From: Lytechinus pictus | Taxonomy: Eukaryota | NCBI RefSeq assembly: GCF_037042905.1 | Contig: NC_087245.1 | Location: 33,544,001-33,608,000, forward strand | Direction: 5' to 3' | DNA length: 64,000 nt | Part shown: positions 1-64,000 of the stretch, one piece after another | How positions within the stretch are numbered: position 1 is the first letter of the stretch | Layout: the number at the start of each line of letters is the position of its first letter | Program-made: the position numbers and the translations under genes | The notes under the pieces: generated by a model | Seen by the model: only the letters and a program-made list of their open reading frames with translations | Databases searched by the model: none | What the model was told of the DNA's origin: nothing

Positions 1-1340
1 AGTGATCGTCACACCTAGGTACTTGTATTCACTTGCTCTTGGTATAAGATCATTGCAGAGAGAGTAATCACATAAGCCAGGCACACATTTTCAAGTTATT
101 GGTAGAACTGCACACTTCTTCAAATTAAAAATCATCAACCAGGTTGAAGACCAATTGGATAGTTGCTGGAGATCCTGTTGAAGAATGTGATGGTCCATAC
201 TTTTGGAAATATCTCTATAAATAACACAGTCATCAGCAAATAGCCTCATACTTTACCTTTTCTGATCTTGGATGTCATTTATTAATAACAGAAAGAGAGT
301 CGGGCCGATCACAGAGCCTTGCGGCACTCCAGAAGTGACACTTTTCCATTGTGACTTGGTTCCGTCAACTACCACAGCTTGTCGTCTGTTGTTAAGGAAT
401 GACATGATCCAGTTGAGCGTATCACCTGTGATGCCATAATACAGGAGCTTTGAGTGTAACCGTTGGTGAGGTACTCTGTCAAAAGCCTTCTGGAAATCCA
501 AAAAGATAGCATCAACTTGTTCTTACTTCTTGATGACAGAGGTCCAGTCATCAATTGCTGACGTTAGTTGGGTGACCATTCAGAGTCCTTATCGGAATCC
601 ATGCTGTGCATCTGTCAGGATATTATTAGATGCAAGGTGCTTTGAGACATGACTAAGGACAACATGCTCCATGATGTTACAGCATATACATGTGAGTGAA
701 ATAGGGCGATACTGTGAAGGTTCACTCTTGTCACCTGACTTGTGTACTTGGGCAACAAGTGCTTGTCTCCAGTGTGATGGGGTAACACCAGAGTTGCAGC
801 TCTGCTGGTACAAGAAAGAGAGGGCAGGAGATATTTCTTGGGATACAAGTTTCAGGAGTCTTGGTGGGATTTCATCTGGATCACATGTTTTGGAGGGATT
901 CAGCTGTCTCAACTGCTTTTCCACATCAGTCCTATGGAAATGTAGGTGCCCTATTGGTGGGTATTGAGAATTATCTTTAGATGGCAATGTTTGACTACTT
1001 TCTAGAGTGAACGTTGACTGAAGATGGTCATTAAGGGCCTCTGCCTTTTATTTGGTTGTAGCACACATCTTGGTAGTTGTGCGTAGATATGGTATTCAAA
1101 GGAATTCAGAGCGGCAGCTTTTGATGTATGACCAAAAGTTTTTGGGGTTTTCAACAAGACTGGTTCCAATGATGTTGTTCACGTAGTCAGAATGAGCCCT
1201 GTTAATAAGCTTAGCCACATGATTCCTGAATCTTCTGTAGATTTCCCAAGCAGCAGTACTAGGCTGTCGTCGTGCTCTTTTAAAAAGCCTGTCTCTTTTC
1301 AAATATCAGTGGTAATCCATGGTAGATTTTGCTTTCCTTG
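1..1340 (-). mobile_element. Degraded CR1-group non-LTR retrotransposon, ORF2 reverse transcriptase region
   Basis: Frameshifted minus-strand ORFs 1096-1302, 589-987 and 253-501 carry RT motifs YRPISLTCICC, QHGFR, DFQKAFDRVPH and SGVPQGSVIGPTLFLLLINDI; RLFADD follows near 225-245. Confidence 0.9.
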
Positions 1341-2428
1341 ATCTTTGACAAACATTTATTTGTTTGGTATTATTTATACAGGGTAACCCCATCAGTAGTC
1401 AAATACTGTTGTACTTGGGGGCCCTGTATAACTTAAAACAAAACAAAATACAAGCATATATACAATACAAATGGAAAATACAAATCCTGAACATAAACAG
1501 ATGGAAATTTCAGTCATAAATCTAATAACATAAAATTGTGTATGAAATTTAGAACAATAATTTACAGAGCTACAAGCTGAAAGCAATAGGGGAAAGAAAG
1601 ATAGAAAGTAAGGATGAGTTGAGGTAAAAAGAACACGGCAGAGAGCTAGAGCGGGAGAAGAAGTTACATCACCATTTACACTATAATGCAATATTATAAT
1701 AATATCTGTCAGTTCTTAGCTGCATGGATCCAGATTTAACATACCAGATCGACCGCGGCCAGGGACCAACCGAACTCTAGACCTACCTTCAAATCAAAAC
1801 CCAAAAGAATTCAAGAAAAAAAGTAAAAACCAAAACAAACACCTAATGAATCCCAAACCCGGGAGGTCACCGACCACAGCTATCCAGAAGCAGTCCTGGG
1901 TCAATGAAGTTTGTAGTGAAACAAGGTAAGAAAAAGGACAAAGATTGTCGTGTACAATAGTCCCAAAATACAATTCTTGCTTATATATTAAACTGGGTGT
2001 ATCTATATGCGTCCAATATGACGATGCAAAATAATATTTTGACGTGGAGTTTTTAACTTCATTAGGAAGTTCATTCCACAGGCACGCACCGTGATGGGAA
2101 AAAGCTCCTTTACCAGCTTTAATTGGTGCGTGCCTGTGGAACCATGATTCCACGGTTCAATGCATTTCTAGTATGATGGGAATGGACGGAACTAAATCTC
2201 GGGAACAAATCTGAGAGGTAACCTGGGGCTTCGCCCTGCATAGAATTAAATATAGTTTTGCACATTTGAAATCGCCATCGTTCTTCAAGTGGACCCAATT
2301 TAATCTTGCAAACACTACTGCAGTAGGTGTATTAAAGTCTACCTGCAAGACCAGTCGAGCCATTCGTTTGTGCTGTTTTATCAAAGTGTCCTTTAAGTTT
2401 TGGTTACAGTTGGTCCATGCGTTGCAAC

Positions 2429-3700
2429 CAGTGGCGTAGACAGGTTCGTACACCTGGGGGGGGGGGGGGATGACTGGGCTGCCAACGCTAGTGAGGGCGC
2501 GAAGCGCCCGAGCGAGGGAGCGAAGCGACCGAGCGGGGGGAGGGGGTTGTCCCCCCTCCCACGGTAGGGAGCTTTTGCAATTTTGAACTTGAAATCGTGC
2601 AATCTGATGCATACTTAATGAGGTATAATAACACACACAAGCGCGCACGCACACACACACATACTCACACACACACACACGGGTGCGCGCACCACACACA
2701 TACTACACCTTGAATGGAGGGGGGTAATTGGGGCTAACCCAGTCGTCAAAACCGGCATCAGCTTCATCATCATCTTTCGCCTCAGATGCTCCATCACCCT
2801 CAATGGCACTTTCTTCTGGTTGAACTTCAGGAAGAACATCTCCGACATCATCCGATTTTGATGTAGACGGCTGTTCGTCATCATGTTCTTCTTTCTCATT
2901 GTGCTTGAAAAAAGAAGTGATCTTTGATGTTTTCAACTTCTTATTATGAGCCATCCTAGAATCCTAAAATCAATTCACGCTGTGAATTATGTAAGTGACA
3001 CACTCACATATATTTCCCCCTTAAAAAGTTAAGGAAGACAAGGCCTCCTGCTGAGCGGACTCACCACGTGTTTTTGTTTTCTAGCTGACTGCCTTAGCGC
3101 GTCCCTTCTCTCCCCGCACGTAATGCGCACATAACACGGCGTACGCTCGTAATCCGCATCCCTGATTTTCAATAGCTTCTTTCACACGTTAAAAGCCAAT
3201 CTTGTGGTTATCTTGTGGTTTGCAATCTTAGAGGTATCTTGTGGTTATCTTGTGGTTTGCCCCATTTGAACACGCAAAACTCCAAAACTCGTTGTTATAT
3301 TTTGGTTTCCACACCACGAGATTGCGCGCACTGCAAAATATGCGCGATTAATCTTGTGGTTATCTTGTGGTTTCCAAACCACAAGATTACCACAAAATAC
3401 TTGTAAGATTTTCTTTGTTTTACCGTCTGAATTGGCTTTCACCGTGTGAATGCGGCTAATAACAATAAACACAATTACAATAATGATGAGGATTATTATT
3501 ATCATCATCATAATTATTATTATTATTAATATTATAATTGTTATCATTATTACTATTATTATCATCATTATGACTTATTAAGTAGCCAAATATCATTCCC
3601 CCAAACCTGGGGGGGATGATTGTACATGCCACCCCCCCCACCTTGTGAGGTGGGGGGGGGGGATGCATCCCCCTCATCCCCCCCGTTGTCTACGCCCCTG
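2429..3700 (-). mobile_element. Internally deleted hAT-like DNA transposon
   Basis: TIRs CAGTGGCGTAGAC / GTCTACGCCCCTG with a perfect 8-bp TSD GTTGCAAC (2421-2428, 3701-3708). Short ORF 2703-2954 (KITSFFK then an acidic tract) resembles a hAT transposase N-terminus. Confidence 0.85.
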
Positions 3701-5453
3701 GTTGCAACTGCATTCGAGATGCGGTAAAACTAATGAATTTGCCAATAGTTTAGCGCTCGAAACTGTCTCGTATTTCCGTTATCTAGCAAAAAGTGCAAGT
3801 CTAGACGCAACTGTTTTACTGGTTTCATTTACATGAGTTCGCCACGTGAGTTCATCAAAATGTACTCCGAGATATTTGAAATTCGACACTCGTTCAATTT
3901 TGTTAAATTGAGTACCAAATTAATTGTGCATTAACCAACGATTCACATTGTGTAGATCTTCATTCATGATTAAATATCCTGAGTATGTGTACCACTATAT
4001 ATGAGAGGTGCACCATCTGCGTACAACACGATTTCACACCTATTTACAACTTTGGTAATATCGTTTACTATGATTGAGAATAAGAGGGGCCCAAGATAGA
4101 CGCTTGGGGAACCCCACTACGAAATTTTACAGTTTCAGATGATACCCCTTTTACACATGCTCGTTGAGTTATGCCTTTCAGGTATGAACTGAACCACTCA
4201 AATTCCTTTCCTTTCATACCATATACAGAGAGTTTTTCCAGTAATAGATCGTGGTCGACGGAATCAAAAGCTTTCCTGAGATCCAGGAAAACTACACCAG
4301 TCAGTCGACCACGATCAATCTCTTTGTACAGGCGATCCGTAACTAGGTAAGTACAGTATGGGTAGAATGATGCTTTCCGAAAGCCAGACTGCTCCTTTAC
4401 TAATATGTTATTTTCAGTACAGAAATCGTGGAGCTGTGTATGAATTACCCTTGCGAAAACTTTCATGACTATAGGTAAGACTGATATGGGCCTAAAATTG
4501 TTAGGGTCGTGACTGTCTCCACCTTTTTGTAAGGCAGTAACTTTGGCTTCTTTCCATTCATTGGGTATGCAACCGGATTCAACTGAGCTGTTATATAATC
4601 TTGTCAAATGAACGTAAATGACTGGTGCAGCCGATTTCAGGAGTTTGACATTCAACCCATCGCTTCCGGTCGCCTCTTTCGTATCAAGCTTTTTTAGAAT
4701 GCTTAGCACAACATCAGGTTCTATCATGTCAAATCGTAAGACCTTGTTAACCTGGGAAACACTGGTCAAACAACTCATGGTATTATTATTTTCATTAGCA
4801 TGATCAAATAAAGCATTTGCACCAAAAGAACTAAATATTTTATTCAACTCATTTGCTATTTGCTTAGGTTCACACAATTCGTTCCCGTTAATATTCAGAA
4901 TATTTGTAGTTTATCTAGGTCTACCTCCTGTTAGCCCCTTTAAGATCTGCCAAAGTTGAGCGGAGTTATTCTTATTTTCCAAAATACTCCTCTGATAGAA
5001 GTCTTTTTTCAACGTTTTCTTAAAGTTATTTACATGATTCCTACAAGTACGATAATGCATCCAATCTATGGATAACCCAGAATGCTGTGCAAGACGTTTT
5101 AACTTATCTCGTTGGTAAGATAGAGTTATATATTCATCATTAACCCATGGTGTTTTCACACCCCTAACATTCATAGTAACAACTGGGGCATTAGAATTAC
5201 AAATTTGCATGAAATCATGTTATCAGCGATTCCAGTCATTATTTAGATCGTGGTCACTAAGACTCTGTCAAGACAGTACTCATGCAAACGTTATTAGGCG
5301 TATTGGTCAGAATAATATAAATGAGACTCGTACTGTTTTCGGTTATTCTAGTTGCAGATTCGATTACTTGTTTTAAATCATTATTGTTACATAGATGGTC
5401 AATAAAACGAGAACTAAAACTACAAAACACATCATCATTGAAGTCTCCCAATA

Positions 5454-6845
5454 CAGTGCGTCCCAGAAAAACGAAACCGAGATTAAGCGATGATTTATCA
5501 TAACTTAAAGGAGAATGAAACCCTTGAAACCAACTGAATCCATATCAAAGAGAAAAATCAAAGAAACATATTGTTGAAAGTTTGAGGAAGATTGAATGAA
5601 TAATAAGAAAGTTATGAGCATTTAAATATTGAGATCACTAGTGCCATGTAGATCCTCCCATCGGCAATGCGACCAAGATCTGTGATATCACACACGTACA
5701 ACTCCCTCATTACTCTAGTACTTATTTCACTTATATTCTCACTTTTATAGAGTCTATCACAAGGTGAGGTGTTCTCTTTATGAGATGACAAGTACAGAGG
5801 TTTCACAACATTATACCATTGATGAATCGTTTGTCATATGATTAGAATAAGCAAAAAGAGATGTTTTGGGGTATATTTTCAGTGTGCAAATGGGAGAGTT
5901 GTACGTGTGTGACATCACAGATCTTGGTCGCATTGCCAATATGAGGATCTCCATAGCATTAGTGATCTCGACATTCAAATGCTCATAACTCTTTTATTGC
6001 TAGTCCTATTTTACTCAAAGTTTTGTTGATCTTATTCTTTGATTTTTCTGCTTTCACAAAAGCTAACTTGCTCCAAGAGTTTCATTCTCCTTTAACCATA
6101 AATACAATAGACAAATGACCTACCAAAGTAAAGCTTAGAATCTCCTCTTTCATATGATAAGATTATTCCTCATTCACGCATGAGTGAGCAAAAACAATTT
6201 GAAGTAAGGATACCAAAAACTCATTTGGCGGGGGGTATCTGAATTTCAAAAAGAAAATCACATGCCTAATAAGTTCAATATCTGCTCTTTTATTTGATAC
6301 CTTAATCACAAAAAATGGTCAAGAAGTAAAAAAGTTATGTTCCCTCGAAACAATGCTTGTATTTCCATAATTTCATCAAATAAACGTGTTTTCACCGGTT
6401 CCCCACAGAAGCTATCGCACGGTTAACAAAAGACGTAATGTATGGCTGATCGTCAACAAAACGGAGTGTCGAATGAGTTTGGACGCTAGCCTGTAAAACC
6501 TCTTCATTTTATTGAAATTCAAGCCTTATTTCAAATAATCAGAACTTTGTTATTTCTTGACCATTTTCTTTAATTGAGGTATCATATTAAAGAGCAGATA
6601 TTGAACTTTTCAAAAATGTGGTTTTCTTTTTGAAACCCAGATACAGCCCGCCAAATGACTTTTTGGTATACCCTCTTCAAATTGTTTTTGCTCACTCATG
6701 CGTGAATGAAAAATAATCTAAGTAATTTCAGATGAAAGAGGAGATTCTAAGCTTTACAATGGTAGGTCATTTGTCTATTGTATTTGTGATTAAGTTATGA
6801 TAAATCATCGATAAATCTCGGTTTCGTTTATTGTGGGACGCACTG
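5454..6845. mobile_element. Tc1/mariner-type palindromic MITE
   Basis: Termini CAGTGCGTCCCA / TGGGACGCACTG, TA on both sides, long inverted arms; it splits the LINE endonuclease region. Confidence 0.9.
5509..6091. mobile_element. Kolobok-like palindromic MITE nested in the left arm of the Tc1 MITE
   Basis: TTAA at 5505-5508 and 6092-6095; termini AGGAGAATGAAAC / GTTTCATTCTCCT; the host arm resumes after 6095. Confidence 0.85.
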
Positions 6846-7109
6846 TATATAGACTTCTTTTCCTTGAGAAGTTGCCCTAACTATAGATTCTTCGATGTTT
6901 CTTTGATACGAAATATCAGAGTTTGGAGGTCGGTAATATGTGCCAATTAATATATCGGGGGACTGTTTAACTTGAGTTCAATCCATATTGATTCGAGTCC
7001 GTCATGTTCAAGATCAAATCTACGCGTGTAATATAAAGAGTCTAAAACATTAACTACAACACCGCCACCATGACGGTTACGATCGCGCCTCTCCAGAACA
7101 CATCAGAAA

Positions 7110-7655
7110 ATATCTATTCAGGAAGAGTTATCGATCATCCTCCAGTTTGTTTCCTCATCTCTCTTTTCAGGATCAGAAGATAAGAAGCTTGTTGAAAAGT
7201 CAACAGTAGCTTGTTTGAGCTGTTGCATGCCAGCTTTGTCGAAGAGATGAATCCTTCTTGGAGTTTTCGGTTGATACTTTGGGGTGGACGAAATGTTGAA
7301 TGTCAAGATGTAATGATCAGAGATTCTAGGATGCAATTCAACATTCTCCACCAAAGGAGGTCAAACAATATTGTCAGATGAAAGACGTGTAACATCTTTG
7401 ACCATCTGGAATAAGTAGTTGCTGAGAAATACATCTAATAACTTTTGGTGCATGCCGTGGTAGCAAGATTAGTCGTAGACTGAGTTTCCCAGTTGATGTC
7501 TGGATGATTGAAGTCTCCAGCTAAGACGGCATTCGGTTGCCAACGGCGACTTCTCATCGATTTCGACAAGGACTCTTCGAGGCCTGAGACACTCAGCTGC
7601 CTGTTGTTTGGTGGGCAGTAGTAACAGCCACAGAAGAAGGAACTTGAACCTGACA
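7110..7655 (-). mobile_element. LINE APE-endonuclease fragment, probably the 5' part of the LINE at 1-1340
   Basis: ORFs 7435-7674 (CYYCPP, LAGDFNHPDINW) and 7118-7354 (ISDHY). Confidence 0.75.
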
Positions 7656-7656
7656 T

Positions 7657-8590
7657 GTTAAAGTTTACATGCAAGACTCTCTAACTCCGCAAACGTAAGT
7701 CACTTTTCAACCAAACTCGGATGGTAGATGTACTTAGGGGACCTGCATGTTATGCTACAGTCGGAGGTCACATGGTAAGGTCAAAGGTCATTTTCAGGTC
7801 AACGTTAAAGTTTACATGCAAGACTCTCTTATGACACCTAACTCCACAATCGAAAGTCACTTTTCAACCAAACTTGGATGGTAGATGGACTTGGGGGACC
7901 TGCATGTTATGCTGCAGTCGGAGGTCACATGGTTAGGTCAAAGGTCATTTTCCGGTCAACGTTAAAGTTTACATGTAAGACTCTCTTATGACACCTAACT
8001 CCGCAACCGTAAGTCGCTTTTCAACCAAACTTAGATGGTCGATGGACTTGGGAGACCTGCATGTTATGCTGCAGTTGGAGGTCACATTGTAAGGTCAAAG
8101 GTCATTTTCAGGTCAACGTTAAAGTTTACATGCAAGACTCTCTTATGACACCTAACTCCACAATCGAAAGTCACTTTTCAACCAAACTTGGATGGTAGAT
8201 GGACTTGGGGGACCTGCATGTTATGCTGCAGTCGGAGGTCACATGGTTAGGTCAAAGGTCATTTTCCGGTCAACGTTAAAGTTTACATGCAAGACTCTCT
8301 TATGACACCTAACTCCACAACCATAAGTCGCTTTTCAACCAAACTTGGATGGTAAATGAACTTGGGGGACCTGCATGTTATGCTGCAGTTGGAGGTCTCA
8401 TGGTAAGGTCAAAGGTCATTTTCAGGTCAACGTTAAAGTTTACGTGCAAGGCTCTTATGACAAGTGTTATTCCATCCCAGTCATTTCACAATGAAGTTTC
8501 GATACAGTTCTGTTGCGTGCCCTCGCAAATCACGATATTTCTGGTTATTTTCATAAGTGGGCGAGACACAAAATCGCTTTTGCCTTGTTC
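7657..8590 (+). repeat. 157-bp tandem array with a Helentron/HINE-like 3' end
   Basis: GTTAAAGTTTAC unit starts at 7657, 7804, 7961, 8118, 8275 and 8432. The unique tail ending GGGCGAGACACAAAATCGCTT...TTGTT recurs at about 42090-42390. Confidence 0.85.
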
Positions 8591-9216
8591 ATTCTACAAT
8601 TTCATCCAATTTGTGTTAGCATGCACAAATACCAGCCATCCTACCTCCGCACCGGCCGGCAGGCGCGGTCAGCCATGGCGCTTACATACTCAAGCGATGG
8701 CACTGCCGCTGGATTGTGAGGCGCATTAATGTGGTGCAGCGAAATTTAGATGAAGAATGTTCAACCTCACGTATATTTGTTATCATATTGATATGCAAAA
8801 GTCATAAAATTGCTATCACCACCACGTAATATTTTAGGAAAAATACAGGAATAAATACTAAATATTTTTAAGCATGATATTTGCTGTAAAAATCTTTCAA
8901 GTAAAAATGTTGAAAATGAGGAAATGAAAAAAAAAATCAACTCTACAATCTACTAAAAAAGTGCGCTGAGTGAGGGGCGGAGCTTAATAGTGGTCACAAA
9001 ATAAGCTTGACTAAATCGGGTTAAATTAGCTGATTGGTTTATTTAATGGCAGAACTCAATCCTATTTACTGAAGAATTAAAAACACATTAAAAAACACAA
9101 GACAATAATCTAGTAATATTTTTAATTTAAAATGTGGTTCATTTTTGTCAATTGTTTTCATATTTTTGAATTTCTGTTATTGAAATTTAGTCTTTTCATA
9201 AACTGTTAGTTTACCT
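8590..9216 (+). mobile_element. Right-half fragment of the CAACG-TIR (P-like) family, ending at the GTTTACCT site
   Basis: Collinear with about 20790-21390 and 18770-19375; stops at GTTTACCT (9209-9216) where another TIR begins. Confidence 0.85.
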
Positions 9217-9741
9217 CAACGAACGTAGAGGGCAACAACACACATCAGCGTTGCTATTAGGAAGGTCCACTCGATGCGCGCATACAAGGCCCGTCAAAAC
9301 ATACATGGCTCGATACTGGACCATAATTTAATTTGGTCTGTTAATTAGGTCTATCTTTAGACTAGGGCTTACCTGGGCTTGAGCTTGGCTGGTGGCCGTA
9401 TTCGATCTCTGCCTGATGGGTTGCAAAAAAGTTGGGTCGGATTTGTGGATATCACATAATTATTTTATATTTTCAGACTCCGATCTACACTGTAATGGAA
9501 AATAAGGATTCTAACCTTGAAAATTTATCGTTGCAACTGGCAGTTAGTGCCACATCAAGTATTGTCATAATCTGTTAGTTTACCTCTATTTTGATATTAA
9601 TCTCTGAGAGTGTATTGCGTCGGTTCATGGTTTCGTTGGCATGACTACCAAATTGTTCGCGCACTTCAATTGTATGCGCGTATCGAGTGGACCTTCCTAG
9701 ATAGCAATACTGCAAAGTGTTGCTGCCCTCTACGTTCATTG
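9217..9741. mobile_element. Rearranged CAACG-TIR piece: inverted right TIR, inverted middle segment, forward right end
   Basis: TIR at 9217-9272; 9289-9558 is the reverse complement of the family's middle region; 9559-9741 is a right end finishing CTACGTTCATTG. Confidence 0.75.
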
Positions 9742-12155
9742 ATAGAGATAAACTAAAAGATTATGACAACAATAGATTCAAATAATAGTAAAATAAAAAT
9801 TAACAATGGAATGATAATGTATCTTATTTTATATTCTTTGTTAATCTTCAATAAAGAGGGTGAATTCTTGTCATTTAATAAACCACTCTGCTAATTTCAC
9901 CCCGATTTTGCCAAGCTCATTTTGTGACCACATTTAAGCTCCGCCCCTCATTCAGAGAACCATTATAAAGTAGATAGTAGAGTTGATTTTTTTTCATATC
10001 CTCATTTTCAACATTTTTGTTAGAAAAGTTTTTACATCAAATATCATGCTTAAAAATATGAACAATTTATATCTGTATTTTTCCTAAAATATTACTTGGT
10101 GGTGATTATGATTTTATGACTTTGCATATCAATTATGATAACAAAGATATGTGAGGTTGATACATTCTTCATCTAAATTTTGCTGCACCACAGGAATGCG
10201 CCTACTCAATCCAGCGCCATGGTGGTTTGACCATGCCCAGCCGGCGTCCCGGTAGGTTTGGCCGGTTTACCGGTTGGTGGTATCTGTAATTCTGCATGCA
10301 TGCTTACATAAATTAGTGTAAAATTATAGAATGAAAATAGTATCTGTGACATATAACCTTTGCCCCTTGATAGTTCATAAGTCGAGACCCGTCAGAATAT
10401 ACATGGCTCGATACTAAACTATTTCGGTCTTATGTTCGGTCTAACGATGGACTAACGTTTTAGATCTAGGTCTATGGCTTAATTGGGTTTGCTCGTGTAG
10501 TGGCCGTATTCGATCTCTGACTGGTGGATTGCAAAAAGCTGGGTCGGATTTGTGGATATTACATATCTATTTAGTATTACATATCGTATTCATATTTTTA
10601 GACTCCAATCTACACTAAAAGTGAAAATTCAGATTCTTACCTTGAATATTTATCGTTGCTCAACTGCCTTAGTGAGCACTTTTAGAAATGTACGTCCACA
10701 TAGTGGACTGGTACGAAATGACGTCATTTTTTGGCCTGCCATATGCCTCAGGTCTTCACACACGTCCACTATCAAAATCGAGAACCTCGCCACATCCATT
10801 TTGCGGTTCTCCTAAATCATAGACGACGTGCACGTGAGTGACGTCATTTTAACCGTTCAAGCCCAGCATGAAGATCAACCTTTCCCTTTTAAAAGACAGT
10901 TTTCAGTGACTTTTCACAAAATTAATGTAAGTTGTACGATGCATTATGTTTATCATATTTGAAATTGCTTTCTGATCTCGAAAATATACATCGATATATA
11001 TCCCAACTCGCGTAAAAAGGAATCAAAGCAAGTGAAAGGGCACATGTGCACAAGTTGCACCTTCGCATCACCCGACCGGGTCGCCGGGCGATGGTGCGCC
11101 AGACCTTCCGGGTCGGGCAGCGTGTCATGACCCGCTGGTTATCGCGCTGTTTCGAGTGGACGTACGTACACGTACAAGTCGAGTGAAATCTAAAGTATTC
11201 GCATCTGTAGTGAACGAGGGCAGACGACGACGTTGACTCGAACGATCAGAGGACTGCTACGTCGTTCACGTTCACTGCTCCTAAAAGCCCTTAGTGCCAC
11301 AACAGTGACAGACCAAGTCCATATCCTTCGAGTCCATATCTAGCTAGGTCGAGTCTGTCGAGTATGCGGCCAGCACTGTTGTTTGCGCAGTACGCGCATG
11401 TACCCATATAAAAATAATAATAATAACAATACATGAGATTTGTATAGCGCACTTTCCATCTCGATTAGATGCTCAAGGCGCTTTAGAGCAGAACAACAAA
11501 AACTATTTACATAATACATGTCTGAACAAGAAGTCAATGTCTATCAAAAACCGTCTTATACAGGTATGTTTTCAGGTTGCCCTTGAAGGTGGTCACTGAA
11601 GTCTGGGTTTTCAAACTCTGTGGGAGAGAATTCCATAGGCTATGCCTTGCATGAGCAAAGCCCGTTCCCCGCATGATTTTGTGAGAGATTAGATGATGAG
11701 GATCGTAAATTTCTTGAGGGTTGGTAATTATGCATCATTATGTGATCGGGGAAGTTTCGGCGCTGTCAGGACAGAAGATCAAGGTCTTGGCTTTGGTGTT
11801 GGCTGGTAGTTTTGGTAGGGGCAGTGAAATTAAGCAGAAGAACGGTAAATACATGTCATCAGACTATGTATTTTAATTGATGTGCAAACTACGAAGAATC
11901 ATGACTACATTTTGTCTTGTTTTTTTTTGCAAAATGCATTAAAATTCTAAAAATAATATTTTACATTCTTTGTTGGTGTTTTTATTATCCATGAAAAATA
12001 ATAAAATTTAACAAACGAAAAAAAAATCAACTCTGCAATCTACCCTAATGGTTCACTGAGTGAGGGACGGAGCTTAGAGTGGTCACACAATCTGAGCGGA
12101 GTGGACCTTCCTCAAAGCAATACTGCAAAGTGTTGCCTGTCCTCTACGTTCGTTG
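9742..12155 (-). mobile_element. Inverted CAACG-TIR copy (D), lacking its right end, with two secondary insertions
   Basis: Reverse complement of the family body; left TIR at about 12099-12155; interrupted at about 10670-11293 and 11410-11745. Confidence 0.85.
11410..11745 (-). mobile_element. 3' tail fragment of an L2-like LINE/SINE
   Basis: (TTA)n tail and AAAGCGCCTTGAGCATC...AGTGCGCTATACAAAT motif on the minus strand, preceded by LWNSLP...FKGNLKTYLY-like remnants. Confidence 0.7.
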
Positions 12156-12437
12156 GTAATACGCGTCAACGAACGTAGAGGGCAGCAACACTTTGCAGTA
12201 TTGCTTTTAAGGCCCGGTCACATATAGGCGACGCACGTGAGGCGCATGGCCCACGTGTTGAATTTTGGCAGTTTTTGTCAATGCGTTGTTACTCGCTAGA
12301 TCTGCGCAATTGTTCGTTAAGCGTTCGACGAGCGCGTTTTACCAACGTTATGTATTCGACGCTCTCCGCTTGTGCGTCGTGATATTTTGAGCATGCTCAA
12401 AAATATGCGCAGAGCTCGACGCATGACTCTATTCGCC

Positions 12438-13711
12438 ATGAAGTCGCCATCCATTCGCAAAGCACGCTAGACTCAATTGAAATATAAAATTGCAGTTCTC
12501 CAACATCAGCATAACCTAATGGCACTGACTATTCACCAACTACAAGTCTCCAGAGAGAGAAAGGAAAAAAGTCAACGAAGATACTGGGTCCGACCCTGGA
12601 TCGGAAGGAGAAGACAGTTTGGCTTGTATGATCAACTTCTTGTAGAGCTCCGCAACGAAGACCAGGCAGCCTTCAAAAATTTCATGCGAATGCCACCAGA
12701 GATGTTCGACGAACTGCTAACAAGAGTGGGCCCGAGTATCACCAAACAGAATACAACCTACAGAGATGCCCTCAATCCTGGCCTGAAGCTTGCTCTCACC
12801 CTTCAACATCTTGCGTCTGGGACCAAGTATCGCTCAATGTCCTCAGTATCGCTCACAATACCATATCCCTGCTCATCCCAGATGTGTGCCAGGCCATCAT
12901 CGAAGAGGACAAGGGTGAGATGATGAAGTGCCCCACAACTCCCAATGAGTGGCGTGCCATATCTGACCAGTTCATGGAGAAGTGGAACTTCCCCCATACA
13001 TGTGGTGCACTCGATGGAAAGCATGTCAGCTGCAAATGTCCAAACTACAAAGGATTCTACTCCGTTGTCCTCATGGCGCTCGTAGATGCTGATTATCGCT
13101 TCATCTGGGTAGACATTGGTGGTATGGGATCGGCATCGGACGCTCAGATCTACAATGCTTCTGAGCTGAGAGAATGTGTTGAAGATGGCAGTTTAGGCCT
13201 CCCGGATCCAGATCCTCTTCCCAACGACAACCAGGATGTACCATACTTTTTCGTCGGCGACGATGCATTCGCTCTACGCCCTAACATGATGAAGCCGTAC
13301 AGTCTTAGAGGTATGACGCAGTCGGAGAGCATCTTCAATTATCGGCTTTCCCGAGCCAGAAGGGTTGTCGAAAATGCCTTCGGCATTCTGTCCAACAGGT
13401 ATCAAAATCTCCTGACCACAATGCAGCAGCAGCCAGCTACCGTCAAGCTCATTGTCACGGCATGCATCATCCTCCACAACTTGATGAGGACAAGGTACCC
13501 AGGTATGCAGAACCAGCAGCTTGACCGTGCCGAGGACCTTGGTCATGACTACGTCCCAGGAGCATGGAGATCATGCCTTAACATGCAAGACACCATCTCT
13601 GTCGCTGGCAGCAATACCTCCAGCAGGGAAGGAAAAAGGCAGAGGAATCTTATCAAGCACTGGGTCAACTCCGAAGCCGGTGCCGTTCCATGGCAGGAGA
13701 AAATGATATAG
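12438..13711 (+). pseudogene. Harbinger (HARBI1/ALP1-like) DDE transposase, disrupted
   Basis: Motifs YWVRPW, FKNFMRM, GALDGKH, GDDAFAL, FNYRLSRARRVVENAFGIL and ACIILHN. Lesions: in-frame TAG near 12468, frameshift near 12840 between ORFs 12477-12923 and 12884-13711, and an apparent short deletion at CKCP|NYKGF. Confidence 0.92.
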
Positions 13712-15760
13712 ACATTTATGTGAACAGTTCGGGCAGCTTTGATTATACAGAGATGTGATTGGATGATGGTTGATTAATGCTTTGTACTATTTCATTTCAT
13801 TCTTTATAAACTGTTTATTTGACAAGCATGCACTTGCAAACATACATAATTATACAAACGCACACACACACGCTCGCTAACAGCGCAAATACATTTGATT
13901 ACAAATCCACACACACTTTTCTCCTACATGTGTCTATTCTTAGTTTTTTTCATATTTCCCCTCTCTTTACCTTTTGGCTCTTCTTTGTAAAGAAACCTGC
14001 CGGAAACTTTTTTTTTCTTCAAAACTTAACTTTTGTTTTCCCTGCCTGATAAATTGACACTGATTTGAATATAAAATATTTTCAAACTATTTTTCTCTGG
14101 TAGTGTAAGTAACAAAATATATTTTCTTAATAACATAGTATTATTTCTACAAATGGATACATTGCTTTATAGGTTTTTTTTTTTGTACTGGATATCACCT
14201 GAGTCTTTTTTACCAAATGTGTTCTAATGTACTTCTGCTCCCATTTTCCTGATATCCCTTTCAATTCCTATTCTTTATCTTTTTTCATTATTCATGTCCT
14301 CTCTTTAATTATGTAATTATATTTTGTAATTATCATAAATTAGAGCTATTTCAAGAACTAAATGTATTCGCGTTTTTATATTTCCATTTCATTGATTATT
14401 ATGTCGACTTGTATATTGTGTAGATCCAACTTGCATGTTGAAGAAGTATAAGTTTAATAAACACATTTTCATGTAGTTTGACAGGAAACAGGACTGTATT
14501 GTATTTATTCATTGCACCAATTGTTTTTATTAAAGGCCTTGCAAAGTTAAATTAGTTATACCCCCATCCACTTTTAGTGGGAGGAAGGAAGGGGGAGGGG
14601 TACAAAACAGAAATGGAATAAACTAAAATCATTATAAGTGTTTTCTTTCTTAGCATTTCTATAACATTAAACTCTTTGTCTTAATCTTTTGCATTAAATT
14701 TTCATTTTATTAACTTGGCAAGTCCCCTTCATGCTTGACCCATTAAACTCAAGATTTAGTTTACCATAGTTACTATATCAGTTTTCATTGTTTATTGGTA
14801 TGATTTGAAGCTATTCCGGTAGTAGCAAATCAATAGTTAAAACAATATAAACGAACAAAAATGAACAAAAAATTGGTACAAGCACTGAAACTTTAATTGA
14901 GGTACTTGTTTAAGAGGGATAGTTTCCATAATCTACTGCACATTAAACAAGACGTGCTATAATTAGAAGGACAAAATCGATTGATTACGGTGAAATAAAC
15001 ATTTTATTGTGTTCAATAACCAACGCTTTCTCTTTTGACATTTTTGTAATATTAAAATCGAATACAAAGCACATTGTTTAACAGTTGAAATGAGAGGTTG
15101 ATAACAATCATTTACCAAGACATTCATTACCACTTGTTATCAATCCACACTGTCAACGTGAGAAATGGGCAAACACAAAGGATATTATTTCAATTAAACA
15201 TATGAAATAACAAATTTTCTATTTGAAATACTTGTAACAATTTTATTTTTTAACTTAAAAAAACGGATGAATACAAAACACATTAATTGTACGTTGAAAC
15301 GATTCAATATCTAACCTTTTCTCTATCAACAATCGCTTTTTAACAATGAAATAAAATACTACAAAACGTTTTGTGTAAAAGCAATTATTTATCACCACTT
15401 TTTTAAAACTTGTTTTCAATCTTTTATACAACTACACTGTCTATATGAGAAATATGCAAACACGAAATGCTTTGTTTCACATAAATATAACCTAATTATC
15501 CAACTTCCTAATTGTACAACTTATAACACTTTTTTCCATTTACAAAACTCATGAACATTAAACACGGATGAAGAAAGAAACATTATTTTCACATTCAAAA
15601 TATTAAATAACCAACATGACTATTGTCAACTTCTTAACAATTAATAGATGCTTAAAACTCGCCACCGCGTCCTCATTATTTAAAAGCTCAACAATGAAAT
15701 ATGTCTTAAAATCCAAAACTGTCCTTGTGCATCTTTCTATAGCGTTCCTCCCAATCTTGA

Positions 15761-17570
15761 TCAAGACTGATTCTCACCGGCACCAGACATAGTAGGAGTA
15801 TTTAAATCCCTGGGTGTCATCTGGCCCGAGGTCGAAGATGCCATCTGACCTGAGGTTGAAGATGTCTCCAATAATGAAGATAAGCCTGATATGTTAGCCA
15901 TATCTCCGAGGTCCCGCTCACAGGTTGTGGGGGAGCACTTGGTGGGCACTGCGGATGATATCGGACACGCTCTGCTGCTGCTTGGGGTGGTGGTATTGAT
16001 GCTGCTGCTGATATCGATGTTGATGATTGGGGTGCTGGTGTTGCTGATGCTGCTGCTGCGGGTATTGATGTGGCTGCAGTTGGGTGTAAGGCAGATGGTG
16101 GGAGAGCTGCGTTGGACCTTGAGGAGGCGGCGGGATCTGTACCTCTCCACGTAACCGCAGTCCTGGGATTGCCATATCGATGCAGTTGGTGGTTTGGTGC
16201 TCTTCCACAGGTCTGGGGCCGGCTGCCACTGCTCCGCCGGCTTGGGAGAGGACGAGAAGGGGGGGGGGTGCAGAGCTGGGTTGGAAGGAGCTGGAACGTG
16301 ATGGTGTGACTCGTGGAGGCTCTTCCTCGTCGCTATCTTCCATAGCCTCTTCTAGGATCCTGCTGATTGCCGTGCGCGCCTTTTTGAATTTTCGTTCCGA
16401 CAAGTTCAACAGTGTCCCCTTCACGTAGTTCCCAAAGACTTCTGCAGGTGTCTGTGGTCGCATTGCCTGCTGCAACTGGATCATCTGCTGGCTAGACTCC
16501 TGCAGCCGCTCCTGTAATGTGGCCAGGACTGTGTCTTCCAACTTCGTGCTCTTTCTCTTTCTACCAGCATTATGGGAAGATTTTGGAGCCTGTTCCTCCT
16601 CTTCGGTCACCTCCATGACGACCAGGGCGCACTCAGTTTCAGCAGCCGAGAGATCTCCACTGTTTGCATTAATTGTATCCTTCACCTGTAAGCACAAAAC
16701 AAAAATATACCATGATTTACAAACAATATTTTTTAAACATTCCTAAGGCTAAATTGACTACAAAGTTTGGTATAAAAACATTCGACCTATAGATACAATT
16801 ACATTTTTTGAACGATGGTAACATCACAAGTTAAATAACATTAAACAATATAAAAAGTTCAAAAATATGTACTTACACTGCTAAGTGGCTCTGGTCTGTG
16901 GTACACGATCTTTTGAAGAAATTGGAACTTCTTCAATGTCCAGAGCTCCCTCTCTGTAAATACCCGTTGCCCGGACCCAGACTTAGGTATCTTTTCTAGT
17001 CGCGTGAAGTTGTCCCTCATGCCCCTGAACCAACCTTGCAGATGAGATACCTCCTTGGACGTGGTTTCCGCCTGCTTCTGCCACGCAGCGTTCTTCAGAT
17101 CTGTCCTCCTGTAGTTCATAACTTTCTTGTTCCATAGCATCTCGTGTTCCTCCAGGAAGGCGACCATCAATTCCTCCTCCTCATCGGACAGCTTGTTGGC
17201 CCTTTTTTCTCTCTTTTTGCCTTTTTTTTTGGAGGATCTCTGCGACTGACGACACATGCGATGCCAGTGACACATGGCTGTCTACGGACCCAGTATGCGA
17301 ATGAGTGGGGGAGCGTTGAGGGGACGAGGAAGGAAAGGATTGAGCATCCACCACGTCACCATGCTCAAGGGCAACATCAGGGTCCAGACTGGGCTGGCGA
17401 TGGTCCAGGTTGGGAGTAAGCTCATGATCCAGGCTGGTCTCCCGATGATCCGGGTTGGCAATAAGCTCATGGTCTTGGCTTGGCTGCTGAGTGTCCGGAT
17501 TGGGGTTGGGAAGCTCCTTGTTGCCTCTGCGGCCTCCACGACCTCTTCCTTTACGACGACCACCAGTCAT
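15761..17570 (-). pseudogene. Harbinger DNA-binding partner gene (MADF/Myb-SANT-like), two exons, frameshifted
   Basis: ATG at 17570 (MTGGRRKG); MADF-like LWNKK...AAWQKQA...GWFRGMRDNF...KSGSG in ORF 16859-17275; GT-AG intron 16686-16876; exon 2 in ORF 15918-16697. Frame breaks at homopolymer runs near 17225 and probably 16260; the true stop is uncertain. Confidence 0.85.
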
Positions 17571-19971
17571 TGTCTTTGTTACCAAGATGCAAAGATGAAA
17601 ATTTGGGTTGTAGGTCTAAACTTATCGCTACACGAGGTTCTTTTTAGTTTTGCAGCCACAGTCACGTGACTGGAAGTTTTCGGTCGCGGGCTGCGCGTTG
17701 AACGCGCAGTGCATGCGCTAGCCATTCGTTCAACACGCTCGCAATACGTGATGCATTCGTTGGGAGGTTTTGTATATGCGCTCTGTGTACGGTCAGTATG
17801 CGCCAAGTATACGTGCAGCGCGTAAGCAATATGTTATGTATTCGATGCAAGTTCGCTAGCCTTTCACAAATTCTGACAAGAGTTGAGCGCACAACGACGC
17901 ACTGGTCATATTTTCCAATTTTCAATGCGCGGGTCGGGCGTCAGGCTATATGTGACCGGGCCTTTAGGAAGGTCCACTCCGCTCAGATTTTGTGACCATT
18001 TTCTCCCAGAGCACTTTTTTGGACGATTGTAGAGTTGATTTTTTTTCGTTTGTTCAATTTTACTATTTATTATTGATAATAAAACCTCCAAGAAAATATG
18101 TCAAATAATATTATTTTAGCATATTTGTATTCTTTAAAAATTGTAAAACAAAAGGTAATCATGATTCTTGTAGTTTACATGGCAATGAAAATACATAGAC
18201 TAATGACATTTGTGTTACCGTTCTTCTGCTTAATTTCGCTGCCCCTACCAAATCTACACAAACTAACGCCAGAGCCAAGACCGTGATGCTCTGGTCTGGC
18301 CGCGCCGAAACTTCCCCGGTCATCTGTACCTCGGTGCGCTTACTGCACTGCGTGAATGATAATGCTGACTGCACTGCACTGGCATGATAATCTCGACGCG
18401 ACTCGACTTAGCTAGATATGGACTTGAAAGATATAGACTTGGTCTGTCATTGATGTGGCACTATGGCGGATGAGCAACGATAAATATTCAAGGTTAGAAT
18501 TTTAATTTTCACTTAGAGTGTAGATTGTAGTCTGAAAATCTAAAATAATTATGCTATATCCACAAATCCAACCCACATTTTGCAATCCATCAGGCAAGAT
18601 CGAATACGACCACTAAACAGCAAAGCCAAGTCCCAGACCCAGTCTAACGTTAGACATAATATTAGACAGCAATTATCTGGTTCATTATCGAGCTATGTAT
18701 ATTCCGACGGGTCTTGACTTGAGACGAACTATCAAGGGGCGAAGGTCTATGTCACATCTACTTTTTTCATTTCATAATTTTACAAAAATTTGTGTTAGCA
18801 TATGCATGCAGCCCACCGTACCCTACCTCAGCACCGACCGGCCCGGGGCGCCGGCGCGGTCATGCCAGCCATGGCGCTTGTATAAGAGGCGGTGCTGGAT
18901 TGTGTAGGCGCATTATGGTGCAGCGAAATTTAGATGAAGACGTATCAACCTCACGTATACATGTTATCATATTGATATGCAAAGTCATAAAACTGTTGTC
19001 ACCACCATGTAATATTTTATGAAAAATAAAGGAACAAGTATTTCATATTTTTAAGCATGATATTTAATGTAAAAACATTTCAAGCAAAAATAATGATAAA
19101 GAGGAAATGAAAATAAATCAACTCTACAATCTACTAAAAAAGTGCTCTGAGAGGTTTTCGGTGGTCACAAAATGACTTGGCTAAATCCGGGTGAAATTAG
19201 CAGACTAGTTTATTTATGACAGAATGTCCTGTGTTACTGAAGATGTACAAAAAAATTGTGACAATAATTTAGTGATATATTATTTTAAGAATTTGGTACA
19301 TTATTATTTAATTTTTTATATATTTTTTGTTTTCATTGTTTTAATCTACTATTGTCATAATCTATTAGTTTACCTCAACGAACGTAGAGGGCAGCAACAC
19401 ACGACAGTGTTGCTTTTAGGAAGGTCCACTCCGCTCAGATTTTGTGACCACTTAAGCCCCGCCCCTCACTCAGCGCACTTTTTTGGTAGATTGTAGAGTT
19501 GATTTTTTTTCGTTTGTTCAATTATACTATTTTTTATGGATACTGAAAACTCCACGAAATAATGTTAATATTCTTTAATAACTGTTCATTTATTTTTTGA
19601 AAAAAGTAAGACAAAACGTAATCATGATTCTTGTAGTTTGCACATCAATAAACATACATAGTCGGATGACATTGAATTACCTCTTTTCTGCTTAATTTCG
19701 CTGCCCCTACAAAGCTACACCAACCAACACGAGAGCCAATACCTTGATCTTCTGGCATAGCCGCGCCGAAACTTCCGGGACACATCGGTGCGCGTACTGC
19801 GCAAATGCAATGCTGGCCGCACTAGCAGGACTGGCAGGATATCTAGACGCTACTCGACTTAGCCAGATATGGACTTGAACGATATGGACTTAATCTGTCA
19901 TTGATGTGGCACTAACTGCCAGTTGCAACGATAAATGATCAAGGTTAGGATCCGAATTTTCCCCTACAGTG

Positions 19972-20530
19972 CCCGGCCCCCCCCCCCCACTCAGTGTTAT
20001 TTAGGGTACGCCTATGCTCGTTCCCTCCCTTTGAAAGCACCCCCCTATCGGAGGTCTGCCAAAATTTCTGAACCCCCCTTTCGAGGGCTTCTCGCGGGCT
20101 TTTTCTGCCTTAGAGACCCCCTAAATCCGAAATACTGCTCAATGTACCCCCTATCTCAGGTGAGCTCTAATTCCAACAAAAGGTCCGTACTTAAATTTTC
20201 AAAATGAAATAATCCTGAATTCAGGATTATTCAGGCTCATTCGAATAAGCTTTCAAAACTAGCAGGAATCTCAGGAATTCGATCCCGGGATTTGATCAAT
20301 TTTTCTGTGTTATTCAAAATATTTTATAACCCCCTTTTAAAATTTCTCAGGAGTCCGAAGAGAGAGATAAAAAACACCCCCTTTTTAAAGAAATCTCCGG
20401 GTGAAAATACAAATACACCCCCCTTTTTTACAATTCGCGGACCGGACTTGTCCCGCGAAAAAGTATCCCTTTACCGGACATTTTGGGAACACGCATGCGG
20501 TCCTTCCGACCCCGGAGTGAGGGGGCCGGG
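19972..20530. mobile_element. CCCGG-terminated non-autonomous DNA element in copy B
   Basis: Termini CCCGGCCCCC / GGGGGCCGGG; 8-bp TSD CTACAGTG (19964-19971, 20531-20538). Confidence 0.85.
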
Positions 20531-21392
20531 CTACAGTGTAGATCGGAGTCTGAAAGTATAAAAGAATTAATCGATATCCACGAATCCGACCCAACTTTTT
20601 TGCAAGACATCAGGCAGAGCTCGAATACGGCCACCAGTCAAGCTCAAGCCCAGGTAAGTCCTAGTCTAAAGTTAGACCTAATTAACAGACCAAAATTATC
20701 TGGTCCAGTATCGAGCCATATATGTTTTGACGGGCCTTGACTTGTGAACTATCAAGAGACGAAGGTATATGTCACAGCTACTTTTTTAATTCCATAATTT
20801 CATCCTAATTTGTGCAATTAGCATGCACAAATACCAGCCAACCGTATCCTACCTCCGCATCGACCGGCCGGCCGGGGCGCTGGCGCGGTCAGCCATGGCG
20901 CTTGCACTGTTGCTGGATATTGTGTAGGCGCATTAATGTGGTGCAGCGAAACATAGATGAAGAATGTTCAACCTCACGTATATTTGTTATCATGTTGATA
21001 TGCCAAAGTCATGAAATTGTTTTCACCACCACGTAATATTTTAGGAAAAATACAGAAATAAATATTGAATATTTTTATGCGTGATATTTGCTGTAAAAGT
21101 CTATCAAGTAAAAATGTTGAAAATGAGGAAAAAAAAAAATCAACTCTACAATTTACTAAAAAAGTGCGCTGAGTGAGGGGCGGAGCTTAATAGCGGTCAC
21201 AAAATGAGCTTGACTAAATCGGGGTGAAATTAGCAGATTGGTTTATTTGATGGCATAATCAATCCTGTTTACTGAAGAATTAAAAAAAGAAAAGACAATA
21301 ATCTGGTAATATTTTTAATTTTGAAATGTGGTACATTTTTTGTCAATTGTTTTTATATTTTTCTATTTCTATTATTGGGATTTAGTCTTGTC

Positions 21393-22608
21393 CAACGAAC
21401 GTAGAGGGCAGCAACACACAAGCGTGTTGCTCTAAGGAAGGTCAACTCCGCTCGAATTTTGTGACCACTCTAAAAAATAAGGTGGGGTTTTGGGAAATTT
21501 GTCGAGTTGATTTTTTTTCATTTGTTAATTTCAAATATTTTTTAATGAACAATTATTAGATCGGTTATTCTGGGTATAAATATTAAAGATATTACTTTTA
21601 TTTTTAAAGAAAATATTTAGCTTAAATAATCATGATTTTGAAATTTTCCTCATTTTGGAATATTAAGTCTATGACGAGGATACCTCATATCTCTTATTTT
21701 CTTCTGCTGAATTTCGCTGCACCACTAATAAATGCATAGACAACCACCGTAATAAGCGAGGTCATTTTTCTGGCCTGGGTGCGCCGAGTCTGGGCCGGTC
21801 GCGCAGCTAGCTAGTGACGTTGATGATGCGCTGGGGCTTCAGGCGACTCGTCATAGACCTTCTAGCAACATAGACAATGACGTCCAATTTGCCTAGTCTG
21901 ATTTGAAGTGCAATTGCTTCAGGGCTGATGTTTATCAACGATGATTGTTCAAGGTTAGATTTCAAATTTTTAATTTCATTCGACTTTTAAATCTATAAAT
22001 CTGAAATAAAGGCGCTGTTTCCCCGAAATCCGGGTCTAAGTTTCAACTTCGAGTCCGAGACTATGGACGGCGAAAAAACCCCATGCATCGGATGCATTGC
22101 ATTGGCTGCGCGCTGCGCTGCAGCTGCACTGTGATGATGGGTTCAGCGAAGAGCTCAGAGAAAATAAGGTGGTCATATTCAATCCCGAAATGCTTTGCGA
22201 GTGGTCACAAAATCGTCTCGACGCAAATCACCTAATACAGCCGTCTGGTGAAATCGCTGATAACAACAATCACCGATTTGGTAATGATTTAGTTTCTAAA
22301 ACTTATATTTGTAAAGTTTTAAATATCAACGTATGTTTTTAAATGTATGTATATTCTCCAACATAATTTTTTAATGTTATCTTTGATATCGTTGTAGTCA
22401 TATTCTTTCATATTGTTTTCGTGATCGCTACTAATTTGTTGTTGTATTGGAACCGCGTATGATTTCGTTGGCATAAATGATAAAATATGCGCGTACCTCA
22501 GCTGCATGCGCGTATCGAGTTGACCTTCCTTAGAGCAACACGCTTGTCAGAGTTATCAATAGATTGATAACTCTGACGCTTGTGTTTTGCTGCCCTCTAC
22601 GTTCGTTG
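21393..22608 (+). mobile_element. CAACG-TIR copy C (diverged subfamily, about 1.2 kb) nested in copy B
   Basis: TIRs share private variants (ACAAGCGTG loop, GGTCAACTC); perfect 8-bp TSD GTCTTGTC (21385-21392, 22609-22616). Confidence 0.92.
22548..22575. mobile_element. 28-bp palindromic mini-insertion in the right TIR of copy C
   Basis: CAGAGTTATCAAT-AG-ATTGATAACTCTG flanked by an 8-bp duplication ACGCTTGT (22540-22547, 22576-22583); absent from the left TIR. Confidence 0.85.
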
Positions 22609-24124
22609 GTCTTGTCATAATCTGTTATTTTACCTCTATTTTGTTATTAATCTCTGAATGTATCGCGTCGGTTCATGGTTTCGTTGGCATGCCTACCAAA
22701 TTGTGCGCGCACTTCATTTGTATGCGCGTATCGAGTGGACCTTCCTAAAAGCAACACTGTCGTGTGTTGCTGCCCTCTACGTTCGTTGGTTTACCTATAT
22801 TTTGCTGTCACTCCGTGAGTGTATTGTATCGGATCATGGTTTCGTTGGCATGACTACCAAATTGCTCGCGCACTTCATTTGTATGTGCGTATCGAGTGGA
22901 CCTTCCTATTTTTAGCAACACGCTTGTGTGTTGCTGCCCTCTACGTTCGTTGTACGCGTGTAGCCTGCTGGCGAGCTGCGCAAATGCAGCTGCCCTAGAT
23001 AGATATCATGCGCGCTCGTGGGATTTTGATTTTTGCTTTCAGGTGTTGTAAAATACAAATACCGAATATTTATTGTAATGAAAAAAATATATCGCAGAAT
23101 CGTTTTCTTCAGGGTATGGATCGATACATCACCCTATATATGAGGTTCTGTATACAAGCTACCGTGCAGAAATTGCTGGTATATGCCACGATCGCGGCCA
23201 TATACCGGATTACGTAATTCCAAAAAAAGGGCAATTGACCAATCAGAAGCCTTCTCTCATACAACCCATCTTATATAATATTATACAAATAATGAATATT
23301 TATGAGTGCAATGGACAGAATACTTCATGAGGTGAAAGATGAAATGATCCATCTTTCACCGAATGAAGTATTCTGTTCATTGCACAAATGAAAAAAAAAA
23401 AATCATTATTTGGTTTATATGACACCTGAAAATTGAGTTTGGTCTGTTTATTGTTACGTCATTACACCATGCGCTTTGCTGGTGCCTGCAGCCGCAGCAT
23501 GAGCTGCGGAGCTGCAATGACAATGACAATGACAATGATTTTATTTACCCATGTCACCCTAATTCGGGTATTGGGGACACTCATAGAACATAACATATTC
23601 AAACCATTTCAATTATATTTACAAAGTATTTACAAATATATACAATCACATATTTACAGAGTAATGGAATAAATACTACATGAAATTACTTTAGAGACGT
23701 AGTAACGGTCAGTGAAAGGAATGATGTGTCTCTAAATCGATTGGTGAGAGAAGGGGGAGAGACAAAAAGGAAAAAGAAGAAAAGAGAGAAGGAAAAACAA
23801 AAGGGGAAGAGAAAAAAGAAAAGAACAAAAAGATAAATGCAGTCTCGGTGCGCGCGTGCAATGGGCAAAATCGTATGGATCCAAAATTGCACGGTTGATG
23901 ACGTCATTGCAAAATGGGCTGTCATATAACATACAATAATTTCTTCTTCCCCCACTACATTTCTTTCTCCCTCTTTTTCCCCTTTTCCCTTGTTTTTTTT
24001 TGCCAGCCGATTGGAGGCGGGGCATTTGCCCCCCGTGTCTCCCCCTATATTTACGCCACTGATAACGGAATCAGCCAGGTTCGCCATGGATATCCTATGA
24101 TTTTTGGTTGAAATTTATAATTAC

Positions 24125-24457
24125 CTAGTGGTTCGTAACAGGAGACTGAAATATTGAATCCTTCCCTTCTTCCCCGTTTAGATGTACCGAATTCAATATG
24201 AAGGGTATGTCCTAACGTCAAATAAGGAGGGAATTGAATATCCTGGCCTGTGTAACGTTTAACAGTTAGAACATCTACAGCGTCTATTACATCCACGTAA
24301 TCCTTTGGTGACTCCACACTAAAGTAATGAAACGTGACAATGATCCTTTTATCCAAAGTCGCGTTGATGTACCATTCCTGGGAAATATCATTTGGGTAAA
24401 GAGAAGGATATTCTAGAGATGTAATCGTGGCGGTACTTGAGCAATCCAATGTCAGGT
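24125..24457 (-). CDS. Internal exon encoding one CUB domain of a host extracellular/membrane protein
   Basis: CSSTATITSLEYPSLYPND..EWYI...IIVTFHYFSVE...DYVDVID...YTG...LHIEFGTS...EGFNIS matches the CUB pattern; acceptor TTTCACAG and donor G|GTAATT; 333 bp, phase 1-1, no stops. Confidence 0.88.
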
Positions 24458-24922
24458 CTGTGAAAGGGAATTTGAATAAAAAATTTAGACATACCGAACG
24501 AAAAGGGTTTAATGACACAGGACATCATAACAGATTAAAAACGTTATGTTGGTATTATTTCAACATTACAAGCTCTGTAACATTTGACCTCTAGTTATAA
24601 TAACCCCTTCTTTGGCAAGTGTGAATTTATTCTCAGGGGTTCGCCTTTCTTATGACATTGATCGCGAAATAAACAGGTTAGTAAAGGCTCCAAGACGCAC
24701 GGAGCCCGTTCGAAAAAAGAACAGTATAAAGTCATCAGTATAAAAACGGATATAAATACTGTATCATAGATCAAGCCCCCTCCCCGTAAGAAGGTACTCA
24801 AAGTAAAAGTGAATCTTTTCATGACTATATAAAGCCATCAAGGAGTGAAGCGTTACCCGGAAATATCATTTTTTTCCCCGCAAAGATAGCCCCCAGTCCA
24901 TATATTCACGACCTTGCCCCTA

Positions 24923-25922
24923 CAGTGCGTATCAAAAAACAGTTTACACTTAGAAAAAATCCTGTAAAATTATATATTTGTAATATCCTGAAGATTTTCC
25001 CACATTTTAACATTGGTACAGATCCATTTAAGCAAATGACGATATAACTGTCGAAAAATATTTACGCTTGAGTGAGCACCACTTACTTTTGAAAAGTTAG
25101 TGAAAAATGATTTGCGCAGAACTTTGAAATAGTTATGCGAATAAAAGTAGACCTTAATCATGAAGAACACGTGGAATTTAGCTAGTAAAATTGATTTGAA
25201 GATATCTTTTACCTTTTTAACTTGTTTCCTTGCCCAAAACACTTCGAAGAGTGCATTGCACCCCATCCCCCATCCCACTCCCCCACACACCGAGGCCATC
25301 GTGACGATATCTGCTTTACACTGAGCTGTGATTTACATGACATGGCTTAGGCTTGATTTTCCTTTTGTTAATCATTGTCAAGCTTGGGAAAAGTGTGGAG
25401 AAACAAGTATTAAAGGAAAAATGAAATGTAAACCCACTTTAAATGATAAAAACTTAGTGAAAAAATGCTGGAGATGTCTGATATAAACTTTTGTTCAGAT
25501 TCAGTTATGTTTTAAGATCCAGCTGGCTAAAAGGGGGGGGGGGTAAAGGTTGTGTTTACTAAGTGTTGAAATTTCAATATGGGTGGCAAAATTGTTACAC
25601 AATGCTTGAATGTATCCGTTTTATTTCAATTGACTAAAAGCGCAAGGGAAATCTATGAGAAATGTTTCGCAGGGTAAGTTTGATTTCGCCCTTTCTCCTT
25701 GACACAGCGTGAAAACGAGCATTTCTGCGCAAACAGATTTCTGCGAGCTTTACAAAAATGGACAGTGCTCACTCAGGTGTAACATTCCGTCATAACTTTT
25801 ACTTTCATTGGATAGATGAGACCCAAACCCAAGATTATATGTGAAAAAATTACCCACATGTTGTAAATTTTTTTAATTCCCAGGGCTTTTTCAAAGTGTA
25901 AACTTTTTTTTGATACGCACTG
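24923..25922. mobile_element. Tc1/mariner-type MITE (1.0 kb)
   Basis: TIR CAGTGCGTATCAAAAAA..AGTTTACACTT at both ends; TA on both sides. Confidence 0.9.
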
Positions 25923-28748
25923 TATAGATAATGAAAATTTTGCGCAATGTCAAAAATCTTTGCGATAACTGCATATATCATTGTCCTTTCGGAAGCTCGC
26001 AGTTTGATTAATTTTGATAGCCCATGTCAAAACTACTCGAATAAGATACATAACACTTACTAATGACAGTTGCCATGGTTTCAGAAGTCGAAATCACAAT
26101 CAAAGTGATCCAGGTGTAAAATACATATAGGAAATATTTCAATCTTGATAAGAGAGATAGGGGACAAGAGAGAGAGATTATCGTTATACTCATCACTTGA
26201 CATAGACACAGACACATCAAGTCAACAAAATACTGTCCACTCTGTTGGGTAATGTATGTAAACAAAAGTATATATAATATTCTGGGCAGCTATTCTAAAA
26301 TTGAGCAAATTATTACCCAATTATTAGTTTTTATTATCATATTTGGGTAGATTTTAACCAATAGTTGTGTGGACAGTATGTTGCCCATGGTTGTTTAAAA
26401 GTTGGGATTTTTTGCCCAACTATTTTAAGAGTGAATCCTATTCACTTTAATATAAGATTTTTGTTTTTGCTCGGCCTGATCGTTAGCAATGCATTTTTTT
26501 TTTAAGAAATAAACTGATATTCAAATCACGTGGATGTAAAAAATCATTTTCAAACGTTTTCATATGATTTTCTATTAATTTTTTATATGAATTTTCAATG
26601 ATATGAGTGAAATAGTAAAGGTCGGTTCAACATCGTCTCACTTACATGTATATCCTTATTATCTTTTATAATATTTGCAACCTGAATGGTAATGGTTATG
26701 GTTTATTGAAGAATTCGTTCGCAGCCAAAGGCTTAATTGCGGAACCTTTTCCAATATAAGTACAATAATATAAACATTACAATAAATTTCATAATTACAT
26801 GATTACTAAAACAAAAGAATCTTGCCTAAATAGGTGAGTACGCGGGATGGTATCGCGCATTTACACAAGTATAGACACTTATACAAAAAAGAGAATATTC
26901 ATTGAAAACACACACGCCATATTTGAGTAAAACTAAGAAGCGGGGGGTATCGGAGCACTTGAATAGTGTGATTTAGCAGAAGTGAGGAAGTATGGTGGCC
27001 CTGAAGGGACATCGCAAATAGACCAAATCGCGAATATTCACGACGAAATTGGCGACGAAATTCACGACGTCGCCAATTCCGTCGTGAATTTCGTCGTCAA
27101 TTTGAATATTCACGACGAAATTGGCGACTAAATTCACGACATCGTGAATTTCGTCGCCAATTTCGTCGCGAATTATTCACGACGTCGTGAATTTCGTCGT
27201 GAATTTGTTTTGCTTGCCTGGGCGGTATGCGGGTTGAAACCAATTCGTCTGCTGCTAATTCCTCCACTCACAACAGGGTCTACATTTATTTAGTCTAATG
27301 CAATTCTGTCCATTAACTTTTCGCCTAACAACTATATGGTCCAATAACCATTTGGTCCAGTCATCACTTCGTCTAATCACCAGTTCGTCTATGACCATTT
27401 CGTCTCATAACTAGTTTGTCTAATATCAATTTTATTTTCCTTAATTTCGCCCAATTAACACTTAGATCAATTAGACCAAATGGCATGTGGAATAAATGGC
27501 AATTGGACCAACTTGGTTATTAGACTAAATGGCAGTTAGACCATGTGGATAGTGAACGAACTGATGGTAGACCAAAATGATAGCAGACGAGTTGGCATTA
27601 GACCAATTGAAAATAAACCATTGAAACGACAGAACGATGTCCATGCACTGCTATCCATATGCATAGACTGAAACAGGGGGAGGGGGCCGAAGGGCCCGCC
27701 CCCCCCTACTTGCGGAGCAAAAAAAAAAAAAAGGGAAGAAAGAAATAAAAAAAAAAGGAGGGAAAAGAGATCTGAAAAAAAAAGAAGAGGAGGAAGACGA
27801 GTGAAAAAAACAAGATGAATGAAAGACATGGAAATAAAAAGAATCTTTCATGTCACTATATAAAAATTTTCGCTCGCGCTTCGCGCTCGCATTGCCTGTT
27901 GGGTGTTCCAGGGGCGGATCCAGCCTTCGCCAATAGGGGGGGGGGGCCGGAATCATTTTGGTTTCTGTGAAGGGGTAGTCTTCTTAGCTTTATTCTTATA
28001 AATCAACATAGATATATAATATCATAATCCTTATTTATATAATGTGAGCGCGAAGCGCGAGCTGATTTTTTTTGGAAATCTTATGTATTTTTCTTAAAAT
28101 TTGAACATTCTGGGCAATGTTTGTTTTCCTAAAAAAAGATGTGTATGCAAATAAATAATTACTACGAACGCGAAGCGCGAGCAGAAATAAACTGGTGGAA
28201 AAGGTACCTGTTAAAGACTGCATGCAGTTAGTCATGAAGACGTTATATATTTAAAAAATCAAATGATGCGAGCGCGATGCGCGAGCTGAATTTTTGGACA
28301 TTTTTACCTAAAGAATGGAAATTCTAAGGACTTTTTGTAACTTAAACAGAATAGGTATATAATAAACAATCGATGCGAGCATGAAGTGCGAGCGGAAATA
28401 GTCGAGATTTAGACCGAAATACGGGACACTCTATTCATGTTTTGTAAATTTTATAAAGAATGAGTAATTCCTACATCAATGATGCGAGTACAAAGCGCGA
28501 GCAGAAAATTGTTTATATTGTGATCTGAAACTGGATAATGATTTAAATGGAGAACAAGTTGAATATCTGAATAAACATGCGCGCGCGTGTTTCATATTTA
28601 GACCTAGAATCTAGGCATTCTAAATACATCTTTTATAATTAAAATCAAAGCGAGCGCGAAGCGCGAGCTTAAACTATTTGATATTCCGATCTGAAAAAAG
28701 AGTAAATTTCAGCTCTATATTTTAAGCACTTTATAAGAAAATTGTTTT

Positions 28749-31728
28749 TGTGTATGTGTATTCTGACTCTAATACACACTTGAACTCAATACTCGGTCTC
28801 GATCTCTACTCAATAACTAGGCATGTCTGCTTGGCTTGGAGTCACATTCTGAGGAAGGCAAAGTGATATGGAAAGTATAAACAGATGGAGTTGAACAAGG
28901 GGTTGTTCATGGTGGGGGTAATACAGCATGGTCAATATTTACACAACTGGTCTGGGGGTGGAAACATGATGATAGTGAGCTTGTGAACGGAGATGGAAAC
29001 AGTAGTTGAGATCATGAGGCATGAATTAATAGCATGATAGAATGGCAGAATGAGAGGATGGTTTGATGAAGAATGAATTGTGTGTATGAACACAATATCC
29101 CTCCCTTGTTTGGAAATAAACTTGTACTAACAAAAGATCTTCACAAAGTTCGATCACTGGATCTCATTAACAAATACAAATATATTCCTTGAGGTATTGT
29201 AATATTTGAAGGCAATAACAACAATTGTAAAATTTTCTAATTTACTTGAACCAGTCACATGTGAACTTAGCTATTAATGGAATTATTTTTTTAAGTCAAA
29301 AGAAATTGTTCTCAGTTCTTCCTCTTTTTCTCTGCTTTACTACATTATTTACAAAGTTTCACAGTTCTGTTCCGTAGGTCATAATCAATCCAGTTCCGTA
29401 ACCAAGTTATCAGTCCATATTTCTCAACGTTACAATATATTTAGAGCTGAACATTGCTCTTCTGAACGTTTCTCCTCTTATTCCTTCTTCGTTGGACAAC
29501 GGTCCATGTCTCGTGGTTGTCCACCTTATCAACGTGTTGCTCCTGTGTCTGAGCACCTCCCGCTAAGCGTATCAGTCCCAGCTCTGTTGATGTCTTCCGA
29601 CTGAGTGCGCATCCACTGTTGCCTCTCACTACCACAAATCGAGTCTTGGTCGACGATGACGCTGTCGACACTCTCCCAAAGAATTGTCCCAGGAGTGGAA
29701 GTGGGCTGCGACTTCCATATGCGTATACTCTCACGCGACTGGGGGTCAACCGGAGTGGTGAGCACCGGCCTCTCATCCAGCGAAAAGTACGCTCATCAAT
29801 GATGTCGACTGACGATCCCGAATCAACAAGGGCATCAATATTTGCATTGTTCACCATAATTGATCTTTTAGGAAGGGCATTCCCCTTCTCCCTCACGCTG
29901 AACATTACACTGTCATCATCTGAGTTGAAGGTCTCATTAAAATTGTCACTCGTCTTCGCTGCCAAGTTTGCACTGTCCCCAATCCCAGCAAATTCGTCGT
30001 TGTTGACATGGTTGATAGGACCTTGTCTCGAACTCAAACCACCAGACCTCAGTTTCGAACGGCAAACTCGTGCAAAATGACCTACCCGTTTGCAAACAAG
30101 ACACTCACGATTTTTGGCGGGGCATCCTCGATCTCCTGGTCGATGTCCCAATATACCACAGTTCCCGCATATATTGTCATGATTGTTCACACTCTCTGAT
30201 GATTTCGGTTGCCCCACTTGCCTGTCACTGCGATGAGACTGTCTCACATTTCCTCTTTTAACTACACACACAGACTCCGAAGTTCCTCCTGAGGCCTCCA
30301 TCACTCCAGCCTGCCGGTCTGCAGATTCAGTCGCCCTCGCTATTGAAAGCAAGTCATCCAGTTTCAGGTCATCTATCCTGAGTAGCTTCCTTCTAAGTGA
30401 GCTTGACGTACACTTATCCACGATTTGGTAACGAATATGTTCATCGGTGTGCTCACCAAATGCACATGATACTGCCACCCGGGGGGGGGGGGGGCCACTT
30501 CCATTGACAAGTGGATACCATGCGCGACCATGTGGTCTCGAAAAGCACCCTAAACACGTATTTTCCATATTCTGAAAATGCAAGTATTGAAAACAAAACG
30601 ATGCTCTTGGCAAGTATTCCCTGAAATGAACCCCTAAACAAGTACAGCGATATTTTATTATGTCACGGGTCCATCGGTCGTCGGTTTTACCTTTACACAC
30701 CGTTTGGTTTAGTACGGCCCCACCTTCCACACCTCTTGCAAATCGGACTCTAAACACGTAGTGTTGGGGCAAAAAGGACATCCTTTATAAAACATTTTAA
30801 TTTTGTTTTATCATCCCCGCAAATTTGACCCTAAACACGTAGCTGTCCTAGCGAAATAGATACCCTTTTTTCATTATTTTTGTGTTTTTGACACCCTTAT
30901 CACGTTACGTACGTAACGTGCCCTATCTTGAAAAAGACATCCTTTTTACGTGTTTTTTTGGTCGCGCATGGTATCCACTCGTCAATGTAAGTGGCCCCCC
31001 CCCCCCCCCGGGTGCTGCCAATACACGCAGTCGAGTGCAATATTCATCGACTGTCTCATCATCACTTTGAACTGCTTGTCGAAATGCATGTCTCTCGAAT
31101 ACCACATTCTTCCGGGGCTCAAAATATTTGGTCAGAGCCTTCAGCGTTGTCTCATACTTAGGCTCATCCTCTTCTACCAGTGTCTCATCATCACTTTTGG
31201 ACTGCTTGTCGAAATGCATGTCTCTCGAATACGGCTCGACGCGTGGACCTTTCACAGCCAGCACCCTTTGATGTTCGTTCGGCTAGGGCAGGGATTGCCT
31301 GGCCAAAATGGAGGCGGGTATTTGAGTACTACCTTGCAGCATCAGGAGTCTCAGCAGATGGTCAGAAGCGGGCCGTTCTACTGCATTGTGCAGGACCAGA
31401 AGTTCAAGAGTTATATGAGACTGAGAATGAGTTTAAGTGTGTATTAGAGTTAGAATACACAAAATTGGCGACGAGGATAAAAAACCCTGAAAAGGCAGAG
31501 AATATGGCTCGACGCGTGGACCTTTCACAGCCAGCACCCTTTGATGTTCGTTCGGCTAGGGCAGGGATTGCCTGGCCAAAATGGAGGCGGGATTTGAGTA
31601 CTACCTTGCAGCATCAGGAGTCTCAGCAGATGGTCAGAAGCGGGCCCTTCTACTGCATTGTGCAGGACCAGAAGTTCAAGAGTGAGAATGAGTTCAAGTG
31701 TGTATTAGAGTTAGAATACACATACACA
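28749..31728 (-). mobile_element. Rearranged Ty3/Gypsy LTR retrotransposon remnant (gag + protease only)
   Basis: LTR 28749-29094 (TG...CA on minus) preceded by PPT AAGGGAGGGATAT; gag with two zinc-knuckle motifs and protease ALVDSGSSVDII in ORF 29441-30781; gag VVFERHAFRQAVQ in 30923-31264; PBS TGGCGACGAGGA at 31466 and gag start at 31504 on the plus strand. Confidence 0.9.
30478..31012. mobile_element. CCCGG-terminated MITE inserted in Gypsy gag
   Basis: TIR CCCGGGG..CCACTTCCATTGACAAGTGGATACCATGCGCGACC; TSD TACTGCCA/TGCTGCCA (one mismatch); gag reads across the site after removal. Related pieces lie at about 39210-39507 and 47645-47690. Confidence 0.85.
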
Positions 31729-34388
31729 AAAATTGTAAGGTGGATATGGATTGCACAGAGCTGATTTTTTTTATTATAATTACTTTGAGTTTTGACATAG
31801 GACCGGTAAATCCTTAATTAGGACATGTAGGACATGTCATCATATGAAATTGATGACTGTCTTCATATTCCTCTTGCTAAGCGCGAGATGAAACAAAAGG
31901 GACAATTCAATTATTAAATTAATATCTTATTCATTAATGCCTAATGAGGGCGCGAAGTCTGATGATATTATGGCCTGAAAACTGGAAATTTCAAGCACTT
32001 TTGTAATTATAAATAGGATGCATCAGTTCATATATTTTTAACAATTAATGCGAGCGCAAATTGCGAGCCTAAATCTTTGTATACATTGTCATGAAAAGGG
32101 GATTGTATAATCAATATTGAGACATACAATCAAAATGCGAGCGTGCAGCGCTAGCTGATACGTTTTGACAATCATACCTGAAAAGGGATATTTTGAAAAC
32201 TTTATGGAATACACGAAAATATGATAGGTACCTGATAAATCGAAATTTGCGAGCGCGCAGCGCAAGCGGAAAATGTTAGTATTCAGACCATAAAACTGTC
32301 ATATTTACAGAGCACTTTAAAAAAATCAATTTGTAAATCACGCAAAATAATGAAAGTTTGATTTTCGAGATGAAATATGTTTTGTATATTGACTTCCAAA
32401 CTTGATATTTAAACTCCATATTAAACAAGATATGAAAATCACCTAACAGGCAATGTGAGCGCGAAGCGTGAGCGAAATTTTTATATAGTGACATGAAAGA
32501 TTCTTTTAATTTCCATGTCTTCCCCTCATCTTACTTGATTCACTCGTCGTCTCTTCTTTTTTCTACTCTCTTTCCCTCCTTTTTTTTCTTTCTTTCATTT
32601 TTTCCTTTTTTTTGCTCCGCCAATAGGGGGGATGCCCCTCGGCCCCCCTCCCCCCCCCCTGGATCCGCCTATGCATATGGAAAGCAGTGCATGGACATCG
32701 TTCTGTCGTTTCAATGGTTTATTTTAAATTGGTCTAATGCCAACTCGTCTGCTATCATTTGGTCTACCATCAGTTCGTTCACTATCCACATGGTCTAACT
32801 GCCATTTCGTCTAATAACCAAGTTGGTCCAATTGCCATTTATTCCACATGCCATTTGGTCTAATTGAACTAAGTGTTAATTGGGCGAAATTAAGGAAAAT
32901 AAAATTGATATTAGACCAACTAGTTATGAGACGAAATGGTCATAGACGAACTGGTGATTAGACGAAGTGATGACTGGACCAAATGGTTATTGGACCATAT
33001 AGTTGTTAGGCGAAAAGTTAATGGACAGAATTGCATTAGACTAAATGAATGTAGACCATGTTGTGAGTGGAGGAATTAGCAGCAGACGAATTGGTTTCAA
33101 CCCGCATACCGTCCAGGCAAGCAAAGCAAATTCACGACGAAATTGGCGACGAAATTCACGACGTCGTGAATTTCGTCGTGAATAATTCGCGACGAAATTC
33201 ACGATGTCGTGAATTTCGTCGTGAATATTCAAATTGACGACGAAATTGGCGACGTCGTGAATTTCGTCGTGAATATTCGCGATTTGGTCTATTTGCGATG
33301 TCCCTTCAGGGCCACCATAAGGAAGGGAAAGGAGAGATGGAACAAAAATGCAAGCTATGAAAGAGAAGACAGAGGAGGAAGAGCGGGAGAGAGGGTAAAA
33401 AGGTGAGGGGAGAGGAGAAGCGTATTCATTGGATGTTGGAAAGAAAGAAGGTAAACGGGGGAGATAGAAACAAGAAGTTGTAAGGCTGCAATGTTTTAGG
33501 TTAGATCGGAAAGCAAATTTTGAAGAAATTTGAAAATAAAACATTATTCTGATTCGAGTGCATAATATCAAATAATATATGATGGAGGTTTGGTTGTTGT
33601 ACATTTGAAAAAAGTATTCCTGGTTTGTAGAGAGTAACAACAAAATAATTTAATGAAATAAATTTCCTTTTAGTTATCTCATATAATTTACCTGCAATGA
33701 TTATCTCCATATCTTTGTAATTTTTTTCTGGCAAAAAGGGGTGATAATATAGAAATGCATGCAAAAGTCGATCAATTGTCAATATGAATTCCCTAGTTTC
33801 TGTTGTGCCAGACACAAACAGATGAACACTTTTTTTTTATAAAGCATTGAGTAAAAATTGTTCAAAATGTAAATTTAGCACTTAGTGCTTAAATTTACAT
33901 GTATACTTCCAAGTATAGAGTCATAGTTAATATGCAAAATTCACTTGATACTATATTATCAACACCAACAGCAATTGCCATTGTAAAGATAGGTATTTTA
34001 CCTGTTCCTTGGCACTCGGATAAACATTGTGAGAAGGTCATTTGTAGAAGGCTGCTCCCAGATTATTAATCGTTTTAGTTCCTCTTCCATACGGATTGTC
34101 TTTTTAGTTTCTAGATACAGAAAAGAGAGGAAATACAGTCAATTATTATTACTAATTAGATCGAAAAAATGTACTTGGGTAAAACCAAAATCGGTCATAT
34201 GACGAGCGATATATGTTTAAACAATTTAAAGGGAAACAAATTAAGATAAACTATGCAACATCGAAAGGTTTTTCTTATGATTCACTTAACTATTTTTAAT
34301 TATGATTGCTTGAAAGGCATGAAATATTTACATTCGTTGCAAGTACAGAGAGAGAGAGAAAATCGAATGAAGAATACAATGTTAGTAA

Positions 34389-34549
34389 TACCTCGGTCAC
34401 ATTTGCTCTACGGCGGCCGTACGGCGAGTCGAAAACAGCCGTTTTATTCATGTTTATTCAAACCACCAATATGTAGCTGGTACACAAAATGTATAAAACG
34501 GCTGTTTTTTCACTTGCCGTACGGCCGCCGTAGAGCTATGAACGAGGTA
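34389..34549. mobile_element. Harbinger-type palindromic MITE
   Basis: Termini TACCTCG / CGAGGTA, TAA on both sides, near-complete internal palindrome. Confidence 0.8.
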
Positions 34550-36481
34550 TAATTTTTTTCGTGCGTCAGAGGCAAATTGAGTAGCACTTAGCCAAGAAGC
34601 AGAATAAGCTTACTTTACATTTTAAGAAATGAAAAGAAAACTGAAAAATTAAAATCCATATTTTATTTTTCGAAATGAAATCTGACATATCAGTATTCCT
34701 TGTGCCCAATTGATCGTGGGCCCGGCAGCCACTGTGCAGCGCCAGTTCGAAGTGATTCTATCCCTTGACTTGTTTAATGCCAAACAGGGTAGCAGGAACT
34801 CCCATCCTTTATTGTTTTGCCCCCCCAATAATTCCGCATGTGCAAAAAATAAAATAAGATTGTAATGTTACACGAAAATCAGCAAGCGAGATTGAGATAC
34901 ACAACTCGTTCTTTATTTAAAATCGTGCTCAAAATGTCAGATTTTCAGATTGGAATATAAAAAAAATTTAGCTCGCGCTTCGCGCTCGCATCATTTCTGT
35001 AGCAAAACCCATACTTTTCATGATTAAATAGGTGAATAGAATGTCCCTTTTTCAGTTCTAGACCTCAAAAGAACTCCCACTTCGATTTGCAATAATCTTT
35101 TGTTGGATATATATCTTGTTCTTTATTAAAAACGTCCATTAAACTCAATTTTTTCAGATCGAAATATCAAAATTTTCAGCTCGCGCTTCGCGCTCGCATC
35201 TATTGTTTTTTAGATATCCATCTTAATCATTAGTACCAAAAATGCTTAGAATATCAAGCTTTCACGTCAGAATATAAAGAAATTTCAGCTCGCGCTCGCA
35301 TTAATTTGTTGGTGAAATATGTGTCTCTATCTCATGAGTCATATATATATATATATATGCCTCATTAATATATATATATATAGGCATATGTGTGTGTGAG
35401 TTTGTTTGTTTTGTGTGATCGAGTGCCTTTGGAAAGTTGATTCATGATTTTGCCCCCCCCCCCAATCTGAAAAATGGATCGACGCCCCTGCTAATACCAC
35501 TTGGTCTACCTATCAGATCGTCCAACTTCACATAGTCTAAACCCATTTCGTCTACAACCAGTTCGTCTAATATCAAATTCGTCTAATTCGCACTTGGTCT
35601 AATATCCAATTCGTCTAATTTGCAATTGGTCTAATATCCAATTGGTCTAATTTGCAATTGGTGTAATGACCAGTTGGGCTAATTCCTACTTGGTCTAATA
35701 TCCAATTCGTCCAATTCCTACTTTGTCTAATATCCAATTCGTCTCATGAGCAGTTGGGCTAAAACCATTTAGTCTAATTTCCAGTTTGTCTAACATCACT
35801 TGGTTTAATTTCCACTTCGGCTAATTTCTACTTCAATCCTGAAATGTTTTCTATTTTTTAATTTTTTCCCCTTTTTTATTATGCTTTGTTTTGTATTTTA
35901 TTTCCATTTGTATATAATATGTACAATGTATAATGATTATGTTTGTTATATGTATATGAAGTTATGAAAATAAAAAAAATCATTGAAAGAAAAAAAAATG
36001 TATGCAAAGGGGATCATCTCAGAAGTTCAACCATACATAAAATACGTACATCAGGAATCCGTACGAAGAGATATGGATGTTGGAAGTACAGCAAGTCGTG
36101 TTTCGATTTTGAAAAAAAAATGAGCTCGAAGAGAAGTATGTGGGAGAACGTTTACGGTGGTGCCTCGCAGGGACCTTAAAAAAATCTCTGACCTCAGATT
36201 TTACGAGCGGGCTTATCGCGTTATGTAAGCGGGCTCTAACTTTCGCCTCGCGGCTCGCCGATTGATGTTAGATATCGTTCCTTCGCCCGAAGGAAGCGAT
36301 GACAAAGGATTAACAGAGGAATTGGAAGATGGTTCTCCTTCTGTAATAGCTCTATGATTAGACCAAGTGATATTAGACCAACCGTCAGTAAACCGAGCCA
36401 ACACATCGGTTGAAATGGCGATTTGATACATGACTTTAGAAGATGTAACCTGATTTTCACATTCGTTTTACATGTAGGCCT

Positions 36482-38949
36482 TGTTACAACCGATAATGTC
36501 GCAGCAACGCATAATGTCGCAGATTGCGACATTATGCCAAGAGCGTCCAACGCATAATGTCGCAGTCAACGCATACGTCGTAACTTTACTAACGCATAAC
36601 GTCACATGTCGCAGCAAATTGCTAACGCATAACGTCACATGTCGCAACGCATAATGTCACAGCGGTATTTTCTCCAGGACTCGAGTTACAGATAAGATAT
36701 AAAATATGCTTTCACTAAGCATGCTACGTATTTTGAGACACGAGAAAGAGAATTAAGTGATTTGTAAATCAGGATTACTCTTTGTATGGATATTTATCGG
36801 TTATTGCCATTTCGTCTACTGCCTTTTTTCACCACTATCTCATGGTCTAATATCATTTCGTATACCATTAGTTAGTCAACTATCAACATAGTCCAATAAC
36901 CATTTCGTCTAATTACCATCTCGTCTAATAGTCAGTTGGTCTAATTGCCATTTTGTTTATTATCATTTAGTATTTTTGTATTTTTTCAATTGGTCCAATA
37001 TCCACTTTGTCCAATATCATTACGTCGATTAACTTTTGGCCTAATAGCCATTTGGTCTAATAACCACTTGGTCTACTTTTATTTCGTCCATGGTCCATTT
37101 GGTCTAACTTCAGTTGGTTCACTAGCTATCACTTTGTCAACATCCATTTCGGCTAATTATCATTTGGTATCGTTGCCATGGATCCAATCACCAATAGGTC
37201 CAATCACCGGTATTTTCTTCAGGACTCGAGTTACGTAACTAAACAATTGACGGCATTTTATTTACTGTTTTCCGTTTCACAATGTTGTTTATAATAAGCA
37301 TATCATAAAAATAAAGAATATAACAAAACATAACATCTAATAAAACATAATAAGGCTTATAGATTTGATAAACACAGTTTAATAACATTGAGCTGCCTTA
37401 AATGACTTTTTTGGTATTTAGAGTAAAACGGAGGGGCTGCCGAAAAAAGCAAAGCTTGTATGTGAGGCCAGCCCCTAATCTTAGTTTCATTACCTAATTT
37501 CACACACAAAGTCATGTATAAATATAAGTTCGTACTAGTAAAAACAATAATAGTAATAATTATCGATGTACACTTTGCAAAAACAATCAGAACTGAAAAA
37601 ACATTAAAATATAAAGGGAGAGCGAAGCGCGAGCGAAAAATACTTCATATTCCAGTCCGAAAAAGGGGTAAATTTAAGCACCTTTTCAAGCACTATGTAT
37701 GAAAATTCTGAAGTGGATGTGGATGCGAACGCGAAGCGCGAGCGAAAATTTTAGGCGATATAGTACATGGGGATTTTTTTTTTACCTGATTGCTAAGAAA
37801 GCATGAATGCTTGTAAGCAAGCAACCAGAGGACAGACGGCTTAAGGTCCTATCCGAGGGACCTATCTGAGGGACCTGGTAGGCGCAATTTAAAGACTATT
37901 ATGCCTTACCAAGGGGCACTGACGCACCAATTGGGAATCCTCTTCTTTTCCCCTCCTCTCTTTCCCCTTCTTTTTCCTTTTCTTTCTTTCTTTCTTTCTT
38001 TCTTTCCCCTCCCTTTTTTTTGTGATGGGGGTGGGGGAGCCGGGCTCTTACCCTGGATCCGCCTATGCCCTATCGGCGGATGGTAGAGGGTTTTTTTTGC
38101 GCGCGAACTGATCTGAGCCACAAATCAGGAGTAGTACTACAACAAGTCGGCAATGATACATAGAGTCACCGTAGGGGTCTAGTGCCAGTAGACCATTATG
38201 GTTATAAGATGAATGAATATGCCTATTGGACGAAATGATGATTGGACGAGATGGATATTGGACCTATTGGGGATTGGACCCATGGCAATGATACCAAATG
38301 ATTGTTAGTCGAAATGAGTTTAGACAAAGTGATAGTGAACCAACTGAAAGTAGACCAAGTGGTTATTAGACCAATTGGCTATTAGACCAAAAGGTAATAG
38401 AAGTAATGATATTGGACAAAGTGGACATTGAAAAGCGGACCAATTGAAAAAATACAATTGAAAAAATACAATTTTTCAAAGACTATATGATAATAAACAA
38501 AAACGGCTATTAGACCAACTGGCTACACGAGATGTAATTAAAGACGAAATGGTTATTGGACTATGTGATAGTTGACTAACTAATGGTAGACGAAATGATA
38601 TTAGACCATGCAATAGTGGAAAAAAGGCAGTAGACGAAATGGCAATAACCGATAAATATCCATTCAAAGAGTAATCCTGATTTCCAAATCACTTAATTCT
38701 CTTTCTCGTGTCTCAAAATACTTAGCATGCTTAGTGAAAGCATATTTTATATCTTATCTGTAACTCGAGTCCTGAAGAAAATACTGCTGTGACATTGTGC
38801 GTAAGCAATTTGCTGCGACATGTGACGTTATGCGTTAGAAAAGTTACGACATTATGCGTTGACTGCGACATTATCCGTTGGACGCTCTTGGCATAATGTC
38901 GCAATCTGCAACATTATCCGTTGGTGTAACATTATGCGTTGCTGCAACA
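36482..38949. mobile_element. Foldback element with about 0.7-kb inverted arms, TGT...ACA ends (Ginger-like)
   Basis: 36490-37200 is the reverse complement of about 38260-38949; AACGCATAATGTCGCAG subrepeats followed by TTGGTCTAA-type subrepeats; no TSD identified. Confidence 0.65.
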
Positions 38950-39804
38950 TCCCCGACCTTTCGTGAACGCTTATTTACGACGGCAGTTGATTTTGGAAGA
39001 GACTTTTAGGCCCGTCGTCATGGTCGTAAAACTGTCCTGCAATGCAAATTGTGTGACATGATATTTTTTTCGTTTCGCATCTGGAACGGAAACATTTAAT
39101 CTGCGTTTCGTGTGCAAAATTCTGGTTGTTACTATGGTAACAGCGATATATCCGATTTTTGACGACTTTCCAGAGCCACATTTGGTTCCTCCCAGAGCTC
39201 GAGAGGCCGCCCGTGGGGCCAACTTTCATTGAAGAGTGGATACCAGGCGCGACCACGCGTAAAAAGGGAAAGAGTGGGCAAGCACGTTACGTATAAACCT
39301 ATGTAACATAAGGGTGTCAAAAACGATGTTCAAAATACTGAAAAGGGGGATATGTTTTCAATACTTGTAGGGTTTCACAAGCTTAATACTTGTTAAGAGA
39401 TGCGTTTTCATGATCTGGAAAAGACTTGCTTCCCTTGTTTAGGGTGCTTTTCGAAACCCCATGGTCGCGCCTGGTATCCACCTATCAATGGAAGTGGTCC
39501 CCCCGGGAATTTGAATCTAATCCCCCATTTCTGGGGAAAGTAAAACATAATGCCCATTACATTGTGTGCTAGAGGCATATCGTTTGTGTAGGAGTAAGCA
39601 AAATAAAAAACCCCGCAAATTTGGCTGGTGTTCAGACGCGTTTAATAGCATGTTTAGGCCTATTGCCTATGCTGTGTACATATCAACGCATGCGAAATGG
39701 TTTCGGCTGGAGACATGGGAGAGGTGATCTGACCCATGGAATCGATTGCCAGTGATCCACCAATAATCCACATTAAATGCAATATCGATTCGATGGACTG
39801 TGGA

Positions 39805-39995
39805 GGTGCCGTGGCCGAGTGGTCTAAGGCGCCTGGCTATACATGAAAAAGTCCGGGGTTCGATCCCCGTCCGCGGCAGCTATGCCCGTGAGAAAGGCAT
39901 TTAATCTACAATGCTCTTTTACCCTGCTTTCAAATAAATGGAAATGCTATATACAATAATGGTAACTAGGTGTGAACTTGTTTATTAAAAAAAAA
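39805..39995 (+). mobile_element. tRNA-derived SINE
   Basis: A box TGGCCGAGTGG and B box GGTTCGATCCC, followed by a non-tRNA body and an A-rich tail. Confidence 0.75.
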
Positions 39996-40555
39996 GTAAT
40001 GATCTATATCAAAGCTTTTTTCTCACTCAATATGTACTCGATCTGTTTGAAAAACCACTTTCTTATCCATGTCATAATCTATTGTAGGCCCTGCATTTCG
40101 AATAGCTCCAGCCAGCTGTCATAGTAGAGGCTCGCCGCCGGCTCAGGGGGCATATACGACATAGGCGGATCCAGGGGGCCCGGCCCCCCCCCCTATTGGC
40201 GGAGCAAAAAAAGAAAAAGGGGAAAGAAATAAAAAAAAAAAGACAAAGAAGGGAAGAGAAAAGAGAAAAAAAGAAGGGGGAAACAAAAGAGGAAGAAGAC
40301 TAGTGAATAGAATAAGATGAGGAGAAGATTTGGAAAATAATTAAGAAAATCTTTCATGTCATTAAATAAAATTTTCGCTCGCGCTCGCATTGCATTTGAG
40401 GTGATTTACATATCTTGATCAATATGGAGTTTAAATATCAATATATAATATACAAAACATATTTGATCTCGGAAATCGAAATTTCATTATTTTGTGTGAT
40501 TTACAAATTGACTTTTAAAAAGTGCTCTATAAAAATGTCAGTTTTATGGTCTGAA

Positions 40556-42090
40556 AGCCGGGAAGCCTTCGCGAAAGACGTTGCTGAGAGTGACATTATA
40601 CCTTCCTTGTTACAGAATGTCGACACTGCAGTGAGCAATTACAACTCGATTCTATCTTCTCTTCTTGACAGCCATGCTCCTGCTAGGACCCGTAAGATCA
40701 AGAATAGGGTTGACAGTCCATGGTACACTCCTGAGATCACTAATGCTAAACGAAAACGTAGGCAACTTGAGCGTAGATGGCGGTGTAACGGCAAACTTCA
40801 GTCTGATCGTCTGACGTACTCGGCACAACGCAATCTCGTGAAGCATCTAGTGGAAGAATCCAAGCGTGCGTACTACACCAAGTTAATCACGGACTGCGGT
40901 GATGACGCCAAGAAACTCTTTTCAACAGCTAATTTTCTCCTGAACCGGAAGCAGTGTTCTCCTCTTCCTTCACATGTCGACAGTGAAGAGATGGCACAAC
41001 GCTTTATCAACTTCTTCCACTCCAAGGTTCATTCTATATGTGACTCCCTTATTCCTGATGAGTCATTACATGATCCTCTTACAGCATCATCGTTTGAGAC
41101 GATTCAACCAACCACGCAAGATGAAGTTCACAAACTACTCCGTAGACTTCCTGCCAAGTCATGTCTACTCGACCCGATCAACACCATTCTTATTAAAGAT
41201 TGTTCTTCATCTTTGGCATATATTTTTTCTCAGATTGTAAACCTAAGTATTGATCATGCTCATGTTCCTTCTGTGCTGAAAACTGCCCACATCATTCCTG
41301 TACTTAAAAAGCCTAATCTTGATCCAGAAATTCTGTCTAACTATCGCCCTGTCTCCAACCTTCCATTTTTGTTTAAATTGCTTGAAAGAATAGTTTTTGC
41401 TAGATTAACAGACTACTGTCTTGAAAATAACCTACTCGACCCAGTTCAATCTGCCTACCGTCCCCACCACAGTGTAGAGACCCTCCTTCTTAATGTATCT
41501 AGTTCCATTCTCCATGAAATGGATGTGGGAAAGGTAACTGCCATGATACTCCTCGATCTGCCTTATGCCTTCGACACTGTTAACCATAATGTTTAGTTGA
41601 ATTCTCTTAAATCTCTCGGAGTAAAAGGTAGAGCCTTAGAGTGGTTCAGGTCATATTTGTCATGTCATTCACAAGCAGTCATGATCAATGGCTGTTCTTC
41701 TGAGTTTTTACCTCTGACCTGTGGTGTTTCGCAAGGCTCTGTGGGCGGGCCGGTCCTCTTCTCATTATACCTGATAGGACTGAAAAACGTTTTCCGGAAT
41801 TACTCTCTGCATTATCATATTTACGCAGACGATATCCAGATTTTTGTATCCTTCAAGCCCCATTCAGCCGCTGGCGCGATTTACAATCTTGAAAGATGTG
41901 TAAGAGATGTTTATACTTGGTTAAGTTCACATTCTTTGAAGTTAAACTTTGCTAAATGTGAATTCTTATTGTTCGGTTCGAAGAGTCAGTTGTCTAAAAT
42001 AACTGTTACATCTATTAACATTGCAGGTCATAATATTGCCGTATCTCAAGCTTGTCGTAATCTTGGCGTGTTCCTCGATTCAAGCATGAC
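40556..42090 (+). mobile_element. L2-clade LINE ORF2 (RT) fragment
   Basis: PWYTPEI, KSCLLDP, LKKPNLDP..LSNYRPVSNLPF, QSAYRPHHSVET, LLDLPYAFDTVNH, GVSQGSVGGP, YADDIQ; in-frame stop at 41594-41596; truncated at both ends. Confidence 0.92.
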
Positions 42091-42392
42091 TAGGTCAAAG
42101 GTCATTTTGAGGTCAATGATATGACACATATCTCTGCAACCGTAAGTCACTTATATACCATACTGGGGTTGTAGGTGTACTTAGGATACCTGCATCTTAT
42201 TGTGTTCGGTATGGTCATAGTTCATTTTGAGGTCAACATTAAAGTTTACGTTAAGACTTATGAAAAGTGTTATTTCATCCCAGTCATTTCACAATGAAGT
42301 TTCGATACAATTCTGTTGCGTGCCCTCGCAGGTCACGTTATTTCTGGTTATTTTCATAAGTGGGCGAGACACAAAATCGCTTATGCTTTGTT
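42090..42392 (+). repeat. Second fragment of the Helentron-like 157-bp-repeat family
   Basis: One degenerate unit plus a tail nearly identical to 8430-8590. Confidence 0.8.
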
Positions 42393-42916
42393 TTAATTTT
42401 TTTTCCGGTGAAATTTGCCAGGGGGCAGCTTGCCCCTTGCCCCCCGCCTGTTTAATACGCCACTGGTGCCTTTTTTGAACTTGTGGAATAGTATCTTGCA
42501 TTCATTATTTTTCAATATATAAATATGGCCTTCTTTTGGGACGACAAATACACGAACACTGCTGCCATAATATGTTTATATGTAACCGAAAATAATTTCA
42601 AATTTCACCCAGCACTTTTATAGTCTTTTCATTATATCCTGTCATAGGTTTTTTTTTGTATAGTTTTGGGGTGATGTATTCGTATGGCCCAACTTGTTGT
42701 TTACAAGCAGAGTTCGTCCGGCTCGAAACCAGATTTAAAATTAAAACAGTTCCTTCTTTCTATGTACAACATACACAGAATCACTTGTATAGGAACTCAC
42801 CGTGTTCAGTGATGTGCTTTTTGCCCAAATAAAAAAGTTTCTCTATAAATACCCCCTTATACGGGAATCATCCGTGATACGAAGTATCTGATCATTTGGG
42901 GGAATTCCAAGTCTAT

Positions 42917-43220
42917 GGCCCGTATTCTGAAGTCAGGTTTGATTTAAACTCTGGTTTAAAGTTGTGGTTTAAGTATGGGAAGCCATTTGTGGCATAATTA
43001 TAACAGTAGAGATTGAATATATCAGCTCATTATAGTCTCAAAATAATTCTTTATTGTCTGGGAAGGATGAATATTAAAGATAGTTGTCTTCACCATAAAA
43101 AATAGGAAACACAGTAAACAGAAGCATTCAATGAAAACATAATTTTGACATATTTGGCCTCCCATAATTTTAGCACAAAATTAAAAGTTTAAAGTTAAAC
43201 CTGACTTCAGAATACGGGCC
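42917..43220. mobile_element. Harbinger-type MITE
   Basis: TIR GGCCCGTATTCTGAAGTCAGGTTT; TAT on both sides. Confidence 0.85.
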
Positions 43221-46200
43221 TATACCTTTAATCCCACTATTCATATCTGTGTATGAGCGCATGACTAATGCAGGGCCCCGTAAAATGAAGCCTAGCAACA
43301 AATCGTTTGGCTGATTTCTACCATTGATCGCATTGGTTATTATGTATGATCAGTCGTAAAAAATAGCCCCACGATCAATCACCAAGCTTTATGTTACCAG
43401 ACCCATATGTGTTTTTCGCTGAGTAAATACATCCAGGTGTTCAGCCACGAACAGTGAACAATACAATATTCATTCAGAAACGATGACTATGAGTATGATA
43501 ATGGTTTCTACACAGTCATGCACGAATAACGGTGATAACACACAGCGTAGATTAGTGCATGATTATAATATAGATGCAGGGTCGTACAAACTGGGGTGGG
43601 GGTTGTCGGATTTGAGAAGGGAAATGCTACCCATGGTATCTTTATGGGTCAACCCTCTTCGTTATTGATTACCATTTTTGAAAACTTGTTCACGTACTCA
43701 GACAAAAATCACGCTGAGAATTTCAACACTATGCATTTTCAAAGTTTATTTTCCAAGTTACATGTATGATTTTTCACACGTTAATCATGATGATTACACG
43801 TTAACACTAATAAAGACGATTCTAATAAATTCGGAACAGATATGAATTTCCAAACATAACAAACTTTTCGTTTTTAGCTTTTTAATAATCAACATACAGT
43901 AGGCCTAGGCAAAACCAAATATTTCACACACAATGGGTGACTTCGTGAATGTAATTTATTTTCGCAGTTATTTTCTCTTACAAAATTATAAGATTTCGCC
44001 TATTTACCCCATAGTTACATGCACAACACAGTGATATATGCAAATTCGTGAGTTGATGATGTCATTCACTATTCCTATTTATTCTATTATTTGAATCAAA
44101 TAAAAAAATATTTGTTTCAGATTTGACAATAATGAGGTCCTTTATCAATTTATTGACAATATTGACAATTTCCTTACATTTAGGGAGAAATAAAATAACT
44201 TGGTTTTACATTATAATGGTAGAAAAACAGTCATAGAATAAAATGCAAAATAAATAGTGAGTGGATGACATCAAAGTGCAACTTTAGAATGGCATAACTT
44301 TGTCACAGGAAATACGATTCCGATGATTTCTTTTTTTCCCCTTTTAATGATAGTTTGGGGGTAGACTTGACCTTTAATATTCATGCCATGCGTTTGAAAG
44401 AGACGAAAACAAATCTCGTTTTGTAAAACATTCAGATTTGTGGACTTTACTGTGAATCTCTGGATAATAACAGTACAGGTTAAACTCTGTAAACAAAGAA
44501 ACCAACGCGGCATAAGTCTCAAGGTATTGTTCAAAATGGCGCGGCACTGCCTTTACACCTATTGTCGACAACGCAAGATATATATGATTGTTATTATTGT
44601 GAGTACAGTTCATTCCTATCCCACCTTTCAAACCGGATCAACAGTCATGCATTACTGAAGTTGGGCGGTTTGTGTGCTGTATTTCAATATTATGTATTGT
44701 GATTGAAAGTAAAATGCTATTAAAATGTAGTACCGTAGTGTGATACGTACCGAGGAATTGTGGCTAACCGGTCGACACGGTGGACTTGATCGTCCATTGA
44801 CTTGCAGCCTGGCTTGATTCAACATGGCGGGGCTGTAAAAACGGAACTATTTCCTGTACAATTGGACTTAATTCGAATGGCTTGTTTTCTTTATCTAAAA
44901 AGGGGTGGGTGCATGATTTTAGTTTTATACAGCTGATCTGGATTTATTTCATTTTTTTAACAATTCTTTATGAACCTGAATATTTTATCTTACCGCAAAT
45001 AAATAAATAGTAAGCCTGCAATTATTTAATCCTTAGCATTCTTTAAACTTAAATGTTTAAGCACCAATAATAGCTTCAGAAGGTAAGATTTGCATTTTTG
45101 AAATGTGACCTTCGAGGTAAATTCAAGGTAAGAAAAATTCAATATTAAGGTTATTGACATAATTAAGAGTTGAAATGATGACTAATTGACATTTTGTAGG
45201 TGTGGTCACTCGCAGTCCTTTAAAATACTTGTAGTGACGATATTTAACCATGAAGGTTCCATGATACACACTTCGGAGGTGACCCCCTTATGCACCTCAG
45301 TTATATTCACAGCTAGTTTCATCTTAGACCTGGTATAGCGGCCATAACGGGGGATGGCGGGGAGTTGGTGTGGCGGCTTCCAAGAAGCAACGAATTTTAG
45401 CACACTTTGTGTGAGCCAGGTGCGTTATGTCAGTGCATAACATTTTGGGTGTGACATCATTGAAACCCCGCCCCCTCACAGTTGAAAATTTTACCATAAA
45501 TCCTAACTGGTGCATAGGACTACTGCTGGGTATGATCCCCCTTTCACTTCATCCGCTCACCATGTATTTTGTAAGTAGTGTATGAAACATTCCCATTCGT
45601 GTCATTGCCTCATCACATGAGTATCTCTCCGCCATGTGAATAAGCTAGGTCCCTTAAAATAATGTTTAGGCTAAGCTCAGCGAATTCAAAAGGAATTCCA
45701 ATGTTCAGTGGTTCGAAACATCGATTTAATGATATTGAAAACTGTATGCTGCTCTTAACTACGACATGATCGACATTCGGCATTAAAACGAGATATTTGA
45801 CATAATAGCAATACACGCTTTGTCGGCATTAATCACTGCCACTCTGACGTCATTCATTTTCATCCCCCGGCCTGGAAATTCTCAAGCATTCGCATAGCAT
45901 GGGCTTAATTTACAGTACGTACATGTATCTAACTGTAATGTTCAAATTGAATGACAATCTTCCTTTCGCAAAATACTCGATGCTATTCATTTCACTCGGA
46001 CATGATCTATGTTTAGATACATGTAGATGCCGATTGTCAGGAATGTCTTTGAGCAGAGGAGTCTGATAAATCAGAATAGACGGTGACGTCATGATCCATG
46101 TACCAGCATCGTATAGGATTTCCATTGATGGTTTGTGATCACACCACGTACCCTGAGGATGACCTCACTTCAGGTTCATGGCCTACATTGTGAATGCGTT

Positions 46201-47520
46201 TTCTCGCTCTTGGTCTTGAAGCTCATGCCATTTGACAACATCTAATAGAAATGGGAAACAACAAAACTGTGAAACCGGCAAAGTAATGAACTCATATTTC
46301 GTTGTTGATGTTTGGAAGCCAATTTTGTATCCGCAGAGCAAATGTAAAAATTTCCACAGGAAGTAATGTATGCCCATGTTCTTTAGTAAAATGTATTCAA
46401 TCCGTAGTATGACTGAGGTAAAAAAACAATACAATTAGTTTTTATTATATTGAGTGTTTGTCTTCAAACGACAATTAGTCGAAATCGACATGAATTGTAT
46501 ATTGACCAACTGTAATGTCTTGATGAAACACAAATACACACTATTGTCATCTACAAATGCTTCCTATTTCTTGATTAACTTTTTAGAAATATTAAATACA
46601 TCATTTTCATATAAAAACAATAATGGCCCCACTGAACCTTTGGGCACTCAACATCTTACTATGTCCTTTTGAGACTGAATTTATCTAATAATACATATTG
46701 CTTATGATTATCTTACTGACTTTTAAATCATTCCATTACAATAAATATAAATAAAAAATTTCCATTCCAATAAACTATATGACGAAGAGAATAAACCTAA
46801 AAATAATCCAATCGTTATTTTTTTAATCTAAGGTTTATTGTAATTTATGTATAAATTAAGAAATGACAGAAGATGTGAAGTGTCCCGCATCCAAACCAAA
46901 TATTGTGGGAGAAATAATACTAAGTATTGCATTTATTAAATAATGTATATACACGCATATATGATTCCCCCTTAAATATGCCAGGCTTGAAACGAAGTCT
47001 GTTTCATCGGGTCGTGTTGAAGGCTGTTGGTGTTTTGAGGCAACATAAACTCAGTCACAACACTCAACTTGACGCGAAGCCGGTGTTAGCCAAATAATAA
47101 AGTTTGCAGGAACCTCATTGGTACATTTTGTTCAATTGACATTTCATTTCTTCTAGTAGGATAGGCACAATTCAAAGCAATATATTAGTTAAGCAGGTCT
47201 GACTTAGCAGGATACAGATATTGCATAAACCAGGTGACTAGAATAGCGCATCATTGAACACTTTATGAAGGTATTGATTGCATATCTACTTTCAGGGCAT
47301 AAGCATTCCCTTTTAAAATGTACTTTGAAAAGTGTTAAAAACAGTAGCTAGTGGATGCATTGTTGTTTACAGTGCATCTATTTCATGAAAAGCACTTCTG
47401 AAAAGAATGAATGAATAATCAAGACATCAAAGCTGGTGATTATCTCATTGAATATTAAACCAAAAGTTCAAATTACCTCCTTCTGGTCATGCGCAGAATG
47501 GGACTACGAACCGACCCATT

Positions 47521-48199
47521 TAGTCAGATGCATAGAAAGTAGCAATTGCTTTTGCTAGGCTTTTGCTTGGCTTTTGCTTGATGCCATAAGTATAAAAATT
47601 AGTGAGCAAATGCTTTTGCTCCTAAGTTCAAGCAATGGAGTCAGGTCAGTGGAATCCAATTGTCAATGGAAGTGCCCCCCGGCCCCTCGGGCTCTTGGAT
47701 GAACAAAATGTGGCTCTGGAAGCTCGTCCTAAATCGGATATATCGCTGTTACCGTAGTAGCAACCAGAATTGTTGCACATGAAACGCAGATTGAATGTTT
47801 CCGTTGCGGATGTCACACAACTTGCCTTGCAGGGCAGTGTTTTGCGACGCGCCCAAAAGTCTCTTTCAAAATCAATATACCGTCGTAAAGTCCGTCCGCG
47901 TTGCACAGCGAAAGTGGGGATTATAATTATAAAACATGAACGCCTCGATCAAGCAAACGCTCTAGCTGATCTGACGTAGCTTGAAAAAAACCCCAAGCAA
48001 ATGCTTAAACTCAAAGCAAAATGTTCGCTTTATGCATTCGCTTTTTAGCAATAGCTTAATCGTCAAGCAAGTGCTACCAGGCAGTTAGCAATTACTTGAG
48101 CTTACTAGCAAAAGCATTTATTTGCTAGTTCATTTTTATGCGTACGGAATCAAACAAAAGCCTAGCAAAAGCAATTGCTACTTTTTATGCATTTGACCC
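47521..48199. mobile_element. Palindromic MITE with a nested fragment (about 47645-47905)
   Basis: ATGCATA(G/A)AAAGTAGCAATTGCTTTTGCTAGGCTTTTG inverted at both ends; the nested piece is an inverted relative of about 38960-39240. Confidence 0.7.
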
Positions 48200-51124
48200 A
48201 TTGATAAACTGTCGGGTCACGCAGGACTGTTCCAACTGCTCCATGTACTTTGTTTTTGCCCGGTCTTTGAGTTACATTATTTTTGCTAAATTTGTCAAAT
48301 TGCATGCTGTTATCGTTAAATTGTGTTTGGTTTTTTCGCAATGCGAATGTGGGGAGCTCTCTGTATCGACAGTGATTAGTATGTCTCGATCTGAGGTCTA
48401 AATTAAACAAAATCAGCTTGCGCTTCGCGCTCCCATGAGATGCATATCTTCTCCACAGGTTTCCTTCAAGTTAGACAGTGCATACAATTTCCCTTTCGGG
48501 TCAGCATACAAAAAATCAAAAGATTTTAGCCCGCGCTTCTATACCGCCAGCGAATATTACGTCCCGGTTTAAGGTCTAAATTTCCTAGACTATATATAAA
48601 AATATAATTACTATTGTTGTTTTACTTTATATTCATTGTTGTTGGGGTTATCATTGTAATAATTATTTAAAATACTCTCTCTCAATTTGTAGTCACTTAT
48701 TCGTTTTACTTTGATATTTTGTAGAATACTTATTTTAAGCTCATTTTCCTTCCGTCTCCATTTTTGCATATACCGAAGTTTTATTAATCAGGTATTGGAA
48801 CTCAGTTATAGGGGCTTGCCTTTCTTATATGCTTTGCTTTTCTTGGTAAGTTCCATATACTTTTTACAGCCAAAATAATTGCAGCTCACTTAGTTCCTGT
48901 TTAATTTATCTTCAATATCTTTTTAATGTAATATTACTCAACTGCACTGTAAGAACGCTGTTTAAAATTTCAAGCGCGTTGGTCAAGCCCATCACTCTAA
49001 AAACTATTGTTTAAACTTTAAAAAAAAATTGTTTAAAAAGTTTAAACAATTACAAAAAGTTTAAACAACTTGTTGTTAGAGTGACAGACTTAAACAATCT
49101 GCTATTTTTTTTACTGTGTGTTTTTTCTAATTTGAATAAGAACTGTTACTTCGGCTATAATTTGTTTATTTTGTTTAACAGAAATGAATGAAATGATAAT
49201 CCAATCTAAAAATCTGCTCGCGCTTCGCTTGCGTCATATATTTAGTGAGATCCATATCCTCTCCATAATTTTCCTTCTTGTTGGGCAGTGCTTAAGGCAG
49301 TAAATCAAATATTTCAGATCGCGTTTTGCACTCGCATTATGTTTATTGACATACACAGCTTATAGAATTACAGACGCGGAATCTGAGTTTGTTAATTCTT
49401 TATATAAAAAACTATGCAAAAATGTATAGTTTTCAAGTCAAAATATTTAAAAAAATTCAGCTCGCGCTTCGCGCCTGCAATTTTGGATTGGTGAGATATT
49501 CTATTCATGGATCACTGCAAACAGTCTTAAACATGTCTTTTTGCAGGTCAGTACATTTTATTACATATATATTATACAAATTCTATTTATCCATATTTTC
49601 ATTTTTAGGTTGTAAAATGAAATAAAAAAAAATCAGCTCGTGCGTCACGCTTGTTACTGGGTGTTTTTTATTTATCCATACAAAGTGCTTAGAATGTACA
49701 GTGTTCTGATCGGAATTACAAATTTTCAGCTGCGCTATGCGCTCGCAATTTTGGAGAAAGGTGAGATATTATCCCGTTCATAGATCACTGCGAACAGTCT
49801 TTACCATGTCTTTTTGCAGGCCAGTATATTATATTTTTCAGCTCGCGCTTCGCGATTGCATGGATCATTTAGTTAGATACGCATCTAGTTCATGATTACA
49901 AAGCTGCTCAAAATGTTCACTTTTCAGGTTTAAATAGATGAAATATCCACGTATTTTGGCTAGCGCTTCGCGCTCGCATGGTAATATATATTTAGACCAC
50001 ATGAAATGCGTGTCTTGTTTCTAAGAATTAAACTTTTGTAAGGACTTACCCCTAAAAAAGGAGAAATCCGAATTTGGCGGCCGCGACGGGGAAAATGTGA
50101 ATGAAAATATTTTTTCGCTCCCCCTCTTGATGAAAGCTGAAACTGCCCCCTGTCGTATTCTACACCACCACAATCAGTTTAATCCCGAATTGAAAATATA
50201 CCATGGGAAAGAAAATTACACGATATTCTATTATTTCATTATTAATGAAAATTAAACAGTACTCACCTTCATCGCATCCATCATGAGCAACAGCGAATAT
50301 TTATGCCATTCATGTTTATTGCATTCGCGGCTCCGTTATGAACATGCCATTGTTACCTAACTTGCCTAAGATACCATTTTGAACATGTTGAATACTGGTT
50401 GCTACGACACTTCATAAGCAGATCCAGGGGGTCGAAGCATAAAGATTCGCACCAACGCTCGTGTATAATCATGCACAATCCTGTTCACATTAGGATATGA
50501 CCGGAAAATGTTTGTCTCTTGCCACCCCCCCCTGGCTACCTACCCCTGTTAGGCCCCTTTCCCCAATGGCGGCAAAAAAAAAGGGAAAATAAAAAAAAGG
50601 GAGGAGAGGAGAAAAAACCTCACAAATATAGAAGAAAGATGATGAAGTAAAGGGATGATAATTGGAAAACGAAAAACTTTCAGGTCATTATGTAAAAATA
50701 ACATTTCACTCGCACATTGCCTGATGTGAGAGATAATGATCTACTCAAAGGGATAATACGGGACTTGAATGTCCCGTTTTACGCTGAATATGCACAAGCT
50801 ATTCTGCTGACGATTCGAGTTTTCATTATTTTTTTTGAGGGAGATGTGCATCCTGCTCATCAATAAAAGCGTGCTGAACTTTTTCACCATGTCATCAAGT
50901 TATCCTATTCAAGGTTAATGTCAAGGATCACTGATCGTTTTGCACGGGTTTTAAACTCATATGTATAAGTTCAAACGTCCTTTAGGACCAATGAGCTTTG
51001 ACCATAACATTTATTGGGGTATCAATATTGAAACGTTAATCAAAGATTATTTTTTCACAAGTTTCAGGTCAAATGAGCAAGGTCAAAGGCCATGTAGGGT
51101 CAATGAACTTAGTATTTTATTGTG

Positions 51125-52360
51125 GATTTGGCCTCATCGCGCCGCCGCAGAGATTTCCTTGTGAGCGCTCTACCAGCTGCATTTCTTCTCCGATTATCTT
51201 CAATTTTGGCATGAAGGTCCATTATTGTAAAGCAAAGCCGCCTATCGATTTTGGTGTGGGCGGACACATCGTTGCCATGGTAACGAGTTTTTGTGGAGAT
51301 AGCAGAGATTTCCTTGTGAGCGCTCTACCAGCTCCATTTTTAGCTCCGATCATCTTCAAATGTGACAAGAAGGTCCATTATGGTAAAGCAAAGCCGCATT
51401 TTGGTGTGGGCGGGGACATCATTGCCATGGTAACAATAGTTTTTTTTTTGGAAATAAAAGAGATATGGCCTTGTGAGCGCTCTACCAGCTGCATTTCTTC
51501 TCCGATCATCTTCGAATGTGGCATGAAGGTCCATTATGGTAAAGCAAGGCCGCCTATTGATTTTTGTGTGGGCGAAGACATTGTTGCCATGGTAACAAGA
51601 GTTTATGTGGAAATAGCAGAGATTTCCTTGTAAGTGCTCTACTGGCTGTGTTTCTTCTACAGTCATCTTCAAATGTGGCATGAAGGTCCATTATGGTAAA
51701 TCAAAACCGCCTAATCATTTTGGGATGGGTGGTGACTTGGTTGCCATGGTAAACACATTTTATGTGGAAAATTTGATTAAACCTGTAGCCTCTGCTTTTT
51801 TCAGTTTGTCATAAGAGTTGGCACATAGAAGCAATATCAGAAGGTACATGTAAAGCGAAGATGCCTATCATTTTGGTGGGGGAGGGGTGTTCTTTATTGC
51901 CATGGTAACAATCCAAGTGAGTGTTAACAATAACTATGACAATCCAATTTATCATGCTTACTTCATTCCAAAGTACATGTATCATAATACCTTGCTGTTC
52001 CCATATAGAAAGTTTGTCATAGCAGTTGGCACACAGAAGCAATATTAGAAGGTAAAGCGAATATGCTTATCATTTTTGGTTGGGGGGGGGGGTTTTAGAG
52101 TTAGGTTTACAAAATATATCCAGATTATTCCCCAACAGGTGCTACTGGAGAATACTTAAGGTTTTGCAGAGTCACGCTGCTGCGTCATATTATTATCATC
52201 AAATTTAGTACCCAGATGCAAAATGAGGGCAGGGTCATTGTTGCCATGATAATTGTATAAATAATGTGTCACTGAGCTCTATATATCGCATTGATGGATG
52301 ATGCGGTGGGTTCGGGGGATACGTCTGCTCGGCCGCGCCACCCGCCGATCATTTTTAGTT
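51125..52360 (+). repeat. Helentron/HINE-like element with about four 155-158-bp tandem units
   Basis: GAGATTTCCTTGTGAGCGCTCTAC units near 51150, 51305, 51460 and 51620; GC-rich hairpin-like end at about 52300-52350. Confidence 0.7.
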
Positions 52361-55300
52361 ATCACATGAATTTTGTTTTTTGTGAATATTATTCATCTTA
52401 GTTTTTTTTCAAAGTCATCACTGCTGCTAGATGTACATGTATAATTATTCACCTAACGCAGGCGAGACTGCCAGAGGCGTCATCTTATTTGAGAAATTTC
52501 TTATATCAATAATGCCTAACATGAAAGTAGTACTACATGTTAGTGCCATTCCCTAGTATTTTCTCAAAGAGGCGAACCGAAAAGTCGATATCCTTCGCAT
52601 GTCATATTTATCCTTCGCTTACCGTTCGTTGATAACATTTTACAATAGTTACTGATCGCATGTTTTGACTGAAATTTTATTTGAAGTCATTGAATTCGCG
52701 TGCATTTTGTTCATTTTTCCCATTCGTCACCCTTCGTCCGCCTACATTCGGTCAGGTGTGAGGGGGCTTTTAACTTGTATATAGTTGCAAAAGAGTATGT
52801 AACTGAACATAAATGTGTAGCCAAGGTAATAAACAAGAACGAGTTTCTGAAAGTAGTCGCAAGGTTAAAGCATGGAGCTATAGGTTTGAACGTCACTGGA
52901 AAGGGAAATTGAGAAGGGTTGAGGATAGTAATACTTCTGGAAGTAGATGCAAGGTCGCAAAGAAGGGAGCGCTGTTAGAGATTTCTGAAAAACGAATGAA
53001 AGTCAGAATGAGGAGAATACCGAGTGGACAGACCAGAAGAGTTTGACCCTGAGCAAGTTAGATTACAGTACAAGAGGGTGCTTGGCTGTGTGAAGGTTAC
53101 TGGGCAAGTTGGAATTGACATTCACAAGTGATCTTAGCAAGATAATCTTTACCTAAATGAGTAGAATACAATTTAATATGAATAATAATTAAAACAAAAG
53201 AATGGAAACATATACATGAACATGATTAGAGAATATCGATCATCATAACCAAAATGCGTGACAAATATGCTGTCCCCTGTTCAGCTCTCATAATATTTTT
53301 AGTAGTATCATTCTGTTATGATCTATATATAAAGTCTAACGATGGTACAGTGACTGGAATTAATTATTATTTTACCTTTGTCTCGGCCCTTTCCTTCGAA
53401 GCTTCAGACTCTCCGGGTGTTCTCATGACGATTTTGATATACATGTATATCAAGACAAATTAAGAGCGTGATCCGAAAACGGGCAATAAATTATGGTATG
53501 TATAACTAATTGTTAAATACGTTTCCTTTATTCACTTAACAGCAAAATGAATAGAATCGAAAGACAAACTTAGATGGAAAGTACTTTACTGCAACATAAT
53601 GTTATGGACAGCGCTTAAGTATGTGGGGGGGGGGGGGGGGGGGTTGCATGCCCTATTAAATGAAACATTTTTTTCTCCTCATTGCTAAGGACAATGGTTT
53701 TATTTAAGTTCATGGCCCATTCCTTATTTTCAATATCATTCTTTGTTATCTTCCTCTGACTTGTTGATTTATTTTTCATTTATGTTATTAACACCGTGCT
53801 GCTCCTACCACACTCTGAAAATATTGGGTAAAAATATTCCAGTGTGATGAAAATTTTGCCCATTCTAAAGTAAGAGCTGCTTCTGTTTACCTTACTGCCA
53901 AAAATTGGTTGGACACATAATTACCCTCGTGCTGGTTAAAATATTATCACCAAGTTTTCTACATAATTTTGTTTCGTATTGTCTACTTCTAGAATATGAT
54001 TAAATAATAAAACTTAAAACAAATCATAATTTGCTAGAATACTTTGTTTCCTGGGGAGGGGCCCCATTCTTCCCCAACTTTCACAGACATGGTAGATTTT
54101 GGTTTAGTTATGTAAACAACACTTGAAATCATCATCATCATCGTCATTTTATTACTTTACGCCCTCTCTTCAATATGCAGATAATGAAGTACGTACTTGT
54201 GAAATATATACACATCATAAACTGAAACCAAACACTTATAGTTGATGTTTATCAGTTCTTAACACAACAATATCAGTTTAACCCCTTGCATTTCATGATG
54301 ATGAGTGGATATTGCGTAATAAGATTGGTTTCATAATTCTTTTTTTTTTTGCTTAATGTCGCAGCTCAGGGAAGAGTTAATACAAATTTGGTATGAGTTT
54401 ATTAAAAAAAAAACGGCCGAGATTTCATCTACGAGCGCATTATTTTCATTGATTAATGTTTCGTAAATCGTATCATTCAAGAAACTCATCGACCGTGGTC
54501 AATTCCCGCTGAAATCATAATTTATTCAAACAGTTTTTCCTTTAAAAAAATATTGGTATAGGCAAGCGTTTATAATCGTAGATAAAAAATCAGTCATAGA
54601 TTCAGAAAGGTTCAATCAAAGATCCTGAAATTAGTGAAATCCAATCATTTTATCGAAAAAATATCTCAGATACATACTTCTTCCAGAATATATTTTCAAC
54701 ATTTTTGACAAGCTAAGAAGTTTATGACCCCGTTCATATATCAGCAAAAATCTGAATATGCTACTTTCGATGACGTATGCTCATATAAAAAATAACAATA
54801 CATGTACTTTGCTTCTTCGTTTAAAGAGGCAAATTTTAAATATATTTTGGTGAATTAATCAAGACGTATCAGCTCGTATAAAATTAATGCGTATTTATCT
54901 CTTCCCCTTCTTTGAAGGCCACCTCCAGTATATAGGCCTACACTTTTTTTTTCAAAGGAACAGATAGATTAGTCCAGTTTGACCCATCGCGACCTATCAA
55001 CCTTTCTCATAGCCCAACAATTACAGTGGGCGACTCACAAGACTCCCCACCTAGCGCCAATGAGGTTTAATTGGGATTGATTGGTTGTCTTTTTAAAAAA
55101 TCTTAATTTGCAGGGGATAGCATATATAGGAACATAGAAAGAATGAAAGCCAATAAGCTCTTACAAACTTTAAACTTTATCTCCATATTCCCTGTCTGGA
55201 TGTCTGTTCATGCCCCCCCCTTCTCTCTCTCACTTAAAAAAAAAAATTCCTTCCCTTATAAAGCGTAGTAACTGTATATATACTTTGCCTGCAAAACACC

Positions 55301-56769
55301 ATTTACAAAGTGTATGTGTTTTTCTTAATAGATATAACATATATGCATGTAGTAGAAAAGGGGATTAAATAAAATGGTGTCAACTTACCTCTATTATTAA
55401 ACAAGGTATGAAATTAATCCAAATATATGATATTCCTCCTAGAGTATTTTTTTATACAATCATTCGTTCCTTTGGCCAATATTGACTTGTACTTTTCATA
55501 CATTAACACACCACATGTTGAATCGAGAACTGCCAAAACTGGTTTCATTGTTACCATCGCGAGTTCGTTCTTCTTTCATGAGTAATGTACGACCATAATA
55601 AGCTGGGGAACAATTTAATTTACCGCCAGTTACTTGCGATGTACGTAGAGCGCGCCAGACAAGTTTCTAATCACCTGCCGTTTGATGTAAACAAACCAAA
55701 CAATAGAATATTGCTACAAATTCACCGTGCATGCTGTCCAAACAGGTGATCTCAAGAACAATGGATTAAAGGTTGATGATAACAATACACGCTCCTTTTG
55801 TAACAACATGAATGAACGAAAAATTCATCTGGGGCCTGTCTTAGCTGTCTTACAAAGAGTTACGAGTGATCCAGTCAATCGTAACTCTATGGAAATCCAT
55901 CAGTGTCATAAATTTTCCACAGGAAATTTTCACAATGTCCTTTGTAAACAAAGAGAAGGCGAGAAGCGCAGTGATTTTTTTAAAGAAAACAATGCATGAA
56001 TATACATCATAGCTAGAAAATATTTTGAACAAACATGCATAATACATGTAGACATTGCTGGCCGTCCATAGTTGTGATTGATTTGATCAATCGTAACTCT
56101 TTGTAAGACGAGGCTCTGTACAATTAAAGAAATTGTCAAACTGATCTTTCTAATGTACACGCACACAGGCATTTGACAGTAGATTTTGAACGCAATGAAC
56201 CGTATTTTGAGAAGAAAACAAGTGTACAAATAATTTGCCATTGCTTGCCATTTAATTCCATACGAGGCATCAAAACACATAGGCAATATGCCTAAATAAC
56301 ATAAAAGGTAATGAACATCAACACAATCTGAATAATGTCGTGAGACATAACAAAAGACTACATATGCATTAGAACTGTGGCATACTGAAAGATATGGTCA
56401 CGTGAACACCAGGAGGGTAGTAACTCCTCCCTGGGGCTGTTGATCACGTGACCCACCCGCAGGATAGTAGTTCCCACGGGTATTTCCCCTAAATCTTGGT
56501 AATCAACATCTTTGGAGCATATACTTTGATATTAATATTGGTGATCTGTCAGGTTTCAAACAATTTGTTTCTGAACACAAACCTTCTATATATTGTATAA
56601 GGCTATCCTTTCATGCTTCTTACCATTTACGTGTAACAACCAAAATTAGCCACATTATGTAATATGCTTCATTAAGTCTGAAAATACATATGACATGTAT
56701 ATCTATATATCCATACTATGGTTGTATCCGCAACTATCTGTGCACGCTTTCTTGATAAACGCTGTAATT

Positions 56770-58060
56770 GCCTGCCCAACCTTCCAACCTTATGCAGGCC
56801 AAAGAGCTACGTTCAGATTTCCTGTGCTCCTAATTATCAACATAAAATCAATATCTCTCCCAACCTCCCAACCAATGCTGACATAATTCTTCCCAACCTC
56901 CCAACCATGTCCTGTTTCACAGGAGTATCATAAATCTTGATAGACAAAATTTCCTAAATATTTTCCATGTAGCTTATTCGCATCATAGAGCTCAAGGACT
57001 CAATGTCTCTCCCAACCTCCCAACCATGCTGACATAATTCACCCCAACCTCCCAACCATTAGGTGATGTCTCACAGGAGCATCATAAATCGTGATACACA
57101 AAATTTCCTAAACATTTTCCATACTCCTAATTTCCCTCATAGAGCTCAAGGACTCAAAGTCTCTCACAACCATGATGACACAATTCTGCCCAGCCTCCCA
57201 ACCATAATGCAGAGCTGCCAACATGAACAAGAACATTTCAGTACTGTATTTTCAAGGCTGAAAATCATTATTTTGGTGAGGAAATTAGTATTTTCACAGG
57301 AATACCATAGGACAACACATAAACTGAAACTTAAGAAATCAGTATTTTGCATGAAACCACCAGTATTCTTCTCTATTTTCAGTACTAAATACGGAAAATC
57401 AGTACTACTTGGCAGCTCTGAAAATGTAACGTCCCACAGGAACATTATAAATCTTGATACACAAAATTTCCTAAACATTTTCCGTGCTCCTTATTTGCAT
57501 CATAGAGCTCAAGGACTCAATTTCTCATCCAACCTCCCAACCATGCTGGCATAATTCTGCCCAACCTCCCAACCATACATTAAAATCTCACAAGGATATC
57601 ATAAGTCGTGAAACACAAAATTTCCTATTTATTTTCCATGCTCTGTCGCTCCAAACTTCACAACCATGCAGACATAATTCTGTCCAGCCTCCCAACCGTG
57701 GTGTCTCACAGGAACATCATAAATCCTGATACACAAAATTTCCTAAACATTTTCCATGCTCCTTATTTGCATCATAGAGCTCAAGGACTCAATGTCTCTC
57801 CCAACCTCCCAACCATGCTGACATAATTCTGCCCAACCTCCCAACCATAGACTTAAATCTCACAAGAATATCATAAGTCGTGAAACACAAAATTTCCTAA
57901 TTATTTTCCATGCTCTGAATTCCATCAAAGAGACTCAAAACTCAATGTCGCTCCAAACCTACCAACCATGCTGACCTACTGTCGTAATTCTGCCCAGCCT
58001 CCCACCCATCATGTCATATTTCTTATGAATATCGTAAATCGTGATACACAAAATTCCTGG
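56770..58060. repeat. Degenerate tandem array with CCCAACCTCCCAACCAT subrepeats
   Basis: Recurring CCCAACCTCCCAACCATGCTGACATAATTC and CATAAATC.TGATACACAAAATTTCCTAAA blocks at roughly 120-170-bp spacing. Confidence 0.8.
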
Positions 58061-58099
58061 ATATGGCTATTCTCAACAGTAACTCAGCTCTACGTGTAA

Positions 58100-61000
58100 T
58101 AGTCCGGTCTGTTAGCGTCAAAAATGCCCTACTTGTGGACACGGTGGACAAAAGCATGATTTTTTCTCCAGACCTTTGTTTATGTATAAGAATTAAGAAT
58201 GGGGTATGCTCCAAAAAATCTGGCTGCAGGAACAGTGAAAAAAATGGGTGAAAATGTCCAAATTTATGAGTCTAGATTTGTCTGATATATAGACTAGCGC
58301 TAGTGCAAAACTCAATAGCAGTGCATTATTTTGCATTGGATTAGTTCTTGAATTCAGACCCTTCTTGAACAGATCTTCTGTTTGTCCTCACATCTCAATG
58401 CACCAAATATTTGAATGCAGATGCTTACCAAGCCGAAGGGTGACGGTGGAGGGGGTTGAATGTTGGTGTGTATGTACATATTTTGGTCTCGGGGTAAAGA
58501 TGTGCGATACATATTTTTTGCATGTGTTGGAAATTGTGTTGCCATGGTAACAGTGTATCATTGCAAAAATAAGGTAAAAATCTTGCTGTTAGAACTACTT
58601 CCTCTGTTTTCATCCGATTCTCATGAAATTTGGCACACACATTGGTCTTGAGGTGAAGATGTCTAAGACACATATTTGTGTGTCTTTCAGAAATCTTGTT
58701 GCCATGGTAACAACATATCATATGGTGAAAATTGGGAAAAAACTTACAATTCAAACTGCTTCATCAGTTTTCAATCAATTGTCATGAAATTTGGCACACA
58801 CATTGGTATTGAAGTAAAGATGTACAAGGCACTTTTTGTGTGTGTTTCAGAAATTGTGTTGCCATGGAAACAACATATTATATGACAAAATTTAGGTAAA
58901 AACCTTGCAATTTGAACTACTTCATCAGTTTTCAGTTTTGAACCAATTCTTATGAAATAATTATGGCTCACACATTGGCCTTGAGGTAAAGGTGTGCAAG
59001 AATCTTTTTTGCATTTGTCAGAGAGTACATTGCCTTTGTAACCACATATAGCCAGAAAAATGGGGATAACTCATTGTGGATCAATCTACTTCTCAGTTTT
59101 CAGCCTGTGCTGATAAAAGTTGACACAAATATTCATTTTGGGTAAAGATTCATATTTAGTGTTAAAAGGGAATTCAGCCTTGGTCATAATGTTATGTGCA
59201 TGGAAAAGGAGAAAAATAAGAATGGTGAAAGTTTGAAAGAAATCGGACAAGCAAAATAAAGTTATGGCTGCTTTAAAATTAAGATCCCTAAGGCTATTAG
59301 TATGTAGAATTCAAATTGGCAACTGGGTAAGTATAAATTATGACAAGGGATGAAGCCGCAAGGAAAACTTTCCCATAAGACGTACTTGTACTTAATTATT
59401 AGGATTTTTTGTTTTCTCCTAAATTCCTATTCCATTGGGGCTGTAATATAAACCCGGTAGTATAATGTTTTATGTCCTCATGAAAGAAAGATATAATTTG
59501 AAGTAAAACTTTTGAAAAAAGAAATTTTAGCCAATTAATTATTCCAGTACATGGAAGAGTGGTCCTTGCCTTACATCACTATGACATCACATATGCGGTC
59601 AATTTGAAGTCTTCATGGGTATAGTGATTACCAATGTTTACAACTTTTATATATTCTTATGGTTTGTCCGATATTGTTCAGACTTTGACATAAAAACTTG
59701 TCTGATTTTTAATTTTCCTCTAAAAAAAAATGTTTATTTGGGTTGGATTCCCCTTTATAACGTCATATAATAGCGAAGCGTATTAATCACCTTCAATTGG
59801 GGGAGGGGGGGGGGGGAGCGGAGAAGGTCCTTAAAAACTGACAACATAAAAAAATAGAAGGTTAAAGTCCATGAATATTAGGAACTTAAACACTCTTAAA
59901 AAAACACCCCTTCCATTTTTTTTTTGGGGGGGGCGGCTTTAGAAAATTGCCACATAAAAGAGTAAAAGGAAATTATTACGACTAGGAACTTAACCCCCCC
60001 CCCAAAAAAAAAAAAAGGGGGTGAAAAATCCTTTACACTTCAGCATATCAATTTAAAGCCTAAAACATTCTACTTTGAAAAAAAAAATGTTTCCGGTGTC
60101 CAATTAATCAATGGGTTATTTAGCTTCTTCTACTCAGTCTTTGTTCATTTCAGTTCCTACTCTGACTGTCTTTCATCACCTTTTGCACTCTTGAGCTTTA
60201 CCATGCCTTCTTGTTTTGTTCCCCCCCCCCCTCCTCTTTGCCTCCCTTTCTCAGTACATTTTTCTTTGCTATTTTAATTCATTATTATCTAACAACAATT
60301 ATTCCATTCTGAATGCTTACACCTACACCTAAATATAATACCATGACATTTGTTTTCCTTCATAATCATTTTTGGCTACACTCTGTCGATACTATTAGCA
60401 ATATTCAATGTCTAGTTTTGAAGAAATGACTGTCATGATATTATTTTTTCGGGGGGATTAAGTTCCTAGTCATAATCCTTTAACTTTTATGAGGTCATTT
60501 TCTAAAGACCCCCCCCCGCACAAAAAATAAGAGTAATGTTTAGCTCTAAAAGTGCAAAGACCCCTGAGGGGCAAAGGTGTAGACTGGTTTGAGCATGGGG
60601 AGGTAGAACTACAAGTGGTATGGGGAGGGGTGAACATCTTGAGGAGGTAGAACTAAGGTTTGGAAAATCAGCTGTTGAAAGTAGAAGGGGTGCACATTTC
60701 GTTTTGCTTGCCAGTGTTCTGCCTCAGCGGAAGGTTTCACATTCACCCAGTGTACTTCCAGCCTATGCCTTGAGGGGATGCGTTTTTTAAGAGTGTTTAT
60801 CATTTTTATGTTTCTAATGGCCACCGCCTTTGACCTTCTTTATTTTGATGTCAGATTTTAAGGACCAATCCCGCCCCTCCCTCCAAAACCTAGAAATATT
60901 AATGAAGGTGATTAATACCCCCACACTCTGGCGTGAACATTTTAATGCACAGAAGACATTTAGAATTTAAAATAAATCTTTACCTCAAGATGAATATTTC

Positions 61001-61996
61001 TTCCAACTTTTATGAGCACTGACTAAAAACAGGGGATGACCGAAGTAGTTTGATCCACAATGAGTTTTCCTGCATTTCTGGCTATCATATGTGGCTACCC
61101 TGGCAATGCACTAGTCTGACAAATGCAAAAAAAAAGGTTCTTGCTCATCTGTACCCCAAGGCCAATGTGTGGGCCAAATTTCACGAAAATTGGTTCAAAA
61201 CCTAAATTTTGCCATATAATATGTTGTTACCATGGCAACAAAATTTCTGAAACACACACAAAAAGTGCCTTGTACATGTTTACTTCAATACCAATGTGTG
61301 TGCCAAATTTCATGACAATTGATTGAAAACTGATGAAGCAGTTTGAATTGTAAGTTTTTATCCCAATTTTCACCATATAATATGTTGTTACCATGGCAAC
61401 AAGATTTCTGAAAGACACACAAAAATGTGTCTTAGACATCTTCACCTCAAGACCAATGTGTGCGCCAAACTTCATGAGAATCGGTTAAAAACAGAGGAAG
61501 TAGTTTCAATCTCCAAGATTTTTACCTTATTTTGCCATAATACACTGTTACCATGGCAACACAATTTCCAACACATGCGAAAAATGTATCTTGCACATCT
61601 TTACCCCATGACATGGGGTTGGTGTGCATGTACATCCACACCAACATTCAACCCCCTCCACCGTCACCCTTCGGCTTGGTTAGCATCTGCATTCAAATAT
61701 TTGGTGCATTGAGATGCGAGGACAGACAGAAGATCTGTTCAAAAAGGGTCTGAATTCAAGAACTAATCCAATGGAAAATAATGCACTGCTATTGAGTTTT
61801 GCACTAGCGCTAGTCTATATATCAGACAAATCTAGACTCATAAATTTGGACATTTTCACCCATTTTTTCACTGTTCCTGCAGCCAGATTTTTTGGAGCAT
61901 ACCCCATTCTTAATTCTTATACATAAACAAAGGTCTGGAGAAAAAATCATGCTTTTGTCCACCGTGTCCACATAATTTCGCTAACAGACCAGACTA
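58100..61996. mobile_element. Academ-like non-autonomous foldback element (3.9 kb, arms over 1 kb)
   Basis: Termini TAGTCCGGTCTGTTAGCG / CGCTAACAGACCAGACTA; TAA on both sides (58097-58099, 61997-61999); 58100-59155 mirrors about 60960-61996. Confidence 0.85.
59166..59754. mobile_element. Kolobok-like MITE within the Academ-like element
   Basis: TTAA|AAGGGAATTCAGCC ... GGTTGGATTCCCCT|TTAT; absent from the opposite arm; degenerate. Confidence 0.6.
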
Positions 61997-63083
61997 TAAA
62001 GTCAGTTGGTGTGGTAACACACAACAATCAATTATTGTTACACTGCAATGCTCACAGTCATGTAGCCCCTACACACTGTAACCTCGTGTTTCTATATTTT
62101 GTACTGACGTTAGGTCCTCTCCTCTCGATATTGTAAAACCCTGATATTATAAAACAAAAATACATAGGGTGGGAGGGGAGGGAAACTTGTTGCCTCGATG
62201 GGATTTCAAACTGCAATGGCTTTATACGAGCACATGTCATTATAGAGCCGGGGTAATAGTATGGAGCGCTTAGAATCATTTGTATTAAGCGCGATATGAA
62301 TGCTGCATATTATAATGCAAGTTCCCCGCTGTGATTAATTTACATGATATGCAACTAGTGATCAGATGCACGTTCTAACTCAATTTAAACTATTTACATA
62401 GTTAAGCACCTGACTTATTCTTCAATAAAGCTAACACTTGTCTCTCTCAAAATTTTACTGATCACTAACAATGATCATTACCTTTTAAGAGAGGTTTTGT
62501 TCAAAATAAGCGGGAAAAGGTTAAATATAGGTTTTCCCGTCCAATTTCGTCAAAATTTCAACCGATTTAATGATGTAATAATTCAATTTGCAACTAATTT
62601 GAATGACCTATGAGATCAGCATTTAAATAGCCTAATAATTAATTCAATTTAATTCTATTGGCACGCGATTTCATAGTTATCTCATTTAAACATTTATAAA
62701 GAACAATCAAATTAAAATAGCTGAAGAAGTGTTTTCAAATTCGCACCGGTACCTTCCTTGCGAACGTTTAGGAATTCAAAACCATTAATATGCAATCACT
62801 TATAAGATAATGACAGTGCTTTTCGTTGTTGTTGTTTTTTACTTCTTTTGAATAAATATGGAAATGGGTTTTACTTCTAAATTAGATGTTAAACATTTTA
62901 CTGAAATGTATCATCCATCTGTCAAACCATCATCGGAACAACAACTCGTTTTTGTTCCACTTTCATAACTATAGACTGTGGTCAATACCATGTTTCTTAT
63001 CCCTTCCCCAAAACGATATAAATTATAAAGAACAAGATGATGAAGAAAAATTACCTATCATTGGCATAGGCCACCCACTCACT

Positions 63084-63268
63084 CACTGGCGGATCCAGGG
63101 GGGGGGGGGCACAGCCGACTCGTGCCCCCCACCCTTTGAGAGGCACAATTAATTTTTTATTCGTGGACGAAATACCCTTATTCTTTAGTTAAAACGCTTT
63201 TTTTTTGCTCGTCAAATTCCTCGGGAAAATGTGCCCCCCCCTTTTGGGAAATCCTGGATCCGCCCCTG
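63084..63268. mobile_element. Small hAT-like MITE
   Basis: Ends CACTGGCGGATCCAGG / CCTGGATCCGCCCCTG; TSD degenerate. Confidence 0.7.
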
Positions 63269-64000
63269 CACCAAATCATCAATCACTAAAAGAATAAGCG
63301 TTTACAACCATATCCTATAAGTGTTACATGAATTACGTCTTTATCAAACATAATGGAATAAAATGATTCTAACTGAAAAGATCCGGAAATAATAGAAAGA
63401 GGTAAAGTTTGAAAAAAAATTGTATAAAGTAATAAAAAATGAACACAGAAACATGTTATCTGAATTTGGACGTTTAAAGTGCAAATATGTGTGCCGATAG
63501 ATGAAATTGAAAATGGTATTTTAGGCGAAATTAAACGATCAGTTCGTCGTCGCGAAATTAAATGACACCTTTGGGCCATTAATTTGAACGAATTTCTCTC
63601 TAAATTGCATTTCTACAAAATTCAAAGGAATGATATAGAACGGAATTGAATGCTAAATAAATGAAAATGAACTATGTGTGCAGAGGGTGGACGAAATATT
63701 TCGAATTTGAACGTCCTTTCATTAATTTAAATGAAACTCTGATGAAATTGGACTGGAAAACCTATATGTTCTCTTTGTTCGACCATTATTGATAATATAC
63801 TTCTCTTAAAATGTAGATATATTTAGCTGATTCGCTTCGCCATTTCGACAATAGTCCTCCTAGATTAAAATAAATCAGTTCCTCAAACAACTGGATTTGA
63901 TTATGAAGCACCTTTATTTCAAATAGTACTAACAGAAAAGAATTGTACGATCACACGATAATAATTTGAGTAACCAGGATCGTCCTATACCATGCACTTT

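What the first reader, a model, noticed from the sequence alone, without database searches (positions are those of the whole stretch)
8590..22959. Self-targeting 'Russian-doll' DNA transposon: repeated insertion into one ~30-bp window of its own right end
Seen: copy A (12167-22952) contains B (19376-22788, TSD GTTTACCT), which contains C (21393-22608, TSD GTCTTGTC). Both sites lie in GTCTTGTC-ATAATCTGTTA-GTTTACCT-CTAT, 164-180 bp from the host copy's right end. Three more junctions hit this window: the TIR at 9217 follows GTTTACCT; the end at 9741 abuts ATAGAGAT, 4 bp further along in inverted copy D; and the fragment at 9559 starts exactly at GTATTGTC. Different TSDs and diverged subfamilies indicate separate events. 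Established: CA...TG termini with 7-8-bp TSDs fit the P superfamily, and Drosophila P elements hop locally near other P ends. Inference: this family carries its own preferred landing pad, a safe-harbour strategy I do not recognise as described.
Basis: partly seen in the sequence, partly recalled or inferred. Interest (0 to 1): 0.85.

Follow-up and report, generated by a model that had tools for sequence, protein, structure and literature searches.

The report
Motif-guided self-nesting P-type transposon
A family of cut-and-paste jumping genes related to the fruit-fly P element tends to land a short way from a small CGCG-containing DNA signal, and because one end of the element carries two copies of that signal, copies keep landing inside each other like Russian dolls.

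Summary
The nest is real: A contains B, which contains C, each with its own target duplication. Self-insertion is genome-wide but not confined to a 30-bp window. 22 of 428 right (3') ends carry a guest, all 102-180 nt from the tip and 11 at 102 or 106; 0 of 387 left ends do (one left case with a looser anchor). About 0.03 were expected. The likely cause is a family-wide rule: ordinary insertions lie 9-110 nt from RCGCGY (105 of 447 ends, against 20 for a control hexamer and 2% background), and the right end carries a conserved pair of this motif. Other repeats with the motif are hit too, and about nine in ten copies sit elsewhere, so a safe-harbour strategy is not supported. What binds the motif is unknown. 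Earlier scan notes report tip-nesting and motif-guided stacking elsewhere in this genome.

The parts
12167..22952 (+). Copy A, non-autonomous P-type element (about 1.6 kb of own sequence), 7-bp duplication TACGCGT; host of the Harbinger and of B
12210..17963 (.). PIF/Harbinger inserted at nt 43 of A's left end, TTA duplication; transposase frames 12471-13711 (+, split over two frames), MADF frame 16859-17281 (-)
19376..22788 (+). Copy B, inserted 164 nt from A's right tip, duplication GTTTACCT (19368-19375, 22789-22796)
19972..20530 (.). Unrelated 559-bp insert in B with an 8-bp duplication
21393..22608 (+). Copy C, inserted 180 nt from B's right tip, duplication GTCTTGTC (21385-21392, 22609-22616)
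22548..22575 (.). 28-bp palindromic insert of another family in the loop of C's right terminal repeat, 8-bp duplication; probably an excision footprint (reading taken from an earlier scan note)
22488..22514 (.). Paired TRCGCGYA-type motif of C's right end (nt 59 and 78 of a standard end): proposed guide signal
   Evidence: sequence
22704..22730 (.). Paired motif of B's right end; C landed about 96 nt from it
   Evidence: sequence
22865..22891 (.). Paired motif of A's right end (outer copy now has one changed base); B landed about 79 nt from it
   Evidence: sequence
8585..9216 (+). B-type host fragment that ends at the 161-nt site (GTTTACCT)
9217..9741 (.). Rearranged unit with two right ends: 71 nt of right end, inverted interior 9285-9558, 183 nt of right end from 9559; no duplication pairs its ends
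9742..12155 (-). Old inverted copy D, cut at its 157-nt site, with unrelated inserts; its left tip lies 11 nt from A's left tip

Best explanation
A, B, C and D are gene-less derivatives of a P-superfamily transposon, moved in trans by a 25-kb partner that encodes a THAP-P transposase (identity of ends and domains shown; mobilisation inferred). Target choice has two layers. (1) A guide: the enzyme is drawn to within about 10-110 nt of an RCGCGY motif, often a pair about 20 or 42 nt apart (association shown; that a protein tether causes it is inferred). (2) A fine site: near the guide it picks the best match to a weak 14-bp palindrome, WWR-GTnnnnAC-YWW (shown). The element's 3' end carries a conserved motif pair at nt 59 and 78 and the 5' end carries none within about 400 nt, so each copy offers one strong target just inside its 3' tip. 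Every guest brings a new 3' end, so nests grow by positive feedback. Self-nesting is thus a by-product of a genome-wide targeting rule. I put the binder at about 55:45 between a host CGCG-binding factor that this transposase associates with and the transposase's own DNA-binding domain.
For: Right 22 of 428, left 0 of 387, none at 186-393 nt. The 14-bp motif alone gives the 73-185 zone 21% of the target weight of the three searched spans, yet it holds 22 of 22 hits. Ordinary sites: 26 of 100 filtered flanks carry the motif at 9-110 nt against 11 of 425 distant tiles, and 18 of 28 two-sided sites against 5% expected; the element-derived hexamer is enriched in both halves of the data (12 of 49 vs 7 of 223; 13 of 51 vs 4 of 210). 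Genome-wide: 105 of 447 ends on one strand against 20 for RCCGGY, background 41 and 43 of 1829 tiles. 10 of 28 core pairs are 15-23 nt apart against 4.7 expected, p 0.007; the element's pair is 19 apart in C, A, B and the partner. Interior nests at 404, 433 and 726 nt in C and 359 and 521 nt from the left in A lie 36-105 nt from the interior motifs; three A/B interior searches found none. A Harbinger-like repeat with a motif pair is hit at least 7 times. A second 8-bp family with 1181 ends hits the zone once, which favours a family-specific guide.
Against: No binding, chromatin or transposition data. The motif was first found in these flanks, and the 110-nt limit was chosen afterwards. About three in four single flanks lack RCGCGY and 10 of 28 two-sided sites lack the narrower motif. 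CpG and CRE-like words are also raised near sites, as generic open chromatin would give. The motif alone explains roughly 10-fold of a 700-fold excess. The single A/B interior motif at about nt 412 drew only two guests, both in one host. 4 of 23 flanks of the second family also carry the motif, some inside this family's copies. 14 of 22 nests lie on three contigs holding 24% of the genome, which the motif does not explain. 6 of 22 lack a seen second duplication.
Confidence: 0.68

Rival explanations
1. Generic open chromatin. The CGCG words only mark unmethylated, promoter-like DNA. The 3' end is such a site, and the enzyme, like Drosophila P, enters any accessible DNA with no specific tether.
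For: Drosophila P favours promoters and origins (PMC7776569, passage). CpG is 42 per kb near sites against 25 far away; CRE-like words are enriched in one half of the data. Flanks outside both ends are about 70-fold enriched for further copies. Several other families enter the terminal repeats.
Against: The second 8-bp family hits the zone 1 time in 1181 ends against 22 in 891, though it may have its own fine-site needs. RCCGGY, which also holds a CpG, is 5 times rarer near ends. CCAAT is not enriched. Pair spacing is non-random.
Confidence: 0.2
2. True self-recognition (closest to the first reader). Transposase bound at a resident 3' end, for example bridging the terminal repeat and the internal repeat at nt 360, captures the DNA between them; selection keeps this as a safe landing pad.
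For: The internal repeat sits at nt 65 from the left and nt 360-361 from the right in C, A, B and the partner although C's interior is unlike the others. The right zone is about 15 times hotter per base than outside flanks.
Against: Unrelated repeats and single-copy sites with the motif are hit by the same rule. No hits at 186-393 nt inside the supposed loop. About nine in ten copies are not nested (my tally).
Confidence: 0.08
3. Local hopping from the sister chromatid, one composite copied as a unit, or misassembly.
For: Local hopping is known for P. Nests cluster on C1-C3. One guest differs from its host at 1 of 424 bases (L085). One-sided junctions (9217, 9741, L060, L136) look like aberrant transposition or recombination. 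L124 and L136 have guests differing at 3 of 399 bases.
Against: 8 of the 22 join different subfamilies or host types. C-in-C guests differ from hosts by 0.2-6.2%, like random pairs (median 1.6%). The same site is hit in both orientations, in different host variants and with unrelated outer flanks. 16 of 22 show the duplication on both sides. Neither hopping nor recombination predicts the right-left asymmetry.
Confidence: 0.04

Closest known systems
Drosophila P element and P superfamily (Galileo, zebrafish THAP9 elements)
   Same: CA...TG ends, 8-bp (sometimes 7-bp) duplication, 14-bp palindromic target resembling ATRGTCCGGACWAT (PMC2577343, passages), internal inverted repeat at unequal distances, THAP plus GTP-binding RNase H transposase (PMC7776569, passages), tandem dimers sharing one duplication (L190, L185; 10.1101/158386, passages), self-insertions of P constructs (PMC4744444, passages).
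   Different: 56-bp terminal repeat; 25-kb partner; a distance-defined guide motif and a one-ended internal hot zone. I recall a hot spot at nt 19-26 of P's own terminal repeat, but one search did not retrieve a source for it.
Self-inserting rice MITEs (Castaway, Gaijin; Jiang and Wessler 2001)
   Same: High frequency of independent insertions into the same family (seen only as summarised in PMC5172404 and PMC6719617, passages; the paper itself was not held).
   Different: Tourist-type plant MITEs, not P; I could not see whether their sites are end-specific or motif-guided.
Galileo nests at Drosophila buzzatii inversion breakpoints
   Same: P-superfamily copies that gather secondary insertions, Galileo among them (PMC2775673, PMC4168063, passages).
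   Different: Explained there mainly by low recombination; no fixed zone or guide motif in the passages read.
Safe-haven targeting elements (Tx1 into Tx1d, Dada, Pokey, Ty1/Ty3)
   Same: A recurring target class reached by many independent events (PMC6719617, passage).
   Different: Here most copies lie outside the repeat, and the target is a dispersed short motif.

Membership tests
P superfamily | CA...TG termini with terminal inverted repeats | tested here: met
   56-bp repeats in A, B, C and the partner
P superfamily | 7-8-bp target duplication within a 14-bp palindromic target | tested here: met
   50 paired ends with 8-bp duplications; WWR-GTnnnnAC-YWW from 28 non-nested sites; 7-bp cases at A and L185
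P superfamily | Transposase with HTH, split RNase H and GTP-binding insertion; acidic triad | tested here: met
   PF12017, PF21787, PF21788, PF21789 above cut-off; 6P5A at E 2e-42 with D230, D303, E531 aligned to D, D, E
P superfamily | N-terminal THAP domain | tested here: met
   PF05485, 25.2 bits over 23.9, in an upstream frame of the partner; the other half of the domain is seen by eye in an earlier frame with no Pfam hit; splicing not shown
P superfamily | Internal inverted repeats at unequal distance from the two ends | tested here: met
   nt 65 from left, nt 360-361 from right in all four types
P superfamily | Long staggered donor cut and GTP dependence | not testable with these tools
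   54-70-bp two-ended minis may be excision footprints; not a test
hAT superfamily | hAT transposase with dimerisation domain in the autonomous partner | tested here: not met
   The partner's long frame has only P-type domains. No genome-wide hAT search was run.
Target-specific safe-haven elements (Tx1, Dada, Pokey type) | Most copies sit in one defined target repeat | tested here: not met
   75 of 99 unselected ends have non-family flanks; 22 of 428 right ends are occupied
Self-inserting MITE families (Castaway, Gaijin type) | Independent self-insertions far above chance | tested here: met
   22 against 0.03 expected; independence
Self-inserting MITE families (Castaway, Gaijin type) | Short Tourist-type element with 3-bp duplication (recalled) | tested here: not met
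   1.2-1.6 kb, 8-bp duplication, P-type partner

The most novel reading that the evidence does not exclude
This P-type transposase reads a paired RCGCGY signal itself, or through a dedicated partner, and inserts at a set distance from it; the element keeps the same paired signal in its 3' end, so one cis-element serves both the element's own end and target choice. It would be a natural, motif-addressable eukaryotic DNA transposon, and with the CTCF-like case noted earlier in this genome it would suggest that P-like families each have their own guide motif.
Probability: 0.25. Interest if true: 0.8.

Novelty: new variant of a known kind. Interest (0 to 1): 0.56.

Why it matters
How P-type transposases choose promoters and hot spots is still explained only loosely, by open chromatin plus a weak 14-bp motif. 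Here a natural family gives a short candidate guide motif, a distance profile, a built-in left-right control inside the element, and an apparently intact enzyme gene in two copies, so the question can be tested directly. It also explains Russian-doll nests without invoking selection, and shows a P-type element moving at 25 kb.

Tried and rejected
hAT, my first guess from the GT....AC duplication: dropped. A promoter at the hot end because it might be the 5' end: rejected, the hot end is 3' of the transposase frame. A hot spot for foreign elements at C nt 742-744: rejected, these inserts are homologous to one another and represent a longer ancestral C. Long-gap patterns were not accepted by the search tool, so the interior was covered with interior anchors; only the anchor has a counted denominator (94). 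Relaxed right-end search: the same 22 plus 4 rows that are not nests. Relaxed left-end search: 2 rows, one a real nest at 359 nt, one a local duplication. Sequencing runs: no RNA holder listed; two raw RNA runs and two contig sets laid on one C copy gave low depth and no cluster of starts, which says nothing either way about promoter activity or accessibility. No long reads or accessibility data were identified. Alternating purine-pyrimidine (Z-DNA-like) character in general: CA/TG repeats are not enriched. NRF1 as binder: its consensus GCGCNTGCGC (PMC10810270, passages) matches only in half-sites and TGCGCA is weakly enriched; left open. ORFs in non-autonomous copies: nothing family-encoded seen among frames of 130 aa or more. 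Literature searches returned no paper on a CGCG-guided or 3'-zone self-targeting P family; the library lacks most subscription papers, Jiang and Wessler 2001 and Tower et al. 1993 were not held, Repbase and Dfam could not be consulted, and no supplements were read.
Full report
Observation. The window is part of an 812-Mb animal genome; earlier scan notes call it a sea urchin's, which I did not test. The three-level nest is as described: A 12167-22952 (7-bp duplication), B 19376-22788 and C 21393-22608 (8-bp duplications). A is 96% identical to a free 1.6-kb copy and B 98.5% to another; A and B differ by 15%; C belongs to a 1.2-kb type that shares mainly the ends. To the left, a B-type fragment ends at the same GTTTACCT site, followed by a 525-bp unit with two right ends and the inverted copy D. 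The junctions at 9217 and 9741 are real but have no partner duplication, and 9559 is a plain breakpoint.

Family. The 25-letter end occurs 891 times. Paired ends give 8-bp duplications (50 pairs), and 28 non-nested sites give the palindrome WWR-GTnnnnAC-YWW, close to Drosophila P's ATRGTCCGGACWAT (PMC2577343, passages). A Pfam search for the P-type GTP-binding domain gave 25 places. Two of them lie in copies of 25,529 and 25,850 bp with the same 56-bp ends and different duplications, 97-99.6% identical over their main blocks. Their 959-residue frame carries the HTH, RNase H and GTP-binding domains, a THAP half lies upstream, and the best solved relative is P transposase 6P5A with the acidic triad kept. 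A decayed relative, 83-88% identical in protein, also lies beside the same terminal repeat.

Genome-wide nesting. With a right-end signature and a 10-330-nt gap, 22 guests were found among 428 right ends, at 102 (5), 106 (6), 118 (3), 122, 123, 132, 142 (2), 161, 175 and 180 nt from the tip, and none at 186-393. The matching left-end search found 0 among 387; a looser anchor found one, at 359 nt. 16 of the 22 show the duplication on both sides; five far ends were not reached or not found, and in L136 the far flank is the host's outer duplication. Interior searches gave 6 rows in C (726 nt once, 433 twice, 404 twice, one unclear; a third 433 case came from L205) and 0 in three A/B spans. Further cases lie at 23-65 nt of right ends, the C4 partner copy among them, and one at 33-39 nt of a left end. 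My tally over these calls is about 43 own-family junctions, 33 of them within 185 nt of a right tip, among roughly 450 insertions. All counts need exact short matches and are lower bounds.

Controls. Weighted by the 14-bp motif, 0.03 hits are expected in the 73-185 zone; the zone holds 21% of the weight of the three searched spans and all 22 hits. Flanks outside either end are also enriched, about 10 events against 0.15 (13 places listed; I set aside a duplicated pair, an internal case and a truncated end), so copies sit in generally hot places, but the right zone is about 15 times hotter per base. Guests are not simple sister copies: 8 of 22 cross subfamilies or host types, and 12 C-in-C pairs differ by 0.2-6.2% against a median 1.6% for 300 random pairs; for young pairs this test cannot separate the two cases. 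Same-site nests have unrelated outer flanks, both orientations and different host variants, although L124/L136 and L118/L127 could each share an origin. A second 8-bp family with 1181 ends hits the zone once.

Mechanism. Ordinary insertion sites are rich in CGCG words close to the duplication. After removing 124 of 236 flanks with family sequence and 12 look-alikes, 26 of 100 carry the motif at 9-110 nt, mostly 11-60, against 11 of 425 distant tiles; 18 of 28 two-sided sites carry it. The hexamer taken from the element's own end is enriched in both halves of the data. Genome-wide, 105 of 447 ends on one strand have RCGCGY in that span against 20 for RCCGGY; both occur in about 2% of background tiles. 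These 105 include the nested ends. Cores often come in pairs about 20 or 42 nt apart (10 of 28 at 15-23, p 0.007). The right end of C, A, B and the partner carries a pair at nt 59 and 78; the left end has none before about nt 410. All 12 distinct A/B nest positions lie within 110 nt of a motif, a limit set afterwards that covers 25% of the element; in C it covers 53%, so the test is weak there. A Harbinger-like repeat with a similar pair is hit at least 7 times, independence untested. Shown: the association, the asymmetry and the fine-site motif. Inferred: that a protein bound to the motif tethers the enzyme. A host factor is suggested by the absence of the motif from the 5' end; direct reading is suggested by the family specificity.

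Comparison and novelty. The element is a member of the P superfamily by every feature I could test. Self-insertion is described for rice MITEs and as a strategy of some elements, for P constructs, as tandem P dimers and as Galileo nests; all were read as passages only. Searches found no description of a short guide motif at a set distance, or of a one-ended internal zone, for a P-type family, within the limits of the library. I rate it a new variant of a known kind. Unexplained: the clustering of 14 of 22 nests on C1-C3, and most of the size of the excess.

Noticed in passing
L165-L167 (G000:C4:26160841-26186369) and L168-L170 (G000:C21:9238867-9264716): Two near-identical 25.5/25.9-kb P-type elements with different target duplications, an open 959-residue transposase frame with an acidic repeat region, upstream THAP frames, and shared LINE fragments and tandem repeats; it appears to have moved at this size. 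The C4 copy sits about 45 nt from the right tip of a C-type copy.
   Followed up: partly
   Followed up: partly
window 12210-17963; L211 585-6346; L060 5304-5713: Harbinger-like elements insert at about nt 43 of this family's terminal repeat, while this family inserts 140-152 nt from the end of one such Harbinger-like family: mutual nesting.
   Followed up: partly
L044, L050, L055, L024, L219: Two-ended minis of 54-70 bp with 8-bp duplications, probably excision footprints of this family; one sits at the 404-nt site of a C copy.
   Followed up: no
L190 (G000:C7:6597557) and L185 (G000:C2:17613378): Head-to-tail dimers separated by one copy of the shared target duplication.
   Followed up: partly
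L195, L204, L208, L209, L210: A longer ancestral C type with about 1.3-1.4 kb more between nt 742 and 744; the common 1185-bp form is a deletion derivative.
   Followed up: partly
L060 1373-5824; L136; L089; window 9217-9741: One-sided right-end junctions and inverted right tips that suggest aberrant transposition or recombination aimed at the same zone.
   Followed up: partly
L033 and L194; L073 and L191: Two further repeat families receive several insertions at or near the same position, beside CGCG-type motifs.
   Followed up: partly
window 7657-8589 and 42120-42392; 51147-51770; 56848-58055; 58099-61997: Unrelated repeats with ~157-bp and other tandem units, and long inverted pairs (26991-33319, 36487-38941, 58099-61997).
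   Followed up: no
window 24051-24524 (-): An exon-like frame that by eye resembles a CUB domain, so the nest may lie in or near a gene; not scanned.
   Followed up: no
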